A stretch of DNA of 64,000 bases from Candidatus Liminaster caballi (GTDB lineage: Bacteria; Bacteroidota; Bacteroidia; Bacteroidales; UBA3663), in contig JAGHUA010000061.1 of NCBI GenBank assembly GCA_018065085.1, positions 8,991 through 72,990 of the forward strand. Reading direction: 5' to 3'. This document shows positions 1 through 64,000 of this stretch, piece after piece (within the stretch, counting starts at the first letter, position 1; every line of letters begins with the position of its first letter). Under the pieces are notes generated by a model. It was not told where the DNA came from. It searched no databases and worked only from the letters and a program-made list of their open reading frames with translations. A program made the position numbers and the translations under genes.

Positions 1-45
1 CGTCTATATTAAGCATCACTGCATAAACACCGCATCATCATATCA

Positions 46-1302
46 ATGATCACCGATCTGATTGAAGAAATATACGTGTCGATGAGTCGCAACAAACTGC
101 GCATCGCTTTGACCGGATTCAGTATAGCATGGGGCATCTTTCTGCTCATTGTGCTGCTGGGTGCGGGCAATGGTCTTTTGCATGGCATGATGTCCAATTT
201 CTCTTCGCAGTCGGTCAATAAGATTCAGCTTTGGCCAGGCTATACATCGCTCGAAAAAGATGGACTGCCAAAGTGGCGAAACATCTATCTCGATGCCAAG
301 GATGTGGAGTATTTACATGGCGTTTTTCCTCGCGAGATTGCAGCTGTGCAGCCGTCGGTCAGCGTTGGTACTCAACTTGCCGTGGGCGACAATCATTCGT
401 CCGTGTCTCTTCAAGGTGTCTATCCTGAGGCGATAGCGATGAATGGCAACACCATCACCTATGGTCGCGGACTTAATGAGATGGATATCCGCGATCGTCG
501 CAAGGTGATCGTTCTCCATCAGAAGACCGCCGAAAAACTTTTCCTCGACGCTTCGCAGGCTGTCGGTCAGTGGGTCAAGGCCTATGATATCGAATACCGC
601 GTGGTCGGTGTGTATAAAGGAAAGAATGTGGCGCGCGAGGAACAGCCATACGTCCCTTTGACCACTGCCACATCAATCTACAAACCAGACGGACATTATT
701 CGAAGGTCACACTCCTGGTGCAGAATCTTGAGACAGCTGAGGCTAACGAGGATTTCAACAAAGCTCTTAAGGAAGTCATGTCGCACCATAAGCAATATGA
801 CCCAAATGATCCGAGTGCGCTTTGGTTGTGGAATTCTTACGAAGATTACCTTCAGACCCAGACTGCATTGAATGGCATTCAGTTCCTGATATGGATCATC
901 GGCATCGCCACACTTATTGCCGGTGTGACAGGCATCTCGAACATCATGCTCATCACAGTGCGCGAACGTACACATGAGTTCGGCATTCGCAAGGCCATCG
1001 GTGCTCGACCGATGGAGATAGTCCGTCTTGTTATCTTTGAGTCGATTGCCATCACCATGGTGTTTGGTTATGTGGGACTGTTCTTCGGCATCGGTCTGAC
1101 CGAGCTTGTCGGCATGATACTGTCGTTGGCAGATAACGGCAGTGAGGAAGGCTCATTCACAGTCTTCATGGATCCTACCGTCGATCTTAATATTGTTATT
1201 GCTGCCACCGTTGTGATGGTTATCGCCGGTGTTATTGCCGGTTATGTGCCCGCCAAACGTGCTGTCAGCATCAAACCAATCGAAGCACTCACAGCCTCAT
1301 AG
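46..1302 (+). CDS. ABC-type efflux permease, MacB/FtsX family (permease-only subunit)
   Basis: 418-aa ORF with an N-terminal TM helix, a large extracytoplasmic domain and C-terminal FtsX-type helices. Carries the motif ISNIMLITVRERTHEFGIRKAIGA typical of MacB/LolCE permeases. A paralogue follows 4 nt downstream. Confidence 0.85.
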   Translation: MITDLIEEIYVSMSRNKLRIALTGFSIAWGIFLLIVLLGAGNGLLHGMMSNFSSQSVNKIQLWPGYTSLEKDGLPKWRNIYLDAKDVEYLHGVFPREIAAVQPSVSVGTQLAVGDNHSSVSLQGVYPEAIAMNGNTITYGRGLNEMDIRDRRKVIVLHQKTAEKLFLDASQAVGQWVKAYDIEYRVVGVYKGKNVAREEQPYVPLTTATSIYKPDGHYSKVTLLVQNLETAEANEDFNKALKEVMSHHKQYDPNDPSALWLWNSYEDYLQTQTALNGIQFLIWIIGIATLIAGVTGISNIMLITVRERTHEFGIRKAIGARPMEIVRLVIFESIAITMVFGYVGLFFGIGLTELVGMILSLADNGSEEGSFTVFMDPTVDLNIVIAATVVMVIAGVIAGYVPAKRAVSIKPIEALTAS

Positions 1303-1305
1303 CCT

Positions 1306-2559
1306 ATGACTGAACTTTGGCAAGAGATATGGCAGACGATCAGGCGTAACAAATGGCGTTCGCTGATGACGGCATTCGGTGTCTTCTGGGGCATTCTGAT
1401 GCTGGTGGTGCTTGTTGGCCTTGGTCATGGTGTGTTCAATGGCATAGCCAGCTCGGTCAATAGCATACCGAGCAACAGTCTTATCCTCGGAGGCGGACAT
1501 ACATCAATGCCTTATAAGGGAATGGCCACAGACCGAAGCATCACGACCAAGAACGATGACATAGAAATGCTGCGCTCATTCCTTGGCGATAAAGCTAAAT
1601 ACATCATCCCGCAGAATGGAGCCGGCAGTATGACGGTCAATGTGGGTGAGAACAATATCAGCGCAGATGTTGTCGGTACAAATGCTGGGTATTATCATGT
1701 CATTCCGTCCGAGATGATTTACGGAAGATACATCAACGATGTTGATATTCATGAGCGACGCAAGGTCTGCGTCATCGGCATACGTGTCTATGAGACTCTT
1801 TTCCCGCAGGGTGGCGATCCGTGCGGAAAGCTCGTCAAGGTTGGCGAGATCTATTATACCGTGGTGGGTGTGGTCAGGAAACTTACCGGCATGATCAGTC
1901 TTGGAGAGGATGTCGATCAGTCGCTTGTCTTGCCTATCAATACTCTTCAGCTGTCGTATGGTCATGGCAGTAACGTCTATAGCATCATTGTCACGATGCA
2001 TGACCAATATGACGTCAAGGTGTGGGAGGACAGGATTCTTGCCGCCATGAAAGAGAAATATCTGGTTCATCCTGACGACAAATCAGCATTCTGGAGCTTC
2101 AATCTCTCGGAGATCATATCTATGTTCAATAACTTGTTCCTTGGCATCAACATCCTGCTGTGGATTGTCGGTTGCGGCAGTCTGTTTGCCGGACTTATCG
2201 GCATTTCGAACATCATGCTCGTGACCGTCAAGGAACGTACTCAGGAGATTGGCATACGTCGCGCTCTCGGTGCCAAGCCTAAGACCATTCTCACCCAGAT
2301 TCTGTGCGAGAGTCTTGTGCTGACCATTGCAGCAGGCATCACCGGTCTGGTGTTGGGAGTGTGGATTCTCAACGTGGTTGGCATCTTTGTCGATGTCTCG
2401 GCTGGCAGCAGCGATTTCCCGATGGCCAATCCGCAGATTGAGTTCTCGGTGGCAGTTTCGGCTCTCTTTGTCATCATCATTGGCGGACTTCTTGCGGGTT
2501 GGATGCCTGCCAAGAGGGCCATGATGATCAAGGCAATCGAAGCCTTGCGCGAAGAATAG
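1306..2559 (+). CDS. ABC-type efflux permease, MacB/FtsX family (second paralogue)
   Basis: 417-aa ORF with the same architecture. Motif ISNIMLVTVKERTQEIGIRRALGA. Tightly packed in the operon. Confidence 0.85.
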   Translation: MTELWQEIWQTIRRNKWRSLMTAFGVFWGILMLVVLVGLGHGVFNGIASSVNSIPSNSLILGGGHTSMPYKGMATDRSITTKNDDIEMLRSFLGDKAKYIIPQNGAGSMTVNVGENNISADVVGTNAGYYHVIPSEMIYGRYINDVDIHERRKVCVIGIRVYETLFPQGGDPCGKLVKVGEIYYTVVGVVRKLTGMISLGEDVDQSLVLPINTLQLSYGHGSNVYSIIVTMHDQYDVKVWEDRILAAMKEKYLVHPDDKSAFWSFNLSEIISMFNNLFLGINILLWIVGCGSLFAGLIGISNIMLVTVKERTQEIGIRRALGAKPKTILTQILCESLVLTIAAGITGLVLGVWILNVVGIFVDVSAGSSDFPMANPQIEFSVAVSALFVIIIGGLLAGWMPAKRAMMIKAIEALREE

Positions 2560-2602
2560 ACACTCCCCAATTTGAAACTAATAAACTCCATAATATAAAA
2601 AT

Positions 2603-3712
2603 ATGAAGAAGCTAATAAAGATTGTTCTATGGTGCGTTGCAGGCCTGTTTGTGGTCTATACCTTCTTTTTCCTTTATCAGAAGTCACAGCCGGAGGTTGT
2701 GGAGTACGAACTGCTACAGCCGGAGGTGCGCGACATCCTCAAGACCTCGGTGGCAAGCGGTAGGGTAGAACCACGCGATGAGGTGAATGTCAAGCCGCAG
2801 ATCCAGGGCATCATCACCGAACTCTATGTTGAAGCCGGTGACCGTGTGAAGGTTGGCGACCCATTGGCAAAGGTATCGGTTATTCCTGACATGTCGCAGC
2901 TTGCCAATGCCCAGAGTCAGGTACGCACCACACAGCTCACTCTCGAAGAGACCGAACGCGAGTACGCGCGTATCGAGACGCTTTATCAGAAAGGTGTGGC
3001 GTCTAAGGAAGAGTATGAGCAGGCTCAGAACAATCTGCATAAGGTGAGGGAACAGGCACAGAGTGCACAGGACGCATTGGACATCGTCACCGACGGCATC
3101 AGCAAGCGTGCCGGAAAGATCAATACCACCATCGTGCGCAGCACCATCACCGGCACTATCCTCGACGTCCCCGTTAAGATCGGTACATCTGTCATCAACG
3201 CAAACTCGTTCAACGAAGGTACAACGGTTGCTGTCGTAGCCGATATGAGTGACATCATCTTCCGTGGCAATATCGACGAGACGGAGGTCGGTCGTCTTCA
3301 TACGGGCATGAACATCAATCTGACAATCGGTGCCATTCAGGGAATCCGGCTTCCTGCCGTTCTTGAATATATTTCTCCTAAGGGCACATCAAGCAATGGC
3401 GCTATCATGTTCGAGATCAAGGCTGCAGCGCAGATTCCTGACACCATTACCGTACGTGCAGGCTATAGTGCCAATGCCGAGATCCTTCTTGCCGAACGTC
3501 ATCAGGTGATGGCTGTGCCTGAGAGCGCCATCGAGTTCTCGCACGATTCCACATTCGTTTACAGTCTTACCTCTGAGCCCGGTGTCTTGCCACAGACTTT
3601 CGATCGTATTCCTGCCAATGTCGGCATGAGCGACGGTCTTTACATCGAGATTTTGGATGGTGTCTCGGAGGGCATGAACCTGCGAGGCAATCTTAAGACA
3701 GAAAAAGATTAA
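2603..3712 (+). CDS. Efflux periplasmic adaptor (membrane-fusion protein, HlyD/MacA type)
   Basis: 369 aa with an N-terminal membrane anchor and a coiled-coil hairpin (QLTLEETEREYARIETLYQKGVASKEEYEQAQ) flanked by barrel-sandwich-like segments. Sits between the permeases and the TolC-like gene. Confidence 0.85.
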   Translation: MKKLIKIVLWCVAGLFVVYTFFFLYQKSQPEVVEYELLQPEVRDILKTSVASGRVEPRDEVNVKPQIQGIITELYVEAGDRVKVGDPLAKVSVIPDMSQLANAQSQVRTTQLTLEETEREYARIETLYQKGVASKEEYEQAQNNLHKVREQAQSAQDALDIVTDGISKRAGKINTTIVRSTITGTILDVPVKIGTSVINANSFNEGTTVAVVADMSDIIFRGNIDETEVGRLHTGMNINLTIGAIQGIRLPAVLEYISPKGTSSNGAIMFEIKAAAQIPDTITVRAGYSANAEILLAERHQVMAVPESAIEFSHDSTFVYSLTSEPGVLPQTFDRIPANVGMSDGLYIEILDGVSEGMNLRGNLKTEKD

Positions 3713-3715
3713 GCC

Positions 3716-5032
3716 ATGAGAACATTAGCTATATCTTTAGTTTCTTTGCTTTGCGTATTTTCTGTCAATGCCCAGACGATGAGCCTCGACGATTGCATCA
3801 AATATGCACTTGAGCATAATACCAATATTCAACAGCGTCAGCTGGCTGAAGAGAACCAGCGCATCTCGCTCGACAATACGCGCAAGTCTCGTCTCCCAAG
3901 TCTTGATGCATCTTTGGGACAGGGTTGGGGTTTCGGTCGAAGCACCGGACGTGACGGTTCTACAATCGACCGCACTTCGTCCAACACCAGTTTCTCAATC
4001 GGAACATCAGTCCCGCTGTTTACAGGTTTCCGTATTCCTAATCAGATTAAGTCCGAACAGTATTCGTTGAAGGCTGCATCTGAGAACCTGCGCCTGGCCC
4101 GCCGCAATGTGAGCGTACAGGTCGTTACATATTACCTCAATGCTCTCTATTACCGTGGTTTGGTCGATGTGCAGCGTCGGCAGGTAGAACTTGATCGTGC
4201 CGCGCTCGATAAGGCACGCAGCCTTTATGAAGCCGGCAAGCGTCCGCAGTCGGAGGTAGTGTCTGCCGAGGCTCAGGTAGCGCTTTCCGAACACAGCCTC
4301 ACCGAAGCCGCAGGCAATGAGATGCTTGCTCGCCTTGACCTTATGCAGATGCTCAATCTTGAGGGCGATGTGCGTCAGTTTAATATCGTCAGCATTGATA
4401 CCACCGCAGCCTCTGTCACGTCGGCAGGTTCTTTGTCTCAGCCGGATATAGTCTTTGAACAGGCTGTGGCAAACTATCCGTCGATCCTTGCAGCTCAGTA
4501 TAATCTCGAAAGCAGTCGCTATCAGCTCAAGTCGGCTCGCAGCGGCTATCTGCCAAAGTTGTCGCTCAATGCACAGTATAGCAATAGCTACAACTATATA
4601 TATAACATGCAGAATATGAGTTTCAGCAAGCAGCTCGATCTCAACGGCAGCGAATATGTTGGTCTTTCGCTCAGCATCCCGATTTTCGACCGTTTCCAGA
4701 CGCGCAACAGTCTTCGTCAGGCACGTCTGAATATCGAGAGCCAGAACACATCGCTTGTCGAGGCACGTCAGTCGCTCTTCAAGGAGATTCAGCAGGCTTA
4801 TTGGAATGCCCAAAAGGCTCGCGACAACTTTGCGTCGGCTCAGAAAGCCAATGCTTCGACTTCGCTTGCCTATCAGTATGAGGCTGATCGTTATGAAGCA
4901 GGAAAAGGCACGGCTTACGACCTTCAGCAGGCTCGTACTCGCATGGAGAAAGCCGCTTACGATGAGCTACAGGCCAAATTTGAATATTTCATGCGCATCA
5001 AAGTCCTTGAGTCATATCTTCAGGAAGAATAA
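3716..5032 (+). CDS. TolC-family outer-membrane efflux protein
   Basis: 438 aa with a signal peptide (...CVFSVNAQ) and the two-repeat OEP/TolC-like helical/beta pattern. Starts 4 nt after the adaptor gene. Confidence 0.85.
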   Translation: MRTLAISLVSLLCVFSVNAQTMSLDDCIKYALEHNTNIQQRQLAEENQRISLDNTRKSRLPSLDASLGQGWGFGRSTGRDGSTIDRTSSNTSFSIGTSVPLFTGFRIPNQIKSEQYSLKAASENLRLARRNVSVQVVTYYLNALYYRGLVDVQRRQVELDRAALDKARSLYEAGKRPQSEVVSAEAQVALSEHSLTEAAGNEMLARLDLMQMLNLEGDVRQFNIVSIDTTAASVTSAGSLSQPDIVFEQAVANYPSILAAQYNLESSRYQLKSARSGYLPKLSLNAQYSNSYNYIYNMQNMSFSKQLDLNGSEYVGLSLSIPIFDRFQTRNSLRQARLNIESQNTSLVEARQSLFKEIQQAYWNAQKARDNFASAQKANASTSLAYQYEADRYEAGKGTAYDLQQARTRMEKAAYDELQAKFEYFMRIKVLESYLQEE

Positions 5033-5071
5033 GCCGTCTTTTCTTATATACGTGCCTTTTCTCAAATATTC

Positions 5072-6490
5072 ATGTCTCTTAGCCCTGAACAGATAGCCAA
5101 GATACGCCAGAAAGAAGCAAAAACGCCCGATGCCCTGAAGCGTAATCCCCTCAATGATTACACTGAGGGTTGGTTTCATGTGACGCTCAACGTGCGTGGC
5201 GAAGCACCTGTGCTGGGGTATATCGTTGGCGATGCCGAAGCCCCGGGAGGCAGCGAAAATGCGCCGCGCTGCATCTTGACGGAGCTGGGAAAGAGGGTGG
5301 AGGAGAGCTGGAAAAGCAATCCTTCGTTCTATCCGGGCATCGAGAATATTGAATTCCAAATAATGCCCGATCATGTGCATGGATTGGTACATTTAAAATC
5401 TGAGAACCAAAAGCATCTTGGACAAATTGTTTATGGATTCATGGTTGGATGTACTCACGCATATTGGGACACGCTGGGCATACCTTGGCGTGAGATGACA
5501 TATGAGAAAGGCGCACGTGCGCCGCAATGGCAGGATCGTGATCACACGCGATCTTTCCGTGGGCCTGCGCTTTTTGTGCGTGGCTATAATGATGTGGAGG
5601 CTATTGGCGAGGAAGAGATAGAGATTAAGCGGCAATATATTCGCAATAATCCGCGCAAGAGGTTGATAACACGCTCCAAACCGGATTGCTTCCGAATCCA
5701 TCGCAATATGAAGAGCGCCAATTGGACGCCAGAGCGCATCATGAAAGGACTATGCGCAGACCGTTATATTGCGGCAGACTGTAACAAGCAGGTGGAGGCA
5801 TGGCAGCAAGTGACGGTGAAAGGGATTAGGAACAACCGAGGCAAGGTGAGCGCAACGCTTAATATGCAAACACAAACAAATACTCCGCCAGAATGTGCGG
5901 CAGTTAATGCTTGCACGGCTGTTGGCTATTTAGCTCATGCCCAAGTTCTCGGCAATCATGTTCTCAGTCATCAAGTATCCATCCGCCCTGTCATCGACCT
6001 TGTGGGCAATATGGATTTACTCCAGCGACCACTGTTTCCACTCGTCTGCCATAGAGCCGATGCGCATCTGTTCGAACAACAGAAAGCGGCAGTGCTGAAG
6101 GTGGCAAGGGAACAGGGTGGAGTGATAGTCACAGCGTGCGTAAGCCCTAAGGAAAGAGCCATTGTGAAACTGTTGCAACAGGAACTTCTGCCTGTTATCG
6201 AAGTGATGGACAACGGTTTCAGTGATAAATACAAGCCGACAGGCAAGAACTTCTATGCCGTGGCAGAACAGCGACGGTTGGAGGTTTCTCCTTGGCAATA
6301 CGAATACCGGCAGCGAGAATGGCGACCGGTTAAGGACGGACATTGCAACCCTGTTCTTGATGCCAACGGTAACCTCGAGATGGAAGAAATACCAGACATC
6401 ACGCGTGAGATGTGCATGGTTATGAATGAACTGGTGCGCATGATTGCGAAAAAAACAGATGACTGGTGGAAACTCACAGACCCCATGTGA
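5072..6490 (+). CDS. RAYT-like (IS200-like Y1/HUH) domain protein with a ~265-aa uncharacterised C-terminal extension
   Basis: 472 aa. N-terminal ~205 aa carry GWFHVTLNVRGEAPVLG, the HUH motif IMPDHVHGLVHL and the catalytic-Tyr helix IKRQYIRNNPRKRL (YIxxNP as in REP-associated tyrosine transposases). I cannot assign the C-terminal part. No flanking hairpins and no tnpB. Confidence 0.6.
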   Translation: MSLSPEQIAKIRQKEAKTPDALKRNPLNDYTEGWFHVTLNVRGEAPVLGYIVGDAEAPGGSENAPRCILTELGKRVEESWKSNPSFYPGIENIEFQIMPDHVHGLVHLKSENQKHLGQIVYGFMVGCTHAYWDTLGIPWREMTYEKGARAPQWQDRDHTRSFRGPALFVRGYNDVEAIGEEEIEIKRQYIRNNPRKRLITRSKPDCFRIHRNMKSANWTPERIMKGLCADRYIAADCNKQVEAWQQVTVKGIRNNRGKVSATLNMQTQTNTPPECAAVNACTAVGYLAHAQVLGNHVLSHQVSIRPVIDLVGNMDLLQRPLFPLVCHRADAHLFEQQKAAVLKVAREQGGVIVTACVSPKERAIVKLLQQELLPVIEVMDNGFSDKYKPTGKNFYAVAEQRRLEVSPWQYEYRQREWRPVKDGHCNPVLDANGNLEMEEIPDITREMCMVMNELVRMIAKKTDDWWKLTDPM

Positions 6491-8474
6491 GACTTGTGAC
6501 GCGGAATGCGGTGCGGCGGTTGATCTGATCGACTATGGCACGCTGGTCATTGCTCAGCGAGTTGGCGTATTCTTCATCGAGAACCTGACCGATCGGCAGG
6601 AAATCATATTTAAGCGACAATTTTTCATCCACAACAACCGGCTCGGACTTGCCATAGCCAACAGGTTCGAGTCGGCCTTCGTCAATGCCCTGACTGACAA
6701 GATAATCGCATACCGATTGGGCACGGCGCTGCGAGAGATCGAGATTATAGGCCTGTGAACCGACACGGTCGGTATGAGCCGAGAGTTCGATGGTGCAATA
6801 AGGATTGTCGTTGAGCATCTGCACAAGATCGTCGAGCGAAGGATAAGATTCTTCGCGCAGGGTAGCTTGATTATAGTCGTAGAAGATATTGTCAACGAGA
6901 ATCGGCTCGGTTATGGACGGCAGGATAAAATCCACCTGATATTCGGCGTCTTCCTCTTCTGGGTCGGATGTGAACTGAGCCTTACGGTTGAGATAGCCTT
7001 GTTTGCCCGACATCATAACATATTCCGTCGAACGGTCGATATTGACTTCATAGGTGCCGTCGGGTTTGGTCACCGACTTAAAGTTCATTCCGTTGCGACC
7101 CACAACACGCACTATGGCTTCGGCAATAGGTTCGTCTTCAGTGTCGAACACCGTACCGGTAATCTTGACGGTGATTGACGGCAGCAGGAAACTGTATATA
7201 TTGTCATAACCCTTGCCCTGATTGCGGTTCGAGCTGAACCATCCTTCCTGTTTGGCTGTGGTCTTGTGCATGAATGTCATGCCGAAATCATCGCCAGCCG
7301 AGTTGATTGGCACACCGAGATGTTCGACGTGCCAAGTGTCCCAATCGTCAAGTCGTGCGCTATATATGTCAAGGCCGCCAAGACCTTCGCGACCGTTGCT
7401 CGAAAAATAGAGCAGACCGTCGGGCGAGAATGTAGGGAACATCTCGTCGCCAGGAGTGTTGATAGCTTCTCCGAGATTCTCAGGCACGCCTGGTTCGCCC
7501 GATTCCATCGAACATCGCCAGATGTCAAGACCACCAAGACCTCCCATCATGTCGCTGACAAAATACAGATAGCGGCCGTCAGGCGTGATGGCCGGGTGGG
7601 CGATTGTTGACAGAGTGTCACCCATGATCTTGAGCATAGTGCCCTTGCTCCACGAAGCGTCAGAACGTCGAGAGACGTAGATCTGCGGCGATGCCGGCAT
7701 ACCGTCGCCACCGCCGGCACATGTGTAGTACATTGTCTGTCCGTCGGTCGAGAAATAAGGCGTTCCTTCGTCATACTTAGTGCTGACCTCGCCTGCCGAT
7801 TCGGGTTTCAGCCATCGACCCTTGTCGTCCTTGCGCGTCACCCAGATATCGCAATATTTCGTGCCTGTGATGTTGCTCGTCTCGTCGCCTTCCACCTTGT
7901 CGTTGCTTGTGGTGAAATACAGTTCATCATCTTCCTCGCCCCAGATGGCAGGACTGAACTCTGCCCTTCGCGAGTTGATCAATGCAAATCGTTTGACCTC
8001 ATAGCGGCTGCCGTCCAGTTTCCATTGCGCAGCCTGGGCCGCACCCTCAAGACCGGCCTTTGCCTCATCATCGTCGGGCAGGATTTCGAGTTGCATCTGA
8101 TAGTATTTGATAGCCTCCTTGTACTTGCCGGCATGATGGTGAGCCTTGGCGATGCGCAGCAGAAGTGTCGGGTCTTCATAGCCGTAGCGCTGTGCATTGA
8201 GATATGATGCGGAAGCCTGAGCCGGAATCATGAGTTTGTCATAGCAAACACCCATGTGCCATGCCACCTCGGCACGTTTCTCGCGGTCGGTGCGGGCGTT
8301 GGTCTTTCGATAAACCTGCTTTAGTGTCTGCGATGCCTTGTAGTATTCTCCACGTTCAATCTCCTGCAGTGCGGTGCTGAGCTTTGCCGTCTGACATGAT
8401 GCCAGACAACATACCATAATGAGGGTCAGAAGTGGGGAAATGCTTATTTTCATCATATAAAAAACGTCCGACAT
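6474..8474 (-). CDS. OmpA-family lipoprotein with TPR, TolB-like (PD40) beta-propeller and C-terminal OmpA peptidoglycan-binding domain
   Basis: 666 aa with a lipoprotein-like signal (LIMVCCLASCQ). The start may be the Met at 8456 or 8453. Contains TPR-like helices, repeated PD40-type motifs (SPDG..LYF.S, GG.DI) and an OmpA_C signature (IELSAHTDRVGSQAYNLDLSQRRAQSV). Confidence 0.85.
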   Translation of the reverse strand: MSDVFYMMKISISPLLTLIMVCCLASCQTAKLSTALQEIERGEYYKASQTLKQVYRKTNARTDREKRAEVAWHMGVCYDKLMIPAQASASYLNAQRYGYEDPTLLLRIAKAHHHAGKYKEAIKYYQMQLEILPDDDEAKAGLEGAAQAAQWKLDGSRYEVKRFALINSRRAEFSPAIWGEEDDELYFTTSNDKVEGDETSNITGTKYCDIWVTRKDDKGRWLKPESAGEVSTKYDEGTPYFSTDGQTMYYTCAGGGDGMPASPQIYVSRRSDASWSKGTMLKIMGDTLSTIAHPAITPDGRYLYFVSDMMGGLGGLDIWRCSMESGEPGVPENLGEAINTPGDEMFPTFSPDGLLYFSSNGREGLGGLDIYSARLDDWDTWHVEHLGVPINSAGDDFGMTFMHKTTAKQEGWFSSNRNQGKGYDNIYSFLLPSITVKITGTVFDTEDEPIAEAIVRVVGRNGMNFKSVTKPDGTYEVNIDRSTEYVMMSGKQGYLNRKAQFTSDPEEEDAEYQVDFILPSITEPILVDNIFYDYNQATLREESYPSLDDLVQMLNDNPYCTIELSAHTDRVGSQAYNLDLSQRRAQSVCDYLVSQGIDEGRLEPVGYGKSEPVVVDEKLSLKYDFLPIGQVLDEEYANSLSNDQRAIVDQINRRTAFRVTSLTWGL

Positions 8475-8549
8475 CGCAAAAAATTGTATAAATCACATGC
8501 TATTTGCACATTTTTTTATATTATGTTTGCGCGTGTAAGTAAATTTTCA

Positions 8550-8557
8550 TATCTTTG
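8550..8557 (+). promoter_or_regulatory. Bacteroidetes -7 promoter box (TATCTTTG)
   Basis: Matches the TAnnTTTG consensus 37 nt upstream of the GH35 ATG. Confidence 0.45.
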
Positions 8558-8593
8558 CGCCATAATTAACCCAAATCTAATTAGTCATTTACA

Positions 8594-10621
8594 ATGAAAA
8601 AAATCCTTACCGTATTGTTGGCATTGCTTTGTCTGTCGGCTCAGGCAAAGCAGAAACTGACCATCCACACATTCGAACAGGGGCAGGGTACTTTCCTGCT
8701 TGATGGCAAGCCTTTCGTCATCAAGGCCGCCGAATTGCATTACACACGTATTCCTGCCGAATATTGGGAGCATCGCATTCAGATGTGCAAGGCTCTTGGC
8801 ATGAATGCTGTGTGTCTTTATATCTTCTGGAACATCCACGAACCGGAGGAGGGCGTGTATGATTTCAGTGGCAACAACGATGTGAAGAAGTTCATCGGCC
8901 TCTGTCAGAAGAACGGCATGTGGGTCATCGTTCGTCCTGGTCCGTATGTATGTGCAGAGTGGGAGATGGGCGGTCTGCCTTGGTGGCTGCTCAAGTATGA
9001 GAATATGAATCTGCGCAGCCTTGATCCAAACTTCATGCGTGCTGCAGGCCGTTTCGAACATCGTCTTGCCGACGAGATTGCCGAATACCGACTTGAGAAC
9101 GGTGGTAATATCCTCATGGTGCAGGTCGAGAATGAGTTCGGTTCTTACGGCAAGGACAAACCGTATGTCAGTGCAATGCGCGATTCACTCCGTGCCTGCG
9201 GTTGGGACAAGACCCAGCTGTTCCAGTGCGACTGGTCGAGCAACTTCACCGACAATGCGCTCGATGATCTGCTTTGGACAATGAACTTCGGCACCGGTGC
9301 TAAAATCGAGAAGGAGTTCCGCAAGGTTGGCGAGATGCGTCCTGATGCTCCAAAGATGTGTTCTGAGTTCTGGTCGGGATGGTTCGATGGCTGGGGAACA
9401 GCTCATCAGACACGTCCATGGGAACCGATGGTAAACGGCATCAAGGATATGCTCGACAGCAACATCTCGTTCTCGCTCTATATGACTCACGGTGGTACAT
9501 CATTCGGACAGTGGGCTGGTTCCAACAACACCGGCTTTGCACCTGACTGCACCAGCTATGACTATGATGCTCCGATCAACGAACAGGGCAGCACCACCGA
9601 GAAATACTTCAAGCTCCGCGAGCTCTTGCAGAAATATTCCGATGTCAAGCTTCCTGCCATTCCTAAGGCAAAGCCAATCGTTGCCATCAACGAATTCGAA
9701 CTGACCGAGTTTGCTCCTCTCTTCGCAAGCGAGAATCTCCCTAAGGCTGTTACTTCGCACGATATTCATCCAATGGAATACTACAACCAGGGCTGGGGTT
9801 CGATGATCTACAGCTGCCAGTTGCCAGTCACACAGAACGAAGGTCTTCTGACCATCAAGGATATGTGCGACTACGCCATCGTCTTCATCGACGGCAAGCT
9901 CATCGGTCGTCTCTATCGTGGCAATGGTTTCGAGAATACCCTGCGTGTTCCTGCTTGTCCAAATGGCGGACGCTTAGAGATCTTCATTGAGGCAATGGGC
10001 CGTATCAACTACAGCCGCCTTATCAATGATCCTAAGGGCATCACCGAGAGCGTTGAACTCTCCACAACCCAGCCTGGCGCAGAGGTTCTTTACAACCTCA
10101 AGGACTGGAATGTTCAGCTCCTGCCTGTGTCATACGACTTTGTCAAGGGCATGAACTATAAGACTCTTGCCGAGCAGGGACTTGATCGCGATATGCTTGT
10201 TTCGCCATCTCCTGTCCGCATGCCGGTTCAGACCACATTGCGCGAACGTGCCGGCTACTACAAGGCATCGTTCAATGTCAAGAAGGTTGGTGATACCTAT
10301 CTCGACATGAGTCAGTGGAGCAAGGGCTTTGTATGGATCAATGGCAAGTGCCTTGGCCGATTCTGGAACGTCGGTCCGCAGCAGACCCTCTATGTGCCTG
10401 GCTGCTGGCTTAAGAAGGGCGTCAATGAGATTATCATCATGGACATCTGCGGTCCTCAGCGAGCCACGGTTGCCGGTCTCACCGAACCAAACATCTCTGA
10501 CCTTCACCGCGAAAATCTCCCAACAGACGCTGTCAAGGGAGTTACCGCCGGTCGCAAGCCAAAGAAAACTCTCGACCCTAATGCAACCGTAGGCAATGAT
10601 GCCGCACCTGGAGCTAAGTAA
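8594..10621 (+). CDS. Beta-galactosidase, glycoside hydrolase family 35
   Basis: 675 aa with a signal peptide. GH35 signatures GPYVCAEWEMGGLPWWL and MVQVENEFGSYG. Confidence 0.9.
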   Translation: MKKILTVLLALLCLSAQAKQKLTIHTFEQGQGTFLLDGKPFVIKAAELHYTRIPAEYWEHRIQMCKALGMNAVCLYIFWNIHEPEEGVYDFSGNNDVKKFIGLCQKNGMWVIVRPGPYVCAEWEMGGLPWWLLKYENMNLRSLDPNFMRAAGRFEHRLADEIAEYRLENGGNILMVQVENEFGSYGKDKPYVSAMRDSLRACGWDKTQLFQCDWSSNFTDNALDDLLWTMNFGTGAKIEKEFRKVGEMRPDAPKMCSEFWSGWFDGWGTAHQTRPWEPMVNGIKDMLDSNISFSLYMTHGGTSFGQWAGSNNTGFAPDCTSYDYDAPINEQGSTTEKYFKLRELLQKYSDVKLPAIPKAKPIVAINEFELTEFAPLFASENLPKAVTSHDIHPMEYYNQGWGSMIYSCQLPVTQNEGLLTIKDMCDYAIVFIDGKLIGRLYRGNGFENTLRVPACPNGGRLEIFIEAMGRINYSRLINDPKGITESVELSTTQPGAEVLYNLKDWNVQLLPVSYDFVKGMNYKTLAEQGLDRDMLVSPSPVRMPVQTTLRERAGYYKASFNVKKVGDTYLDMSQWSKGFVWINGKCLGRFWNVGPQQTLYVPGCWLKKGVNEIIIMDICGPQRATVAGLTEPNISDLHRENLPTDAVKGVTAGRKPKKTLDPNATVGNDAAPGAK

Positions 10622-10628
10622 ACACATC

Positions 10629-13100
10629 ATGATGAAACATACACTCATCCTTGGGCTGATGGCAATGCCTTTGCTTGCCATCGGCCAGAATGAAAATCTT
10701 GTTCTCCGTTACGATCGTCCTGCCACATTCTTTGAGGAAAGCCTCGTCATTGGCAATGGCACGCTTGGTGCTGCTGTCTATGGCGGAGTGGATGAGGACA
10801 AGATCTCGCTCAACGATCTTACTCTTTGGACAGGCGAGCCGTCGGCCGATAATGTATATTCGCCAGAGGCATGGCGTCACCTCGACCATGTGCGTCAGCT
10901 TCTCGACAATGAGGACTATGCCCACGTCGATGAGGCATACAAAGCCGTTGAGGGCGAATATTCACAGAACTATCAGCCATTAGGCACATTGTCGTTCACC
11001 GCTTTTGGCAATACAGCTTCTGGCATGGCAGACTATCATCGCAGTCTGTCTCTGTCCGATGCCACGGCGCGCGTAGTTTTTGGCAATTACGAACGCCAGT
11101 ATTTCGCATCTGCTCCAGACAGCGTCATCGTCATCCACATCAAGGCAAAGAATGGCGCCAGCATCAACGAGAAGATCGGTTTCCACAGTCTTCTTCCATA
11201 TCGCAGCCAGAGCTATCTGCTCGATGGCGGCAAAAAGTCGAAGAACTGGGAACGAACCATCGCACAGGGCGATAAGTCTCACACATCGGCAGATATGGTC
11301 ATCGATGGCTATACCGCCTATGCCTCGTCGCCAAACTACACCGGCACCATCGACTGGAAGGACAACAGCACTCGTGGCATACATTTCCGCACCATTGTCC
11401 GCGCTATTGCCCTTGACGGCGGATCTGTCAGGAACACCTACAGCGACATGCTTGAGGTGCGCGACTGTAAAGAACTGCTCGTGCTCGTCAGCAATGTGAC
11501 AAGCTATAATGGACGATACAACGATCCTGTCAAGGCAGGCCGTGACTATAAGAACGATGTTCAGGCACGCATCGATGCAGCCTCACAGAAGACTGTGGCG
11601 CAGCTCCATGCTGCCCATAAGGCTGATTTCGCTCAATACTTCAACCGTCTGACCATCGATCTCGGTCAGACTGCAGCCGATATTGCCGCCAAGCCTACTG
11701 ACGTCCAGTTGCGCGAGTATGGCGAACTCAATCAGTCCAATCCTGACCTTGAGGAACTCTATTTCCAGTTTGGCCGTTACCTGCTGATCTCTTGTTCGCG
11801 CACTCATGGTGTTCCTGCCAACCTGCAGGGTCTGTGGAACGAGCAGATTCTGCCGCCATGGAGCTGCAACTACACATCGAACATCAACCTTGAGGAAAAT
11901 TACTGGCCTGCCGAGGTTGCAAACCTCAGTGAGATGCATCAGCCAATGCTCGATTTCGTCAAGAGCCTTCCTCGTTCGGGCGAGATTACTGCCCGTCATT
12001 ATTATAACGTGCAGAAAGGATGGTGTCTCGGTCACAACACCGACATCTGGGGTCTGACCAATCCTGTAGGCCGTTCGGAAGGCGATCCGAGTTGGGCTGC
12101 ATGGAATATGGGTGGCGCATGGGTTGCTACACATCTTTGGGAACACTATACATTCACCCTCGACAAGGCTTTCCTCTCGTCGGCATATCCAGTGTTGAAG
12201 GGCGCAGCCGATTTCTGCCTCGGATGGATGATCGAGAAGAACGGCTATCTGATGACCTCACCTTGCACATCGCCTGAGAACCGTTATCTCATTCCGGAGA
12301 CAGGCGTCACGGGTGCTACGTTCTATGGCGGTTTTGCTGACATAGCAATGATCAGGGAATGTCTGCTTGACACACGTGCCGCAGCCGTCGAGCTCGGCAT
12401 TGACAAGGCCTATTGCGATACGATCGATGCCACGCTGAAACGCCTCCTGCCTTATCGCATCGGCAAGCGTGGCAACCTTCAGGAGTTCTATCATGACTGG
12501 GAGGGCGAAGATCCCGAGCATCGTCATCAGAGTCATCTGTTTGGTCTTTATCCTGGTCATCACATCACCGTTGCCAATACTCCAAAACTTGCCAAGGCGT
12601 GTGCCAAGACCCTTGAGATAAAGGGTCCGAAGAGCACAGGATGGAGCACGGGCTGGCGCGTCAATCTTCAGGCTCGTCTCCATGATGCAGACAAGGCTTA
12701 CGGCATCTATCGAATGCTTCTCACCTATATTGCTCCCGAAGGAAAGGGTGGAGGCACCTATCCAAATCTTCTCGACTCTCATCAGCCATTCCAGATCGAT
12801 GGCAACTTTGGCGGTTGTGCAGGCGTGATGGAGATGCTTGTCCAGTCGTCATTCGAGAGTGGCAAACCTGCTGTGGTCGAACTTCTGCCTGCCGTTCCTG
12901 CCGTATGGAAGGAAGCCGGTCATATCTCCGGCATCTGTGTTCGCGGCGGCTATGTGCTCGATTTTGCGTGGAAGAATGGCAAGATCACATCTCTAAAGGT
13001 GACTTCGCGCCGCTCTGACACAGGTTCTCTCAAGATCACTTGTGGCAGCAGAAAGTGGTCGGCAAATGTTGCTGCCGGCGAGACAAAGACCATTCTCTGA
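10629..13100 (+). CDS. Glycoside hydrolase family 95 (alpha-L-fucosidase type)
   Basis: The ORF opens at 10596, but a signal-peptide-like start MMKHTLILGLMAMPLLAIGQ lies at 10629. N-terminal LRYDRPA..FEESLVIGNGTLGAAVYGG and a central (alpha/alpha)6-type region are typical of GH95. Confidence 0.85.
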   Translation: MMKHTLILGLMAMPLLAIGQNENLVLRYDRPATFFEESLVIGNGTLGAAVYGGVDEDKISLNDLTLWTGEPSADNVYSPEAWRHLDHVRQLLDNEDYAHVDEAYKAVEGEYSQNYQPLGTLSFTAFGNTASGMADYHRSLSLSDATARVVFGNYERQYFASAPDSVIVIHIKAKNGASINEKIGFHSLLPYRSQSYLLDGGKKSKNWERTIAQGDKSHTSADMVIDGYTAYASSPNYTGTIDWKDNSTRGIHFRTIVRAIALDGGSVRNTYSDMLEVRDCKELLVLVSNVTSYNGRYNDPVKAGRDYKNDVQARIDAASQKTVAQLHAAHKADFAQYFNRLTIDLGQTAADIAAKPTDVQLREYGELNQSNPDLEELYFQFGRYLLISCSRTHGVPANLQGLWNEQILPPWSCNYTSNINLEENYWPAEVANLSEMHQPMLDFVKSLPRSGEITARHYYNVQKGWCLGHNTDIWGLTNPVGRSEGDPSWAAWNMGGAWVATHLWEHYTFTLDKAFLSSAYPVLKGAADFCLGWMIEKNGYLMTSPCTSPENRYLIPETGVTGATFYGGFADIAMIRECLLDTRAAAVELGIDKAYCDTIDATLKRLLPYRIGKRGNLQEFYHDWEGEDPEHRHQSHLFGLYPGHHITVANTPKLAKACAKTLEIKGPKSTGWSTGWRVNLQARLHDADKAYGIYRMLLTYIAPEGKGGGTYPNLLDSHQPFQIDGNFGGCAGVMEMLVQSSFESGKPAVVELLPAVPAVWKEAGHISGICVRGGYVLDFAWKNGKITSLKVTSRRSDTGSLKITCGSRKWSANVAAGETKTIL

Positions 13101-13107
13101 CACGCCG

Positions 13108-14193
13108 ATGAGAATCAGTTATTTCCTCTTACCAATCTTTTATCTTCTGCTTGGAGGGTTCGTGACCACACTGTTGGTCAACCGCATCCTTCAGGCGGAG
13201 GATTTGCTTTGGATATGGATCTATCTGCCGATGCTGCTTGTGACGCTTTTTGTGGCGGTCATGGGCGTAGTCAATGTGTGGATTCATTATCGCACGTGGC
13301 ATGATGACGATCTGCTCGTTCGTCAGATCTACACCATACGCCGTATGGCATGGCTTTATGTGCGTTGCTGGCTGGTCGTTGTGGCTGGTGTAATGCTGGT
13401 TCTCATCTTCTTCTGGATGCAGGATTTCATACCCGCATCGCTCGCTCCGCTTTTCCTCGATTTCAAGATTGCGTTCTATGTCATCAGCATCAGCCTCACG
13501 GTTGCCTCGCTTATGAGCATTGTTCATGGCGAGAATCTTGCCGAGGTCCGTCTGCGACAGAGCCAGAACGAGAACCTTTTGTTGCGCAGCCAGCTCAATC
13601 CGCATTTCCTCTATAATACTTTAAATAATATAGACGCTCTGATATGGATTGACCAGGAGCGCGCATCCTCGTCGGTCAATAATCTCAGCAGCCTGATGCG
13701 CTATTTCACCTACAGCGCCCGTCAGGACACCATGCCGATAGGAGAGGAGGTCGATCATCTCCGTCAGCTTGTCGAGCTCCAGCGTTTGCGTATGCCTGTG
13801 CCCGAGTCGCTCAGTTTTCATGCCGAGATTGACGACCGTGACCTCAGCGTGGCTCCGCTTCTTCTGCTTCCTTTGGTCGAAAACTGCTTCAAGCATTGCG
13901 GAGATCTCAATTCGCCCGATGCCATCAGCATCACGCTGACCCTTCGCGATGGAGTGCTGCGTTTCTCTACGTCCAACAATCTGCCGACCGCGGAATCTGC
14001 TCACAGTAATGCGCCTCATGGAGTAGGACTGACCGTCTTCCAGCGTCGTCTCGAACTGCTCTATCAGGGCCGCTATCATTTCACGGCGTCGCCCGTTGGC
14101 ACACGTTTCCTGACCGACCTTGAAGTGCCGTTATTGACACACCTACCTTCCAAACCGCGCCCACTGAGTGCTGTGGAGGGCAAAAGCAAGTGA
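13108..14193 (+). CDS. Sensor histidine kinase, LytS/YehU type (no cognate LytTR regulator in the window)
   Basis: Multi-TM N-terminus followed by the His_kinase motif LRSQLNPHFLYNTLNNI and an ATPase-like C-terminus. The ATG at 13108 avoids overlap with the GH95 gene. The ORF track opens at 13042. Confidence 0.8.
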   Translation: MRISYFLLPIFYLLLGGFVTTLLVNRILQAEDLLWIWIYLPMLLVTLFVAVMGVVNVWIHYRTWHDDDLLVRQIYTIRRMAWLYVRCWLVVVAGVMLVLIFFWMQDFIPASLAPLFLDFKIAFYVISISLTVASLMSIVHGENLAEVRLRQSQNENLLLRSQLNPHFLYNTLNNIDALIWIDQERASSSVNNLSSLMRYFTYSARQDTMPIGEEVDHLRQLVELQRLRMPVPESLSFHAEIDDRDLSVAPLLLLPLVENCFKHCGDLNSPDAISITLTLRDGVLRFSTSNNLPTAESAHSNAPHGVGLTVFQRRLELLYQGRYHFTASPVGTRFLTDLEVPLLTHLPSKPRPLSAVEGKSK

Positions 14194-14231
14194 TTTGAAC
14201 GCAAAAAAAAGTCGCGTTTATAAAAAGTCAT

Positions 14232-14239
14232 TATATTTG
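14232..14239 (+). promoter_or_regulatory. Bacteroidetes -7 promoter box (TATATTTG)
   Basis: Matches TAnnTTTG about 70 nt upstream of the ATG at 14310. Confidence 0.45.
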
Positions 14240-14309
14240 CTGCATAAATCTCACGATTTTACCAATGATAATATATCGTTAACATTAACCATTTAAAACA
14301 GTTAACCAA

Positions 14310-15797
14310 ATGATTAATCAACCAACAGTGAAGCTTGGTATCGTAGGCGTTAGCCGCGACTGCTTCCCCGTAACTCTTACACAGGCTCGTCTTGCTGCTG
14401 TCATGGCAGAGGTTAAGGCAGCCGGTCTTCCAGAAGTTTATGATTGTCCTGTAACAATCGAGAACGATGTTGACACCTACAAGGCTCTCGATTGGGCTAA
14501 GGAGAATGGCATCAACGCAGTATGTATGTTCCTCGGCAACTTTGGTCCTGAAGGTCCAACCACATTGTTCTGCCAGAAGTTCGGCGGTCCATGCATGGTA
14601 CTCGCAGCCAAGGAGGAAGGCAAGGCTAATCTTGCTTCTGACCGTGGTGACGCTCTTTGCGGTGTGCTCAACTTCTCTTACTCAGTTGGTCTCCGTCGTC
14701 TCAAGGTATATATCCCAGAGTATCCAAACGTAAACCCACAGGAGGCTGTCAAGGAACTCGCTGACTTCCGCAACATCGCTCGCGTTGTTATCGGCGTTCG
14801 CAACCTCAAGGTTATCGGCTTTGGTCCACGTCCATGGGACTTCCTCGCTTGCAACGCACCTATCCAGCCAATGTATGACCTCGGCATCGAGGTTCAGGAG
14901 AACTCTGAGCTCGACCTCAAGAAGGCATTCGACGAGATTCTCGCTAAGCCAGGCAAGGCTGCTGAGGTAGCTGCTGTCGCTAAGGATATGGAGACAGAAC
15001 TCGGTCCTTCGCGCAACACATATCCTGAGATCATCAACAAGATGGCTCAGCTTGAGGTTACCCTCCTCGATTGGTACGAGAACCAGAAGGGTGGCTCTAA
15101 GTATGCTGTATTCGCTAACAAGTGCTGGCCAGCATGGCAGCCAATCTTCGAGTTCGAGCCTTGCTACGTTAACTCACGTCTCACAGGCCGTGGCATTCCT
15201 GTAGCTTGTGAGGTTGACCTCTACGGTGCTCTCTCTGAGTTCATGGCTGAGTGCGCTACTGAGAAGCCTGCAACTCTCCTCGACATCAACAACTCTGTTC
15301 CTGCTGACGTTATCCCAGCCGGTGCAAATCTTGCTGGCGCCGATCTCAAGGATCTCTACATGGGCTTCCACTGCGGTAACACATGCTCACAGTGCATGAA
15401 GGACTGCAAGATCAAGTATCAGCTCATCCAGGCTCGTCTCATGAGCGAGGATATCACCAAGGGTACTCTCGAAGGTCAGATTGCTCCAGGCAAGTCAACA
15501 ATGTTCCGCATCCAGTCTAACTCTGACGCTAAGCTCGTTTCTTACATCGCTCAGGGTGAGTTCCTCGATGTTGCTCCATGCTCATTCGGTGGCATCGGTA
15601 TCCACGCTATCCCAGGCTTCGCACGTTTCTATCGTCACGTCCTCGTTGGCAAGCGTTTCCCTCACCACGGAGCATACGCTTTCGAGCACTGCGGCAAGGT
15701 TCTCTTCGAGGCTCTCAAGATGCTCGGCGTTGAGGATATCAATACTCCACTCCCAGCAGGTCAGCTCTATCCAGGCGAGAACCCATTCGCTATCTGA
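14310..15797 (+). CDS. L-fucose/L-arabinose isomerase family protein (COG2407-like sugar isomerase)
   Basis: 495 aa. KLGIVGVSRDCFP, FLGNFGPEG and ACEVDLYGAL segments resemble FucI-family isomerases. Strong codon bias similar to the PFOR gene. Lies next to the GH95 fucosidase. Confidence 0.6.
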   Translation: MINQPTVKLGIVGVSRDCFPVTLTQARLAAVMAEVKAAGLPEVYDCPVTIENDVDTYKALDWAKENGINAVCMFLGNFGPEGPTTLFCQKFGGPCMVLAAKEEGKANLASDRGDALCGVLNFSYSVGLRRLKVYIPEYPNVNPQEAVKELADFRNIARVVIGVRNLKVIGFGPRPWDFLACNAPIQPMYDLGIEVQENSELDLKKAFDEILAKPGKAAEVAAVAKDMETELGPSRNTYPEIINKMAQLEVTLLDWYENQKGGSKYAVFANKCWPAWQPIFEFEPCYVNSRLTGRGIPVACEVDLYGALSEFMAECATEKPATLLDINNSVPADVIPAGANLAGADLKDLYMGFHCGNTCSQCMKDCKIKYQLIQARLMSEDITKGTLEGQIAPGKSTMFRIQSNSDAKLVSYIAQGEFLDVAPCSFGGIGIHAIPGFARFYRHVLVGKRFPHHGAYAFEHCGKVLFEALKMLGVEDINTPLPAGQLYPGENPFAI

Positions 15798-15827
15798 TCA
15801 GTTTTCTGACAGACTATATACAATTAA

Positions 15828-15855
15828 CCCCGCGCCGCAAGGTGTGGGGTTTTTT
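15828..15855 (+). terminator. Rho-independent terminator
   Basis: Stem CCCCGCGCC, loop GCAA, stem GGTGTGGGG (9 bp including 2 G-U pairs), followed by TTTTTT. Lies 30 nt after the stop codon. Confidence 0.6.
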
Positions 15856-15872
15856 AGTCTATTCAGTATTTC

Positions 15873-16111
15873 CGATTAAATTTACGGATAATTCATAAAA
15901 TTCATGGGTAATTTATGGAAATTCGTGTAAAGAAAGAAAAAAAAATTACGATTAAATTCACGGGTAATTCATGAAAATTCGCGTTAAGAAAGACAGAGAG
16001 TTTTAAACGTAAATGACCGCGAATTAGCCGCGAATTATTTCGTGAATTATGGATTTTGAACACAAATTATCACGAATGAACCATAAATTATTCAAAAAAA
16101 ATTCATGAATT
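15873..16111. repeat. Dyad-symmetric block of phased AATTCRYG-type octamers with 21-bp subrepeats
   Basis: Direct repeats 15873-15937 and 15949-15993. AATTYRYG-type words start at 15890, 15899, 15910, 15920, 15944, 15955, 15966 and 15976. Their reverse complement YRYRAATT starts at 16018, 16029, 16041, 16061, 16071, 16082 and 16104. Confidence 0.7.
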
Positions 16112-16167
16112 TTCGTTTAGCAGCGTAAGCATTAAATATAAATGTAGTCATTTCGTATATCAGTGCA

Positions 16168-16503
16168 GAAAGTTTCATTTGGATTTCCCAAGTCTTCGGA
16201 AATGCCGCAGAAAGTTTCATTTGGATTTCCCGAGTCTTCGGAAGTGCCGCCGAAAGTTTCTTTGGGATTTCCCAACTCTTAGGAAATGCCGCAGAAAGTT
16301 TCTTTAGGATTTCCCGAGTCTTAGGAAATGCCGCCGAAATTTTCATTTGGATTTCCCGAGTCTTAGGAACTGCTGGCGAAAGTTTCATTTGGATTTCCCG
16401 AGTCTTAGGAAATGCTGGCGAAAGTTTCATTTGGATTTCCCAACTCTTAGGAAATGCCGCCGAAAGTTTCTTTGGGATTTCCCAGCTTTCTGGAAACGCT
16501 CTT
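16168..16503. repeat. Tandem array, 8 units of exactly 42 bp (family A)
   Basis: Units start at 16168, 16210, 16252, 16294, 16336, 16378, 16420 and 16462. Consensus GAAAGTTTCATTTGGATTTCCCRAGTCTTMGGAAATGCCGCM. No spacers and no indels. Confidence 0.95.
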
Positions 16504-18059
16504 TAGACAACAGCCTCTATAAGCGTGCGGCCTTTCAACACTACAGGAGGCAGCAAACCAGATTGCTTGGTCTTGTTGAAGCAGAAACTAAGGAGATATC
16601 CTTCTTGCAGGTCGAAATATTCAAGATAACGGCAGAGTTGTTCCTCACCACGCTCATTGTAAGCGTTGCCTCTCCAGATCTTCAGTTCGATGACGTATTG
16701 TCTGCCGAGGTAGTCGATGACTACGTCCATACGGTCGTGGTCGCGTGTCTGTTCTTCGATGTGATAGCTGCCCACTCCGTTGATGACAGGACGCAGGTAG
16801 GTAAGGAACACCTTGCGTGCATCGTTCTCAATGAATTCGTTGTCATGATCCATCTTGTAGGTCTGGTTCATGTGGACGATGAAACGTTGCATTAGGAGAG
16901 GAATGTCCAGAATGCCGTCGTGGATAAACTGACTCTTGTCGGTCATGCCCTGAATAAAGTCGGCAGAATTCTTATCCTGTGAGATGAAGTATTCGTAAAA
17001 CCAAATCTCAAACATGCGGCATGCAACGGCAAATGCGCCATTCTGCTGCTTGACGAAGTTGAACATCAGAGCGAGGTTGGTAGCTTTGTCGTAATAATTG
17101 AATGAATAGCGATAGCCATTGAAAAGCACGCCCCTGATAGTACGCTCCAATTCTGGGAACTCATCAAGTTTCTTGGCAATGTCATCAAACAGAGTACTAC
17201 CCTCGGTCAGTATTTTGTTCACCGCCTTCAGCACACCATCTTTATTCCATGTCCACTGTTCTGCATCGATAATCTGGCAGATGCGGCTCACGAGGAATGG
17301 ATAGCCGGAGGTGTAGTCGCGGATCATCTGAGCGACAGCCTTCTCGTCAAAGTCCAAACCGTGATCAGCTTTGTATTCAGCCAGCATTCCTGCAATACCT
17401 TCTGCCGACAGACTCATATCGACATCGAAGGGAACGGCGATGTTCCAAGGGCTGTTGTATTGGTGTTGATCCTCTGGACGAATCTTAAGTTTAAGGTTCT
17501 TGACATCATAGACACCAGCGAGGATGACAGATTGGAAGGTAGGATGACTGTCGCGATTAAGAAACATGCTTCGCAATCCTCCGAGGAATTTGATGAAGCC
17601 GTCATTATTGCCCGCCTGATCTACTTCGTCAATCAAAACGACAACCGGTTTTGAAGACAGTTCACAAAGTTCAGCCACAATGTCGGTAAAATCAAAGTTG
17701 TCAACAGACTTCAAACCTCTTGGTGCAACCTCTTCAAGTAGTTCCTTGACTTTGTCGTCTTTGGGTGCAATGCGTGTTTCGCGTCTCAATAACCTAAGGA
17801 ATGCAGCATTTGCTGTTGCGGCATCCAGAAAGTAATTGTCATCAACACCTTCAAAACTAATACTGAATACGAGATACTCATCTGATAGATGCTTTCTGAT
17901 AGCCTCCAACGTCGTTGTTTTGCCATACTGCCTGCCGCGATTTATGCAGAAATAGTCACCCTTGGTCACCATCTTTCGGATGATTTCCAGACGTTCGGTG
18001 ATGTCCACCATATAGTGTTCATTAGGGCGACAGGTGCCCGCTGTGTTGAATGTTTTCAT
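16503..18059 (-). CDS. AAA-ATPase-like protein with C-terminal PD-(D/E)XK nuclease-like domain (Bacteroidales multi-copy family)
   Basis: P-loop NRGRQYGKTT, Walker B VVVLIDEVD, and C-terminal DVVIDY...YVIELKIW (D...ELK nuclease motif). The ATG at 18059 is preferred over the TTG at 18098 because a -7 box lies at 18096-18103. Confidence 0.75.
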   Translation of the reverse strand: MKTFNTAGTCRPNEHYMVDITERLEIIRKMVTKGDYFCINRGRQYGKTTTLEAIRKHLSDEYLVFSISFEGVDDNYFLDAATANAAFLRLLRRETRIAPKDDKVKELLEEVAPRGLKSVDNFDFTDIVAELCELSSKPVVVLIDEVDQAGNNDGFIKFLGGLRSMFLNRDSHPTFQSVILAGVYDVKNLKLKIRPEDQHQYNSPWNIAVPFDVDMSLSAEGIAGMLAEYKADHGLDFDEKAVAQMIRDYTSGYPFLVSRICQIIDAEQWTWNKDGVLKAVNKILTEGSTLFDDIAKKLDEFPELERTIRGVLFNGYRYSFNYYDKATNLALMFNFVKQQNGAFAVACRMFEIWFYEYFISQDKNSADFIQGMTDKSQFIHDGILDIPLLMQRFIVHMNQTYKMDHDNEFIENDARKVFLTYLRPVINGVGSYHIEEQTRDHDRMDVVIDYLGRQYVIELKIWRGNAYNERGEEQLCRYLEYFDLQEGYLLSFCFNKTKQSGLLPPVVLKGRTLIEAVV

Positions 18060-18095
18060 ATCTGATGTAGCGAAAAGTGTACTCTCTATGCCTTG

Positions 18096-18103
18096 CAAAT
18101 ATA
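18096..18103 (-). promoter_or_regulatory. Bacteroidetes -7 promoter box (TATATTTG on the minus strand)
   Basis: The plus strand reads CAAATATA. Lies 37 nt upstream of the ATG at 18059. Confidence 0.45.
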
Positions 18104-18311
18104 TGAAAAATATCTTAAATGCGAGTAAAATAGCTCTTGAAAATGGCGTTTTTTTATGAAACTTTATTACTTATGTTATACTAAACTGACATTTTTGTAT
18201 GCATATAGGTATAAAAGAATGCAGCGACTATCAACTCCAAGATGAAGTGATAATCGCTGCAAACTACAATATATAGGTATCAATACCTGTAGTTGATCGA
18301 ATGCTTAGAGA

Positions 18312-18473
18312 TTAGTTCTCGTAGTCAGCCCAATCGTTACCGCGGTTTGAAGGTGCAAAGTTGTTGTTTGCATCATCAACGTTTGGCTGTTTGTTGTTAA
18401 ATGAAGAAACTGCAATGATTGCTGCGCTTTCGATTTCTACCATTTTGATAGCAGGCTTAATATATGTCTTCAT
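18312..18473 (-). CDS. Small hypothetical protein (53 aa), below the ORF-track size cut-off
   Basis: My translation is MKTYIKPAIKMVEIESAAIIAVSSFNNKQPNVDDANNNFAPSNRGNDWADYEN. It starts 28 nt after the adhesin stop on the same strand, and a hairpin plus T-tract lies downstream (~18219-18258). Confidence 0.4.
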   Translation of the reverse strand: MKTYIKPAIKMVEIESAAIIAVSSFNNKQPNVDDANNNFAPSNRGNDWADYEN

Positions 18474-18500
18474 ATCTGTAATGCATTATCGGATTAAAGA

Positions 18501-21500
18501 TTACTTGCTCAAGATCTTCTTGCCATTACGGATGATGAGACCCTTATAATTCTCGTTTACACGCAGACCATTGAGGTCGTAGCTTGTCGCATTCTCAGTA
18601 GCCTCGACATTCATGATGCCTGTGCCATTCTCAAGATCCTCAAAACTGAAGCCATGAACTAAGCTTGCTGCAGAACTATTAGGAATTGCGAGGTAAGCAC
18701 CACCTTCCTTAGCATAGAATGCAGCACCATCAGCAGCACCAAAGTAGAAACCAAGTCCAGTCTTGTTCGTATAGTCGTCGTAAGCAAGTTTGTAGAACTT
18801 GTAATCTCCAGTCATAGCTTCGCTGGCTGGCTTGAGGAGATTGGCAGGAGCGGCTCCGAACTGATAGTTCGAAACAGGCATGTATGAAACGGTGTTGACA
18901 TCAGCCTTCAAGAGAACACCTGTGTTTGCTGGAACGTGGATGCCCTCAAAACCGCTTGCGCCAATTGGCTTGAGCTCGTCGTAGCTGCTTAATGCAATCA
19001 TATCAGCATCAAGAGTAACTGCGTAAACGTCCTCGGTGCCAATAATTACAACATCAGAGGTGCTGCTGAATGTAGCCCAGTACTTTCCTTCGTTGTCCTG
19101 TGCAATAAGAGTAAGATTAGCCGAATTTGACCCATCATATTCTGGAGTTGGTTCACCGAAGGTAGCAGAGATTGTTACATTGGCAGCTGGCATTGTGAAC
19201 TGGTTGTCAGTTACGGTAATCGTAGCCTGAGTATCATCTCTTCTGACATTCCAAGACTTAAATACATAACCGTCTTCAGCAGAAGGAACAAGAGTGATAA
19301 CTGTGCCGATAGTAGCAGTTGTTACATCGCCTACAACTTCTACCGAACCGTTTGCAATGGCATCGCTTACGGTAATAGTATAGTTGATAGCGTTAAATAC
19401 GGCAGCTACAGTTACGTCTTCGGCTGGCATAGTAAATGAACTTCCAACAATTGCCTCACCATTTACTGTGATGCTTGTGAGCTCATAACCTTCATTAGGA
19501 GTGGCTGTCACGTTAACAGTAGCACCTTCTTCTGCTTCTGTTACATCTGTAGAGAGTGTACCGTTTTCGTGTGAGCCAATAGTTACGGCATAAGTTGGAG
19601 CAGGAGTTGGGGCTTCAGAACCCTCTATTATTACTGTTGCTGAAGTAACTGAAACTGCATCAAACAAACCTCCTGTGCAAGAGAACGTAACAGTTTCGGC
19701 ACCCTCGGCAGATTCCCAAACTCCTGTAGTGCTGTTGTATCCACTAGGATTAGATGAAAGCATGCTAGGAGAATTACATGTCAAATGGATTTCGACAATC
19801 TTACCTGCGTCTGATGTAAATACTAAATTATCATAGAGTGTGCCCACTACTGCATAAAATGAGCCACCAGATCCGGATCTATAATATGTAGCAGTTACAG
19901 GATCGTGAGTTATCGTATTAGAGGTATTGCTTGTGAAATCAAAATCAATCTCAATAACATTGCCGACTTCAACGAATGTAGCAGAAACTGTTACATCTGA
20001 TTCTGGCATTGTGAATGTGTTGTTTGTAACAGGTATGTTATTACTGTTTGCATCAACAACGTTCCATGCAGATAATTTATAGCCTGAAGCAGGAGTTGCA
20101 GTAAGTGTAACTGTTTCGCCAGCCTCAGCTTCAGACTTATCTGCAGTAACTGTACCATTTGCAATCGAAGGATTAACAGTTACAGCATACTTAACTGGAG
20201 GAACAATCTTCTCAAGAACGAAATTCTTTGCGTAAAGATACCATTCGTCTCGATCAGATACGCCGTGGATAGCGAAATAGTAAACTCCAGGGGTAGAGAT
20301 TTCAAACTCCTGAGAGTATGTAACGTCAGATGCAGTTGGCGTTGTTACTCCAATAATTTGTGTAGTCAAAGCATCAGCTGTTGGAGCGGTACCATAGACA
20401 ATCTCAAATTTTTCTGGATATCTTACACCGTATTCTCGCATATCTACAGAGAGACGATAATTGCCACCAGAAATAGTGATACCAGGAGTTACAAGATAGT
20501 CATTCATAGCTTGAGTCGAATTCCACTGAATGCGAGCTTGTCCATCAGCGAAAATCCACTTTACACCATCATTGTTAGCATCAATCACTGTGAATTCATC
20601 AAACAATGCCTGTGAGGTCAATGCGTTTGAGTAATTGTCATTGATAGGAGGCTTTTGATCGAATGTAGCAGAAACGGTAACAGCCTCAGCAGGCATAGTG
20701 AATTGGTTGTTTGCCACAGCAACAGGAGTTCCGCCTGCAGTAGTTGTTACAGCCCAAGAACCGAACTGATATCCAACAGCAGGAGTTGCAGTAAGCGTAA
20801 CTGTTTCGCCAGCCTCAGCCTCAGTCTTGTCAGCAGTAACAGTACCATTTGCAATCGAAGGATTAACAGTTACTGCATAAGTTGGAGCTTTTGCAATGAT
20901 TGAGAGATTGTCAAAATATGCATGGTAGTATGCACCCTTGAGATTTACACGAATCATCACCTTAACCCAATTGTCATTCTTGTAATCACCAGTAAAGTCT
21001 ACTACTGCTCTCTGATAGCTATCGGTAGGATTACTAATTGTCTCTATCTGATTCTCATTTCCATTCTGATCGAGAACAATAACATCAAATGTAATATTCG
21101 AAGCGTCAGCTTTATAATCAAAAGAAAGCTGAGCATTAGAACCTGCAAAATCAATCTTGCCAGTGATGAAATTCAGCGCCTCGTTACCAACCCAAGTATA
21201 CATATCATACTCTGAGTTGGATTCTCCGCCCCAACAATTGGTTCCTTCATACTTGTACCTGTTGCTTGAAGTAGAGAAATCTACGTTGAAAGGAAGAGTA
21301 TAAGGAGCACCAACAGAGATAGCGTTTGGTGTATAGGTTGCAGAAGAAGAACCTGCAGATGTGACTGCCTTGATTGCAAACTTCAGCTCACCTTGTTCTC
21401 CTGAATTCAGATCATAGTCGAATGAGTATGTGGTCTCGGTGATTGGAGCATTGTTGATGACTGAGCCTTCAGTGTAGTTCTTGTAAGGATATACATTGTA

Positions 21501-22940
21501 AGTTACTGTTCCAAGATAGCCATTGTTCTGGCCACGGGTTGGAGCATTCCATGTAAGAGTTACGCGGTTGCCGTCAACAGTCATCTGAGCGTTGGAAGGA
21601 GAGGCTGGAAGATCAGAACCGATGTAAGGACTTCTTACCTTTCGAACTTTGCCAACAAGAGCGCCATCGGTGATGACAACGCCATAATTGTTCTCTCCAT
21701 TTTCGGCATCTTCGTCCACATAAGAAACTTCAGCGCCAGCAATGGCGTTTCCAGAAGCAATTTCAACATCAGAACCGCTAATCTCATTGCTCCATGGATC
21801 CTGACAGCGATAGATGTGGTAGGTCAACTGCTTGCCAGAAGTATATGCATCACCACCATAAGTTGCAGTTGGCATATTGAAGCTGATAGTTGCGCTAAGT
21901 TCACCATTCTCCCCAGCCTCTACGTCAATGCTTTCTACAGCAGCAGGCATGTCGTCTGCAACTGGTTCAATGGCAAAGTCATCAACATACAGATCGCCTG
22001 TGTTCGGATTTGACCAACATTTTACTGCAAAATAATAGGTGTCTGTAGAAGGAGCAACGAATTCTGGCTGATCAAATGTCTCCCATCCAGTACTAAAAAT
22101 CATTGCCATACCAAGTACGGTTTGATTAAGTCCGGCTGCAGTGGCTTCTGTACCGGCAACAATGCCCGAATAGTGCCAACCTCCCTGTGGAGACTTGCCC
22201 TTGAAGCTAACGTTATAGCGCTTACCTTCTGTAAGGTTTGCTGCACAAATAACTACATAATCATTTACAGAAGAAGGTGAATTTGTATTAAGAACAAGAA
22301 TACTATTACCACCATCGTTGCCTAACGCAAACTTATAGTCATCTTCATTTGCATCAATAGCTAAAAGATTCTCCTTTTCTTCGTCAGTTTCGAATTGATT
22401 TAGATAAGGAAGAGAAACTACTTGAGGAGTGCCATCAAGACTTGGAGCTGGTTCTGGGTCTGAGCCTGGAGTGGAACCGTCCAAACCACCTTCGACCCAA
22501 ACCTGTGCTCCAGAAATATACATATCCATTTCTGTTCCATTTGAATGGAAAGTAATACTTTTGGCAGAGCCTGTCCATGTTTTTGTATCCGGATCCCAAG
22601 AACCGACGCCATCTGTAGTTATATTGTACTCATAACCGTCAGTGTTGCCCCAATTATTAATGAAACCGCTCAACACGATTTTTTCGATATTATTACCACT
22701 CGAAGCAATTACCAAATTCCAATCATAATCAGAACCATTGCAGTAAATGTTTGCACCTTTGTCATAACTATGAGTAGTCGCCGTAACGCAAGTACCTGAA
22801 GGAGTATACGAAATACCACCTTGGAAATTAATAGAGACATCTGCATCTTGTGCGTACGTCGGCCCAGCCCACGATACGCACACAAACATGAGCATCAGGA
22901 ACCTGAGCCATGAATGCATTTTTGAAAAATGATTTTTCAT
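18501..22940 (-). CDS. Giant secreted repeat protein or adhesin with a T9SS C-terminal sorting domain
   Basis: 1479 aa with a signal peptide (FVCVSWAGPTYAQ). Has at least 5 Listeria-Bacteroides-type repeats (YAVTVNPSIANGTVTADK.EAEAGETVTLTATPA.GY...FTMP...VTVSATF). Has two cleaved-adhesin/choice-of-anchor-like modules (DANEDDYKF..., DANNDGVKW...). The C-terminus YDLNGLRVNENYKGLIIRNGKKILSK is typical of a T9SS CTD. Confidence 0.8.
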   Translation of the reverse strand: MKNHFSKMHSWLRFLMLMFVCVSWAGPTYAQDADVSINFQGGISYTPSGTCVTATTHSYDKGANIYCNGSDYDWNLVIASSGNNIEKIVLSGFINNWGNTDGYEYNITTDGVGSWDPDTKTWTGSAKSITFHSNGTEMDMYISGAQVWVEGGLDGSTPGSDPEPAPSLDGTPQVVSLPYLNQFETDEEKENLLAIDANEDDYKFALGNDGGNSILVLNTNSPSSVNDYVVICAANLTEGKRYNVSFKGKSPQGGWHYSGIVAGTEATAAGLNQTVLGMAMIFSTGWETFDQPEFVAPSTDTYYFAVKCWSNPNTGDLYVDDFAIEPVADDMPAAVESIDVEAGENGELSATISFNMPTATYGGDAYTSGKQLTYHIYRCQDPWSNEISGSDVEIASGNAIAGAEVSYVDEDAENGENNYGVVITDGALVGKVRKVRSPYIGSDLPASPSNAQMTVDGNRVTLTWNAPTRGQNNGYLGTVTYNVYPYKNYTEGSVINNAPITETTYSFDYDLNSGEQGELKFAIKAVTSAGSSSATYTPNAISVGAPYTLPFNVDFSTSSNRYKYEGTNCWGGESNSEYDMYTWVGNEALNFITGKIDFAGSNAQLSFDYKADASNITFDVIVLDQNGNENQIETISNPTDSYQRAVVDFTGDYKNDNWVKVMIRVNLKGAYYHAYFDNLSIIAKAPTYAVTVNPSIANGTVTADKTEAEAGETVTLTATPAVGYQFGSWAVTTTAGGTPVAVANNQFTMPAEAVTVSATFDQKPPINDNYSNALTSQALFDEFTVIDANNDGVKWIFADGQARIQWNSTQAMNDYLVTPGITISGGNYRLSVDMREYGVRYPEKFEIVYGTAPTADALTTQIIGVTTPTASDVTYSQEFEISTPGVYYFAIHGVSDRDEWYLYAKNFVLEKIVPPVKYAVTVNPSIANGTVTADKSEAEAGETVTLTATPASGYKLSAWNVVDANSNNIPVTNNTFTMPESDVTVSATFVEVGNVIEIDFDFTSNTSNTITHDPVTATYYRSGSGGSFYAVVGTLYDNLVFTSDAGKIVEIHLTCNSPSMLSSNPSGYNSTTGVWESAEGAETVTFSCTGGLFDAVSVTSATVIIEGSEAPTPAPTYAVTIGSHENGTLSTDVTEAEEGATVNVTATPNEGYELTSITVNGEAIVGSSFTMPAEDVTVAAVFNAINYTITVSDAIANGSVEVVGDVTTATIGTVITLVPSAEDGYVFKSWNVRRDDTQATITVTDNQFTMPAANVTISATFGEPTPEYDGSNSANLTLIAQDNEGKYWATFSSTSDVVIIGTEDVYAVTLDADMIALSSYDELKPIGASGFEGIHVPANTGVLLKADVNTVSYMPVSNYQFGAAPANLLKPASEAMTGDYKFYKLAYDDYTNKTGLGFYFGAADGAAFYAKEGGAYLAIPNSSAASLVHGFSFEDLENGTGIMNVEATENATSYDLNGLRVNENYKGLIIRNGKKILSK

Positions 22941-23063
22941 AAAATAAAGTTGTTAGTTAATAAAAAAAAGAAAAGATATAGTTTGTAATAATCTTTGTTT
23001 TACATAACACAATAGTACAGATATGCACACAATACGCACAATATGTACACGCGCAAAGCGGTG

Positions 23064-23071
23064 CAAAGATA
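23064..23071 (-). promoter_or_regulatory. Bacteroidetes -7 promoter box (TATCTTTG on the minus strand)
   Basis: The plus strand reads CAAAGATA. Lies ~124 nt upstream of the adhesin ATG at 22940. Confidence 0.35.
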
Positions 23072-23177
23072 TTAAAGATTTTTCACATTTGGAGTGTGCT
23101 GTATGTAAAAAGTGTGAAAACGCATACAAAATGAGCGTTTTTATAATGTTTGGTGTGCAAAATGAAAGCAAAAAGAG

Positions 23178-23217
23178 ACAAAAAAGAACCTGTTGTGTAG
23201 CATTGGTACACAACAGG
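23178..23217 (-). terminator. Rho-independent terminator of the aguB-like gene
   Basis: 11-bp perfect stem CCTGTTGTGTA/TACACAACAGG (23189-23217) with a 7-nt loop. The plus-strand A-run at 23180-23188 is the T-tract on the minus strand. Confidence 0.65.
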
Positions 23218-23261
23218 TATATAGCATTTTGCTATGATAAAGAGGTAGTTCTGACAGATGT

Positions 23262-24578
23262 TTACTTCTTCAGCTTCTGCGATGCCTCTTTTGTAAATAC
23301 AGAGACGCTTTCGAAGAATGATGAGGTCTTGGACTTTATGCTGTCGATGAGGCCAGGAGCTTTGTCATCGATATATTTGCCAGTAGCAGAGACGGCTTCG
23401 GTGACTGTTTCGCCTGTTGCCTTCGACGCATCCTTAATGGCTTCTTTCGCTACCTTGGCTTTTTCTTTCGTAGCGCTATAATATGATGATGTGGCGTCAG
23501 AAGTTTCTTTTGCTGCATCCTTGACACCATCTGTTACAGTCTCTGTTCCATCTTTGACGGCATCGACGGCTGTTGTAGATGCATCGACTACAGCATCGGT
23601 TGCATCGACGATGGTGGTTTTGGCATCATCAATCAGATCGCTGACCTTGTCAAGAACCTGAGCATCGGCAGTATGGAGGGCGAATGTCATGGCAAAGGCG
23701 CAGACGGAAAGGAGGAACCGTTTGGCGAGAGGCGCAAACTCCTCGATGCGACGGTCACGCAGGAACGGCCACCAGCGGCGTACGTTTTCAGATCGTTTCA
23801 TGTCGATCTCGACAATCATAAGCGTCGGTTCTGTGCCAGCCTCTGCAAGGAACTCGCCCTGAGGACCAGCCACAAACGAATGTCCCCAGAACTCGATGCC
23901 GTTGGTCTGACCGGATGGGTCGGACTCCCAGCCGCAGCGATTCACGGCAATGACTGGCAATCCGTTGGCAACGGCATGTCCGCGCTGAACTGTCTGCCAT
24001 GCGCCAAGCTGACGCTGTTTCTCTTCCGGCGTGTCGCTGCTCTCCCAACCGATGGCAGTAGGGTAGATGAGAAGTTCGGCTCCGCGCAGGGCCATGAGAC
24101 GCGCGCCTTCGGGATACCATTGATCCCAGCAGACCTGTACACCAAGACGTCCGACGGATGTCTGAATTGGGTTGAACCCGAGATCGCCCGGAGTGAAATA
24201 GAATTTTTCATAGTAGGCAGGATCGTCGGGGATGTGCATCTTGCGATACTGTCCGGCAATGCTTCCATCCTTTTCGAACACAACTGCTGTATTATGATAG
24301 AGACCGGCAGCGCGACGCTCGAACAGGCTTGTGACGAGCACAACTCCACATTCGGCGGCAATCTGCGAGTAGAATTCTGTGGAAGGACCGGGAATTGGTT
24401 CGGCAAGATCGAAGTTGTTGGTGTCCTCCACCTGGCAGAAATAGAGCGAGTTGTGGAGTTCCTGCAGAACGACCAGTTCTGCGCCCTGAGCTGCTGCGCG
24501 GCGGATGTCTGCGGCAAGATCCTGCATGTTCTGTGTGACATCGGCTGTCTTGGCCTGCTGTATGAGTGCTACTTTCAT
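23262..24578 (-). CDS. aguB: N-carbamoylputrescine amidase-like C-N hydrolase fused in frame to a signal-peptide-like segment and an Ala/Thr/Asp/Lys-rich tail
   Basis: The first ~295 aa carry nitrilase-superfamily motifs (VVLQELH, VCWDQWYPEGARL, ending WPFLRDRRIEEFAPLAKRF). The ORF then continues with LLSVCAFAMTFALHTADAQ and ~125 aa of low-complexity sequence. Confidence 0.7.
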   Translation of the reverse strand: MKVALIQQAKTADVTQNMQDLAADIRRAAAQGAELVVLQELHNSLYFCQVEDTNNFDLAEPIPGPSTEFYSQIAAECGVVLVTSLFERRAAGLYHNTAVVFEKDGSIAGQYRKMHIPDDPAYYEKFYFTPGDLGFNPIQTSVGRLGVQVCWDQWYPEGARLMALRGAELLIYPTAIGWESSDTPEEKQRQLGAWQTVQRGHAVANGLPVIAVNRCGWESDPSGQTNGIEFWGHSFVAGPQGEFLAEAGTEPTLMIVEIDMKRSENVRRWWPFLRDRRIEEFAPLAKRFLLSVCAFAMTFALHTADAQVLDKVSDLIDDAKTTIVDATDAVVDASTTAVDAVKDGTETVTDGVKDAAKETSDATSSYYSATKEKAKVAKEAIKDASKATGETVTEAVSATGKYIDDKAPGLIDSIKSKTSSFFESVSVFTKEASQKLKK

Positions 24579-24590
24579 ATTCTATATGGG

Positions 24591-24671
24591 GAAGTTAAAG
24601 GAGTTAAAGGAGTTAAAGGAGATAAAGAAGTTAAAGAAGTTAAAGAAGATAAAGGAGATAGGGCAGATAAA
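24591..24671. repeat. 9-bp microsatellite, 9 units (GRAGWTAAA)
   Basis: GAAGTTAAA GGAGTTAAA GGAGTTAAA GGAGATAAA GAAGTTAAA GAAGTTAAA GAAGATAAA GGAGATAGG GCAGATAAA. Lies between the GH2 stop (24680) and the aguB start (24578). Confidence 0.9.
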
Positions 24672-24679
24672 GACGTTTG

Positions 24680-27433
24680 TTAGGGGAGTTTCGGCTTGAG
24701 TTCATCAGGCGAATCGTTGGTGAACATATTTACAGGGCCGGTCTCCATATTGAAGAAATGGCTTACGGTCTCGACATCGAGAGTGAGTGACGGACGGAAG
24801 TCATCGCTATGCATATAGTCAATGATGGCATTGCGCATCTGTCGGGCCACAAGACGCGAGTCAAGGTCGGACTCAATGTCGATGGTGGTGATGAGCAGAC
24901 GGCCGTTGAGCACATTTGCCTCGACCATCATGCCGAGTTTGCGGCTTACGTGCCATGTGTCGATAGGCTGGATGGGCGACTGATAGTCCTTTGGCAGTTC
25001 GAGAAGGTTCATGACCTGAGCCTTGTTGACAAGTTCCCACCAGTTGATGTTGGTCCAAGAGTCGGTAGGGAAGCCGTGGGCAAAGAGTGGATGCTGCTGG
25101 TCGATGTAGGCGCCGGTGGTGTGAGGCGGACGCATCTTGAACCAGCTGGTATTCCAGAACACAGGCAGATAATGCTGCACAACATCCTTGCCAAGCGTGA
25201 CGCGACCGGCAGCCGCAATCAGCACCGTGCCGCCGCGTTTCAGGGTCTTGATCGCCTTCTCGTCGAGACTGTTGGCGATGTAGATTCCCTTGGTCTTGGA
25301 CAGTTTCTGCTGCGGATAGACCCAGAAGTCCCAGGTGTTGAATGCCGAACCATCGACATCAACGCGCAGCGTGAGCTTGGACGGACTTGTGATGTCGGTC
25401 AGAGCGACGGCAACCTCGCCAAGAGCGATGTTCTTGCCCACAGGAATGTCCTTGACGCAGAGAGTGTCGCGGCGGAGAAGCGAACCGTCGGCAAAGGCGA
25501 TGGAGTAGGTGCAAGCGGCACGGCTGATGATGCCCGAACCGGCATTCATGACCTCGACGGGAACGTTGAGGGTTTCGCCTGCGCCGAACACAAACTTAGG
25601 GAAACGTGCAAGCGGCACGACAGGCTGGCAGAACTGACGCCACTGGTCGGCATTGCAATAACCCTTCTCAAGCCAGTGTACGTTGAGCACGCCTTCGAGT
25701 GCCGTACCCTGTCCGCTGTAGTCGTTGAGACCCAGGAGCTGGAAACCGGCATAGTCGGCCGTGCGCATGTTACGCTCAATCTCGTATTTATAGCACAGCG
25801 TCTGCAACATGCCGCTTGCCATGAGGAAAGGCTCTGCCATCTGTGTCATGCCGTTGTCGGCGAGCAGGTCGCGGAAGATCTCGAAATTACGGGCTTTGTA
25901 TGCACCTGTATATTGATCAATCTCCTTGAAGTCGGGGAACGCGCACCACTGTCCCTGTTCGTGGGCGATGATTGGCGTCTGGTTTGGCACCGAGTCCTTA
26001 TAGTTGCGTGGGAAGAGAATCTGACGGTAATAGTCATCGGCCGACTGCGGAGCATTATCGTCCCAACTAAGACCGCGCGCACCGCCCTTGACATGATACT
26101 GACTGCCATCGTCCCATGCCCAGCCGCCGCCGACACTTGCGCCGCAATAGACTCTCGACGCATCGTAGTCGTGCATCTTGCTGACCCAGTCGTTGCAATA
26201 TCTGACCCATCCGCCGGCAGGTTCGTTGCCAGCCGCCATCATGACGAGCGACGGATGATGGCCGTAAGTGTCGATGATGCTCTTGGTCTCGGACAGGAGA
26301 TACTTGTCGATGCTCATGCGCGAATTGAGTTTCACGCCGTGATTAGGCCATGACGGGCCTTCGGGCTGAAGGTAGATGCCAAGGCGGTCGGCAGCCGTGA
26401 AAGCTGCATCAGGCGGACAATAGCTGTGGAAGCGGACATGGTTGATGCCATATTCCTTGCATTTGCCCAACACGCGCATCCATGACTCGACATCGGTCGG
26501 CGGATAGCCGGTCTCAGGGAAACAGCAGTTCTCCACCGTGCCGCGCATCCAAATGGGATGTCCGTTGAGCAGGAACTGGCGATGGTCGATGGCAATCTCG
26601 CGCATACCGAATGTCACGTCGATAGCCATGCCGCGATAAACGACCGTGCGTGTGTGGAGCACAGGATGGAACTCGTCCCACGGTTCGGCATCCTTGCCCA
26701 TGTCGATCATGTAGGTCGTATCGTTGATTTGAATCTCGACCGAATGAGAGGCGAGATGCGGGATGACGTTCTTACGATAGATGAGAGGTCGGCGTTGCAG
26801 TTCGATGCGGCCTGCGATGCCGTTCCAGTTGCCCTGAGTCTGGTCGGTCACGCTGTGGGAGTCCTGTCCGACGCAAACGTTCTCTATACCATTATATATA
26901 TATATGAGTATTTCGTTGGACTGACCGGCGCGGATGTGGGACGTGAGATCGTACTGATGAGGCACAGACAGCGACATCTGATGACCGATGCTGTCGCCGT
27001 TGACAAACACGGTGGTCTCGATGTGAGGGCGTTCTAGGTAGAGCGTGACTGGCTGACCCTCCCAATCGGCAGGCACATCGATGGTACGGGCATAACAGGC
27101 TGTGCCGACGTAATGGCGTTCGGGCGTAAGGAAGAATGGGAACTTCATCTCGCCGTCATGCCTGTAGGCCTCCATGCGCGGATTGTAGTAGAACGACGAG
27201 TCGTAGAGCGAACCCGTCCATTGAGTGCCGACGGTCACAAGGTCGCCCTTGCCGTTGGTAAGCATGGAACCGGGCAGCGAGATATTGTCATCGAGAGTGG
27301 CAGACGGTCCCATTGAGAACCGCCATACGCCGCTAAGGTCGATGACGTCAGTGGAACAAATCTCCGTGCCCCATGCATCGCACAAGGCAAAAGAAACCAG
27401 AAGTGAAAAGACGAGACAGCGGAGATTTGTCAT
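24680..27433 (-). CDS. Glycoside hydrolase family 2 protein (beta-galactosidase/beta-glucuronidase-like)
   Basis: The ORF opens with a TTG at 27496, but a signal-peptide-like start MTNLRCLVFSLLVSFALCDA lies at 27433. Contains a GH2 sugar-binding-like N-terminus and TIM-barrel segments (NHVRFHSYCPPD, MMAAGNEP). Confidence 0.8.
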   Translation of the reverse strand: MTNLRCLVFSLLVSFALCDAWGTEICSTDVIDLSGVWRFSMGPSATLDDNISLPGSMLTNGKGDLVTVGTQWTGSLYDSSFYYNPRMEAYRHDGEMKFPFFLTPERHYVGTACYARTIDVPADWEGQPVTLYLERPHIETTVFVNGDSIGHQMSLSVPHQYDLTSHIRAGQSNEILIYIYNGIENVCVGQDSHSVTDQTQGNWNGIAGRIELQRRPLIYRKNVIPHLASHSVEIQINDTTYMIDMGKDAEPWDEFHPVLHTRTVVYRGMAIDVTFGMREIAIDHRQFLLNGHPIWMRGTVENCCFPETGYPPTDVESWMRVLGKCKEYGINHVRFHSYCPPDAAFTAADRLGIYLQPEGPSWPNHGVKLNSRMSIDKYLLSETKSIIDTYGHHPSLVMMAAGNEPAGGWVRYCNDWVSKMHDYDASRVYCGASVGGGWAWDDGSQYHVKGGARGLSWDDNAPQSADDYYRQILFPRNYKDSVPNQTPIIAHEQGQWCAFPDFKEIDQYTGAYKARNFEIFRDLLADNGMTQMAEPFLMASGMLQTLCYKYEIERNMRTADYAGFQLLGLNDYSGQGTALEGVLNVHWLEKGYCNADQWRQFCQPVVPLARFPKFVFGAGETLNVPVEVMNAGSGIISRAACTYSIAFADGSLLRRDTLCVKDIPVGKNIALGEVAVALTDITSPSKLTLRVDVDGSAFNTWDFWVYPQQKLSKTKGIYIANSLDEKAIKTLKRGGTVLIAAAGRVTLGKDVVQHYLPVFWNTSWFKMRPPHTTGAYIDQQHPLFAHGFPTDSWTNINWWELVNKAQVMNLLELPKDYQSPIQPIDTWHVSRKLGMMVEANVLNGRLLITTIDIESDLDSRLVARQMRNAIIDYMHSDDFRPSLTLDVETVSHFFNMETGPVNMFTNDSPDELKPKLP

Positions 27434-27583
27434 AGCGTAGGGAATCGGATCCGATTTTTGAAAAAACATGGCGATTATTGTACTATAATTCGGCAATTTG
27501 AATAAAAATGCTTATATTTGCCGCGGTAATTTGAATGAAACACTAATATCATCAATCACAAATCACAAATCATCAATCATAAT

Positions 27584-29938
27584 TTATTTGTCGAGTGTGA
27601 ACTTTGCAAATTTAAGAAGAAGAGTTTTGTCGCCCATAGTGTCGAAGTGAACGTTGATGCGGGCATTGTCGGCTGTGCCAGAAAGGTCGGTGATGGTGCC
27701 TTTGCCGAAACGGTCGTGTACGATGCGAGTACCTTTCTCAAGCAGGTGACCGCCAAAGGTTATGGACGTCTCGTGGCTAAGGGCATCGGTAGGACGTGTG
27801 GCCACCTTGCGCGGATGGTTGAGGTCTAAGACGGAACGGCGAGGCTGTTCTGCCGGACGCTGAGGCTCAGGCCGATAGGAGTTGCTGAATGTGCCAACTG
27901 TTCGTGACTCTCCGAATGTACCTCCGCCGGTAGAAAAGCCTCCGTCGCCATAGCTGGAAGTGGGCGAGCTGAGTGTCTGCACAAATCGCTGGTCAATGTC
28001 CTTGAGGAAACGACTCGGACGGCAGGCTTTTGACTGACCATTGCGGAAACGTGAACGGGCATAGCTGAGGAAACAGTTCTGTTCGGCACGTGTGATGGCA
28101 ACGTAGAAGAGTCGGCGCTCTTCCTCCACGCCGTTCGGTTCGTCGATCGACATGTCGGACGGCAGGAGATCCTCCTCGATGCCCACGATAAAGACATTCT
28201 GGAACTCCAGACCCTTGGCCTGATGGATGGTCATCATCGCTACGTAGTCGTGATTGGTATTTTCGTCCTCATTAGGCTCTACATCACCCGACAGAGAAAC
28301 GTCGGCGAGGAAATCGACCAACTGGGTGTGTTCGTTGCCCTCCTCTGCGCCCGAAATGACGAATGTCTGGATGGCGGTGAGCAGTTCCTCGACATTCTCA
28401 CGGCGAGACTTAGCCTCGATGCTCGTGTCACCAGCCAGGTCAGCCTTGATGCACGATTCGATGACAACGCGGCTGGTCAGTTCGTAGGCATTGAGCGTCT
28501 GGTTGAGCTCTTGGAAATGGCGTATCATCTGGGCAAAATCGGTCAGTTTCTTCTCCGTGCCACGGTTCACAGCCACACTGTGACCCACGGGATCGCTGCA
28601 AACCTCAAAGAGATTGGTGCCTGTGGTGCGCATAGCCTCGACAAGTTTGCCCACGGTGGTGTCGCCGATGCCGCGAGCCGGATAGTTGACAACGCGCTTG
28701 AACGACTCCTCGTCGGCAGGATTGATGATGAGACGCAGATAGGCGAGTACGTCCTTGATCTCCTTGCGCTGGTAGAACGACAGACCACCGAAGATACGGT
28801 ATTCGATGCCACGCTTGCGCAACGCTTCCTCAAGAGTGCGGCTCTGGGCGTTGGTGCGATAGAGCACGGCGCAGTCGGCATAGTGAAATCCTTCCTGCTT
28901 ATGGAGGGCTTCGATGCGCTGGGCCACCTGATAGGCTTCCTCAAGGTCGCTGTAACTGCCGGAAAGGCGCAACAAAGAGCCGCGTTCCTTTTGGCTGAAA
29001 ATGGTCTTGCGTATCTGTTCGCGGTTCTTCGAAATAAGGCTGTTGGCGGCATCGACGATGTTCTGTGTCGAACGGTAATTCTGTTCGAGTTTGAATATTT
29101 TGATGTCTGGAATTTGCTTGCTTAAATCCAGGATATTTCTAATATTTGCTCCGCGAAACGAATAGATGCTCTGAGCGTCATCACCGACGACGCACAGATG
29201 ACGATGCTGACGTGACAGCTGTTCGACGATCATGTGCTGAGCGCGGTTGGTGTCCTGATACTCATCGACGAGGACATATTTAAAATAATCCTGATAGAAT
29301 TGCAGTACGTCGGGATGGTCGCGGAAGAGGATGTTGGTGTAGAGCAGGAGATCGTCAAAGTCCATAGCCCCGGCCTGCTGGCATCGGTTCCAATAGTTTA
29401 CATAAATCTCTGACGTGCGCGGACGGCGTGCCTGCTGGTCGTACATGATCAACTCGCGGTTGGCCATATACATGCTGGGCGTGACGAGGTTATTCTTGGC
29501 GTTGCTGATGATGGCCTGAATGGAATTAGGCTTATACTGCTTATCGTCGAGGCCCATCTCCTTGATGATAGCCTTGACCAGATTGCGTGAGTCCTGCTGA
29601 TCGTAGATGGTGAAGTCATGCGGGAAACCGATGCGCTCTGCCTCACGGCGCAGGATGCGGCTGAAGAGCGAGTGGAACGTGCCCATCCAAAGACGGCGTG
29701 CGCGACCTGCTCCGACGAGTTCCTGGATACGGTTCTGCATCTCGGTGGCAGCCTTCTTGGTGAAGGTGAGAGCGATGATATCCGATGGTTCGTAGCCGTG
29801 TTGCAACAGGTAGGCAATCTTCATTGTCAGCACTCGGGTCTTGCCTGAACCAGCTCCTGCAATAACAAGTTGCGGGCCGTCGCAGTATTCTACGGCAGCC
29901 CTTTGTGCAGGATTCAAAGAATCGAGATAGTTTTCCAC
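27584..29938 (-). CDS. ATP-dependent DNA helicase, UvrD/PcrA/Rep family
   Basis: 784 aa. Helicase motifs LNPAQRAAVE, AGAGSGKTRVLT, VLVDEYQDTN, TIHQAKGLEF and YVAITRA. Confidence 0.9.
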   Translation of the reverse strand: MENYLDSLNPAQRAAVEYCDGPQLVIAGAGSGKTRVLTMKIAYLLQHGYEPSDIIALTFTKKAATEMQNRIQELVGAGRARRLWMGTFHSLFSRILRREAERIGFPHDFTIYDQQDSRNLVKAIIKEMGLDDKQYKPNSIQAIISNAKNNLVTPSMYMANRELIMYDQQARRPRTSEIYVNYWNRCQQAGAMDFDDLLLYTNILFRDHPDVLQFYQDYFKYVLVDEYQDTNRAQHMIVEQLSRQHRHLCVVGDDAQSIYSFRGANIRNILDLSKQIPDIKIFKLEQNYRSTQNIVDAANSLISKNREQIRKTIFSQKERGSLLRLSGSYSDLEEAYQVAQRIEALHKQEGFHYADCAVLYRTNAQSRTLEEALRKRGIEYRIFGGLSFYQRKEIKDVLAYLRLIINPADEESFKRVVNYPARGIGDTTVGKLVEAMRTTGTNLFEVCSDPVGHSVAVNRGTEKKLTDFAQMIRHFQELNQTLNAYELTSRVVIESCIKADLAGDTSIEAKSRRENVEELLTAIQTFVISGAEEGNEHTQLVDFLADVSLSGDVEPNEDENTNHDYVAMMTIHQAKGLEFQNVFIVGIEEDLLPSDMSIDEPNGVEEERRLFYVAITRAEQNCFLSYARSRFRNGQSKACRPSRFLKDIDQRFVQTLSSPTSSYGDGGFSTGGGTFGESRTVGTFSNSYRPEPQRPAEQPRRSVLDLNHPRKVATRPTDALSHETSITFGGHLLEKGTRIVHDRFGKGTITDLSGTADNARINVHFDTMGDKTLLLKFAKFTLDK

Positions 29939-29993
29939 GTGGGGAAATGTTTGTGTGTTAATGTCGTGTGATGTTTGAGAATGCCGGTCGGAA

Positions 29994-31739
29994 TCAGAAA
30001 CGGAAACCGAGGGTAAGGTTCCAGTCCATCACACGGCTCTTCATTTCGATATGGTCGCCCTTAACGGCTCCGTCAGCCTCGTCCTGACTCATTCTGGTGC
30101 CAATGTATGCATCGGTGGTAGGGTAGGCTGCGATGACTTCGTTCGACATGCGGTTGACGAAAGCGAGGTCGATGAACCAGTGTTCGCCACGCCAGCCGAG
30201 ACCGGCTGTGATATACTGCTGATTGTCGAGCAGCGAGTAGTTAGGCTTGGTCGATGAGTCGAAGAGCAGAGTGTTGTCATCGTTAGGCATCGGATTGCGG
30301 CTGGCATCGACATCCATGAATCCACGGCTAACGCCACCCTGCAGCATCTCGCTCTTGAACGGCGATGTACGGTAGGCATAGCCAAGACGGGCACTCAGAT
30401 TAGGGAGGATACGATATTCACCGCCCACCTTGATGGTGTGCTGAAGGGCGGCATTGTCCTTCATGAGACTGTTGGTGCGGTCGTAGATCGAAGTATCCCA
30501 CTCATAATCGTCGGTATAGAACTTCTGAGATGTGAAGTCCTTCATGTCGTACTCCACGCTGATCAGTCCCTTGCGGCCAAGGATGGCGGCAAAGCTTACC
30601 TGATATTCCCAAGGCGAGAAATAGCGGTAGTCATACTCGTAGGTTCCGCCGCCCGAATAGTCGGTGTTCTCAGGTGCATCGGTGATCATTCGGCCCGAAT
30701 AGATATCGGTCATGTGCATCCATGTAGGAGTGTGGACAGCCACGCCGATGCGGAAAGCGTCAGACGGACGGATGATGATGCCTGCCTTGAGGTTGACGCC
30801 CGAACCCTTTGTCTCTATGTCATTCTGATATTCGGTGTAAGGACCTGCGTAGTTGCGCTGATAATCCTCGTTGAACTCAGTCGAGACGAATGAGTTAAAG
30901 TCGCTGATGCTCAGGGTAAGACCGCCGTAGATCATGTCGTCCCAGTTGCCTGAGAGACTGATGTTATACTCGTCGTTGCGGTTCTGCTCCCAGACCTTAA
31001 GGCGCTGGAACGTGCCTTCGACCAGTCCGTCAGGGTTGGCGGTATTGTATGCCTCCACGCCGTCGAAGCCCAGCGGTTTGTTGCCGGGACCGTAGCCGGT
31101 GGCGCGGTTGTCGATGGCAAGACAGTCGTAGCCAAAGATGGCTGTGAGTGGGAAATCATTGTCCTCCCAGCCGCCATTGACGTCGCCCATGTAACCGGGA
31201 TCGCCCATCAGTCCCTTGTAGCGGAGCATGTTGTTGGAACGTGTGGCAAGATACTGTCCGAACGAACTGCGCGGATTGTTCAGCACCATCTGATAGCGGC
31301 GGTTGGTGCCGGCCGAGTGGTTGAATCCCACGCCGACGTTGAAGTTGACAAGATGTTCGCATGTGGGAGTCTTGAAAGAAGCCACGTAAGCGAGGTTATC
31401 GACGGCAAAGTCGGTCTTGTTGATCTTATGTTCGAGCGAGGCATTGACAGTAGTGCGGTTGAGCGAGAGCGACGGAGAGAAGCTCATCATGTTCGTGCCG
31501 CGAAGCACAGCGATGCCAGCAGGATTGTCGCCCATGCACGATACGTCACCGCCCACGGCTCCCATGGCTCCTGCCATCGACATGTAGCGGGCAGAACCTG
31601 TGATGTCTGTCGATCCGAATCGTGTGGCATCGGCCATGTTCTGTGCGTTGGCAGCTGCCATTGCCGAGATGCCGAGGATCGATGTGAAGAATAGTCTATT
31701 GTTAAGTATGTGTCTCATTTTCGTCAATAATAAAGTCAT
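29994..31739 (-). CDS. Outer-membrane beta-barrel protein, FadL/PorV-like
   Basis: 581 aa with a signal peptide (ISAMAAANAQ). N-terminal SARYMSMAGAMGAVGGDVSCMGDNPAGIA is typical of FadL/OMPP1-type barrels. Ends in aromatic LTLGFRF. An alternative start lies at 31718. Confidence 0.55.
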   Translation of the reverse strand: MTLLLTKMRHILNNRLFFTSILGISAMAAANAQNMADATRFGSTDITGSARYMSMAGAMGAVGGDVSCMGDNPAGIAVLRGTNMMSFSPSLSLNRTTVNASLEHKINKTDFAVDNLAYVASFKTPTCEHLVNFNVGVGFNHSAGTNRRYQMVLNNPRSSFGQYLATRSNNMLRYKGLMGDPGYMGDVNGGWEDNDFPLTAIFGYDCLAIDNRATGYGPGNKPLGFDGVEAYNTANPDGLVEGTFQRLKVWEQNRNDEYNISLSGNWDDMIYGGLTLSISDFNSFVSTEFNEDYQRNYAGPYTEYQNDIETKGSGVNLKAGIIIRPSDAFRIGVAVHTPTWMHMTDIYSGRMITDAPENTDYSGGGTYEYDYRYFSPWEYQVSFAAILGRKGLISVEYDMKDFTSQKFYTDDYEWDTSIYDRTNSLMKDNAALQHTIKVGGEYRILPNLSARLGYAYRTSPFKSEMLQGGVSRGFMDVDASRNPMPNDDNTLLFDSSTKPNYSLLDNQQYITAGLGWRGEHWFIDLAFVNRMSNEVIAAYPTTDAYIGTRMSQDEADGAVKGDHIEMKSRVMDWNLTLGFRF

Positions 31740-31748
31740 TTGGAATGC

Positions 31749-32855
31749 TTATCGGCGACCGCCGCGTGAACCGCCACCGCCTACACTGCCGCTGCTGCGC
31801 GAAGGAGCGCTGTATGAACTGCTGCTGCGTGTCGGGCTGCTGCTGCGCGAAGGTGTGCTGTAGGATGAAGTTGAGCGGGAACTCTGCGTAGGAGTACTCT
31901 GTGTGCCACGGTATGCCGAGCTGTTGCTGGTGCGGTTAGTGGTATTTGTCTCGCGGCTGGCGGCCTTGGTGCGCTGGGTCACAGCCTGACGTGTGGCATT
32001 GGCCGAACTTGTGCGGTTGGTGTTGGCTGAGCTTGTGCGGTTGGTCGAAGCCTTGCGACCGGTGGTTGCAGCCGGAGTGGCTGTGGGGCGGGATGTTGTG
32101 CCGGCATTGCCACGCATATTGCTCATGCCGCGCATGTTGCTGTTGCGAGCCACCGATGTGCTGCTAAATCCGCGATGATTGGCTGTGAGCGGAGTGCGTG
32201 TGTTGCTGCCCACGTTGTTGCGGTTGCCACGGTTGCGGTGGTTGATGGTGTTACCCCAGTGTGAACCGCCGACGCCGACCGATGTGCCTGGACCGAAGTG
32301 ATGCGGCTGGAGTGGGTAGTATGGAGAATACCAACCGCCGTACCATCCTGCATAGTAGCCAGGATTCCAGCCCACATACCATGAACCCCAGTGATAGCCG
32401 AAGCTTGGTGTGCGCCACCACCATGGATCCCAATAGCAGTAATCCCAGTAGAATGGGTCATAGTAGGCCACATCATACCAAGGAGAATAGGCATAGAATC
32501 CGAACAGAGAGTTGTGGAAACGGTGGATGCGGTAGCTGTAGGCATAAGGATCGACCTCCACCTCCTTGACCACGAGTATAACGGTGTCGCGCTGTGTCTT
32601 GGCATTGCCCAGGAGGGACGCAGCCTTGGTGTCGTCATCGTCAGACGAGGTGAGCGAGGCGTCACCGCGACGGTTGTAGGCGTCGATGTCCCAGTCGTCG
32701 TTGGCATCGGTGCTCCAATCTTCTGTGGCTTCATATATTGCTTTCTTTGCTGCCTTCTTGCTGAAATAGATGTCGTCATCAACCTCTGCGCGTGCAGGAG
32801 TTGTAACCGAAACGGCAAGCATTGCTGCCATCAATGAGATAATCAACTTTTTCAT
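31749..32855 (-). CDS. Secreted Trp/Tyr-rich protein with a Ser/Thr/Arg/Asn-rich low-complexity tail
   Basis: 368 aa with a signal peptide (AVSVTTPARAE) and a DDDIYF motif. Has an aromatic block YYDPFYWDYCYWDPWWWRTPSFGYHWGSWYVGWNPGYYAGWYGGWYSPYY. The C-terminal ~170 aa are S/T/R/N repeats. Lies directly upstream of the beta-barrel gene. Confidence 0.6.
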   Translation of the reverse strand: MKKLIISLMAAMLAVSVTTPARAEVDDDIYFSKKAAKKAIYEATEDWSTDANDDWDIDAYNRRGDASLTSSDDDDTKAASLLGNAKTQRDTVILVVKEVEVDPYAYSYRIHRFHNSLFGFYAYSPWYDVAYYDPFYWDYCYWDPWWWRTPSFGYHWGSWYVGWNPGYYAGWYGGWYSPYYPLQPHHFGPGTSVGVGGSHWGNTINHRNRGNRNNVGSNTRTPLTANHRGFSSTSVARNSNMRGMSNMRGNAGTTSRPTATPAATTGRKASTNRTSSANTNRTSSANATRQAVTQRTKAASRETNTTNRTSNSSAYRGTQSTPTQSSRSTSSYSTPSRSSSPTRSSSSYSAPSRSSGSVGGGGSRGGRR

Positions 32856-32974
32856 AACGCGTATTTGTTTTGTGGTTCTTTGCCAATATGACCCCGATAT
32901 TGCAAATAGGTTTAATTTTGCGGTTCGGAATTATTTTTTTATTATTTGCGCGACAAAAATAAGAAAAAAGTACG

Positions 32975-32982
32975 TATCTTTG
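32975..32982 (+). promoter_or_regulatory. Bacteroidetes -7 promoter box (TATCTTTG)
   Basis: Matches TAnnTTTG 100 nt upstream of the prmA ATG. Confidence 0.4.
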
Positions 32983-33081
32983 CGCACGAAACAGTGACTT
33001 TAACTATTTTTTTAGTGTTTTTTTACACTTCACACGCAATTAATAATAGTTTTACAACATATTTTTAAGCATTTTCGCACT

Positions 33082-33885
33082 ATGAATTACATCGAACTGA
33101 CCGTCTCCATCGACCCAATGAGCGAGGACAACGCCGACATTCTTGCTGCCATGCTGGCTCCGCTCGGCTACGACAGTTTCTCGACCGAGGAGGACTGCCT
33201 GAAGGCCTATTGTCCGCAAAATATGTTCGACGCCTACAGCCTCACCGACTGTCTGGCTGAGTTCCCCATCGACGGAGTGAAGTTCGACTGGTGGCAGCAT
33301 GAGGTCGAGACGCAGGATTGGAACGCACAATGGGAGTCGGAACATGCAACCGAACCTATCGCGTTCGGCGAACATACCATCGTGATTCATCCGCACATGT
33401 CGTTTGGCAGCGGTCATCATGAGACCACCTCCCAGCTGCTCGGCGAGATCGGCCGACAGCAGCTCGATGGCAGGACGGTGCTTGATATGGGCACGGGAAC
33501 AGGTGTCCTTGCCATTGCCGCAGCGCTCAAGGGAGCCACACATGTGCGTGCCATCGAGATTGACGACTGGGTGGCTGACAACGCACGCGACAATGTCCTT
33601 GCCAATGATCTGGCGGGCCGCATCGTGGTGGAATGCGGAGATGCGGCGCTTCTGGCTGACGGCATGATGTATGACCTCGTGCTTGCCAACATCAACCGCA
33701 ACGTGCTCCTCGCCGATATGGAGGCCTACGTATCGCACATGAACAGCCAGGCCACCCTGCTGATGAGCGGATTCTATGAGGCTGACGTACCTGCGATACG
33801 CCAGTGTGCCGAGGCGCTTGGATTGACCTACATCGCACATCAGAGCATGAACGACTGGGTGGTGATCCGTTTTCAGAAAAATTGA
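33082..33885 (+). CDS. prmA: Ribosomal protein L11 methyltransferase
   Basis: 267 aa with a PrmA-type N-terminus (YIELTV...) and the SAM-binding motif VLDMGTGTGVLAIAAALKGA. Confidence 0.85.
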   Translation: MNYIELTVSIDPMSEDNADILAAMLAPLGYDSFSTEEDCLKAYCPQNMFDAYSLTDCLAEFPIDGVKFDWWQHEVETQDWNAQWESEHATEPIAFGEHTIVIHPHMSFGSGHHETTSQLLGEIGRQQLDGRTVLDMGTGTGVLAIAAALKGATHVRAIEIDDWVADNARDNVLANDLAGRIVVECGDAALLADGMMYDLVLANINRNVLLADMEAYVSHMNSQATLLMSGFYEADVPAIRQCAEALGLTYIAHQSMNDWVVIRFQKN

Positions 33886-33894
33886 TCAGACATT

Positions 33895-34455
33895 ATGATA
33901 CCGGAACTCGAAAACCGCAAGTGGAAGGTGCTTGAAAGCCAGCGCCTGTTGAACAAGGGAACATGGATGAACCTGCGTCAGGAACGTGTGCAACTGCCTT
34001 CGGGCAGCATCGTGCCTGAATGGTTCGTGCTCGAATTTCCTGATTGGATCAATGTGATTGCCATCACCAAGGACGGACATTTCGTCATGGAGGATCAGTA
34101 TCGCCATGCCCTCGGACAGACACACTTTGAACTCGTGGCTGGCGTGATCGACCCGGGTGAGACTCCGCTCGAAGCTGCCAAACGTGAGCTCAGCGAGGAG
34201 ACGGGCTTCGGCGGCGGCAACTGGTCGCTGTTCATGACCGTTTCGCCCAACCCGACCAACCACACCAATCTCAGCTACACTTTCCTCGCTACGGACGTTG
34301 AGAAACTGTCCGATCAGCATCAGGAGGCAACGGAGGACATACATGTGGACATCTTCACTCGTGACGAGGTGCTCGAACTGCTCAACACGGGCAGGATCAT
34401 TCAGGCTTTGCACATTGCGCCTCTCTGGAAGTATTTCGCTACTACAGGCAAATGA
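33895..34455 (+). CDS. NUDIX hydrolase (ADP-ribose pyrophosphatase-like)
   Basis: Nudix box GVIDPGETPLEAAKRELSEETGF. Confidence 0.9.
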   Translation: MIPELENRKWKVLESQRLLNKGTWMNLRQERVQLPSGSIVPEWFVLEFPDWINVIAITKDGHFVMEDQYRHALGQTHFELVAGVIDPGETPLEAAKRELSEETGFGGGNWSLFMTVSPNPTNHTNLSYTFLATDVEKLSDQHQEATEDIHVDIFTRDEVLELLNTGRIIQALHIAPLWKYFATTGK

Positions 34456-34754
34456 ATCTCCTGTTCTCCAACCCTCGTATGTTGTGCGTTGTAATCGCGT
34501 ACCTTGTCATTGTCAGCCTTGTCACTTTCATCGCATACGGCATTGACAAATGGAAAGCGCGTCGCCAGCGCTGGCGCATCCCGGAATCTGCTCTTATCTG
34601 GCTGGCGGTTGCCGGTGGTTCCATCGCCGCGCTTTTTGCCATGCGCCTGTTTCATCACAAGACTCTGCACAAGAAATTTACTATTGGCATTCCTGTCATT
34701 CTTCTCGCTCAGCTTGCTCTGACTGCTTACCTTATCTTCGGAAATGCCAAATAA
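34452..34754 (+). CDS. DUF1294-family small membrane protein
   Basis: 100 aa. The segment IAYGIDKWKARRQRWRIPESALIWLAVAGGSIAALFAMRLFHHKTLHKKF is characteristic of DUF1294. Overlaps the Nudix stop by 4 nt. Confidence 0.8.
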   Translation: MNLLFSNPRMLCVVIAYLVIVSLVTFIAYGIDKWKARRQRWRIPESALIWLAVAGGSIAALFAMRLFHHKTLHKKFTIGIPVILLAQLALTAYLIFGNAK

Positions 34755-34760
34755 CCTGTT

Positions 34761-35121
34761 TTGGTTACATCTAAGAGTTGGGAACTAACCAAAAAAAGTC
34801 TGGCGGTTAGATTTAAGACTTGGGAACTAACCAAAATAATGTTTTTGGTTAGAACTAAGAGTTGGGAACTAACCAAAATAATGTTCTTGGTTAGAGTTAA
34901 GAGTTGGGAACTAACCAAAATGGTGTGCTTTGGTTAGAACTAAGAGTTGGGAACTAACCAAAATAATGTTTTCGGTTAGAACTAAGAGTTGGGAACTAAC
35001 CAAAATAATGTTCTTGGTTAGAACTAAGAGTTGGGAACTAACCAAAATAATGTTTTCGGTTAGAACTAAGACTTGGGAACTAACCAAAATAATGTTCTTG
35101 GTTAGAACTAAGAGTTGGGAA
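34761..35121. repeat. Tandem array, 8.5 units of 42 bp (family B), each unit hairpin-forming
   Basis: Units start at 34761, 34803, 34845, 34887 (43 nt), 34930, 34972, 35014, 35056 and 35098 (truncated). Consensus TTGGTTAGAACTAAGAGTTGGGAACTAACCAAAATAATGTTC with the inverted repeat TTGGTTAG/CTAACCAA. Confidence 0.95.
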
Positions 35122-35135
35122 TAAGAAAAAATGGT

Positions 35136-36467
35136 TTATGCGAGCTCGATGTCGTGGAAGAAAAGAGTAGGGAAATAGCCGTCGGTTACTTTCTCGGTGT
35201 CGTTGGCTACTTCGGCAAGGTTCTGCCATAGGGAAAGGATGTTGCCGGTGATGTTCATACCGGCAATGCCTTGTATGCGTTCGCCATGACGGAAAAGCTG
35301 TGCCTCGATGCCGAACGAGAAGTCGCCGGTGGCCTCGTTGCTGTTGCCGCCAAGGAAACCTGTGATGAGAATGACGTCGGAAGGAGAAGAGTCGAGAATC
35401 TGCTGGCGAGAGCGAGTGCCTGGCTCGATGCAAAGGACATTGACACCGCTCAACGTAGGAGCGACTGACATCTTGCGGCTATAGTAAGTGCCAAAAAGAT
35501 AGGTGCAGAGACGTCCGTTGCGGATGATGTCGGTGGCAGAGGTACGCACACCCTCAAAGTCGAAGAGACAGGCTCCGTAAGCACCGTGATGCTGAGGTTC
35601 TTCGGTGATGGTGAGGATAGGAGAAGTGATGACAGAGTCGAGACGGTCGATGAGGAACGAGCGTTTCTGGTATAGGCTGTAGTCGGACATGGCATCGATG
35701 AGCGGACTTAACAGCTTCATGAGACATGTAGGCTCGACGGCAATAGTGTAACGGCCTGCAGGGACGGCACCTGAGCCAAGACGCCACAGGGCTGCATCGA
35801 GAGCCTTGCGACCGAGACCATCCAAAGCGGGCGAAAGACCTTTGAAGTCGATGGCATAGTCGAACCACCCGTCAGACGGACGAGAGTCGCCTTCGTCATG
35901 AAGGCTGACCGATGTGAAAGCATACGACTGACTGCAGAGACTCAGACCACGGAACCCCTGAGTGTCGGCAAGATATTGCCAGCCGCGACGATAGCCCAAT
36001 TGGGTAGAGACATTGATGATGCGACTGTCTGCACCAAGAATAGGAGCTCCGACAGAGAGTGCCATGGCAACAGGATCAAAGCGGTCATTGCCTTCCTCGG
36101 AATAATTGCCTAACGCAATGGCTTCAAGTCGGTTCTGCTGGAGCGATGAGGCCTGGTAGTATCTCTTTGGATCGGGCAGCGAACGGTCGGGGTCGGGTGT
36201 GAGAAGACGGGTGCAGGCAATGCCGCTGGAGATGAGCGAAAGAATCTCGCTGCGTTCAAGGCGGTTGGTGCTGTATGTGCCATAACGACCATCGACATAG
36301 AGACGCATGACGAGCGCACAGCTGCTGTTCTGCTGGAGGGTTGAGACCTCGGCATCGTCGCATTGCACATTGAGCATGTCGATGCAAGACAGTTCCACGC
36401 GGGCTGCCTGAGCGCCCATTGACAGGGCCTGGCTGATGGTCCAATCGGCTATATCGATGCGTTTCAT
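35136..36467 (-). CDS. pmbA: TldD/PmbA-family metalloprotease subunit (PmbA/TldE-like)
   Basis: 443 aa in the PmbA_TldD family pattern. Overlaps the tldD stop by 4 nt (ATGA). Confidence 0.8.
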   Translation of the reverse strand: MKRIDIADWTISQALSMGAQAARVELSCIDMLNVQCDDAEVSTLQQNSSCALVMRLYVDGRYGTYSTNRLERSEILSLISSGIACTRLLTPDPDRSLPDPKRYYQASSLQQNRLEAIALGNYSEEGNDRFDPVAMALSVGAPILGADSRIINVSTQLGYRRGWQYLADTQGFRGLSLCSQSYAFTSVSLHDEGDSRPSDGWFDYAIDFKGLSPALDGLGRKALDAALWRLGSGAVPAGRYTIAVEPTCLMKLLSPLIDAMSDYSLYQKRSFLIDRLDSVITSPILTITEEPQHHGAYGACLFDFEGVRTSATDIIRNGRLCTYLFGTYYSRKMSVAPTLSGVNVLCIEPGTRSRQQILDSSPSDVILITGFLGGNSNEATGDFSFGIEAQLFRHGERIQGIAGMNITGNILSLWQNLAEVANDTEKVTDGYFPTLFFHDIELA

Positions 36468-37870
36468 CCTACGGTGAGTTTATTGACTAAGACTGATGGC
36501 ATTCCGCATGAAACCGGACAGGTCTGTCCTTCCTTGCCGCACTGCCATGTGAATGGAGGAATGTAGAGGTTGTTGGCTACGCCACGGATGTCGGCAAGAG
36601 TCTGCGGACCGTTGCCGATGATGTTTACGTCCTTGATAGGCTGTGTGAGGCGACCGTTCTCAATAAGGTATCCGCTGCTGACGAAGAACGAATAGTCGCC
36701 GGCTCCGATCTGCACCTGACCGTTGCTGAGGTCGCACACATAGATGCCCTGCTTGACGTCGGCAATGAGATCCTGCTCGCGGCATGGACCGGAGAGCATG
36801 TAGGTGTTGCGCATACGGGGAATAGGAATGTGACGGAACGAATTGCGTCGTCCGTTGCCTGTAGGCTCGATGCCGAAATGGCGTGCCGAGATGCGGTCGT
36901 GAAGGAAACTGGTGAGACGTCCGTCGGTGACGATGTGTGTGCATTGCGACGGAACGCCCTCATCGTCGAAGTGTATTGAACCGCGCATCTGTGGAAGAGT
37001 GCCGTCATCGACGATGTTTATGGAAGGATCGCATATCTGACGACCCAGTGAGTCTGTGAAGATTGATTCGCCGCGACGAATGAAATCGGCCTCAAAGGCA
37101 TGACCAACGGCTTCATGCAGAAGTACACCGCTCGAACCGCTGCTCATCACCACGGGCATCTCGCCGCCACGTGCCTGAACGGCAGTAAGAGCGAAATGAA
37201 GTTTGTGGACGAGTCCGCTGACAACATCATCGAGCAGCTGAGGGGTGAGCATTGTGAGCGGACAGAGATACGAACGGCTCTCGTTGGCGCGTTCGGTGCG
37301 ACCCTCATGCCTGATGACAGCCGAGACAGACAAACTGGTGACAGGGCGTTCCTCCTCAGCAAGATGTCCGAAGCTGTTGAACACGGCAAATCGTTTGGTG
37401 CGATGGGCGATGTTGGCATTGAGGCTCACCACACGGCTCTCGGCCTGCATGACGGCATCGCGCAGCTGGTTGAGATAATCGACAAGATTGTGGATGTCAT
37501 CACCTGTGGGCTGGAATGTAAGACCTTCGTTGACGTAGAAATCAGGCGAATAATGGTGCGTCTCAACAGGAGGGACAGAGGCTGCTGTGTGTGTGGAGTT
37601 GCAGATTCGGGCAGCCTGACGTACGGCAGATAGGAGCGACTGAGGCGTGACGTCCTCGGTATAGGCATAACCTGTACGTTCGCCGGTAACGACACGGACA
37701 CCGGCACCATAGTCGATGTTCTGCGATGCACGGTTTTCGCCTCCGCTCAGCAGGCTGACCATGGTGGTGCAGCTGTGTTCGAAGTAGATGTCAACGTAGT
37801 CGGCGCCAAGGTTTAATCCTTCCTTGACAACAGTTCGGAGATCTTCTTCTGGAATTTGGAATTGCCGCAT
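36464..37870 (-). CDS. tldD: TldD-family metalloprotease
   Basis: 468 aa with the HExxxH-type site LHEAVGHAFEADF. Paired with pmbA. Confidence 0.85.
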   Translation of the reverse strand: MRQFQIPEEDLRTVVKEGLNLGADYVDIYFEHSCTTMVSLLSGGENRASQNIDYGAGVRVVTGERTGYAYTEDVTPQSLLSAVRQAARICNSTHTAASVPPVETHHYSPDFYVNEGLTFQPTGDDIHNLVDYLNQLRDAVMQAESRVVSLNANIAHRTKRFAVFNSFGHLAEEERPVTSLSVSAVIRHEGRTERANESRSYLCPLTMLTPQLLDDVVSGLVHKLHFALTAVQARGGEMPVVMSSGSSGVLLHEAVGHAFEADFIRRGESIFTDSLGRQICDPSINIVDDGTLPQMRGSIHFDDEGVPSQCTHIVTDGRLTSFLHDRISARHFGIEPTGNGRRNSFRHIPIPRMRNTYMLSGPCREQDLIADVKQGIYVCDLSNGQVQIGAGDYSFFVSSGYLIENGRLTQPIKDVNIIGNGPQTLADIRGVANNLYIPPFTWQCGKEGQTCPVSCGMPSVLVNKLTVG

Positions 37871-39225
37871 AGGTTCTGGAGTTTTTCATAATCGACCTTC
37901 AGATCGCGAAGGAGGAAATCGCGTCCTGCATTCTTCTCGGCAGCGCGCATATCGGTGATGGTGTGCCACTCGTTGCTGAAGAGTTCGGTATAGTCATAAC
38001 GGAAGTCGGTGCTGCCGTGAGTGTCGATGTCTTCGAGCAACTGTCCGAAACTATACTCACCGACAGGCTTGCCAGGAAGCCAGACGTGCTGTTCCTCCTT
38101 GCCCTTGTTGTCGATGGCTTCGTCGATCACATCAACATCGCGCAGATGAGAGACGATATTACCTGTCAGCTTGGAAGGCAGGTGAAGGATGAGGGAGATC
38201 TGTTCGGTGGTGAACTTGCGTTCGGGGAAACTGTTGTAGATGAGACCGCAAACCACGGCGCAGAGGAAGTCGTAGTAACGGCGCGAGATGTTCTGTGTGT
38301 CTTCCTCAAACTCGAAGTTCTTCATGTTCTGGGCTGCAAACGAGAGCTCTGCACCATAGAGACAGATGACCCAAGACATCTGGAGCCAGAGGAGGAGCAA
38401 CGGAAGGGCAGCAAACGAACCGTAGATGGCACTGTATTTCGACACCCAGATCTGTCCGTTGATATAGAGGTTCTGGAACGCAAGGAATCCGACGCCTGCC
38501 ACAGCACCAGCAACGAGGGCATTGGTGAATTTGACCTTGGCGTTAGGGATTACCATATAGACCAGCGTGAACACGATGATAATAAGGATGTATGGCACCC
38601 AACGGAGGATGAATCGCAGAGTGGCAGACAGAGTCTCGTCGAGGATGCCGCTGCTGAGGAAGGTGTGAGAGGCAATCTGAAGACCGCATACCAGGAAGAT
38701 GAGTATCGGGATGACGATCATAATGCTGAGATAGTCGGTGACCTTGCGCACCGTGCTTCGTCCCTTCTTCTGCTGCCAGATGCCATTGAACACAGCTTCG
38801 ATATTGCCGATAAGGCTGTAGATGACCCAGATGAGCATGACGATACCGAGTCCCATGATGACGCCGGTCTTAGCATGTTCGAGGTAACTGTCGGCAAAAC
38901 GGAAGATGTAGGTTATGGTCTCGTCCTGACCGGTCTCAGCATGTGCCAGGGATTCCTGAAGCAAATCCTGGACATTGAAGCCTTTGGCGATGCCGAGGAT
39001 CATGGCAAAGAGAGGAACGATGGAGAGCATCGTGTAATAGGTGAGGGCTGAGGCCTTCTCCATCATGCGGTCGGCAAGGAAGAAACGCACGGAGAGGAAG
39101 AGTGCCTTTATGATGCTGATGAAATAGCGAAATGTGCCTGAGACATTCTCTGCCGTCATTCGCCATACGTCGTAGGTCAGGAACTTGATGGCAAGCCTGA
39201 CAAGCGTTACTGGGTTTTTGGTCAT
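37813..39225 (-). CDS. YihY/BrkB-family membrane protein with a cytoplasmic C-terminal extension
   Basis: 470 aa. The KASALTYYTMLSIVPLFAMILGI motif and 6 TM helices are typical of YihY. The last 58 nt overlap the tldD start. Confidence 0.8.
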   Translation of the reverse strand: MTKNPVTLVRLAIKFLTYDVWRMTAENVSGTFRYFISIIKALFLSVRFFLADRMMEKASALTYYTMLSIVPLFAMILGIAKGFNVQDLLQESLAHAETGQDETITYIFRFADSYLEHAKTGVIMGLGIVMLIWVIYSLIGNIEAVFNGIWQQKKGRSTVRKVTDYLSIMIVIPILIFLVCGLQIASHTFLSSGILDETLSATLRFILRWVPYILIIIVFTLVYMVIPNAKVKFTNALVAGAVAGVGFLAFQNLYINGQIWVSKYSAIYGSFAALPLLLLWLQMSWVICLYGAELSFAAQNMKNFEFEEDTQNISRRYYDFLCAVVCGLIYNSFPERKFTTEQISLILHLPSKLTGNIVSHLRDVDVIDEAIDNKGKEEQHVWLPGKPVGEYSFGQLLEDIDTHGSTDFRYDYTELFSNEWHTITDMRAAEKNAGRDFLLRDLKVDYEKLQNLCGNSKFQKKISELLSRKD

Positions 39226-39292
39226 GGTAGTTGCGGATGGAATAACAAAAGATCGGTTCGTTTGACAAAGGGGAAATCACATCGATGAGTGA

Positions 39293-40174
39293 TCACTTAT
39301 CCATGGTGAGCGATGTGGTGCCAATGAGCTTGCCGTCAGCATAGACCTCGAACTGATAGCGGCCGGGATCGAGGGTTTCGTTGCGGTTCCAATAGAGAGT
39401 AACTGGCAGTTCGTCGCCACCGTATTCGATGGTCTTCTTCATGGAATACTGAACCATCGAACCGTCATACTTGAATGAGCCTGACTTGCTGTTGGTGAGC
39501 AGTTCCTCGCTTGGCTTGAGGATGCGGACGTAGATGTCCTTCTCGCCAGTCTGTGCGGTGACATTGGCTCCGACGGTGAAGGTCACAACAAAGAGAGTTG
39601 TGGACTTGAGCGATGTGGTCTTCTTGCTACGTTTGTTCTGAGCTTCGGCACGGAGACCTACGGCTGTGAGATGAGAGGCAATATCGACTTTCTGTTCGAG
39701 CTTCTTGTTCTGCTCCTTGAGATTGGCATTGGCATTGCTCACCTGACGAATCTGCTGGCGCACCTCCTTGTTTTCGGCCAGAAGAGCCTCGTTGACCTGA
39801 TTGAGCGAATCGACCTGAGCCACATAATAACGGAGAACGCCGCGCACCGTGGTAAGCTCTTTCTTGAGTTCGGCAATCTTGCGGGCATCTTCGGCTTTGG
39901 TCTGACGCAGCTCCTCGACAAGGCGCTGAATCTTGATGCGCTGATCCTCGAGCTTCTGTTCGAGCGAGTCGTTGTTGACCTCCAGACGATAGCCCTCATA
40001 CTGGATGGCAAGCTGGGTATATTCGTCGGCAAGCTCCTCTTTTTCGAGTGCGTACTGCTCGGTCAGAAATTCAACGGTGTCGCGCTGTGACTTGAGAGCC
40101 ACAACGAGCCATATAATGGCACCTACAAGTACGGCTCCGACAACACTCAGAATGATGATCTGTTTCTTATTCAT
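39293..40174 (-). CDS. Membrane-anchored coiled-coil protein, function unknown
   Basis: 293 aa with an N-terminal TM helix (IIILSVVGAVLVGAIIWLVVAL), ~130 aa of heptad-rich sequence and a beta-rich C-terminus. Confidence 0.55.
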   Translation of the reverse strand: MNKKQIIILSVVGAVLVGAIIWLVVALKSQRDTVEFLTEQYALEKEELADEYTQLAIQYEGYRLEVNNDSLEQKLEDQRIKIQRLVEELRQTKAEDARKIAELKKELTTVRGVLRYYVAQVDSLNQVNEALLAENKEVRQQIRQVSNANANLKEQNKKLEQKVDIASHLTAVGLRAEAQNKRSKKTTSLKSTTLFVVTFTVGANVTAQTGEKDIYVRILKPSEELLTNSKSGSFKYDGSMVQYSMKKTIEYGGDELPVTLYWNRNETLDPGRYQFEVYADGKLIGTTSLTMDK

Positions 40175-40201
40175 AGCTTCGTGATTAAGTCAATTTGGGC
40201 G

Positions 40202-40209
40202 CAAAGGTA
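40202..40209 (-). promoter_or_regulatory. Bacteroidetes -7 promoter box (TACCTTTG on the minus strand)
   Basis: The plus strand reads CAAAGGTA. Lies 28 nt upstream of the ATG at 40174. Confidence 0.45.
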
Positions 40210-40303
40210 CATAAAAAACATGAAATGAACGAATAATTGTTGTAAAATTTTAAAATGTGTGCAATTATTTTTGGATTTGTTTGGAAAATACAATGAATAT
40301 TTA

Positions 40304-40311
40304 TACCTTTG
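40304..40311 (+). promoter_or_regulatory. Bacteroidetes -7 promoter box (TACCTTTG)
   Basis: Matches TAnnTTTG 31 nt upstream of the ATG at 40342. Confidence 0.45.
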
Positions 40312-40341
40312 CCCGAAATATAATATAAATATTACGCTGAA

Positions 40342-40938
40342 ATGAAGATTAAAAAGTCAATATTGCTGATCTTTGTCAACATCATTCTGATGGTTGTCCT
40401 TGTGTTCGCCATAACCATATTCGTTATGCCGCAATGGTTGAACGACATCACAGGACACGGCATCGCGCGACGTGTGCCTAACGTCATCGGCCTTCAGTCA
40501 GACTATGCAGTGCAGAGCATTGCTGCTGCCGAACTCAATCCGATTGTCGTTGATACGGTCTATAGCGACGGACGTCAGCCGGGCGAGGTTATCGAACAGT
40601 TGCCTGAAGGCGGACTGCCTGTCAAGCCTCACCGACCGGTCTATCTGACCATCAATGCCTACAATGTGCGTCAGGTTACATTCCCAGATGTCATCCAGTG
40701 GTCAAGCCGACAGGCTCTGTCAATGTTGAAAGAGTTGAATTTTGTTGCCGACTCGGTGAAATACGAACCGTTTGAGTTCGACGACCTCGTGCTGTCCGTC
40801 ACCAGTCTTGAGACAGGAAAGGAAATGGAGGCGGGAACACAGTATCCAATACGTACTCATGTCGTGGTACATGTAGGAAGCACACAGGTGGAGATTGTGG
40901 CCGAGAACGACTCGATTGAAGAGACATTTTTTGAGTGA
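40342..40938 (+). CDS. PASTA-domain membrane protein
   Basis: 198 aa with an N-terminal TM helix and two PASTA-like units (VPNVIGLQSDYAVQSIAAAELNP...; FPDVIQWSSRQALSMLKELNF...). Overlaps the rluD start by 4 nt. Confidence 0.65.
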   Translation: MKIKKSILLIFVNIILMVVLVFAITIFVMPQWLNDITGHGIARRVPNVIGLQSDYAVQSIAAAELNPIVVDTVYSDGRQPGEVIEQLPEGGLPVKPHRPVYLTINAYNVRQVTFPDVIQWSSRQALSMLKELNFVADSVKYEPFEFDDLVLSVTSLETGKEMEAGTQYPIRTHVVVHVGSTQVEIVAENDSIEETFFE

Positions 40939-41978
40939 TGGAACTGTTCGAGCATTTCAGATTCGTGGCTGACAAGGGCCAGGGACTTATCCGTGTGGAC
41001 AAGTTTCTTGTGGATCGTATCGTAGGCACATCGCGCAACCGCATCCAGAAGGCAGCCGACGAAGGCTATATCCTCGTAAATGGCAAGCCTGAGAAAGTGA
41101 GTTACAAGGTGAAGCCATGTGATGTGGTGCAGGTTATGATGGACCGTCCGCGTCATTCGACCGAAATACTCCCAGAGGATATCCCATTGGACATCGTGTA
41201 TGAGGATCAGGACCTGCTCGTGGTCAATAAGCCTGCGGGAATGGTGGTTCATCCGGGTCATGGCAATTACACGGGCACACTTGTCAATGCCCTTGCTTTC
41301 CATCTGCAGAAGCAGGGCATCAGCTTCGATATGAGCGAAGAGGAAACTGAGAACGAAGACCAGACGCCGGACTATCAGAAAAGGGCTGGACTGGTGCATC
41401 GAATTGACAAGGAGACAAGCGGTCTGCTCGTGATTGCCAAGACCGATGATGCCGGTACGTCGTTGAGCCGTCAGTTCTTCCACAAGACAACACGCCGTCT
41501 CTACACAGCTCTGGTGTGGGGCCATGTAGATGCCGATGAGGGTGTCATTGAAGGAAACATTGGACGCAACAAGCGCGACAGGATTCTGATGGACTTCTAC
41601 CCGGCTGGCAGCGAAGAGGGCAAACCGGCAGTGACTCACTATCGCGTGCTGGAACGTCTTGGCTATGTGACGCTCGTGGAATGCCGTCTGGAAACAGGTC
41701 GCACGCATCAGATCAGGGTGCACATGAAGCATATCGGACACACGCTGTTCAACGACTCGACCTACGGAGGCAACCAGATACTGAAGGGAACGACCTTCGC
41801 CAAGTATTCGCAGTTTGTCAGGAATTGCTTCGAGACATGTCCGCGCCAGGCTCTGCATGCGAGGACTCTCGGATTCAAGCATCCAAGGACAGGCGAGGAG
41901 ATGGACTTTGAGGCACCTCTGCCGGCAGATATGCAACAGCTCGTGGAACGCTGGAGAAACTATATCTCGCAGCGCTGA
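40935..41978 (+). CDS. rluD: RluA/RluD-family 23S rRNA pseudouridine synthase
   Basis: 347 aa with an S4-like N-terminus (RVDKFL) and the catalytic motif HRIDKETSGLLVIAK. Confidence 0.85.
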   Translation: MMELFEHFRFVADKGQGLIRVDKFLVDRIVGTSRNRIQKAADEGYILVNGKPEKVSYKVKPCDVVQVMMDRPRHSTEILPEDIPLDIVYEDQDLLVVNKPAGMVVHPGHGNYTGTLVNALAFHLQKQGISFDMSEEETENEDQTPDYQKRAGLVHRIDKETSGLLVIAKTDDAGTSLSRQFFHKTTRRLYTALVWGHVDADEGVIEGNIGRNKRDRILMDFYPAGSEEGKPAVTHYRVLERLGYVTLVECRLETGRTHQIRVHMKHIGHTLFNDSTYGGNQILKGTTFAKYSQFVRNCFETCPRQALHARTLGFKHPRTGEEMDFEAPLPADMQQLVERWRNYISQR

Positions 41979-42020
41979 CACATATTGATCAGAACAATAA
42001 AACGATTATTGAATATAAAA

Positions 42021-43025
42021 ATGAAAAAACGTATAGCAATCATAGCAGGCGGCGACTCAAGCGAACACGTAGTCAGCCTGCGCAGCGCACAGGGCATCTG
42101 GAGCTTCCTGAATCACGATAAATACGATGTGTCGATTGTAGTGATGAAGGGTCAGGACTGGAAACTGGTGTCGTATGACGGCACAAACTATGACATGGAC
42201 CACACCTGGCCAATCGACCTCAATGACTTCAGTGCCATGGTCGATGGCGAGAAGAAACAGTTCGACTTTGCCTATATCATCATCCACGGCACACCGGGCG
42301 AGAACGGTCTCGTGCAGGGTTATTTCGACCTGATCGGAATGCCATACAGCTGCTGTGGCGTACTGGCTGCAGCCCTGACATGCAGCAAGTATTTCTGCAA
42401 CAAATACCTTTCGACCATGGGAATCCCTGTGGCAAAGAGCATCCTGCTGAACAAGGGCGAGAAGGTTTCGACCGACGACGCTGTGGCTCAGCTTGGACTG
42501 CCTATGTTCGTCAAGCCTAATTCCGGCGGATCGAGCTATGCTACCACGAAGGTTAAGACTGCCGATCAGCTTCAGCCTGCCATCATCGAGGCAATGAATG
42601 AGGCTACGGGAGAGGTGATCATCGAATCGTTTATGCAGGGCACGGAGATTACATGCGGCTGCTACAATTCGCGCGATGGCCTGCGTGCATTGCCAATCAC
42701 AGAGGTGGTGTCGAAGAAGGAATTTTTCGACCTTGATGCAAAATACAACGGTGCAGTGGAGGAGATCACACCTGCCCGTCTGAGTGAGGAACTGACTCTG
42801 CGTGTGCAGGAACTGACCAAACGCATTTACGGTTATGTCGGCGCAAAGGGCATCATCCGTGTGGATTATATCATCATCGACGGTGAGCCTCATCTGCTTG
42901 AGGTCAACACAACGCCTGGCATGACCGCCACATCGTTCATCCCACAGGAGGTGCGTGCCGCCGGTCTCGACATCAGCGATGTGATGGACGATGTAATCAA
43001 CTCATCATTGAATCTTAAAAAGTAA
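42021..43025 (+). CDS. ddl: D-alanine--D-alanine ligase
   Basis: The start MKKRIAIIAGGDSSEHVVSLRSA lies at 42021 (the ORF opens at 41985). ATP-grasp motifs are present, including EVNTTPGMT. Confidence 0.9.
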   Translation: MKKRIAIIAGGDSSEHVVSLRSAQGIWSFLNHDKYDVSIVVMKGQDWKLVSYDGTNYDMDHTWPIDLNDFSAMVDGEKKQFDFAYIIIHGTPGENGLVQGYFDLIGMPYSCCGVLAAALTCSKYFCNKYLSTMGIPVAKSILLNKGEKVSTDDAVAQLGLPMFVKPNSGGSSYATTKVKTADQLQPAIIEAMNEATGEVIIESFMQGTEITCGCYNSRDGLRALPITEVVSKKEFFDLDAKYNGAVEEITPARLSEELTLRVQELTKRIYGYVGAKGIIRVDYIIIDGEPHLLEVNTTPGMTATSFIPQEVRAAGLDISDVMDDVINSSLNLKK

Positions 43026-43049
43026 ACCAAACTCTAAACTTCATAAACC

Positions 43050-44204
43050 ATGGAACAGAACAAACATCCCGAATTTGAAGAGATCAGATGTTTCTATGAC
43101 GAAGATGTGCCATCGAAACTCTGGCCATTGGCAGACGAGCCTGCCATCGAACCATTTGTCAAGGCTGTGAAACCAGACCTTGACATGGATAAGTTCCGTA
43201 TGCAGGTCAAGTCGCTGCATACAATCAAGGATTTCCAGGAGAAGATCGTGGCTCAGTTCGTGCTCGGCCTGGCAAAACAGACAACCGATTCGCTCGAACT
43301 CAAGGGCACTGAAAATATCAAGGCTGGACGTGCCGCAACATATATCACTAACCATCGTGACATCGTGCTCGACTCTGCATTCCTTAACAGTATGCTGGCC
43401 GTGCAGGGTATGGATACAGCAGAGATTGCCATCGGCGACAACCTGCTGGCTTACGATTGGATCAAGGATCTGGTGCGCCTGAATAAGTCGTTCATCGTGT
43501 TGCGCAGCGTGCCTGTGCGTCAGATGCTGGAAGTCTCAAAGCGTCTCTCTGCATACATCCATTATACTATTAAGGAAAAGAAGAACCCAGTCTGGATTGC
43601 CCAGCGTGAGGGTCGAAGCAAGGACAGCAGCGACCAGACTCAGTCATCGGTAATTAAGATGCTGGCTATGGGCGGAGAAAGCCGTGACCTCATCCAGAAT
43701 ATCCGTCAGCTCAACTTCCAGCCTGTGGCATTGAGCTATGAGTTTGACCCATGCGATTATCTCAAGGCCCAGGAATTCCAGTTGAAGCGCGATAACCCGG
43801 AATGGAAGAAGACCAAGCAGGATGACCTCCTCAGCATGGCTACTGGCCTGCGTGGATACAAGGGACGTGTGGTATTCACTATCTGCCCGGAGATCAACGA
43901 TACGTTCGACACCTATCCATGGATCAATGATAAGAACGCTCAGGTCAATACCGTATGCCAGACCGTTGACAAGGCTCTCCATTCGCACATGGAACTCTTC
44001 CCAATCAACTATGTGGCTTATAACCTGAAGTACGAGACAGATAAGTATGCCGACAAATATACAGCCGAGGAGGAGAAGAAGGCACTTGCCTACCTCAACG
44101 GTCAGTTGGCAAAGATCCAGATTCCTAACCGCGATGAGGCCTTCCTTTGGGAGCGTCTGCTCACCATGTACAGCAATCCGGTGGTGAACAAGGAGAACGC
44201 ATAA
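43050..44204 (+). CDS. PlsC-family acyltransferase (lysophospholipid/glycerol acyltransferase-like)
   Basis: 384 aa with the HX4D motif NHRDIVLD and the downstream block WIAQREGRSKD. Confidence 0.7.
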   Translation: MEQNKHPEFEEIRCFYDEDVPSKLWPLADEPAIEPFVKAVKPDLDMDKFRMQVKSLHTIKDFQEKIVAQFVLGLAKQTTDSLELKGTENIKAGRAATYITNHRDIVLDSAFLNSMLAVQGMDTAEIAIGDNLLAYDWIKDLVRLNKSFIVLRSVPVRQMLEVSKRLSAYIHYTIKEKKNPVWIAQREGRSKDSSDQTQSSVIKMLAMGGESRDLIQNIRQLNFQPVALSYEFDPCDYLKAQEFQLKRDNPEWKKTKQDDLLSMATGLRGYKGRVVFTICPEINDTFDTYPWINDKNAQVNTVCQTVDKALHSHMELFPINYVAYNLKYETDKYADKYTAEEEKKALAYLNGQLAKIQIPNRDEAFLWERLLTMYSNPVVNKENA

Positions 44205-44237
44205 GTATTACGCACTAATAATTACATATAATATATC

Positions 44238-45095
44238 ATGGACGAGAAGATAGTAAACGAGCTCATTGACGAGCTTATCAAATTGTCATTTGCCGAAGAT
44301 ATCGGCGACGGTGATCATACCACACTGAGCAGCATTCCGGCTGATGCCATCGGTGCCCAGAAGCTTCTGGTGAAGGAAGAAGGCATCCTTGCAGGCGTAG
44401 AGATTGCAAAGCGTGTGTTCAATGCTTTCGACCCAACATTGAAGATGGAGGTGTTCATCGAGGATGGCGCTCATGTCAAACCTGGTGATATCGCTTTCAT
44501 CGTGACCGGCAAGGAGCAGTCGCTGCTTCAGACCGAACGTCTCATGCTCAACATCATGCAGCGCATGTCGGGCATCGCTACTATGACAGCCAAGTATGTC
44601 AAGGCTCTCGAAGGCACCAAGACACGTGTGCTCGATACTCGCAAGACCACTCCTGGTATGCGCATCCTTGAGAAGATGGCTGTGAAGATCGGTGGCGGTT
44701 GCAATCACCGCATCGGACTCTTCGATATGATTCTGTTGAAGGATAATCACGTTGATTTCGCAGGTGGCATCCATAATGCCGTACAGCGTGCCAAAGATTA
44801 CTGCGCTGCCAAGGGCAAGAACCTGAAGATTGAGGTTGAGGTGCGTAATTTCGAAGAGCTTGATCAGGCTCTGGCTGAAGGCGTGGATCGTATCATGTTC
44901 GATAACTTTACTCCTGCTGACACACGCAAGGCTGTCGAGATCGTTGGCGGTCGTTGCGAGACAGAGTCTTCCGGTGGCATCACTTATGACACAATGCTGC
45001 CATACGCACAGGCAGGCGTTGACTTCATATCATTCGGCGCTCTCACTCACTCTGTGAAAGGTCTTGATCTCAGCTTCAAGGCTGTGAAAGCTTAA
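44238..45095 (+). CDS. nadC: Nicotinate-nucleotide pyrophosphorylase (carboxylating)
   Basis: 285 aa. DTRKTTPGMRILEKMAVKIGGGCNHRIGLFDMILLKDNH is typical of QAPRTase. Confidence 0.9.
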   Translation: MDEKIVNELIDELIKLSFAEDIGDGDHTTLSSIPADAIGAQKLLVKEEGILAGVEIAKRVFNAFDPTLKMEVFIEDGAHVKPGDIAFIVTGKEQSLLQTERLMLNIMQRMSGIATMTAKYVKALEGTKTRVLDTRKTTPGMRILEKMAVKIGGGCNHRIGLFDMILLKDNHVDFAGGIHNAVQRAKDYCAAKGKNLKIEVEVRNFEELDQALAEGVDRIMFDNFTPADTRKAVEIVGGRCETESSGGITYDTMLPYAQAGVDFISFGALTHSVKGLDLSFKAVKA

Positions 45096-45156
45096 TAGAG
45101 GATCCTCGAAGTAAATATCGAGTTGGCGATTTAATCTAAGATCTGATTTAGCCTAA

Positions 45157-45196
45157 TAAAAAACTCCCGCATCCGTTAAAGATGCGGGAGTTTTTT
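45157..45196. terminator. Bidirectional rho-independent terminator between nadC and nqrF
   Basis: A-run, then the 10-bp perfect stem CTCCCGCATC/GATGCGGGAG with a 7-nt loop, then TTTTTT. Serves both convergent genes. Confidence 0.8.
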
Positions 45197-45209
45197 GTGT
45201 GGTGGCCTA

Positions 45210-46502
45210 TTAGCCGCCGAAGTTATCGAAGCGGATCATGTCGTCTTCAACACCGAGAGAGTGGAGGAGATCGAGCACGGTCTTAGCCATCATCGGAGGA
45301 CCGCAGAGGTAGTACTCACAGTCTTCTGGAGCATCGTGCTGCTTCAGGTAGGTGTCGCCCATTACTGGAGCTACGAAGCCTGGAGTGTACTTGATTCCAG
45401 CTGCATCTGCCTTTGGATCTGGACGGTCGAGGGCAAGATGGAAGTGGAAGTTAGGGAAGTCCTTCTCAAGCTGGAGGAAGTCATCGAGGAATGGAATCTC
45501 CCCAAGAGCGCGTGCACCGTAGAAGTAGTGCATTGGACGCTGACGATCCTCTGGAGCGATGCCATTGCCCTTGAGCATGTGCATAATCTGTGCACGGAGA
45601 GGAGCCATACCGGCACCACCACCGACCCAAATCATCTCGCGACCAGAACCATAAACAGGACGGAACTCACCGTAAGGACCTGACATGATAACCTTGTCGC
45701 CTGGCTTGAGGTTGAAGATGTAAGAAGATGCGATACCTGGGTTGACAGGCATGAAGTTGTTTGCATCTGGCTTTTGCTGCTCACGTGGCAGGAATGGAGG
45801 AGTTGCGATACGTACGTTAAGCGTGATGATATCGCCCTCGTCTGGGTAGTTAGCCATTGAGTAAGCACGGATTGTTGGCTCAGGGTTAGAGCAGTGGAGG
45901 TCGAAGAGGTGGAACTTCTCCCAAGCAGGAAGATAAGTGTCACCGATGAGAGAACGGTCGAAGTCCTTGTAATCGATCTCAAACTGTGGGATGCGGATCT
46001 GAGCGTACGAACCAGGTTCGAAGTTCATGTGCTCGCCAGCAGGCAGAGCCACCTTGTACTCCTTGATGAATGTAGCCACGTTCTTGTTGCCAATAACGGT
46101 GCATTCCCATTCCTTAACGCCGAATACGTCATCTGGTACTGTTACCTTTGCATTTTCCTTGATCTTCGACTGACAAGCGAGACGATAGTGCTGCTTGATC
46201 TGCTTACGAGTGAAGAAGCCGACCTCGGTAGGGAGGATATCACCGGCGCCTTCTTCGATGATGCACTTACACTGACCGCACTTACCGCCGCCACCGCAAG
46301 CTGAAGAAAGGAAGATACCACCTGACTGAAGTGCTGCAAGGGCAGTAGTGCCGATGCCTGCCTCAATCTGCTTCTTGCCATTGACATCAATGTTGATGTT
46401 GCCCGATGGAACAAGCCAAGCCTTGATGACGAGCAAGAGAGCTACGAGTATAAGAATAACTATCAAGAATACGATGATAGCAAAAATCATTGTAGATGTC
46501 AT
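45210..46502 (-). CDS. nqrF: Na+-translocating NADH:quinone oxidoreductase subunit F
   Basis: 430 aa with an N-terminal TM helix, 2Fe-2S motif CGGGGKCGQCKC and an FAD/NADH-binding C-terminus. Confidence 0.9.
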   Translation of the reverse strand: MTSTMIFAIIVFLIVILILVALLLVIKAWLVPSGNINIDVNGKKQIEAGIGTTALAALQSGGIFLSSACGGGGKCGQCKCIIEEGAGDILPTEVGFFTRKQIKQHYRLACQSKIKENAKVTVPDDVFGVKEWECTVIGNKNVATFIKEYKVALPAGEHMNFEPGSYAQIRIPQFEIDYKDFDRSLIGDTYLPAWEKFHLFDLHCSNPEPTIRAYSMANYPDEGDIITLNVRIATPPFLPREQQKPDANNFMPVNPGIASSYIFNLKPGDKVIMSGPYGEFRPVYGSGREMIWVGGGAGMAPLRAQIMHMLKGNGIAPEDRQRPMHYFYGARALGEIPFLDDFLQLEKDFPNFHFHLALDRPDPKADAAGIKYTPGFVAPVMGDTYLKQHDAPEDCEYYLCGPPMMAKTVLDLLHSLGVEDDMIRFDNFGG

Positions 46503-46538
46503 AATTAATTTCTAATTTTTGTTGGTGTTAATAATTAA

Positions 46539-47135
46539 TTATAACTGGATGCCGCTGAAGCTGAGGAAGGCAATAGCCATCAAGCCAGTGGCGATGAAGG
46601 TGATACCGAGACCCTTGAGAGGAGCAGGAATGTGGCTGTAAGACAACTTCTCGCGGATGGCTGCGATACAAGCGATGGCGAAGAGCCAGCCGATACCAGA
46701 GCCAAGTGCATAGACTGCAGCATAGCCAATGTTCTCAAACTCCTTCTGCTGCATGAAGAGCGAGCCACCGAGGATGGCGCAGTTCACAGCGATGAGTGGG
46801 AGGAAGATACCAAGTGAACCGTAGAGAGCAGGGAAGAACTTCTCGACAACCATCTCAACAATCTGAACGATGGCAGCAATAACTGCGATGAACACGATGA
46901 ACGAGAGGTATGAGAGGTCGATGCCTTCGCCAAAGTAACCTGGCTTGAGCACTGTCTCATTGAGCAGGTAGTTGACAGGCAGGGTGACGAGCAACACGAA
47001 TGTTACGGCTGCACCGAGGCCAACGGCTGTCTTTACAGTCTTTGACACTGCAAGGTAAGAACACATACCAAGGAACAGTGCAAAGATCATATTGTCGATA
47101 AAGATCGACTTAACGAATAGATTTAAATATTCCAT
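46539..47135 (-). CDS. nqrE: Na+-NQR subunit E
   Basis: 198-aa polytopic protein in the Rnf/Nqr D/E family pattern. Assigned by operon position. Confidence 0.9.
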
Positions 47136-47147
47136 AGTACAGTGTTA

Positions 47148-47777
47148 TTATTTATCTTGAAGGTCTGGATTCTTGGCACGGAGGTACCAGATGATGCAAC
47201 CAAGGAGAATCAGGGCAGCTGATGGCATCACGAAGAAGCCGCAGTTCTGATATCCGTCGTAGCCTGCCTCGTTGACGAAGCGTGCGATGACGTCAAAACC
47301 GAACAGTGTGCCTGAACCAAAGAACTCACGGAAGGTGGCAACAACGAAAAGGATGATGGCATAGCCAAGACCGTTTCCGAGACCGTCGAGGAGGGCAGGC
47401 CAAGGCTTGTTGCCAAGGGCGAATGCCTCAAGACGACCCATGAGGATACAGTTGGTAATGATAAGACCAACATATACCGAGAGCTGCTTGCTGACCTCGA
47501 AAGCGTAAGCCTTGAGAATCTGGTTGACGATAATTACGAGAGCTGCTACAACCACGAGCTGTACGATGATTCGGATACGGTTCGGAATTGTGTTGCGCAG
47601 CAGTGAGATGATCACGTTGGCAAATGCAAGTACGCAGGTGAGGGAGATACCCATCACGAGGGCTGGCTTCATCTGTGTGGTTACAGCGAGAGCCGAGCAG
47701 ATGCCGAGAACCTGTACTACGACAGGGTTGTTTGTCCAAAGTGGACCGGTGAAAACACCGGGTTTCTTTTCTGCCAT
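47148..47777 (-). CDS. nqrD: Na+-NQR subunit D
   Basis: 209-aa polytopic protein with the NPV.VQVLGICSALAVT motif. Confidence 0.9.
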   Translation of the reverse strand: MAEKKPGVFTGPLWTNNPVVVQVLGICSALAVTTQMKPALVMGISLTCVLAFANVIISLLRNTIPNRIRIIVQLVVVAALVIIVNQILKAYAFEVSKQLSVYVGLIITNCILMGRLEAFALGNKPWPALLDGLGNGLGYAIILFVVATFREFFGSGTLFGFDVIARFVNEAGYDGYQNCGFFVMPSAALILLGCIIWYLRAKNPDLQDK

Positions 47778-47783
47778 AATTGT

Positions 47784-48635
47784 TTATTTGTTTTCAGGTT
47801 CAACATTCTCACAAGACTCACCCTTGCAGTAGCCTTCGCCCTCACCGCAGCATGGAGCTGCAGCCTCGCCACAGCACTCTGTTGAGAGAGCCATTGGCTT
47901 GATGCTGAGGAGGAAGTTCTTATAGCCCGAAAGTGAGTTGAACATCATGACGCTTACGCAGTCAGATGTCTTTGTAGCACCAGTGATGCAGTCAACGTGT
48001 TCGCCGCCTGCAACAAAGCGGTTGGCCTTGCCTGGCTTATTTACGTCGATAGAGGCGAGTTCGCCGTCTTTCCATACGTTCTTGCCACAGAATGCGGCAG
48101 CGAAGTTAGGATCGTCCTTGATCTTAGCACCAAGACCTGCGGTCTCACCGGCATGGTCGAACGAGCAGCCATAAACCTGACCCTCTGCATCGACTGCGAT
48201 ATAACCCCAGATAGCATCCCAAAGACCGGCGCCATACATACACATTATATAATATGTAGTACCACCGACGTTAGCGCAGAATACTGGAAGCTGGGCATCG
48301 GCCTTAACCTCGCCCTTTGAGAACTGCTGCTTGGCAACAAGTTCGAATACATTAACGCCCTCAAGCTGGTTGCCCTCGACGTTAACAGCGAGCAGGTTCT
48401 GATCCATGTTGAGCTCGTCCCAGATCTGTGCGGCATTGTCGAGAGTGACATCCTTGCCAAGTACAGAGCTGATTGAAGAGAGGATCTGCTGCTTCTTCTC
48501 GTTGTCAGAGTTTGCCTTCTGCTGTGGAGCCAGACCTACGGCAGCCACGGTAAGCAGAACGGCAACGAGAACTGTCAAAACGGTAGCGTAAATGACAGTA
48601 TATACATTTGAATTACGATTCAGTGCCATAGTCAT
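47784..48635 (-). CDS. nqrC: Na+-NQR subunit C with a Cys-rich C-terminal tail
   Basis: 283 aa with an N-terminal TM helix and the FMN attachment motif ITGATKTSD. Carries an extra tail ECCGEAAAPCCGEGEGYCKGESCENVEPENK. Confidence 0.85.
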   Translation of the reverse strand: MTMALNRNSNVYTVIYATVLTVLVAVLLTVAAVGLAPQQKANSDNEKKQQILSSISSVLGKDVTLDNAAQIWDELNMDQNLLAVNVEGNQLEGVNVFELVAKQQFSKGEVKADAQLPVFCANVGGTTYYIMCMYGAGLWDAIWGYIAVDAEGQVYGCSFDHAGETAGLGAKIKDDPNFAAAFCGKNVWKDGELASIDVNKPGKANRFVAGGEHVDCITGATKTSDCVSVMMFNSLSGYKNFLLSIKPMALSTECCGEAAAPCCGEGEGYCKGESCENVEPENK

Positions 48636-49808
48636 TTAAGCTTTTACGCGCTTTGCACGCTTGTTAATATTTGCGTCAACAACATAGTAGTCGATAAGTG
48701 GAGCAACGGCATTACCAAGGAGTACTGCCATCATTGCGCCTTCTGGATAACCAGTGTTGAACATACGGATGATGATAGCCATTACACCGATGAAGGCACC
48801 ATAGATGAACTTGCCGGTGTTGGTGCGGCAGCCAGTGACAGGGTCAGTGGCCATGAACACAGCTGCGAATGCGAAACCACCGAGGCAGAGCTGCTGGGCA
48901 ACTGTTGGAGCCGACTCAGAGCAGGCACCGATGATTGCCGACATCACTGCACCGCCAGCAAATACGCTGAGCATGATGCGCCATGAAGCAACCTTGGTGA
49001 TGAGCAGGAGAGCTGCACCGAGGAGGATTGCCAATGTAGATGTCTCAGCGATAGAACCAGGGATGCAACCGAGGAAGGCGTCCATTGTAGAGTAGGTGGC
49101 AGCGTCGAACGAGCCATCAGCTACCTGTGCAAGTGGAGTAGCGCCTGAGAAACCATCGATAACCGTAGTGCCCTCGATAGGATCGTTGTTCCACCAGTTG
49201 CCGGTACGTACGAATACGTTGTCGCCTGACATTGCCTTTGGATAGGCGAAGAACAGGAAGGCACGGGTGATGAGAGCAGGGTTGAAGATGTTCATACCTG
49301 TACCACCAAAGATCTCCTTAGCGAATACTACAGAGAAGGCAGTGGCAACAGCAATCATCCAAAGAGGAGTGTTGACTGGCACAATCATTGGGATGAGGAG
49401 ACCTGTGGCAAGGAAACCTTCTGCCACCTCCTCACGCTTGCAAGCAGCAACGGCCATCTCGATACCGAGACCAACTACGTAGCTGACTACAACCTTAGGA
49501 AGGAATGCGCCAAAACCATAGAGGAACTGCATGAACCAGCCGTCGTTGATGCCGAGGGCGAGGTCGTGCTGATAACCAACGTTCCAGCAGCCAAAAAGCA
49601 GAGCAGGAACCAAAGCGAGAATCACCATGATGATGACGCGCTTCGAATCGACTGAGTCGTGAACCTGCACACCCTTGCGGCCTGCAGTGTGACGTGGAAC
49701 GAAGAGGAAGGTATGGAAGCTGTCATAGATAGACCAGAACTTCTCATATTTGCCGCCTTTTTCGAAATTAGGGGCAATCTTTTCTTCAATAAAATCGTTA
49801 AGCTTCAT
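48636..49808 (-). CDS. nqrB: Na+-NQR subunit B
   Basis: 390-aa polytopic protein with the SGATPL FMN-site motif (FSGATPLAQ). Confidence 0.9.
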   Translation of the reverse strand: MKLNDFIEEKIAPNFEKGGKYEKFWSIYDSFHTFLFVPRHTAGRKGVQVHDSVDSKRVIIMVILALVPALLFGCWNVGYQHDLALGINDGWFMQFLYGFGAFLPKVVVSYVVGLGIEMAVAACKREEVAEGFLATGLLIPMIVPVNTPLWMIAVATAFSVVFAKEIFGGTGMNIFNPALITRAFLFFAYPKAMSGDNVFVRTGNWWNNDPIEGTTVIDGFSGATPLAQVADGSFDAATYSTMDAFLGCIPGSIAETSTLAILLGAALLLITKVASWRIMLSVFAGGAVMSAIIGACSESAPTVAQQLCLGGFAFAAVFMATDPVTGCRTNTGKFIYGAFIGVMAIIIRMFNTGYPEGAMMAVLLGNAVAPLIDYYVVDANINKRAKRVKA

Positions 49809-49811
49809 GAC

Positions 49812-51164
49812 TTATTCCATCTCTTTACGAAGTTTAACAAGACCGTCGGCGATCACCTGCTGAACAGGGGTCTTCGAGGTACATACGAACTCACAGAGAG
49901 CAAAGTCTTCAGGAGCAACCTCATAGATGCCCAGTGCCTCCATCTTGTCGATGTCATAGGCGAGGACTGCCTTATAGAGATGCTCTGGATAAATATCCAT
50001 AGGGAAGACCTTCTCCCATTCGCCACTTACGATAAGTGCACGAGGACCGCCCTTGAGACGGGCATCCAATGTCCACTTCTTGCTCTTGAACAGGCCGAAG
50101 AGACCTGAGAGACCGGTGTGGCTTACAGAATAGCGGTTGAGACCTGGAGTGATCCAGCCGAACAGCTCGTCGGTTGTGCCGCCGTCAGGGATGACGGTAA
50201 CGGTGTTGTCATAGAATCCTACGACACCCTGCTTGCCGGCGTTCTGACCTGTCAGGACGTTGCCTGCGATCCAGCGCTGCTCATACTCTGTCTGTTTTAC
50301 CTTGCCGTTGAGCACACTTTCGAGGCTCTGGCCTGGCAATACCTTAGCATAGCCTGGAGTTACGATTTCCGAACCTGCTACGGTGATGGTGCGTGTGAAG
50401 TCAGCCTTGCCAGCCAATACACGGCCAATGACGATCACGTCGAAGGCGCTGACTGTCCAGACAACCTCGCCCTTGTTTACAGGCTTGATGTGGTTGATCT
50501 GTACGCCAACGTTGCCTGCTGGGTGAGGACCTGCGAACTCTACCACCTCAGCATCCTTGAGCTGAAGGCCGCTGCCAGCCTTTGCGCCGACATAAACCTT
50601 ACCGGCGGTGAGCTTTGCGAGAGCCGAGATACCGCGCTGGAGATCCTCCTCCTGACCCTTGACTACGAATGAGAAGTCTGGGGCGAGAGGTGCAGTGTCC
50701 ATTGCAGTGACGAAGATGTCGCGTGGCTCGCAGTCAGGGTTGGCCACCACGCAGTATGGACGCTGCTTGATGAATGGCCACACACCGGCATTGAGCAATG
50801 CAGACTTGATCTCGTCAGCCTTGGCGCTTGCAGGATTAACAGCAGGAAGTTCTACACTTGTGCCCTTGCCATCATTTGCGATGACGATGCCAAGCACTTT
50901 GCGTCGCTCGCCACGTACGACCTCCTCAAGGGTGCCGCTGACAGGGCTCACGAACTTAATCTCAGGATGAAGCTTGTCGGTGAAGATTACATCTCCAGCC
51001 TTCACAGCCTCTCCGGCCTTGACGGCAATCTTAGGAGTAATGCCAGAGAAGTCATCTGGAACGAGAGTCACCTTATCGGCGGCTTTCGTGCTGACATACT
51101 TCTGTTCAGCATCACCTGCAAGATTGATGTCCAAGCCTTTGTTAAGCTTAATTAAACTTGCCAT
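49812..51164 (-). CDS. nqrA: Na+-NQR subunit A
   Basis: 450-aa soluble subunit with an NqrA-type N-terminus (IKLNKGLDINLAGDAE). First gene of the operon. Confidence 0.9.
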   Translation of the reverse strand: MASLIKLNKGLDINLAGDAEQKYVSTKAADKVTLVPDDFSGITPKIAVKAGEAVKAGDVIFTDKLHPEIKFVSPVSGTLEEVVRGERRKVLGIVIANDGKGTSVELPAVNPASAKADEIKSALLNAGVWPFIKQRPYCVVANPDCEPRDIFVTAMDTAPLAPDFSFVVKGQEEDLQRGISALAKLTAGKVYVGAKAGSGLQLKDAEVVEFAGPHPAGNVGVQINHIKPVNKGEVVWTVSAFDVIVIGRVLAGKADFTRTITVAGSEIVTPGYAKVLPGQSLESVLNGKVKQTEYEQRWIAGNVLTGQNAGKQGVVGFYDNTVTVIPDGGTTDELFGWITPGLNRYSVSHTGLSGLFGLFKSKKWTLDARLKGGPRALIVSGEWEKVFPMDIYPEHLYKAVLAYDIDKMEALGIYEVAPEDFALCEFVCTSKTPVQQVIADGLVKLRKEME

Positions 51165-51397
51165 TAGTTGTGATTAATATGAATGATTAATAATTTATTT
51201 CGCTAATACGTCACAAAAGAATCATAGATATCATTGCGTACTTGCGGCGCGAAGATAATGATTTTTTTGATATTTTACATGCTTACATTTATATATTTTG
51301 GTTTGTAAATGCCATTGAGCAATGTTAAAATCAGAGTTTGAAAGTTTCACTTGTCAAATTTTCAGTGTGTTTTCTTGGATAAATGATTTTTTTTATG

Positions 51398-51405
51398 TAA
51401 TTTTG
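51398..51405 (+). promoter_or_regulatory. Bacteroidetes -7 promoter box (TAATTTTG)
   Basis: Matches TAnnTTTG ~80 nt upstream of the porP ORF start. Confidence 0.4.
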
Positions 51406-51485
51406 CGCCCGTAAAAAGAGTGAATAAATGACTGGAATGCGACTGCAGAATTGCAATATGCTTTCCTCAAAATAACAAAGGTCTT

Positions 51486-52451
51486 TTGTCGCGCGTACAT
51501 TTATATATTTATATAGTCCTGGCTGTCCTTGTCTGCACGCAGTGCCGATTAGGTCGTCTCATGGCTCAAAACGACCCGCAGATAGGCATGTATTGGGCTG
51601 TTCCGACTCTTTATAATCCTGCCTCGGCCGGTACTGACTCTGCCCTTCATATCACGGCGCTTGACCGTATGCAGTGGGTCGGCGTCAAGAATGCTCCGCG
51701 CACATTCTTCGCTTCTCTCGATCTGCCATTCAAGGTTCGCCAGTCGCGTCATGGCGTAGGCGTGTCGGTCATGAACGATCAGGCAGGTCTATTCAATACC
51801 ACACAGCTCGGTGCGCAGTATTCTCATAGTTTTGCGCTATGGGGTGGCAGACTTGCGCTCGGTCTTCAGGCAGGCATGGTCAATCAGGCTTTCCGTGGAG
51901 GCGATATTTACATGCCTGATGGAGATGCGTGGGATCGTCAGGATGACGGACTTCCTACGGGCGATATCTCCGGTATGACCTTCGATTGTGGTTTTGGAGC
52001 CTACTATGAGTGTCCATGGTTCTATGCAGGTCTTTCTGCTCAACATCTTACCGGCGGAGCTATCGATTTGGACGAATATGCATACACAGAATTGACGCGT
52101 ACATACTTTTTTAATGTCGGATGCAATATTCCGATAAAACGCTCGTTATTATTAGTGCAACCTTCCATTTTGGTCAAAACAACCTTTCAGGCATTGCAGA
52201 CCGACTACAACCTGCGAGTCTTGTACGATCGGAAGTTCTGGGGAGGAATCACCTTCCGTCCGGGTGATGCGGTAGTGCTTATGGTGGGCGCCAATGTGGG
52301 CAATATTGTGCTCGGTTATGGCTACGACATCGGCATTTCTCCGCTTGCTAAGGCTTCGAACGGCAGCCACGAACTGATGGTCACCTATTCGATGAAGCTC
52401 GATTTGGACAAGAAGAAACAGCACGCCCATAAGTCTATCAGAATTCTGTGA
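51486..52451 (+). CDS. porP: T9SS membrane protein PorP/SprF
   Basis: 321 aa. QNDPQIGMYWAVPTLYNPASAG and DRMQWVGVKNAPRT match the PorP/SprF signature. The only in-frame start before the signal region is the TTG at 51486, so the start is uncertain. Confidence 0.8.
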   Translation: MSRVHLYIYIVLAVLVCTQCRLGRLMAQNDPQIGMYWAVPTLYNPASAGTDSALHITALDRMQWVGVKNAPRTFFASLDLPFKVRQSRHGVGVSVMNDQAGLFNTTQLGAQYSHSFALWGGRLALGLQAGMVNQAFRGGDIYMPDGDAWDRQDDGLPTGDISGMTFDCGFGAYYECPWFYAGLSAQHLTGGAIDLDEYAYTELTRTYFFNVGCNIPIKRSLLLVQPSILVKTTFQALQTDYNLRVLYDRKFWGGITFRPGDAVVLMVGANVGNIVLGYGYDIGISPLAKASNGSHELMVTYSMKLDLDKKKQHAHKSIRIL

Positions 52452-52517
52452 CGTCATTCATGACATTCTCTACAGGGCTGCTGCAATTCAAACCGATTGA
52501 CAGTAAAAAGATATAAA

Positions 52518-54041
52518 ATGAAGAAAATTCTTCTGACAATGGCAGCCCTGGCTGCAGTTTTATTGCTCCACACCTCGTGCTCCAAGTCGCTTAGCGGCGG
52601 TGGAGGCGGTGAGGTTACCGGTGTGCGAGGCAGGGCTTGGAACGAACCACAGCCTTACGGAATGGTGCTCGTGAAGCGCGGATCTATACAGGTCGGTGCG
52701 CAGGAGCAGGATAGTCTCTGGGGCGATCTCCCTGAGGCAAAGGGCGTATCGGTCGATGCATTCTGGATGGACGAAAAGGAGGTCTCAAATGCTCTTTATC
52801 GTCAGTTCGTATTCTATGTGCGTGACTCCATCATCCGCGAGCGTCTTGCTGATCCTGCCTACGGTGGCAACGACGATTTCAAGATCACCGAGGATAAGTA
52901 TGGCGAGGCCGTCACACCACACCTCAACTGGTCAAAGCCTATTCCTTGGCGCAAGCCTAACGAAGATGAGCAGAGAGCCATTGAGAGTGTCTATGTGACA
53001 GATCCTATCACGGGCAGGAAGATGCTCGATGCAAGTCAGATGTACTTCCGCTATGAGGTGTTCGACTACAAGTCGTATGCCCAGCGCCGCTACCGTCTCG
53101 ATGCCGAGCGTCGTAACTACAACACCGACATTCCTGTAAACTATAACGAGGAGATTCTCATCTCAAAGGACACAGCGTTTATCGATGATGATGGACACAT
53201 CGTTTCGAACGTCATCGAGCGACCATTGTCCAGCGCATACGACTTCCTCAACACTTACATTGTCAATATCTATCCCGACACCACTGTTTGGGTCAATGAC
53301 TTTGCCAACGCATACACCGAGCAGTACTCGCGTTATTACTTCTCGAACCCAATCTATGACGACTATCCGGTGGTAGGCGTAAGCTGGGAGCAGGCAAATG
53401 CCTTCTGTGCGTGGCGTACAGAATATCTTAAGTCGAGCTACGGAATGCGAGGTATCGAGGTCGAGCCTTTCCGTCTGCCAACCGAGGCAGAATGGGAGTA
53501 TGCCGCACGTGCCGGAAACAACGACCAGCGCTACAGCTGGAAGACTGACGTCACACGCACTGAGAAAGGTTGTTTCAATGGTAACTTCAAGCCTGGCGAT
53601 GGCGACTATTCTAAGGATGGCTACATCATCACTTCGCCTGTAGGAGCCTACAGTTCGAATGACTTCGGTCTTTACGATATGTCGGGCAATGTGGCTGAAT
53701 GGACATCGACAGCATGGTCGGAGAGTGGCGTACAGAGCACAGCCGACATCAACCCTGACTATCAGTATCAGGCTGCTGCCAACGATCCATACCGCCTGAA
53801 GCGCAAGGTGATTCGTGGCGGTTCATGGAAGGATGCCAGCCACTATGTGCGTGCCGATGTGCGTACGTGGGAATATCAGAATGAACAGCGTTCGTTTGTA
53901 GGTTTCCGATGTGTGCGCACATATCTTGGCACCAACAAGGTGAACGTCAAGAGCGGAGGCGCGAAGAAGTCAACGAAAGGTTCTTCACCTGCACCTAAGC
54001 AGCGTTCCGGTGGAGGAGGTTCACGTTCGGTAAGACGATAA
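52518..54041 (+). CDS. porK: T9SS lipoprotein PorK/GldK (FGE-sulfatase fold)
   Basis: Lipoprotein signal MKKILLTMAALAAVLLLHTSC at 52518. FWMDEKEVSNALYRQF and RGGSWKD motifs. Assigned by operon order. Confidence 0.9.
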   Translation: MKKILLTMAALAAVLLLHTSCSKSLSGGGGGEVTGVRGRAWNEPQPYGMVLVKRGSIQVGAQEQDSLWGDLPEAKGVSVDAFWMDEKEVSNALYRQFVFYVRDSIIRERLADPAYGGNDDFKITEDKYGEAVTPHLNWSKPIPWRKPNEDEQRAIESVYVTDPITGRKMLDASQMYFRYEVFDYKSYAQRRYRLDAERRNYNTDIPVNYNEEILISKDTAFIDDDGHIVSNVIERPLSSAYDFLNTYIVNIYPDTTVWVNDFANAYTEQYSRYYFSNPIYDDYPVVGVSWEQANAFCAWRTEYLKSSYGMRGIEVEPFRLPTEAEWEYAARAGNNDQRYSWKTDVTRTEKGCFNGNFKPGDGDYSKDGYIITSPVGAYSSNDFGLYDMSGNVAEWTSTAWSESGVQSTADINPDYQYQAAANDPYRLKRKVIRGGSWKDASHYVRADVRTWEYQNEQRSFVGFRCVRTYLGTNKVNVKSGGAKKSTKGSSPAPKQRSGGGGSRSVRR

Positions 54042-54141
54042 GGCTGACTGACGTCCCTTTCCAATTCCATTGATACTTTTTCACTTCCCCAAACATCCCT
54101 TTCACACCACTTATACAACCCTTTTCTAAAACTTCACAATC

Positions 54142-54969
54142 ATGAAACTGAAAAGAAAGACATTGCTTAGTCCTAAGACTTTCAATTATCTATATAGTAT
54201 TGGCGCAGCAGTCGTAATCCTCGGCTCACTGTTCAAGCTCCTCCATCTTCCAGGCGCTGACCTTATGCTCATCATCGGTATGGGTACAGAGGCATTCATC
54301 TTCTTCATGTCGGCATTCGACGAACCGTCGAAGGAGCCTAATTGGGACAATATCTATCCTGGTATCTATGATACAGACCTTACTGCCGAAGAGAAAGCCG
54401 AACTCGCAGCCCGTCATGAGAGCACAGCCGGTGTTCCTGGTGCTACGACCATCATTGGCGGCGGAGTTGTTAGCGGTTCAGAGACACTTGCCGGCGGCGG
54501 CACACTCGTTCTTGGCAGCATGAATGTCGGTACTACCGATGGTCCAGCACCGACAGTCACTGGCGGCAGCCTTAATCTCACAGCCGATCAGGCCGATCAG
54601 GTAGCTGTTGCCACCGAGAAGTATGTACGCCAGCTCAACGAAATAAACGCCTCGCTCGAAAAGCTTTCTTTGGCAATGAGTGGCGTTGGAGCTGACGATA
54701 CCTATGCTCAGCAGATTGCCCAGCTTAACCGCAACATCCAGGGTCTTAACACTATGTACGAGATACAGCTGAAGAGCGTTTCGTCACAGCTGACAACCAT
54801 CGAGGAGGTAAACCGCGGCCTCAACAATATCCGTTCGCTTTACGAGAACGGACAGAACGACAGCTATCGCATCCGTCAGGAGAGCGACCAGCTGGCTCGC
54901 AACCTCCAGCAGCTCAATGAGGTCTATGCACGTATGCTTCAGGCCATGACAGTAGGTAAGACATTGTGA
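54142..54969 (+). CDS. porL: T9SS motor protein PorL/GldL
   Basis: 275 aa. YSIGAAVVILGSLFKLLHLPGADLMLIIGMGTEAFIFFMSAFDEP is typical of GldL. Confidence 0.85.
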   Translation: MKLKRKTLLSPKTFNYLYSIGAAVVILGSLFKLLHLPGADLMLIIGMGTEAFIFFMSAFDEPSKEPNWDNIYPGIYDTDLTAEEKAELAARHESTAGVPGATTIIGGGVVSGSETLAGGGTLVLGSMNVGTTDGPAPTVTGGSLNLTADQADQVAVATEKYVRQLNEINASLEKLSLAMSGVGADDTYAQQIAQLNRNIQGLNTMYEIQLKSVSSQLTTIEEVNRGLNNIRSLYENGQNDSYRIRQESDQLARNLQQLNEVYARMLQAMTVGKTL

Positions 54970-54986
54970 TACTTAATTAATCAGAA

Positions 54987-56546
54987 ATGAGTGCAAACAA
55001 CAGTAAACTGAGCCCACGCCAGAAGATGATCAATCTTATGTATATCGTCTTCCTGGCTATGGTTGCCCTCAATGTGTCGAGCGATGTCCTCAGCGGCTTC
55101 AAGCATGTGGAGGATGCTCTTGATGCAGGCAATCAGGGTGCCCAGTCTCGCAATAAGAAACTTTTTGACGAGTTCTCGGCAATCTATGAAAAGAACTCCG
55201 AGAAGGCAGGAACATGGTACACCCGTGCGCAAAGCACGCGTCGTCATGCCGCCGAGATGTATGCGCTGATCGATAGCATCAAACTGCAGATCGTGCAGAT
55301 GTCCGATGGCGAGGATGGCGATCCTGACAATATCCGCAATCGTGAGAATCTTGAGGCTGTCAATCAGATCATGCTTCAGCCTCGTTATGGCGCAGGCCTC
55401 CGTCTGCGTACAGCCCTTGAGGATTATCGCCAGACACTTATGTCCTACGTGCCTGCGTCTGATGCCCAGGTCATTGCCAACTATCTGAGCACAGAGATTC
55501 CCGAAGGCACCAACCTCTCCATCAAGGACTGGGAGACAGCCATGTTCGAGAACATCCCTGTGGCTGCTGCCGTAACCATCCTGGCCAAGATTCAGGGTGA
55601 TGTGCTCAATGCCGAAGGTGAGACCATTGCGAGCCTTATGCAGAGCGTAGATAGGGGAGATGTCCGCGTGAATCAGCTCTCGGCTTTTGTCATTCCTAAC
55701 AGCCGCAACGTGATGCGCGGTCAGAAATACGAGGCTCAGATTGTAATGGCAGCCATCGACTCGACCCAGACTCCACAGATCTATATTGGCAACCAGTTGT
55801 ACGATGCCGAGAAGAACGGATACTATAGTGTCGTTGCTTCGCGTGAGGGTATTCAGAATATCAGCGGCTATCTTGAGGTTGCCAAGCCTGATGGCACGAG
55901 CGAACAGCTGCCGTTTGAGACCAGCTATTTCGTGAGCGAACCGTTGGCTACAATCTCCAACACGATGATGAACGTGATGTATGCCGGTATTGACAATCCT
56001 GTCAGCATCTCTGTGCCGGGTGTCGCAGCGTCTCAGATCAGCGCATCGATGACCAACGGTACACTCACACGCAGTGGCAACGGTTGGGTAGCCAAGCCAA
56101 AGGAAGTCGATAAGGATGCCGTAATCACGGTGACAGCCAATCAGAACGGACGTTCCATGCAGGTCAGCCAGATGTCATTCCGCGTGCGTCGTCTGCCAGA
56201 TCCGACGCCTTACATCGCATACAAGGATCAGGCCGGCAACACCCAGCGCTACAAGGGCGGTGTGCCTATCGCCAAGGCACAGTTGCTCAATGCCGGTGGC
56301 ATCAAGGCAGCCATCGACGACGGTCTGCTCAATGTCGAATTCCAGGTCAAGTCATTCCGTGTGGATATCTTTGACTCGATGGGCAATGACATACCGGAGG
56401 ACAGCCAGTCGTCTGAGTTCTCATCCCGTCAGCTCGAAGCCCTTCGTCGTCTGGGCAAGGGCAAGACGTTCTTCATCACTCGCGTCAAGGCTGTAGGCCC
56501 TGATGGAATAGAGCGCACATTAAGTCCAATCCAAGTCATCTTATAA
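54987..56546 (+). CDS. porM: T9SS motor/periplasmic protein PorM/GldM
   Basis: 519 aa with the N-terminus KLSPRQKMINLMYIVFLAMVALNVS characteristic of GldM. Confidence 0.9.
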   Translation: MSANNSKLSPRQKMINLMYIVFLAMVALNVSSDVLSGFKHVEDALDAGNQGAQSRNKKLFDEFSAIYEKNSEKAGTWYTRAQSTRRHAAEMYALIDSIKLQIVQMSDGEDGDPDNIRNRENLEAVNQIMLQPRYGAGLRLRTALEDYRQTLMSYVPASDAQVIANYLSTEIPEGTNLSIKDWETAMFENIPVAAAVTILAKIQGDVLNAEGETIASLMQSVDRGDVRVNQLSAFVIPNSRNVMRGQKYEAQIVMAAIDSTQTPQIYIGNQLYDAEKNGYYSVVASREGIQNISGYLEVAKPDGTSEQLPFETSYFVSEPLATISNTMMNVMYAGIDNPVSISVPGVAASQISASMTNGTLTRSGNGWVAKPKEVDKDAVITVTANQNGRSMQVSQMSFRVRRLPDPTPYIAYKDQAGNTQRYKGGVPIAKAQLLNAGGIKAAIDDGLLNVEFQVKSFRVDIFDSMGNDIPEDSQSSEFSSRQLEALRRLGKGKTFFITRVKAVGPDGIERTLSPIQVIL

Positions 56547-56548
56547 TT

Positions 56549-57883
56549 ATGAGAATATTTCGTATTGCTGCACTTGTGTTAGGTATGTTGCTGATGGCCG
56601 GTCAGGCCGATGCACAGGTATCCGTACGCCGTGGTTCACGTTCGGCCACCGACCAGCCACGTACGGGCCGTGACAATAAGCCGAAGAAAGATCCTAAGGC
56701 TGCCACAACGTCTTCGCCAACGCTCGGAAAGGGTGATGCAGCAGCTGCGGGCAACGTCAAGGCTGGAAAAGAGAATGGTCGTCCGTTGACGGCTCCGTCC
56801 GATGCCAAGCCTGCTGATGTTAAGCCGGCAACTCCTGCCACACCGCGCAAGAATGCCACTTCCTCGCCTCAGCGCCGTCAGCCAGCAGCACCTGCAGCCG
56901 GTGGCAAAACCCTTCGTCAGCAGGCATTCGACGCCTATCAGAAAGAGGCAGCCGAGGAGACTCCATGGCAGCATGTTGTCTATCGTGAGATCGACCTCAC
57001 TGACGAGAAGAATGCTTCGCTCTATTTCCCAATCGAACCGATCGATGGACTCACCAACCTCTTCCGTGTCATTGTCGATGCCTTTGCCAAGGGCGAACTC
57101 AAGGCATACGAGTATCTGGATGGTCGCGAGGTGTTTACTGACAAATATCAGGTTAAGGTCGAGGACGTGCTTGATAAGTTCCAGATCTACTATCAGAAGA
57201 AGCCTGCCACACAGCGAGGCGGTGCCGATGTCTATGAGATTGACGAGAGCGACGTTCCGTGCAGCGAATTGCTCAGCTATTATATCAAGGAGCGTTGGGA
57301 GTTCGATCAGAAGCACAGCAAGTATCAGGCACGAGTGCTTTGCATCTGTCCTGTGCTCCATCGTGCAGGCGACTTTGGCGGAACTGCCGTCAAGTATCCA
57401 ATGTTCTGGATCAACTACGAGGATCTGCGTCCTTTCCTGCGCGATCATCTGGTTGTAAGTTCGGGTATGAACACCGCCGCACGCTACACCATGGAGGAAT
57501 TCTTCTCGCTCGGTCAGTATAACGGTACCATCTACAAGGAGCAGAACCTTCGCGGACTCTCGCTGATGCAGCAGTACCCTGACGCCGACACACTGAAGAT
57601 GGTACAGCAGCGCCTTGACGAAGAACTCCGAGCCTTCAAGGACAGCATCTGGGTTCAGGACGAGCCTGTCGAGGCCGTAGAGGACAAGAAATCTCATAAG
57701 AAGACTGCGCCTGCAGCCGACAAGACTGCCGACACCGATGGTGACGCTACGAAGGCAACCGATAAAGCAGCCGCAGCGACCGACAAGAAGAACCGTCGCA
57801 CCAAGGAGGCTGTTGACGCTGATGCCTTGGCCGAGAAGGAGGCCAATGCAACAAAGAAGCACAGTGCGCGTCGTTCGCGCTGA
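56549..57883 (+). CDS. porN: T9SS periplasmic ring protein PorN/GldN with low-complexity N- and C-terminal extensions
   Basis: 444 aa. The core (~aa 130-360) has the GldN pattern (VVYREIDLTDEKNASLYFP...). It is flanked by Pro/Ala/Lys-rich (~aa 25-125) and Lys/Ala/Asp/Thr-rich (~aa 365-444) segments. Confidence 0.85.
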   Translation: MRIFRIAALVLGMLLMAGQADAQVSVRRGSRSATDQPRTGRDNKPKKDPKAATTSSPTLGKGDAAAAGNVKAGKENGRPLTAPSDAKPADVKPATPATPRKNATSSPQRRQPAAPAAGGKTLRQQAFDAYQKEAAEETPWQHVVYREIDLTDEKNASLYFPIEPIDGLTNLFRVIVDAFAKGELKAYEYLDGREVFTDKYQVKVEDVLDKFQIYYQKKPATQRGGADVYEIDESDVPCSELLSYYIKERWEFDQKHSKYQARVLCICPVLHRAGDFGGTAVKYPMFWINYEDLRPFLRDHLVVSSGMNTAARYTMEEFFSLGQYNGTIYKEQNLRGLSLMQQYPDADTLKMVQQRLDEELRAFKDSIWVQDEPVEAVEDKKSHKKTAPAADKTADTDGDATKATDKAAAATDKKNRRTKEAVDADALAEKEANATKKHSARRSR

Positions 57884-57929
57884 TTGTCAGAGCAGTTTCT
57901 GACACATACGACGATACAAGACATAATCT

Positions 57930-58868
57930 ATGATAACTATTGTTGGCCCAACAGCATCGGGCAAAACCCGTCTTGCCGTGGATGTGGCACTCGAATATGG
58001 TGCGGAGATCATCAGCGGCGACTCACGTCAGGTCTATCGCGGCATGACGCTTGGTACGGGCAAGGATTTGGACGATTACATCGTTCGTGACAGTGATGGC
58101 AAGGTACAGAAAGTTGTGCCCTGCCATCTGATCGATATCAGGGAACCAGGCTACAAATACAGCATCTATGAGTTCCAGCAGGATTTCCACACCGCACTTT
58201 CCGACATCCGTCAGCGCGGCAAGGAGGTAGTTTTCTGTGGCGGCAGCGGCCTTTATGTCGAGTCCGTGCTCAAGGGCTATGAGATGCACGAGGTGCCTGA
58301 GAATCCCGAACTTCGTCAGAGGCTTGAGGGGAAGACGCTCGACGAACTGACCGAGATTCTCAAGACTTACAAGACTCTCCATAACAATACGGACACTGAC
58401 ACGGCAAAGCGCGCTATCCGTGAGATTGAGATCCGCGACTATTATAAGACCCATTCGCAGCAGCTTACGGCCTATCCGCCAGTTCCGAGTCTCGTTGTCG
58501 GCATCGACGTGGATCGTGACGTACGTCGCGAACGCATCAGCCGTCGTCTGCGCCAGCGTCTCGACGACGGAATGGTGGAGGAGGTGCGAGGCTTGCTCGA
58601 CAGCGGCATAGCGCCCGAGGATCTGATCTATTACGGACTCGAATACAAATATCTCACTCTCTATGTAACCGGTCGTCTGACTTACGACGAAATGGTCTCT
58701 CAGCTCGAGATTGCCATCCATCAGTTTGCCAAGCGGCAGATGACATGGTTCCGCGGAATGGAACGCCGAGGCACGCAGATCCATTGGGTCAGAGAGTCCA
58801 TTCCGAATGAAGAGAAAGTTGCTCAGATAAAACAATTATACGAAATATTTCTGTGCAAAAATGTGTAA
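57930..58868 (+). CDS. miaA: tRNA dimethylallyltransferase
   Basis: 312 aa with the P-loop GPTASGKT, then DSRQVYRGM..GT.K and QFAKRQMTWFR. Confidence 0.9.
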   Translation: MITIVGPTASGKTRLAVDVALEYGAEIISGDSRQVYRGMTLGTGKDLDDYIVRDSDGKVQKVVPCHLIDIREPGYKYSIYEFQQDFHTALSDIRQRGKEVVFCGGSGLYVESVLKGYEMHEVPENPELRQRLEGKTLDELTEILKTYKTLHNNTDTDTAKRAIREIEIRDYYKTHSQQLTAYPPVPSLVVGIDVDRDVRRERISRRLRQRLDDGMVEEVRGLLDSGIAPEDLIYYGLEYKYLTLYVTGRLTYDEMVSQLEIAIHQFAKRQMTWFRGMERRGTQIHWVRESIPNEEKVAQIKQLYEIFLCKNV

Positions 58869-58968
58869 AACCGATTGCGCAACACGTCCAAAAAGTGTTT
58901 AAAAACATATTTTTGCGAAAAATATTAAAAAAATGCAAGTTTTAGTTTGCAAATTGAAATATTTTATA

Positions 58969-58976
58969 TATATTTG
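58969..58976 (+). promoter_or_regulatory. Bacteroidetes -7 promoter box (TATATTTG)
   Basis: Matches TAnnTTTG 29 nt upstream of the GTG start at 59005. Confidence 0.45.
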
Positions 58977-59004
58977 CACCCGTAAATCTTAATCTTTAAT
59001 TGTA

Positions 59005-60189
59005 GTGGAGACTTTTTATAGAACACACAAGTACCTGGTCGAGCATGTCTATAGTCCTGTAAGACGTGCCTTGATTGATGAAATCAACTGGAGTAGCCGG
59101 CTTATCGGCATCAAGGGTAGTCGTGGTGTAGGTAAAACCACCTTCCTCCTTCAGTATGCCTTGGAGAAATACGGTCCTGATGATCATCGTTGTCTTTATA
59201 TCAACATGAATCATTTCTATTTCTACACTCACACGCTTCGCGAGTTTGTGGCCAATTTCCAGCAGGGCGGAGGCCGAACACTGCTCGTCGATGAGATTTT
59301 CAAGTATCCAAACTGGAGTGAGGAGTTGAAGTTCATTCATGATCAATATCCAAAGGTTCAGATTATATTTGCCGGTTCCACAGTGATGCGTCTCAAGGAG
59401 GCCAATCCTGTGCTCAACGGCATTGTCGATTCATACAATCTGCGTGGTTTCTCGTTCCGCGAGTATATCAACCTCATGGCAGGCACCAATTTCAAGCCTT
59501 ACACCTACGAGGAGATTCTTGCCAACCACACACAGATTGCAACAGATATCTGTGCTCAGATCAAGCCTCTCAACTATTTTAAGGATTATATTCATCACGG
59601 CTACTATCCGTTCTTCCTTGAGAAGAAGAACTATAGCGAGATGCTGATCAAGAATATGAACACCATGCTTGAGGTTGACATCCTCTTCCTCAAGGAGATT
59701 GAGCTCGGTTATCTGCCAAAGCTCAAGAAGCTGCTTCATATCCTTGCTCAGGAGGCTCCTTGCTCGCCTAACGTCAGCCTTCTGGCCAAGAGCATCGAGA
59801 CCAGCCGTGCCACCGTGGTCAACTATCTGTCATATCTCAAGGAGGCCCGACTCATCAATATGCTTTATACCATCGATGAGCAGTTCCCAAAGAAGCCTGC
59901 CGTGGTCTATATGCACAACACCAACATCCTTTTCCCAACATGTCTCAACGAGGTGGAGCCACGTCAGTTGCGCGAGACCTTCTTCTACAACATGCTGCAT
60001 AAGGACAACCGCCTCAACAAGTCGGCCGAGCGCAACATCCAGTTCCTTGTCAACAAGAAGGATCGCTTCCGCGTCTGCGACTGGGTGGTACGCACCAAGA
60101 ACAATCCGGAGTATTACTATGCCATCGACAACTATGAGATCGGTCATGACAACGTGATTCCTCTGTGGCTGTTCGGCTTCCTCTATTAA
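59005..60189 (+). CDS. AAA-family ATPase (AAA_14/DUF4143-like, common Bacteroidales orphan ATPase)
   Basis: 394 aa with a GTG start. Walker A GIKGSRGVGKTT and Walker B TLLVDEIF. The C-terminal region resembles the DUF4143 type. Confidence 0.7.
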   Translation: METFYRTHKYLVEHVYSPVRRALIDEINWSSRLIGIKGSRGVGKTTFLLQYALEKYGPDDHRCLYINMNHFYFYTHTLREFVANFQQGGGRTLLVDEIFKYPNWSEELKFIHDQYPKVQIIFAGSTVMRLKEANPVLNGIVDSYNLRGFSFREYINLMAGTNFKPYTYEEILANHTQIATDICAQIKPLNYFKDYIHHGYYPFFLEKKNYSEMLIKNMNTMLEVDILFLKEIELGYLPKLKKLLHILAQEAPCSPNVSLLAKSIETSRATVVNYLSYLKEARLINMLYTIDEQFPKKPAVVYMHNTNILFPTCLNEVEPRQLRETFFYNMLHKDNRLNKSAERNIQFLVNKKDRFRVCDWVVRTKNNPEYYYAIDNYEIGHDNVIPLWLFGFLY

Positions 60190-60286
60190 TAATGGATGTG
60201 TCCGTTGTGCCATCCCTTATTATATATAATGAGAATCCAACAACTAAACTAACTTATACAATTCAATTTTTTAATTTACTATCTTT

Positions 60287-63200
60287 ATGGCAAAGAAATT
60301 TATGACATGTGATGGTAATACTGCTGCTGCGCATATTGCGTATATGTTCAGCGAGGTAGCAGCTATCTACCCAATCACTCCATCGTCACCGATGGCAGAA
60401 AATGTCGATGAATGGGCTGCTCAGGGTCGTAAGAACCTTTTTGGCGAGACAGTGCTTGTTCAGGAAATGCAGTCTGAGGGTGGTGCAGCAGGTGCTGTTC
60501 ACGGTTCTCTTCAGGCAGGTGCGCTTACCACAACATTCACTGCATCTCAGGGCTTGCTCCTGATGATCCCTAATATGTACAAGATTGCAGGTGAGTTGAT
60601 CCCATCTGTATTCCATGTTTCTGCACGTACACTTGCTTCACACGCTCTCTGTATCTTCGGCGATCACCAGGACGTTATGGCTTGCCGCCAGACCGGTTTC
60701 GCTATGTTGGCCGAGGGTTCTGTACAGGAGGTTATGGATCTTGCTGCTGTGGCTCACCTTGCTACACTGACAAGCCGTGTTCCATTCCTCAACTTCTTCG
60801 ACGGCTTCCGTACCTCACACGAGTATCAGAAGATCGAGGTTGTTGATCAGGAGGAGCTCCGTCCACTCGTTGACTGGGACGCTGTAAAGGCATTCCGTGA
60901 GCGTGCACTCTCTCCAGAGCATCCTGAGATGCGCGGTATGGCTGAGAATCCAGACGTATTCTTCGCTCACCGTGAGTCTTGCAACCCATACTACAATGCT
61001 GTTCCAGATATCGTTGCCAAGTACATGGATCAGGTTTCAGCCATCACAGGCCGCAAGCACCGTCCATTCGACTACTATGGAGCACCAGATGCTGAGAACA
61101 TCATCATCGCAATGGGTTCTGCAACAGAGTGCATCAAGGAGGTTATCGACTACAAGGCAGCTCAGGGCGAGAAGGTCGGCTTGATCTCTGTTCACCTCTA
61201 TCGTCCATTCTCTCTCAAGTACCTCAAGGAGGCAATCCCTGCATCATGCAAGAAGATCTGCGTTCTCGATCGTACAAAGGAGCCAGGTGCAAACTCGGAG
61301 CCACTCTACCTCGATGTAGTTGACGCTCTCAACGAGCTTGGCATGAAGGATATCAAGGTTGTAGGTGGCCGCTACGGTCTCGGTTCTAACGACACAACTC
61401 CAGCACAGATCATCGCTGTGTATGAGAACCTCGCTATGAACGAGCCAAAGAACCACTTCACACTCGGTATCGTTGATGACGTTACCTTCACTTCGCTTCC
61501 AGTTGGCGAGGAGGTTTCAGTTGCTCCTGCAGGTCTCTTCCAGGCTAAGTTCTATGGTCTTGGTGCTGACGGTACCGTTGGTGCTAACAAGAACTCTGTC
61601 AAGATCATCGGTGAGACAACCGACAAGTACTGCCAGGCTTACTTCTCATACGACTCGAAGAAGTCAGGTGGCTTCACCTGCTCACATCTCCGTTTCGGTG
61701 ACACTCCTATCCAGTCAACATACCTCGTAACAACTCCTAACTTCGTTGCATGCCACCAGCAGGCTTACCTCAACATGTACGACGTTACCCGTGGTATCCA
61801 GAAGGGCGGTACATTCCTTCTCAACACCATCTGGGACGGTGAGGAGCTCGTTAACAACATCCCTAACAAGGTAAAGGCTGTTCTTGCTAAGCAGCAGGTT
61901 AAGGTTTACTACATCAACGCTACCAAGATCGCTCAGGAGATCGGTCTCGGCAACCGTACCAACACCATCCTCCAGTCAGCATTCTTCCGCATCACAGGCG
62001 TTATCCCTGTTGAGCAGGCTGTTGAGGAGATGAAGCACTTCATCGTTAAGTCTTACGGCAAGAAGGGCGAGGACGTAGTTAACAAGAACTATGCAGCCGT
62101 TGATCGCGGTGGCGAGTACAAGGAGCTTACCGTTGATCCATCATGGGCATCACTTGAGGCTCAGCCACGCGTTTACACCGATGGCGACGCATTCATCAAC
62201 GAGGTAGTTCGTCCAATCAACGCACAGGACGGTGACCTCCTCCCAGTATCCGCATTCAAGGGTATTGAGGATGGTACATGGCACGCAGGCACAGCCAAGT
62301 TCGAGAAGCGCGGCGTAGGTGCATTCGTTCCAGTATGGGATGCTGAGAAGTGTATCCAGTGTAACAAGTGTGCTTATGTTTGTCCTCACGCTTGCATCCG
62401 TCCATTCGTAATGACAGCCGAGGAGAAGGAAGGCTTCACAGGCCAGACCATCGAGATGAAGGCTCCAGCTGCAATGAAGGGTATGTTCTTCACAATGCAG
62501 GTTGGCGTTAAGGACTGTCTCGCTTGCGGTAACTGTGCTGATGTCTGCCCAGGCAATCCAAAGCTTGGCGGCCCAGCTCTCACAATGAAGCCATACGACG
62601 ACTCATCTGAGGCTGCTCAGAAGGAGGCTGCTCAGTGGCAGTATTGCGTTGAGAACGTAACTTCTAAGCAGGATCTCGTTGACATCACAGCCAACGTTAA
62701 GAACTCACAGTTCGCTCAGCCACTCTTCGAGTTCTCAGGTGCTTGCGCAGGTTGCGGTGAGACTCCATACGTTAAGCTCATCTCTCAGCTCTTCGGTGAC
62801 CGTGAGATCGTTGCCAACGCTACAGGTTGCTCTTCAATCTACTCTGGTTCAGTACCATCAACTCCTTACACCAAGAACGCTAAGGGTCAGGGTCCAGCTT
62901 GGGCTAACTCACTCTTCGAGGACTTCTGCGAGTTCGGTCTCGGTATGTCTATCGCCAACAAGAAGATGAAGCAGCGCCTCACCAAGCTCATGACAGAGGC
63001 TCAGGAGTGCACTTGCTGCTCAGACGAGCTCAAGGCTCTCATGAAGGAGTGGATTGAGAAGCAGGAGGACGCAGCTGCTACCAAGGCACTTGCTCCACAG
63101 ATCGTTGCAGCATGCGAGGCATGCGGTTGCGACACCTGCAAGCAGATCCTCACCTATAAGGATCACCTCGTAAAGCGCAGCCAGTGGATCATTGGCGGTG

Positions 63201-63832
63201 ACGGTGCTTCTTACGATATCGGTTACGGCGGTCTCGACCACGTTATCGCTTCTGGCGAGGATGTTAACGTATTCGTTATCGATACTGAGGTTTACTCTAA
63301 CACCGGTGGTCAGTCTTCTAAGGCTACTCCTCTCGGCGCTATCGCTAAGTTTGCTGCTGCAGGCAAGCGTGTACGCAAGAAGGACCTCGGCATGATTGCC
63401 ACAACCTACGGTTACGTATATGTAGCTCAGATCGCTATGGGTGCTGACCAGGCACAGACCCTCAAGGCTCTCAAGGAGGCTGAGGCTTACCACGGACCAT
63501 CACTCGTTATCGCTTACGCTCCATGTATCAACCACGGTCTTAAGGCTGGTATGGGCAAGTCACAGGCTGAGGAGGCTAAGGCCGTTGAGTGCGGTTACTG
63601 GCACCTCTGGCGCTTCAACCCAGAACTTGAGGCAGAAGGCAAGAACCCATTCACACTCGACTCTAAGGAGCCACAGTGGGATAAGTTCCAGGACTTCCTC
63701 AAGGGCGAGGTTCGCTACGCATCTGTTGCTAAGCAGTTCCCTGCTGAGGCTCAGGAGCTCTTCACACAGGCTGAGGAGATGGCTAAGAAGCGTTACCAGA
63801 CCTACGTTCGTCAGACCAAGCTCGAATACTAA
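60287..63832 (+). CDS. nifJ: Pyruvate:ferredoxin (flavodoxin) oxidoreductase
   Basis: 1181 aa. Two 4Fe-4S ferredoxin motifs (CIQCNKCAYVCPHACIRP, CLACGNCADVCP) and the TPP-binding block GGDGASYDIGYGGLDHV. Strong codon bias. Confidence 0.95.
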   Translation: MAKKFMTCDGNTAAAHIAYMFSEVAAIYPITPSSPMAENVDEWAAQGRKNLFGETVLVQEMQSEGGAAGAVHGSLQAGALTTTFTASQGLLLMIPNMYKIAGELIPSVFHVSARTLASHALCIFGDHQDVMACRQTGFAMLAEGSVQEVMDLAAVAHLATLTSRVPFLNFFDGFRTSHEYQKIEVVDQEELRPLVDWDAVKAFRERALSPEHPEMRGMAENPDVFFAHRESCNPYYNAVPDIVAKYMDQVSAITGRKHRPFDYYGAPDAENIIIAMGSATECIKEVIDYKAAQGEKVGLISVHLYRPFSLKYLKEAIPASCKKICVLDRTKEPGANSEPLYLDVVDALNELGMKDIKVVGGRYGLGSNDTTPAQIIAVYENLAMNEPKNHFTLGIVDDVTFTSLPVGEEVSVAPAGLFQAKFYGLGADGTVGANKNSVKIIGETTDKYCQAYFSYDSKKSGGFTCSHLRFGDTPIQSTYLVTTPNFVACHQQAYLNMYDVTRGIQKGGTFLLNTIWDGEELVNNIPNKVKAVLAKQQVKVYYINATKIAQEIGLGNRTNTILQSAFFRITGVIPVEQAVEEMKHFIVKSYGKKGEDVVNKNYAAVDRGGEYKELTVDPSWASLEAQPRVYTDGDAFINEVVRPINAQDGDLLPVSAFKGIEDGTWHAGTAKFEKRGVGAFVPVWDAEKCIQCNKCAYVCPHACIRPFVMTAEEKEGFTGQTIEMKAPAAMKGMFFTMQVGVKDCLACGNCADVCPGNPKLGGPALTMKPYDDSSEAAQKEAAQWQYCVENVTSKQDLVDITANVKNSQFAQPLFEFSGACAGCGETPYVKLISQLFGDREIVANATGCSSIYSGSVPSTPYTKNAKGQGPAWANSLFEDFCEFGLGMSIANKKMKQRLTKLMTEAQECTCCSDELKALMKEWIEKQEDAAATKALAPQIVAACEACGCDTCKQILTYKDHLVKRSQWIIGGDGASYDIGYGGLDHVIASGEDVNVFVIDTEVYSNTGGQSSKATPLGAIAKFAAAGKRVRKKDLGMIATTYGYVYVAQIAMGADQAQTLKALKEAEAYHGPSLVIAYAPCINHGLKAGMGKSQAEEAKAVECGYWHLWRFNPELEAEGKNPFTLDSKEPQWDKFQDFLKGEVRYASVAKQFPAEAQELFTQAEEMAKKRYQTYVRQTKLEY

Positions 63833-63856
63833 TCAATTCGACTTCTGATAATATTT

Positions 63857-63899
63857 TTCGGCAGCATTCCCAATCGGGAGTGCTGCCGAATTCGTATTT
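63857..63899 (+). terminator. Rho-independent terminator after nifJ
   Basis: 13-bp stem (63859-63871 pairs with 63876-63888, one G-U pair) with a 4-nt loop, followed by a T-rich tail. Confidence 0.7.
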
Positions 63900-63908
63900 A
63901 ATTATTGC

Positions 63909-64000
63909 AAAACTTTCATTTGGACTTCCCAGGTCTTAGGAAATGCTAACAAAAGTTTCGTTTGGACTTCCCAAGTGTTCGGAAATGCTGCCGAAAGTTT
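63909..64000. repeat. Tandem 42-bp array, family A, second locus (truncated by the window end)
   Basis: Units run 63909-63950, 63951-63992, and from 63993 onward. Sequence AAAACTTTCATTTGGACTTCCCAGGTCTTAGGAAATGCTAAC / AAAAGTTTCGTTTGGACTTCCCAAGTGTTCGGAAATGCTGCC / GAAAGTTT..., in the same orientation as 16168-16503. Confidence 0.9.

Follow-up and report, generated by a model that had tools for sequence, protein, structure and literature searches.

P0001, an open reading frame in the window examined here (the whole stretch of DNA that was analysed, 64,000 nucleotides), is probably an intact representative of a large, so far unannotated Bacteroidales family whose proteins combine a RAYT-like (class-2 TnpA-Y1) HUH domain, a linker, a shortened DprA-like domain and a terminal helix, and are predicted to act on single-stranded DNA (ssDNA). 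As a free-standing accessory cassette, the gene would be incidental to the efflux pump genes that it follows. Its reading frame is open throughout (Table 1), and the two peptides quoted from it in a preliminary description of this DNA, IMPDHVHGLVHL and IKRQYIRNNPRKRL, are both present in the translation. It is preceded, across a gap of 39 nt, by an OEP/TolC-family ORF (3716..5032), the final gene of a MacB-MacB-HlyD-OEP string, and 17 nt of its 3' end (6474-6490) are shared with the convergent PD40/OmpA gene; gap and overlap are just as that description gave them.

Table 1. Features of P0001 and of its immediate surroundings, in window coordinates.
Feature	Residues	Position	Strand	Evidence or remark
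Whole ORF P0001, Y1-HUH / DprA-like fusion (predicted)	472 aa	5072..6490	+	584 full-length homologues; dN/dS 0.07-0.12
N-terminal helix, conserved, M.LTPEQIAKIRQKEA.TPDALKRNPL	aa 1-30	5072..5161	+	alignments; model helix 5-17
Predicted Y1 HUH nuclease core	aa 31-205	5162..5686	+	Pfam, NCBIfam, profile and Foldseek matches
HUH motif H101-V-H103	aa 101-103	5372..5380	+	alignments
Putative catalytic-Tyr motif Y189-I-R-N-N-P, class-2 / RAYT-type YIxxNP	aa 189-194	5636..5653	+	alignments; classes from PMC6006769
Linker	aa 206-300	5687..5971	+	alignment, model
Trimmed DprA-like Rossmann domain (predicted)	aa 301-416	5972..6319	+	PDB profile, Foldseek
C-terminal helix and DDWWK motif	aa 441-467	6392..6472	+	alignments, model
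Efflux genes upstream (MacB-like x2, HlyD-family, OEP/TolC-like)		46..5032	+	context, not conserved partner
PD40/CarboxypepD_reg/OmpA gene, convergent		6474..8474	-	context only

The alignments and the structure model indicate that aa ~1-205 form a RAYT-like Y1 HUH domain, though a divergent one. H101 and H103 are invariant in alignments of 18 and of 60 sequences and at least 90% kept in 49 distant members; Y189, which lies on a model helix (180-202), is invariant in the 60 sequences and likewise at least 90% conserved in the distant members, as are N193 and P194. In a profile match, the segment MPDH101VH103 is aligned on the HUH strand of ISDra2 TnpA. The Pfam model Y1_Tnp (PF01797) matches P0001 with E=6e-4 at 20.3 bits, under its gathering score of 23, and gives sub-threshold matches in 17 of 49 family members, and the NCBIfam model REP_Tyr_transpos (NF047646) matches residues 95-197 with E=5.5e-4, scoring 19.8 bits where the cut-off is 80. 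The predicted structure has a pLDDT of 87 and a pTM of 0.84, and a Foldseek search with its N-terminal domain returned 2xma, 2xm3, 2vjv, 2ec2 and 4er8 (probability 1.00, target TM 0.58-0.68). A conserved loop specific to the family also lies in the Y1 core, at aa 136-165. The preliminary description had assigned the N-terminal ~205 aa to the RAYTs, with their IS200-like Y1 fold, an HUH motif and a YIxxNP-type Tyr helix, and had proposed a profile and Foldseek check; that check agrees with membership of the Y1/HUH superfamily, at curated-model scores under their cut-offs, the Tyr motif is nearer to that of RAYTs than to that of IS200 TnpA, and the His and Tyr residues of the two motifs, H101, H103 and Y189, proved invariant when aligned. 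P0001 is apparently an intact enzyme, predicted to cut ssDNA, of the REP-transposase (RAYT/IS200) type.

REP-associated tyrosine transposases (RAYT or TnpA-REP) constitute class 2 of the TnpA-Y1 superfamily and carry the YIxxNP Tyr motif (PMC6006769). With RAYTs (E. coli YafM, PDB 4ER8), P0001 shares the Y1 HUH fold, the HUH motif and a single Tyr in a YIxxNP helix, and it is likewise a chromosomal gene of low copy number with divergent paralogs and without IS ends or tnpB. It differs from them in that flanking REPs are absent from P0001 (no REPtron) and from the neighbourhood of 80 relatives, in falling far under the NCBIfam equivalog cut-off, in having LF..GYND in place of the W motif, in its added loop, in its Bacteroidales host and in its length, there being about 265 more residues, DprA-like domain included. 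The top structural matches of the N-terminal domain are the TnpA proteins of IS200/IS605 elements (ISDra2, IS608; 2XMA, 2XM3, 2VJV; Foldseek E about 7e-5, target TM 0.60-0.68), whose Tyr motif, however, is Y...Q and not Y...N-P; unlike these elements, P0001 has no subterminal hairpins, tnpB or identical multicopy elements, and it is about three times longer.

None of the DNA within 4 kb on either side of P0001 is repeated anywhere else in the genome, the direct or inverted repeats flanking the gene do not exceed chance 11-nt matches, its ends fold no better than shuffled sequence (z about 0), and Rfam has no match in the window. DNA elements were not seen within the ends of the ORF, synonymous-site conservation being flat at about 0.5. 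The lack of flanking repeats and hairpins noted in the preliminary description therefore stands after the repeat and folding checks, as does its verdict that this is not an IS200/IS605 element, given ends that fold no better than shuffled sequence, the TolC and OmpA neighbours and paralogs only 25-43% identical. Separately, synonymous-site conservation has one small peak at aa 235-247, with few pairs behind it.

The remaining ~265 aa, formerly described as an unknown module, can now be read as a variable linker, then a DprA-like Rossmann domain in trimmed form, and at the end a conserved helix. The 3' part of the linker (aa ~271-300) is a hypervariable low-complexity insert with pLDDT <50, and the linker region of other family members contains tandem duplications or inserts. 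A profile search against the PDB aligned 95 residues with S. pneumoniae DprA (3uqz, E=5e-4), and Foldseek matched the C-terminal module to DprA structures (3maj, 4ljk and 3uqz, probability 0.97-0.99) and also to ShosA (8zva). The domain is marked by the motifs GN..LL, C326-H-R328 and VSPKER, and R328, within its C-H-R motif, is kept in at least 90% of the 49 distant members. Motif 1 of DprA is G-S/T/A-R, with the Arg of the ssDNA pocket, and motif 2 is F/L/Y-x-x-R-N/D in helix alpha-6 (PMC3950713). The likeness to DprA/Smf (PF02481; 3UQZ, 4LJK, 3MAJ) and ShosA (8ZVA) extends to the Rossmann core with its GN..LL lead-in, to a strand-loop in which C-H-R corresponds to the G-S/T/A-R of DprA, and to a G(L/F)d..Y(K)P segment. 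From this likeness, the C-terminal module appears to contain a shortened DprA-like Rossmann domain that keeps the equivalent of the ssDNA-pocket Arg. It differs from DprA in covering about 115 of the ~205 domain residues, in having SPKE(R/K) in place of the GxGID loop, in having no SAM or winged-helix domains, and in being fused to a nuclease. Motif 2 was not found in P0001, where the DprA alignment stops short of helix alpha-6, and PF02481 matches one of 49 family members, at E=0.001 only, and not P0001. Because the DprA-like domain comes without this second ssDNA motif, ssDNA binding is something that we infer. In the terminal helix, R445, C448 and N452 are invariant. REP-less TnpA-Y1 subclasses with large C-terminal domains (e.g., 2.1 and 2.3) have median lengths of 148-325 aa and are mostly proteobacterial (PMC6006769); like P0001, subclasses 2.1 and 2.3 join a Y1 core to a subclass-specific C-terminal domain and have no REP association, but no such subclass is described with a DprA-like domain (PMC6006769).

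Far from being peculiar to P0001, the fusion is the standing architecture of a large family. A word-indexed search found 584 full-length homologues of P0001, and the two-domain family comprises 1,448 cluster representatives at 50% identity, with the same architecture throughout, hosted by Prevotella-like gut and rumen Bacteroidales. One homologue, at locus L266, belongs to a cultured strain, Prevotella merdae Marseille-P4119. The source genome (G000) encodes three divergent two-domain paralogs with 25-43% mutual identity, and other genomes contain many divergent paralogs apiece. Presence and absence are patchy, six changes being counted on a tree of 24 genomes, and family copies were not found in phage, plasmid and IMG/VR collections. 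Current annotation has missed the family because no curated model in Pfam, NCBIfam, PADLOC or PHROG covers it, and its named database records read 'hypothetical protein'. A literature search likewise found no paper on a Y1-DprA fusion. P0001 is under strong purifying selection, with dN/dS of 0.07-0.12 against its orthologues. That it should be an inactive relic, the remnant of a transposase in decay that no longer has a function, is extremely improbable: a relic would fit the absence of element ends and of a promoter module of its own from the window copy, and the overlap of its 3' end with a neighbour gene, but not the full-length ORF, the presence of every family-invariant residue, a dN/dS of about 0.1 and a confident structure model.

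The position of P0001 behind the efflux genes is an accident of location. The orthologous hlyD-tolC pair occurs without P0001 downstream in 19 other genomes of the genus, and the neighbours differ on every one of six orthologue contigs inspected, as they do between almost all species; we therefore reject the efflux-operon partnership, and with it the earlier proposal of domestication at the end of an efflux operon. Homology to same-genus orthologues ends at the ORF boundaries. In relatives, the tolC and OmpA genes lie on separate contigs and their remaining neighbours also differ, and an empty site of the window copy was not found on these contigs; a metagenome scan with a TolC query found no relatives. 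Nor was an empty site found for the C83 paralog of G000, where only a downstream carbonic-anhydrase gene is conserved. Across the family, the neighbouring gene is co-directional at 52 of 70 loci upstream and 37 of 76 downstream. Since synteny in the genus is generally poor, variable context taken alone is a weak sign of mobility.

Restriction-modification (R-M) cassettes encoding Dcm, McrB-like, DUF2357-PDDEXK and Vsr proteins hold about 12 of 80 family loci (about 15%). In the only clean filled/empty pair found, the family gene lies between McrB-like and McrC-like genes at locus L218, and the same two genes are 6 nt apart at L235; a second pair (L229/L220) is more complex. In the L218 insert, the ORF is preceded by a leader of 102 nt and followed by 14 nt more, the whole being flanked by an imperfect 17-nt duplication, and the position inside otherwise similar cassettes differs among L218, L235 and L202. 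A promoter module (TAnnTTTG, about 23 nt 5' of the ATG) is conserved in the L218 subgroup and absent from the window copy. A rather unlikely reading is that the family represents a new type of one-gene element able to mobilise itself, in which a promoter-bearing cassette encoding a Y1 HUH nuclease fused to a DprA-like ssDNA-binding or RecA-loading domain would be excised or copied as ssDNA and integrate at operon junctions and gene ends, often in R-M cassettes, with imperfect target duplications of variable length. Neither IS200/IS605 elements nor RAYTs are known to show self-mobilising behaviour of that sort. Y1 transposases usually leave no target duplication, and the 17-nt duplication is therefore at odds with simple HUH transposition.

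The same cassettes could suggest a host-beneficial role in defence or as an R-M accessory factor acting on incoming or damaged ssDNA (from conjugation, transformation, ssDNA phages or restriction breaks), with the DprA-like domain capturing ssDNA or recruiting RecA. Recurrence in Dcm / McrBC-like / Vsr operons at about 15% of loci, the resemblance of the fold to ShosA (which is the DprA-like partner in ShosTA, a defence system), the patchy distribution, and the many divergent paralogs per genome with hypervariable linkers are all consistent with such a role. We nevertheless give it a low probability. PADLOC models match none of the three G000 paralogs at E<=1, and the majority of loci, the window included, lie outside defence contexts. 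HUH enzymes act in a site-specific and stoichiometric manner and are therefore poor general nucleases, and the shifting position in the cassettes (L218/L235/L202) resembles that of a passenger insertion and not that of a fixed subunit.

The window does contain three 42-bp repeat arrays (16168-16483, 34757-35121 and 63908-64000), as first reported, and a RAYT-type function, in which the protein seeds, spreads or maintains species-specific, hairpin-bearing 42-bp tandem arrays in a Bacteroidales version of the REP/RAYT pairing, has to be weighed against them. In G000, the three paralogs occur alongside at least 64 non-coding arrays of period 40-44 bp, and two of the paralogs have an array nearby, C83 a B-type one at 0.53 kb and C4 another at 2.7 kb; in genome G014 a 43-bp array is abutted by a 3' remnant of a family gene. 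In a first sample, arrays were confined to family-bearing genomes (12 in 1.13 Mb vs 0 in 0.74 Mb). This perfect co-occurrence broke on deeper sampling of two family-negative genomes: neither single-sequence nor profile searches find a family member in G004 or G018, yet these two carry 2 and 3 non-coding 42-bp arrays, respectively. P0001 itself has no repeat within 4 kb, the closest array being 9.7 kb off, and repeat A was found in 0 of 36 other searched genomes of the genus, 4 of which carry orthologues (51-77% identity). Arrays are not enriched beside family genes: the flanks of 80 such genes (1.09 Mb) contain only 4 with a period of 38-46 bp, whose frequency does not fall off with distance. 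The three G000 paralogs lie no closer to arrays than chance would allow (combined p about 0.09, our own estimate from array density), and independent sister-pair contrasts, which are underpowered, are not significant (p about 0.5). Nothing reliable ties P0001 to the 42-bp repeats; the RAYT-repeat link that the preliminary description had thought conceivable is not supported, and we consider the corresponding function highly unlikely.

For the accessory cassette that we favour, the substrate of P0001 would be ssDNA. The DprA-like domain may grip it and probably supplies a dimer contact, and the Y1 domain would nick and rejoin a specific site via a 5'-phosphotyrosine at Tyr189. The gene would have come to lie 3' of the MacAB-TolC string in the source species only, the window copy having presumably lost or lacked a promoter module of its own, and in other species it would often lie within 5-methylcytosine R-M operons.

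HUH Y1 enzymes are known in two roles, either transposing IS200/IS605 elements or serving as domesticated transposases associated with REPs. A family model plus a single biochemical test would alter the annotation of thousands of genes, and HUH-tag enzymes with built-in ssDNA-binding domains are of practical interest for covalent DNA-protein coupling. The pairing of a Y1 domain with a DprA-type ssDNA-binding module in a large conserved family would give the superfamily a third way of life, and would point to an unstudied single-strand-DNA transaction in the dominant gut and rumen Bacteroidales (Prevotella and allies), be it that of a minimal mobile element, an R-M cassette passenger or helper, or a recombination factor.

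The open reading frame that follows the efflux genes in the window is genuine and intact, and belongs to a large, hitherto undescribed family of Y1-HUH/DprA-like fusion proteins. It lies 39 nt behind a string of MacB-like, MacB-like, HlyD and OEP/TolC genes, of which OEP/TolC is the last, and the 17 nt at its end are shared with the 3' end of a PD40/OmpA-domain gene that converges on it. The region within 4 kb of the gene has no matching DNA elsewhere in the 2.94-Mb assembly, its flanks share only chance-level 11-nt repeats, and its ends, treated as single-stranded DNA, fold no better than shuffled sequence (z about 0). The preliminary description of this locus (the ORF and the motifs quoted from it, the gap, the overlap, and the lack of flanking repeats and hairpins) was thereby confirmed.

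Library models recognize the N-terminus weakly, with Pfam Y1_Tnp scoring 20.3 bits (E=6e-4, below the cut-off of 23) and NCBIfam REP_Tyr_transpos scoring 19.8 bits over residues 95-197 (E=5.5e-4, below the cut-off of 80). A family profile built from 49 sequences matched the HUH strand of the ISDra2 transposase. We also obtained a confident AlphaFold2 model from an input of 60 homologues (mean pLDDT 87, pTM 0.84), whose N-terminal domain resembles E. coli RAYT (4er8) and the IS200/IS605 TnpA structures (probability 1.00, target TM 0.58-0.68). In the family alignments H101, H103 and Y189 are invariant, and conservation of N193 and P194 is still 90% or higher among members with just 25-35% identity to the window protein. 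The proposed Y1/HUH N-terminus with catalytic His and Tyr therefore holds. According to a published motif table (PMC6006769), the Tyr motif of the RAYT-like class 2 is YIxxNP, whereas that of IS200 TnpA is Y...Q; the YIRNNP of the window protein fits the former and not the latter. Unlike class 2, however, the protein has LF..GYND in place of the 'W' motif, and residues 136-165 form a conserved, family-specific loop. The fusion family is a new variant inside the HUH Y1 superfamily.

The C-terminal module, to which no name had been given, is a trimmed DprA-like domain. The same 49-sequence profile matched S. pneumoniae DprA (3uqz) over 95 residues (E=5e-4), with GN..LL pairing with GN..LL, VVGSR with LVCHR, and IAVIGTGLDVFYP with IEVMDNGFSDKYKP. 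The corresponding domain of the model resembles the DprA structures 3maj, 4ljk and 3uqz (probability 0.97-0.99), and likewise ShosA, which is the DprA-like protein of ShosTA. The ssDNA pocket of H. pylori DprA is gated by the Arg of a G-S/T/A-R motif (PMC3950713); the Arg of this motif is retained as R328, here in the context C-H-R, but the second DprA motif is absent, as is about half of the DprA domain. Together, the N- and C-terminal evidence defines the layout in the table.

Coordinates of the window gene, the parts of its protein and the 42-bp repeat arrays
Feature	Position	Strand	Remark
Window ORF	5072..6490	+	open, 472 aa
Conserved N-terminal helix	aa 1-30		
Y1 HUH core	aa 31-205		
Linker	aa 206-300		hypervariable low-complexity insert
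Trimmed DprA-like Rossmann domain	aa 301-416		
Variable stretch	aa 417-440		
Conserved helix	aa 441-467		with DDWWK motif
Repeat array	16168-16483		
Repeat array	34757-35121		
Repeat array	63908-64000		

Length variation is visible in the orthologue of genome G007 (L073/L204, G007:C31; 547 aa), whose linker carries a 48-bp intragenic tandem repeat (4887-5038; 3.2 copies, 98% identical) and which has a second duplication near its C-terminus. In other members, both positions (aa ~270-300 and ~417-440 in window-protein numbering) are occupied by low-complexity inserts. The stretch duplicated in tandem in G007 corresponds to aa 235-247 (window 5774-5812), where synonymous-codon conservation is 0.77-0.80 vs 0.52 overall (10 orthologues, few pairs).

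The fusion architecture is not a one-off. A word-indexed search returned 584 full-length relatives and an exhaustive search 1,448 cluster representatives at E<=1e-3, the majority matching both domains. None of the Pfam, NCBIfam, PADLOC and PHROG models covers the family, and the sole name seen on its records is 'hypothetical protein'. Named records come from Prevotella (including the cultured Prevotella merdae Marseille-P4119), Prevotellaceae/Bacteroidaceae, Paludibacteraceae and other Bacteroidales of horse, ruminant and human gut. The contig that bears one member (L250, 40% identity) belongs to a MAG labelled Oscillospiraceae (Firmicutes), reflecting either a binning error or cross-phylum transfer. 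No copies were found in phage, plasmid and IMG/VR collections. The family occurs in 24/39 genomes of the genus, where a single genome can have as many as about 14 matches, and in 6/291 high-quality genomes of the order. Most genomes in the analysis are incomplete MAGs. On a nifJ tree of the genus (24 genomes) the presence pattern requires six changes. The source genome has three paralogs with 25-43% identity to each other. The window gene has dN/dS of 0.07-0.12 against six orthologues, with synonymous sites near saturation.

A link to efflux, as suggested by the position of the gene, was not borne out. None of 19 congeners with an orthologous hlyD-tolC pair has the gene downstream, and tolC and the OmpA gene are not adjacent in relatives, so the post-efflux position is peculiar to this species. 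Six orthologue contigs gave six differing neighbourhoods, and nucleotide homology with same-genus orthologues (71-77% identity) runs from the start codon to just before the stop. Across 80 loci in species-representative genomes, the upstream neighbour was co-directional in 52/70 vs 37/76 for the downstream one, and thus the family gene tends to end a string. The commonest neighbour family was present in at most 9 loci. About 12 of the 80 combine the family gene with a C5-cytosine methylase, restriction subunits (often McrB-like AAA_5 plus DUF2357/PDDEXK_7) and often Vsr, and at other loci the family gene is accompanied by Bro-N/ANT, DUF3987 or HU-HIG genes, all characteristic of mobile DNA in Bacteroidales. 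At one locus (L208), a CRISPR array (417-2616; 32-nt repeat GTCGCCCCTCACGTAGGGGCGTGGATTGAAAC, period 65-67) lies upstream of the family gene and stops 750 nt short of it, probably by coincidence.

Two pairs of loci bear on whether the gene moves by itself, as a one-gene cassette, and the first of them gives evidence that it may. At L235, McrB-like and McrC-like genes are separated by 6 nt with a single-copy junction (TAATAACGAATGGAACT), and the locus's own family copy is located after McrC. At L218, their homologues (76-82% nucleotide identity) are split by an insert made up of a leader of 102 nt, the ORF and a further 14 nt, flanked by an imperfect 17-nt junction duplication (left TAAAAACGCATGGATCT, right TAGTAACGCATGGAGCT). 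Y1 transposition of the IS200 type is not expected to leave target duplications. In the second pair (L229 vs L220) the insert ends in an extra copy of the neighbouring terminator hairpin; this is no simple duplication. The R-M-linked subgroup has a common upstream module of a palindrome and a Bacteroidetes-type promoter. At L203, L212, L218, L227, L233, L235 and L244 it lies within 70 nt before the start codon and consists of a TATTGCAATA-like near-palindrome, TTG at -33 and, about 23 nt ahead of the ATG, a TAnnTTTG box at -7. This module was not found at the window copy, which is presumably transcribed by read-through from tolC.

The three 42-bp arrays reported for the window are real. The source genome (G000) holds 119 tandem arrays of 25-80-bp period, 71 with a period of exactly 42 bp, and 64 non-coding arrays with 40-44-bp periods; many lie at contig ends. 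Family A of the hairpin-bearing units comprises at least 173 units, spread over about 50 arrays, and family B about 25 units. A search of 36 further genomes of the genus did not find family A; the 41-43-bp arrays of other species have sequences specific to each species, and a TTCCGAA-like core recurs in several. That the protein is tied to these arrays, as in RAYT/REP systems, was suggested by a first sample, in which 14 family-positive genomes (1.13 Mb) had 12 non-coding 40-44-bp arrays vs none in 10 family-negative genomes (0.74 Mb). Deeper sampling, however, revealed arrays in two genomes with no family gene found, G004 (2 in 142 kb; MAG 86% complete) and G018 (3 in 104 kb; MAG 78% complete), either of which may still carry the gene in its missing part, and sister-pair contrasts on the genus tree were not significant. 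Moreover, the flanks of 80 family genes (1.09 Mb) contained only 4 arrays of 38-46-bp period with no enrichment near the gene, and the nearest arrays to the three paralogs (9.7, 0.53 and 2.7 kb) are within chance as estimated from array density. The proposed RAYT-repeat link is thus unsupported, and we regard it as quite improbable.

Two loci have arrays close by. At L103 (G014:C31, ~14213-14311) only a 3'-terminal remnant encoding ...DITREMCMVMNELVRMIAKKPDNWW is left of the gene; it matches the G003 orthologue across 59 nt (93% nucleotide identity) and lies ~110 nt from a 43-bp tandem array (14400-14680). At L002 (G000:C83; 778-861, 911-1384, 1429-2682) a small HTH_18 (AraC-type) ORF and family-B 42-bp units precede the C83 paralog; this block stands upstream of a conserved carbonic-anhydrase-like gene and is wholly missing in congeners.

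Overall, the window gene most likely acts as a lone accessory cassette, and its product is predicted to process single-stranded DNA.

Follow-up and report, generated by a model that had tools for sequence, protein, structure and literature searches.

A probable lineage-specific family of 42-bp tandem repeat arrays past gene 3' ends in Candidatus Liminaster caballi

MIRU-VNTR elements (40-100 bp) and pneumococcal boxB (45 bp) are tandem units that occur at many intergenic loci of one lineage and vary in copy number. MIRUs lie between co-directional genes of operons and their units carry open frames in phase with the flanking genes, and BOX elements possess boxA and boxC ends. The REP and BIME sequences of enterobacteria and pseudomonads (e.g. 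BIME-2, REP325) are short, dyad-symmetric units which cluster outside genes, past gene 3' ends and also between convergent genes, and which are lineage-specific and variable between strains. They have been proposed to act as terminators, to protect mRNA 3' ends and to bind gyrase or IHF (PMC2817692; bioRxiv 10.64898/2026.03.23.713779), and REP clusters, which are associated with convergent gene pairs, were described as 3'-UTR elements with a dual function as terminator and stabiliser (bioRxiv 10.64898/2026.03.23.713779). Within the order Bacteroidales, Porphyromonas gingivalis harbours the species-specific, intergenic MITEPgRS (MITE464) and BrickBuilt elements, in which an internal minisatellite of spacer-less units of 41 nt (PgRS) or 23 nt occurs together with terminal inverted repeats of the IS5 type and with leader/tail or A/B repeats; MITEPgRS contains up to 14 tandem 41-nt units and is found at about 20 intergenic loci (PMC2575886, PMC4596501). 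Spacer-less tandem direct repeats, of 34-45 nt, also make up the type III antitoxin arrays (ToxI, CptI, AntiQ), which precede a terminator and a co-directional toxN, abiQ or cptN gene. The sopC centromere of plasmid F, a single locus beside sopAB, consists of tandem units of ~43 bp, each with an inverted repeat and without spacers.

Here, we analysed 64 kb of a MAG of Candidatus Liminaster caballi, an uncultured member of the Bacteroidales from the horse gut (this whole stretch of 64,000 nt is called the window, and all positions refer to it); the portion of the genome examined comprises these ~64 kb and one protein from another contig. The gene content of the window, with Nqr, type IX secretion (T9SS), pyruvate:ferredoxin oxidoreductase (PFOR) and glycoside hydrolases, is that of a core chromosome. 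Gene annotation with Pfam and PADLOC took in most window genes, those outside 54987-60189; among the genes scanned, only housekeeping functions were found and no par, rep, cas, toxN or transposase gene. The 64-kb window holds no tRNA gene, and no Y1 transposase was found among its scanned genes. Because the source is a MAG, the array copy numbers given below may be collapsed.

Array A1 is not unique in the window but one of three 42-bp arrays detected there by Tandem Repeats Finder (TRF). It consists of eight head-to-tail 42-bp units at 16168..16503, with the core sense on the plus strand. The original prediction of eight units of exactly 42 bp without an indel was confirmed: TRF reported the array at 16168-16483 with period 42, 7.5 copies, 89% matches, 0% indels, a score of 478 and the consensus GAAAGTTTCATTTGGATTTCCCGAGTCTTAGGAAATGCCGCC, the register starts at 16168, 16210 and so on up to 16462, and the start-to-start spacing is exactly 42 in every interval (spacing 42 x6 in the repeat search). 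Covariance model R1 matches all eight units with E values from 1e-17 to 5e-13. Departures from the consensus affect 1-5 of the 42 positions in internal units, and unit 8, at the edge beside the ATPase gene, is degenerate with 12 of 42 positions off consensus. The predicted interrupted inverted repeat, GGATTTCC-N9-GGAAAT(G)CC, is indeed present in all eight units, altered on one side only in units 2, 5 and 8, and the palindrome which had been assigned to each unit is found in seven of them (GAAAGTTTC) and fails in unit 5, which has GAAATTTTC.

The array had been placed between a terminator and the stop codon of an ATPase gene, and this placement holds in part. The isomerase-like gene upstream of A1 (14310-15797) is followed by a canonical intrinsic terminator on the plus strand (15826..15851; 11-bp GC-rich stem and T run, terminator scan), which lies outside the repeat, 316 bp from it, with a spacer of 29% GC in between. 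On the other side, the last unit was said to contain the stop codon of the ATPase gene, and its overlap with this TAA (16503-16505, minus strand) is confined to one base, 16503, the last of unit 8. The gene itself (16503..18059, minus strand) encodes a 518-aa AAA_35/AAA-ATPase_like protein according to Pfam, matches MBQ0057920.1 at 100% and has no PADLOC match. Its C-terminus is native, ending in EAVV* in the window and in EAIV* in a 90%-identical homologue.

Array A2 (63909..64000, plus strand; TRF, sequence and model R1) belongs to the same family A and comprises at least 2.2 units with the variant GGACTTCCC before it runs into the window end; model R1 matches it at 63909 and 63951 with E about 1e-15. 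It begins 77 nt past the stop codon of the PFOR gene (60287-63832, plus strand), of which the intrinsic terminator (63857..63890, plus strand; terminator scan) lies directly upstream of the array. Array B (34757..35121; TRF, register and model R2) is built from a different unit with arms TTGGTTAG/CTAACCAA, is inverted relative to A1 with its core sense on the minus strand, and counts 8.7 units of 42 bp, one of which measures 43 bp. The DUF1294 (stop 34752-34754) and PmbA/TldD (stop 35136-35138) genes converge on it, and the array takes up all the space between them, from 2 nt past one stop to 14 nt short of the other. The terminator scan detected no canonical terminator in this gap; an ordinary convergent gap elsewhere in the window contains a textbook bidirectional terminator. 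In B, TRF also found a higher-order period of 169 bp, corresponding to four units, and 11 of the 16 variant states fall in 12 linker columns, with arms and core nearly invariant. A fourth array is found on a different contig of this MAG, as five units of 14 aa (42 bp) inside MBQ0058138.1, which GenBank mis-annotates as a 162-aa hypothetical protein; when the antisense frame of A1 that is free of stops was translated and searched against 5.8e9 clusters and 1.8e9 representatives, this was the sole convincing match. Hence, the genome contains at least four arrays of two subfamilies, three in the window and one detected via protein. All three window arrays lie past gene 3' ends, A1 and B between convergent genes and beginning 0-14 nt from stop codons, whereas the gene downstream of A2 lies outside the window; the arrays occupy dispensable DNA past gene 3' ends, up to the stop codons.

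Families A and B have TTTGG and a 14-nt core, TTCCCAASTCTTAG, in common and differ in their inverted-repeat arms. The 42-bp unit shows dyad symmetry and comprises a conserved TTTGG-N(2-4)-TTCCCAASTCTTAG, with the core flanked by inverted-repeat arms, and a linker that varies more than arms and core. The distance from TTTGG to the core is 2 nt in one subfamily and 4 nt in the other, yet both hold 42 bp, and the period of 42 recurs in A1, A2, B and the fourth array despite this differing internal spacing. Core variants TTCCC[A/G]A[C/G]TCTT[A/C]G follow each other every 42 bp from 16185 to 16450, and the copy at 16269..16282 (plus strand), TTCCCAACTCTTAG, is identical to the family B core on the opposite strand; pattern searches found this shared 14-mer on the plus strand in A and on the minus strand in B. 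When the B consensus was shuffled 20,000 times and compared with the A consensus, no common word longer than 12 nt appeared, and the best cross-family matches of model R2 are A units, in matching orientation. In family A, the core sits in a 17-bp near-palindrome, TTCCCAAGTCTTAGGAA, which reads as operator-like and of which the right half is lost in B. A purely selfish or neutral satellite would leave unexplained why the 14-nt core is identical where the arms have been replaced and why 42 bp is fixed, implying some sequence-specific constraint; such an identical core and period with swapped stem arms would be the signature of recognition by a trans-acting factor.

Outside this genome, the exact A pattern (TTTCNTTNGGAYTTCCCNNNNNNNNGGAAATGC) had no match in viral contigs, 185,579 GTDB species genomes or JGI metagenomes, and the exact B pattern none in viral contigs. 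The two-core pattern gave only two matches in the JGI metagenomes, both in unrelated GC-rich organisms and within chance expectation for the search design. One of them is a 21-bp repeat, the other a 3 x 42-bp array beside a 3,323-aa protein. Blastn against 72,556 plasmids and 50,697 phages yielded no match, ~15 billion proteins outside this MAG yielded only unrelated repetitive proteins with other repeat periods and 15-45% identity, and Rfam 15 gave no match at gathering thresholds and sub-threshold noise (E >= 0.1) in a permissive search. Neither family was detected by blastn or covariance models in 1.23 Mb from relatives, and 80 loci around the isomerase-like gene showed no downstream synteny and no A or B unit by blastn, pattern or covariance model; in 20 relatives, just a plain terminator is present 3' of the orthologous gene, and no arrays surround the ATPase homologues. 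In the literature, no paper was found on 42-bp repeats in Prevotella or Bacteroidales. On this sequence evidence, the family is best read as young and private to the lineage. Similar arrays in relatives have a period of 41 bp. A suggestive case is the 41-bp array of one relative, where TTCCGAAAACTTCGGAA and the A unit agree in 14 of 17 positions; we do not rely on this kinship, as model R1 does not detect the 41-bp array.

We consider it somewhat better than even, with a probability of roughly 55%, that A1 belongs to a minisatellite family which is young, lineage-specific and interspersed in the genome of Candidatus Liminaster caballi, including a seeding of new loci and a role at gene 3' ends. 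Slipped-strand mispairing and unequal recombination would lengthen, shorten and homogenise such arrays, as suggested by the degenerate edge units, the neighbours sharing variants and the four-unit higher-order period in B. New loci would be seeded by some route in which the conserved core might be the recognition element, as REP hairpins are for their transposase. The arrays would be co-transcribed with the flanking genes, and their hairpin strings could terminate transcription in a non-canonical way, protect 3' ends or insulate convergent genes from each other, as has been shown for the REP clusters of E. coli. We infer in this way a role at the RNA level, and the arrays probably act as multi-hairpin 3'-UTR or insulator DNA. 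What counts against the interspersed-family explanation is the lack of dispersal machinery: no terminal inverted repeats or target duplications were found at the arrays, A1 on its right side and B on either side run into native stops, A1 and A2 have no homology to each other on the left before their first unit, and the window contains no solitary units and, among its scanned genes, no transposase.

Among the described systems, the arrays are best read as most resembling bacterial intergenic repeats such as REP/BIME, and also MIRU and MITEPgRS. With REP/BIME they share short, dyad-symmetric, clustered and extragenic units past gene 3' ends, including between convergent genes, and their restriction to one lineage. 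Whereas BIME units alternate in orientation, the units here are direct and head-to-tail in every array of the window (TRF, repeat search, models R1 and R2); moreover, in contrast to REP, they show no GTAG/CGTC tag on reading the units, have no solitary copy in the 64 kb by pattern searches or models R1 and R2, have no RAYT visible in the window and possess stems that are AT-rich and weak. Like MITEPgRS and BrickBuilt, with which they were compared by description, they are species-specific, spacer-less and present at several loci (four in one MAG), but they lack the terminal inverted repeats and the leader/tail or A/B repeats of these elements and run into stop codons instead. MIRU and boxB have no sequence relationship to the 42-bp units.

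The original prediction favoured a phased protein-binding array on the precedent of sopC, and this sopC-like centromere reading is not supported. The likeness consists of tandem units (here 8 x 42 bp) with an inverted repeat in each and no spacers, and every comparison of context that could be made went the other way: the 64 kb of the window are core chromosome and hold at least three arrays, from two subfamilies, a fourth lies on another contig, A1 is flanked by the isomerase-like gene and the AAA_35 ATPase with no parA/parB (sopAB) operon beside it, no ParA, ParB or Rep was found among the scanned genes, and there is no plasmid or phage similarity. Detached from centromeres, an array of phased DNA-binding sites, with one TTTGG...TTCCCAASTCTTAG site per unit presented on the same face every 42 bp (~4 helical turns) so that gene ends become loading sites for a nucleoid, topology or boundary factor, seems to us rather unlikely. 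It would account for a core that is identical across subfamilies with different arms, for a period of exactly 42 in four arrays although the intra-unit spacing differs, for the operator-like near-palindrome of family A and for a linker less conserved than arms and core, and E. coli offers a precedent, BIME-2 clusters binding gyrase and BIME-1 binding IHF (cited in PMC2817692). However, there is no candidate binder among the window genes scanned, an absence from the close relatives examined is unusual for a chromosome-level role, B has lost the right half of the palindrome, and the relatives' similar 41-bp arrays would drift out of helical phase over 6-8 units. The alternative named in the same prediction, a multi-hairpin RNA or a terminator/insulator array, is at least as compatible with where the arrays lie in the genome. 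That the arrays work mainly as RNA, either as a CsrB-like multi-hairpin sponge for an RNA-binding protein or sRNA or as a dedicated bidirectional terminator/insulator, is an improbable account. Array B folds strongly (z = -8.95 on the minus strand and -6.6 on the plus strand), and the centroid of its core-sense minus strand is a row of local hairpins, CUAACCAAG...UUUGGUUAG, with the conserved 16-nt UUCCCAACUCUUAGUU left single-stranded between them; B is also the sole structured element between its two convergent genes. The hairpin proposed for the A unit is weak in comparison: a single unit folds at -6.7 kcal/mol, no better than its shuffles (z = -0.06), and two A2 units introduce an uncompensated C.A mismatch into the stem. 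Compensatory changes are absent within family A (10 units) as well as within B, and one-sided stem changes on the core-sense strand, which gave 9 wobble (G.U) against 6 unpaired cells, reduce to ~6 against 2 independent events, which is not significant. Further points against RNA as the main mode of action are the absence of the arrays from the relatives examined, the lack of any Rfam 15 match even in a permissive search, and the lack of promoter evidence, the units containing only one-mismatch -7-like versions of the Bacteroidetes boxes (TTTG / TAnnTTTG) without a correctly spaced -33 box; B can only be 3' UTR because it begins 14 nt from a stop codon. As terminators, the units are without the GC stem and U tract typical of this genome (canonical examples in the window are 15826-15851, 45160-45197 and 63857-63890), and in A1 the canonical test gave one weak match with a 5-bp stem. 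A reading that spans DNA and RNA takes the units as phased recognition modules for a factor with sequence specificity, whose target would be DNA or single-stranded DNA/RNA hairpins; the invariant TTTGG...TTCCCAASTCTTAG would be recognised, self-complementarity would suffice for the arms, and the period would be kept at exactly 42. It would make the arrays a boundary/insulator system at gene ends in Prevotella-like Bacteroidales, or the footprint of a new hairpin-directed mobilisation enzyme, and we hold it as a tentative and unlikely proposal.

Two further explanations have very little probability. Translation of the repeat, as a small repetitive protein or as a C-terminal extension by read-through of TAA, would fit a period of 14 codons and the GenBank entry of the fourth array as a 162-aa protein. 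It would also fit the observation that at all three array-abutting stops the only stop-free frame on the strand is in phase with the gene (136, 74 and 60 open codons; chance ~0.04), as on the minus strand of A1, where it continues the ATPase frame for 136 codons. Against this, there is no synonymous bias (synonymous:nonsynonymous 2:10, 2:9, 1:12 and 1:14), the C-termini of the genes are native, the 43-bp unit breaks both frames in B, and the ~15 billion proteins outside the MAG yielded no more than the unrelated repetitive matches given above. A protein-coding repeat was rejected on these counts, of which 2:10 and 2:9 are the variant codons in the stop-free frames of A1; the original prediction had seen several open frames and no credible start. 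On the recognition-module reading, the in-phase open frames past the stop codons might be part of how the arrays act. An assembly artefact, or a repeat collapsed or expanded by metagenome assembly, is just as improbable a source of the arrays. The MAG was built from short reads, the only other sample of the species, a Logan contig, breaks within the first B unit, and the contigs of several relatives end near the orthologous gene. These points are opposed by the ordered differences between units (1-5 changes, shared variants, a degenerate edge), which are unlike a spurious loop, by the presence of the same family at four separate loci, and by the same Logan contig, in which the junction of gene and array and the first unit recur without a difference and which may stem from the same sequencing project.

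As it stands, the interspersed minisatellite family is another lineage-specific intergenic repeat family, of use as a strain-typing (VNTR) marker, in which arrays would stand in for canonical terminators between convergent genes. To our knowledge, REP/RAYT-type systems are essentially undescribed in gut Bacteroidales, and if a binding or mobilising protein exists, it would offer a tractable entry to repeat spread and 3'-end regulation in these bacteria. The arrays also hold a warning for MAG annotation, since one of them stands in GenBank as a 'hypothetical protein' and these loci are points where assemblies break.

Several other candidates were set aside. A CRISPR array was ruled out, as had been predicted, the units being contiguous without unique spacers and no cas gene occurring among the scanned window genes. 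A MITE was rejected for want of shared flanks and inverted termini, and an antitoxin RNA (ToxIN-like) because A1 and B, unlike the ToxI, CptI and AntiQ arrays, are flanked by the 3' ends of unrelated, convergent housekeeping genes and have no toxN/abiQ/cptN ORF. An iteron origin, prompted by the AT-rich spacer beside A1, was likewise rejected, as A2 and B are without spacer and there is no Rep gene and no GC-skew switch. Given that same lack of a spacer at A2 and B, it is uncertain whether the AT-rich spacer (15858..16167; motif count and direct-repeat search) is part of the repeat element. It holds 10 copies of AATTCRYG/CRYGAATT, against 2 in the remaining 63.7 kb, and a 31-nt direct repeat.

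Tandem Repeats Finder described A1, the array at 16168-16503 (plus strand) between convergent isomerase-like and ATPase genes, as a repeat of period 42 with 7.5 copies, 89% matches and 0% indels (16168-16483), in line with the absence of indels claimed in the original prediction. Printing the region in a 42-bp register bore out the eight units, the start-to-start spacing always being exactly 42. Internal units carry 1-5 differences from the consensus and unit 8, beside the gene, 12 out of 42. The stop codon of the ATPase gene, said to lie inside this last unit, does overlap it, but by one base only (16503, the last base of unit 8). This minus-strand gene, coding for a 518-aa AAA_35/AAA-ATPase_like protein (Pfam), ends with a TAA at 16503-16505 and its C-terminus is native (EAVV before the stop here compared to EAIV in a 90%-identical homologue).

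A1 is not the sole array of its kind. The same run identified two further period-42 arrays in the window: B (34757-35121), with 8.7 copies including one 43-bp unit and a consensus unlike that of A1, and A2 (63908/63909 to the window end, which cuts it), belonging to family A as A1 does; copy numbers may be collapsed, the MAG having been assembled from short reads. On the minus strand A1 has a single stop-free frame, and its translation, searched against 5.8 billion protein clusters, gave exactly one match, MBQ0058138.1. HMMER, run in full on 1.8 billion representatives, again gave this protein as the sole convincing match, the other 77 being unrelated repetitive proteins. This deposited 162-aa 'hypothetical protein' of Candidatus Liminaster caballi lies on another, 25-kb contig of the same MAG as the A1-adjacent ATPase (MBQ0057920.1). 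Its N-terminus consists of five 14-aa units (MKVSAAFPKTWEVQ...) and, to judge from their sequence, is a further 42-bp array of family A, the fourth, which the gene caller translated; nothing in the window corresponds to the non-repeat tail of the protein. The protein is an annotation artefact, yet it exposes a fourth locus within the portion of the genome examined (64 kb and one protein).

Families A and B share the exact 14-mer TTCCCAACTCTTAG, read on opposite strands, with the same C/G polymorphism inside it and TTTGG upstream in both. When the B consensus was shuffled 20,000 times and compared to that of A, the longest common word did not exceed 12 nt, and the best non-self matches of a B covariance model were A units 3 and 7, in matching orientation; on this resemblance, the two families are related. 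The arms around the shared core differ between the families, each pair being self-complementary (A, GGATTTCC / GGAAAT(G)CC; B, TTGGTTAG / CTAACCAA), and the TTTGG-to-core spacing is 2 nt in A compared to 4 nt in B, with a period of 42 in both. That two subfamilies retain an identical 14-nt core and a 42-bp period while their arms are swapped points to a sequence-specific constraint, the source of which could be a binding or mobilising factor.

The hairpin originally proposed for the A unit is not thermodynamically distinguished, a single unit having a folding energy of -6.7 kcal/mol (z = -0.06) when read on the plus strand and of -8.4 kcal/mol (z = -1.0) when read on the minus strand; A2 units favour another fold. 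The whole A1 array reaches a z of about -3 on either strand, arising via long-range pairing among its quasi-palindromic units. Structure is strong in family B, z reaching -8.95 for the minus strand and -6.6 for the plus strand; in the centroid of its core-sense strand, local hairpins follow one another and the conserved core stays single-stranded in the stretches that separate them. By pair counting, 95% (A) and 96% (B) of the cells are paired, all variation is one-sided and no compensatory change occurs within A or B. Wobble pairs on the core-sense strand (plus for A, minus for B) occupy 9 cells compared to 6 unpaired, corresponding to about 6 versus 2 independent events, a bias that is not significant. 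Variation falls mostly outside the arms and core, 11 of the 16 variant states in B lying in 12 linker columns. Support for complementarity being of importance comes from the comparison between families, in which the same core is combined with different self-complementary arms, and not from covariation within them.

The array period equals 14 codons. Arrays abut a stop codon in three cases, and each time just one frame of the strand concerned is free of stops, namely the one that continues the reading frame of the gene; it leaves open codons past the TAA of the ATPase (136; 16092-16505), DUF1294 (60; 34752-34934) and PmbA (74; 34914-35138) genes. With one of three frames per strand stop-free, the chance of this occurring in all three is about 0.04. 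No frame displays a synonymous bias (synonymous:nonsynonymous 2:10, 2:9, 1:12 and 1:14), and we regard the in-phase frames as unexplained, without taking them to indicate translation.

The window is ordinary chromosome, its Pfam content including efflux pump genes, GH35, GH95, GH2, a UvrD helicase, TldD/PmbA, D-Ala-D-Ala ligase, an Nqr operon, type IX secretion genes and PFOR. It holds no tRNA genes, and its proteins (all genes except 54987-60189) include no transposase, Par, Rep, Cas or ToxN-like protein. Array B fills the whole gap between the convergent DUF1294 (stop 34752-34754) and PmbA (stop 35136-35138) genes, in which no canonical terminator was found, and A2 follows the PFOR terminator; another convergent gap of the window (45096-45209) has a textbook bidirectional terminator. 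A Logan contig from run SRR10505694 carries an identical PmbA gene and breaks within the first B unit, placing the PmbA-B junction in raw-read assemblies too, though this run may share its project with the MAG.

Outside this genome, the exact unit pattern had 0 matches in IMG/VR viral contigs, in 185,579 GTDB species (one genome each) and in JGI metagenomes (241 million records). A pattern of two cores spaced 38-46 bp apart matched only two JGI contigs, both unrelated and GC-rich. Neither family was detected by blastn, core pattern or covariance model in 80 related loci (1.23 Mb) from Prevotellaceae/Bacteroidales MAGs, despite a flanking-gene protein identity of up to 97%; past the orthologous gene, synteny is absent from these relatives, which carry plain terminators there. 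No Rfam family matched. Related MAGs do carry other hairpin-bearing tandem arrays just after a stop codon, at loci L002 (11472-11580; 41 bp x 2.6), L006 (13349-13582; 41 bp x 5.7) and L014 (11166-11507; 72 bp x 4.7). In L006 the unit includes TTCCGAAAACTTCGGAA, which agrees with the A unit in 14 of its 17 positions, and the array is not detected by R1, the covariance model of family A.

These arrays have the traits of a young, interspersed family of minisatellites: one genome contains several loci, the units run head to tail with degenerate copies at the edges and a higher-order period, the arrays occupy dispensable 3' gaps, all relatives lack them and there are no partner genes. MIRU and pneumococcal boxB are known examples of comparable families. 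From the array anatomy, slippage and unequal recombination would enlarge and shrink such arrays; their position, and analogy with known systems, suggest that transcripts of the flanking genes would include them at their 3' ends, where strings of hairpins may hinder read-through and exonucleases between convergent genes. A phased binding array for a sequence-specific factor would account for the identical 14-nt core and 42-bp period despite swapped arms, and we consider it rather improbable; in its sopC-type centromere form, as originally suggested, it fails on context, the DNA being ordinary chromosome with no Par or Rep among the scanned window genes and no plasmid or phage similarity. 

Among described repeats, MITEPgRS of P. 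gingivalis occurs at about 20 loci, with 41-nt units in tandem numbering up to 14 (PMC2575886, PMC4596501), but has inverted termini and flanking modules, both of which the present arrays lack. Together with the L006 and L002 arrays, its period hints at a recurrent ~41-42 bp spacing in Bacteroidales. REP/BIME clusters bind gyrase or IHF, combine terminator and mRNA-stabilising roles and are linked with convergent gene pairs (PMC2817692; bioRxiv 10.64898/2026.03.23.713779), although their units alternate in orientation whereas those of the arrays described here are all direct.

Between A1 and the terminator named in the original prediction (terminator scan, 15826-15851) lies a 310-bp spacer of 29% GC. 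Its AT-rich sequence (15858-16167) contains the 8-mer AATTCRYG/CRYGAATT ten times, six forward copies in its left and four reverse copies in its right part, compared to 2 copies in the other 63.7 kb, as well as a directly repeated 31-nt sequence (15870-15900 / 15946-15976). Intergenic DNA of the related MAG locus L081 contains similar motifs (GATAATTCGTGATAATTCG, ACGGTTAAATGCC; about 2940-2990 and 9560-9700), and the spacer looks like a separate, putative binding-site cluster or interspersed element. A1 also lies at the left edge of a segment (16000-24000) with a GC content of 42-45% compared to 50-55% elsewhere in the window, in which the AAA_35 ATPase is encoded together with a protein of 1479 aa that has InlB B-repeat (Flg_new_2) domains; because homologues of the ATPase have a different gene context in every relative examined, this segment may be an acquired or variable island. 

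Directly upstream of A2, the loop of the PFOR terminator (63862-63886) reads TTCCCAATCGGGA, its first 7 bases being the start of the array core (TTCCCAA), which may be a coincidence or a hint that arrays are seeded from terminator hairpins. A JGI contig of an unrelated GC-rich organism (Ga0233425_10001201, locus L084, 10540-10666) bears a perfect 3 x 42-bp array that contains TTCCCAAGTCTTCG plus a GC-rich hairpin, beside a terminator and a repeat protein of 3,323 aa, and is, given the search design, probably a chance match. Finally, a 9/18/36-bp tandem repeat (GAAGTTAAAGGAGTTAAA...) coincides with a gene boundary near 24.6 kb (24589-24677) and probably encodes a K/E/V-rich repeat.

Follow-up and report, generated by a model that had tools for sequence, protein, structure and literature searches.

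A 42-bp tandem repeat between convergent genes of Candidatus Liminaster caballi shares a short core and its period with other arrays

MIRU and the pneumococcal BOX elements are dispersed families of intergenic minisatellites, with units of 40-100 bp and sub-families that share conserved blocks. MIRU units are sited between co-directional operon genes and have open frames in phase with the neighbouring genes, whose stop and start codons they overlap, and in BOX elements the boxA and boxC modules flank repeated boxB. In vertebrates, unrelated minisatellites reportedly share a 10-15-bp core, said to have been proposed by Jeffreys as a promoter of recombination and tandem duplication. STAR elements (Staphylococcus aureus repeat) combine a conserved core with a recurring sequence that is specific to the locus (PMC3532100). 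In REP superfamilies, an unpaired tag beside variable palindromes is the defining feature, and members are found mostly after genes or between convergent genes (PMC3733652), where REPs act as terminator or stabiliser elements (bioRxiv 10.64898/2026.03.23.713779). Within the Bacteroidales, BrickBuilt and PgRS/MITE464 of Porphyromonas gingivalis are intergenic minisatellites with 23-nt and 41-nt units (PMC4596501).

Here, we propose that a tandem array of Candidatus Liminaster caballi, referred to as array 2, is a member of a lineage-restricted, core-tagged family of 42-bp minisatellites at gene 3' ends, a reading to which we assign a probability of about 0.5. It is based on four arrays (one of them, array 3, incomplete) in two genomes: three in the 64,000-nt stretch of DNA analysed here (the window) and one in another Bacteroidales MAG. 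Each unit consists of a conserved 12-nt tag, AAGASTYGGGAA (the core), and about 30 nt of locus-specific filler, which is hairpin-forming in some families. The arrays are found at the 3' ends of genes, with a preference for convergent pairs; tag and period are common to them, and their fillers are unrelated. Array 2 and its immediate surroundings comprise:

34452-34754, plus strand: DUF1294 membrane-protein gene, its TAA stop (34752-34754) 5 nt before array 2
34760-35121, plus strand: array 2 (family 2), 8.6 head-to-tail units of 42 bp each, unit 4 being 43 bp
34930-35097, plus strand: duplicated 84-bp dimer in array 2 (units 5-6 and units 7-8), two copies that differ by 1 nt
35136-36467, minus strand: PmbA/TldD-family gene, its TAA stop (35136-35138) 14 nt after array 2
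35158-35181, plus strand: unit-like stretch AGAA--AAGAGTAGGGAAATAGCC in the 3' coding end of the PmbA gene, with one mismatch in the core

Array 2 is a genuine non-coding 42-bp tandem repeat. Its consensus unit is TTGGTTAGAACTAAGAGTTGGGAACTAACCAAAATAATGTTC, in which the core reads AAGASTTGGGAA on the plus strand. TRF places the array at 34757-35121 (period 42, 8.7 copies, 87% matches), and successive cores are spaced 42, 42, 42, 43, 42, 42, 42 and 42 nt apart; both results agree with an earlier note on this DNA, which had described a 42-bp tandem repeat with one 43-nt unit. The array was also said to fill the whole gap between its convergent neighbours, and indeed only 5 nt remain on the DUF1294 side and 14 nt on the PmbA side. 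All of its units run head-to-tail, and the alternating or inverted arrangement of REP/BIME elements was not seen. The sequences TTGGTTAG and TCGGTTAG alternate along the units and, in the phase of the earlier note, unit 7 matches unit 5 exactly, and a single nucleotide separates unit 8 from unit 6. The two dimer copies (34930-35013 and 35014-35097) are near-identical and the array has therefore grown recently by a two-unit step, as had been suggested.

Two independent Logan contigs (L039 and L012, run SRR10505694) enter array 2 from opposite flanking genes and stop inside it. Hence the edges of the array are real and not an artefact of assembly; the contigs support these edges, and the copy number is as in the assembled sequence alone. 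The exact flanking proteins were found in this one run only, the contigs of which break within arrays, and the PFOR protein (encoded next to array 3) is not on record. Such arrays break short-read assemblies and are therefore under-reported in MAGs.

Two more arrays occur in the window, the first of them beside an ATPase gene:

16168-16503, minus strand: array 1 (family 1), 8 units of 42 bp, with the minus-strand unit GGCGGCATTTCCTAAGACTCGGGAAATCCAAATGAAACTTTC
16503-18098, minus strand: AAA_35 / PD-(D/E)XK-type ATPase gene, its TAA stop directly abutting array 1
63908-64000, minus strand: array 3 (family 1 variant), at least 2.2 units, running into the window end

All 16 exact matches to the core in the 64-kb window fall within 16168-16503 and 34760-35121. 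With at most one mismatch there are 21 matches against 0.83 expected, and it is in this form, with one mismatch, that array 3 carries the core. Arrays 1 and 2 match exactly over at most 14 nt (TTCCCAACTCTTAG), with the two copies on opposite strands; this length was reached by 1 of 1000 column-permuted versions of array 1 (p about 0.001). Thus a core common to the two arrays in inverted orientation, as put forward in the earlier note, is upheld, and so are the presence of its G and C variants in both arrays and their equal 42-bp period (by TRF). Only three non-coding repeats with a unit of more than 20 bp occur in the window; all have a period of 42 and all carry the core. Together with the array of the other MAG (L008, described below), four arrays from two genomes have a period of exactly 42. 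The core was not found in 103 kb of related Bacteroidales DNA.

The core positions that vary (S and Y) are the same two in families 1 and 2. In the family 2 array, 1 of the 12 core columns is variable against 13 of the other 30; in the family 1 array, the figures are 5 of 12 and 10 of 30, and the core is there not less variable than the rest. The similarity said to flank the core did not hold up, global alignment of the 30 non-core nt of arrays 1 and 2 giving p=0.26 against shuffles. Non-core similarity to L008 is likewise not significant (p=0.99 and 0.90).

Array 3 starts 76 nt past the PFOR stop, just beyond a 15-pair terminator hairpin (63857-63890). The loop of this hairpin holds TTCCCAATCGGGA, which has in common with the core, in reverse-complement orientation, its first 7 nt. 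A leader shared by arrays 1 and 3 was considered and rejected, as their left flanks do not align. To the left of array 1, 10 of the 12 exact AATTCRYG sites of the window cluster in 213 bp of AT-rich non-coding DNA (15899-16111), five on the plus strand and three on the minus strand, plus the palindromic AATTCATGAATT. A direct repeat of ~62 bp (15878-15940 / 15945-16000) is found at this cluster, which looks like a group of putative binding sites.

How widely is the core distributed? A scan for core-N29-31-core returned 11 loci in 596 Gb of genomes, 14 in metagenomes and 0 in viral contigs. All 25 loci lie inside tandem arrays, with a period of 20-21 or 41-44. Family-specific patterns searched in viral contigs, and BLAST against plasmids, gave nothing, and the literature yielded nothing relevant on the core sequence or on 42-bp repeats in Prevotella/Bacteroidetes. 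One option is that AAGAGTCGGGAA tags universal 21/42-bp arrays across phyla (Acidobacteria, Ruminococcaceae, Sulfuricurvum, Poribacteria and others), as the 25 genome and metagenome loci, several of which recur as families, could suggest. However, the search itself demanded a tandem repeat, for which 4-20 chance collisions are expected among the tandem repeats of 596 Gb (a rough estimate and not a computed control), not one base is conserved beyond the required 12-mer, the gene contexts vary (divergent, co-directional, coding) and the viral contigs held no match. We therefore judge the loci other than L008 (and perhaps L001) to be chance collisions with unrelated tandem repeats, and consider an element spanning these phyla very improbable.

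The AAGAGTCGGGAA-bearing repeat families of other phyla, which are probably unrelated to the window arrays, include L005, L009, L010, L014, L016 and L022 (Acidobacteria-like), L004, L018 and L024 (Ruminococcaceae), L003, L013 and L015 (Sulfuricurvum) and L002 and L007 (Poribacteria). Several have hairpins of their own, for example CTCCCCC-NNN-GGGGGAG, in a rumen family between murA and murG. In L001 (from a Bacteroidia MAG), 4.7 units of 42 bp form an array at 4038-4235; each unit is made of two 21-bp half-units, both with TCCCAACT(T)CT, and the array sits in a divergent promoter region.

L008 (Bacteroidales MAG SGB_3976) is a 42-bp array of 5.3 units that carries the core as AAGACTTGGGAA, the remainder of the unit being unrelated. 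The geometry of its unit is that of family 2 (core, 10-bp arm, 6-nt loop, 10-bp arm, 4 nt), and it lies between convergent genes for an ATPase (plus strand) and a patatin (minus strand). This ATPase (AAA_35/PD-(D/E)XK) is 63% identical over 483 residues to the ATPase beside array 1, and is closer to it than is the best 50%-cluster representative among 1.84 billion proteins (54%). The comparison of the two loci argues against a simple inherited module of ATPase gene and array: the orientation of the core relative to the ATPase gene is opposite in L008 and in the window, the flanks of L008 and array 1 have no homology beyond the ATPase coding sequence, and homologues without arrays exist. As four such homologues (51-55% identical) have no downstream array, a general link between this ATPase family and the arrays was rejected. 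The core match of L008 could still be due to chance, with about 0.3 chance matches estimated among Bacteroidales. On either side of the L008 array, at about 1700-1715 and 1960-1975, the 10-nt sequence GATCAGAAAT occurs as a direct repeat; the simplest reading is that it stems from degenerate units at the array edges and not from a target-site duplication.

The 8-bp inverted repeat TTGGTTAG/CTAACCAA that the earlier note had seen in each unit of array 2 proved to be unusual, being reached by 16 of 2000 shuffled units. Folding of unit dimers gives z = -2.1 and -2.8, and folding of the whole array z = -7.0 and -7.4 (two strands). In the predicted centroid of the minus strand, hairpins with 10-bp stems and 6-nt loops follow one another, joined by 16-nt linkers that bear the core. 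Hairpins reach significance in family 2 and in L008, the units of which accord with the imperfect 20-40-bp palindrome of REP/BIME elements; units of family 1 and array 3 do not. The inverted repeat of family 1 has 6-bp arms (ATTTCC/GGAAAT), was reached by 274 of 2000 shuffles (z of -1.6 and -0.4) and does not form a significant hairpin; in array 3 it is still weaker. A hairpin function therefore cannot be general. In addition, the arms of family 2 enclose a 16-nt stretch with the entire core, and those of family 1 overlap the GGGAA of the core, so that the arms of the two families do not occupy homologous positions. Hence the idea of covariation around a conserved loop cannot be retained: the arm positions are not equivalent, the family 1 repeat is not significant, and the arm variants of array 2 (TCGGTTAG, TTGGTTAC and GCGGTTAG) show no compensating change.

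No site resembling an intrinsic terminator was found inside array 2, where the stems are AT-rich and have no T-run after them. Canonical terminators (hairpin and T-run) of this genome follow the FucI-like, CN_hydrolase and PFOR genes, and the three genes that touch arrays (ATPase, DUF1294 and PmbA) have no canonical terminator. Rfam gave no match for the array at the gathering threshold, and at E<=1 just a spurious mir-1422 (23 bits against a gathering score of 60).

Might the arrays then work as RNA? As REP-like 3'-end elements, their transcribed hairpins would stop transcription, or hold off 3' exonucleases, at the ends of both genes, and the tag would be a single-stranded linker for an RNA-binding protein or RNase. 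This would suit the beads-on-a-string fold predicted for array 2 minus-strand RNA (10-bp hairpins, 16-nt tag linkers), the identical geometry of L008 (10/6/10 plus a 16-nt linker), flanking genes that have no canonical terminators, and the precedent of REPs (bioRxiv 10.64898/2026.03.23.713779). We nonetheless regard it as doubtful, in that family 1 and array 3 have no significant structure, G-U pairs favour the folding of one strand in family 2 and of the other in L008, and T-tracts are missing after the stems.

With respect to location, 2 of the window's 4 convergent junctions hold an array, against none of its 38 other junctions (hypergeometric P=0.007), a bias that the earlier note had proposed to check. 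The PmbA protein is recorded once, and its next relatives are 71-72% identical. In the relatives examined (L027-L033 and L040), a CN_hydrolase gene of the same direction lies 6-48 bp downstream of PmbA, and these PmbA loci contain no core and no tandem arrays with units >21 bp; the PmbA of array-less relatives is 62-72% identical to that of the window. The CN_hydrolase orthologue of the window, at 23262-24578, has 91-93% amino-acid identity to those of the relatives, and is 438 aa long against 290 aa owing to a C-terminal extension. Since the two genes are adjacent in the relatives and apart in the window, a segment has been interposed between them:

24579-35135, no strand assigned: 10.6-kb segment between PmbA and its ancestral neighbour CN_hydrolase, with array 2 as the PmbA-side junction

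Array 2 is thus located exactly at a synteny breakpoint, or rearrangement junction. The segment carries genes for GH2, UvrD, two unknown proteins, PrmA, NUDIX and DUF1294. At its other junction, a 9-bp tandem repeat (24589-24677; AGTTAAAGG/AGATAAAGA, about 9 copies) fills the 101-bp gap from the GH2 stop to the CN_hydrolase start. No transposase or recombinase was found among the 30 of about 43 window genes that were scanned. The ORF at 31749-32855 encodes a secreted protein of 368 aa with no Pfam match, a W/Y/G-rich middle and a long S/T/N/R-rich low-complexity tail, and has short tandem repeats at 31819-31853 and 31999-32045.

These comparisons bear on whether the arrays are under any constraint. 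They could be neutral junk minisatellites, derived from one progenitor or from a gene-converted short tract, with the core and period as a historical residue that has neither constraint nor function. The lack of similarity outside the core, a family 1 core as variable as its filler, uncompensated arm variants, relatives without arrays and the tolerance of insertions in gaps between gene 3' ends would all be accommodated. We consider this unlikely: uniform decay should not spare a perfect block of 12-14 nt amid saturated divergence, an exact 42 bp in four arrays of two species is not expected, and the same two core positions vary in both families. The earlier note had proposed a repeat superfamily under length and core constraint, and of this proposal a core shared beyond chance and a common period stand, and the non-core similarity and covariation fall. 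It had also held that the proposal would fail if the core were the sole similarity and also common genome-wide, or if arrays in close relatives were absent or of arbitrary period; the core is in fact the sole similarity but is restricted to the arrays within the window, and the relatives examined have no arrays. We conclude that the proposal is partly supported: the arrays are related, and their core and period look constrained.

The unit-like stretch of the PmbA gene (22-24 nt) has a local-alignment p of about 0.007, a post hoc value for one of 7 flanks tested. It encodes a conserved GYFPTLFF motif that is also present in array-less relatives, so the resemblance to the unit predates array 2; it might reflect seeding or targeting. 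A second one-mismatch core match lies within the PmbA coding region, at 35387-35398. A more far-reaching option, which we think quite improbable, is that the tag is recognised by a trans-acting protein, which would build or maintain 42-bp arrays in helical phase, de novo, at core-like sequences as well as rearrangement junctions, with filler taken from local or arbitrary sequence. Such a process would explain why the arrays have only tag and length in common, why array 2 has as its neighbour a core-like, FPTL-coding PmbA sequence that was there before it, and why two arrays adjoin orthologous AAA_35/PD-(D/E)XK ATPase-nuclease genes. If true, it would represent a repeat-generating or repeat-binding system previously undescribed in Bacteroidales.

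Might the units instead be translated, either as C-terminal extensions through stop-codon read-through or as remnants of coding repeats? A 42-bp unit corresponds to 14 codons. Each of the ATPase, DUF1294 and PmbA genes is in frame with the sole stop-free frame of the adjoining array (3 of 3, p=1/27, post hoc), and in families 1, 2 and L008 the open frame translates the core as K-[ST]-[WR]-E. However, the patatin gene of L008 is out of frame, which leaves 3 of 4 genes in frame (p about 0.11), the 43-bp unit breaks the frame of array 2, and differences between units are mostly non-synonymous. Moreover, all three stops are TAA, and the array translations have no homologues among 5.8 billion proteins. 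A coding hypothesis was therefore rejected as extremely unlikely, despite the in-frame open frames.

Returning to a lineage-restricted, core-tagged minisatellite family, how might its arrays arise and persist? One or two units at a time would be gained or lost through slipped-strand mispairing or unequal recombination, and concerted evolution would homogenise the filler within an array and permit drift between arrays. Recognition by a trans-acting factor may keep the tag and the 42-bp length, which amounts to four helical turns; by analogy with the GTAG tag of REPs, a DNA-binding protein or a nuclease would be the likeliest such factor. Transcripts that enter the family 2 array from either of its neighbouring genes would form a hairpin string in place of the missing intrinsic terminators, and this string could act as a 3'-UTR barrier or stabiliser shared by both genes.

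Should constraint indeed hold for the tag and the precise 42-bp length, with the remainder of the unit left free, the arrays would be the footprint of a sequence-specific factor in a poorly sampled Bacteroidales lineage, with DNA-binding proteins, nucleases and RNA-processing enzymes as candidate kinds. The arrays may act as shared 3'-end insulators of convergent genes and as sites of genome rearrangement. They may also be of use as strain-typing (VNTR) markers.

How does array 2 compare with the systems described at the outset? Unlike MIRU and BOX, the arrays here lie between convergent genes and have no flanking modules; in this convergent setting, the in-frame open frames have no downstream gene to which they could couple. 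The vertebrate minisatellite core of Jeffreys differs in being eukaryotic, GC-rich and Chi-like. A CRISPR array was rejected, as the entire 42-bp units repeat with no unique spacers, and a scan of 30 window proteins showed no cas domains. Like BrickBuilt and PgRS, the arrays are dispersed, multi-copy and species-restricted, with no match in Rfam (PMC4596501). However, those repeats lie inside MITEs that have a leader, a tail and IS5-type terminal inverted repeats, and their unit sequences are unrelated. A MITE with an internal minisatellite was accordingly rejected for array 2, where the longest inverted match between the 120-nt flanks is 6 nt, which is chance level; leader or tail segments were not found, the flanks of array 2 being only 5 and 14 nt and the left flanks of arrays 1 and 3 being unalignable.

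With REP/BIME elements, the arrays share variable palindromes (in family 2 and L008) with a conserved unpaired tag at one end, a position after genes and between convergent genes, and a proposed role as terminators or stabilisers (PMC3733652; PMC2817692; bioRxiv 10.64898/2026.03.23.713779). REPs differ in having a 4-nt tag, in occurring singly or as inverted pairs and in their link to a RAYT transposase, none of which is seen here. There is no GTAG or CGTC beside the arms, where REPs carry such a tag (PMC3733652) and these arrays carry AAGASTYGGGAA; no RAYT (Y1 transposase) was found among the 30 window proteins scanned (64 kb of genome); and family 1 has no significant palindrome.

STAR elements are likewise intergenic direct repeats, with a short core (14 bp in STAR) at ~40-bp intervals and a locus-specific recurring sequence; their loci expand and contract, they are lineage-restricted and their function is unknown (PMC3532100). 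The core of STAR, however, is GC-rich and unrelated (TNTGTTGNGGCCCN), its host is a Firmicute, and its cores stand 'at least 40 bp' apart, against a strict 42-bp unit here. As the array core does not match the 14-bp STAR core T(G/A/T)TGTTG(G/T)GGCCC(C/A), the likeness is one of architecture only (PMC3532100). Membership in STAR, REP, BrickBuilt/PgRS or MIRU thus fails on tag sequence, orientation, terminal inverted repeats or gene context. Array 2 is a new yet fairly ordinary dispersed bacterial minisatellite, and its architecture has precedents among these systems.
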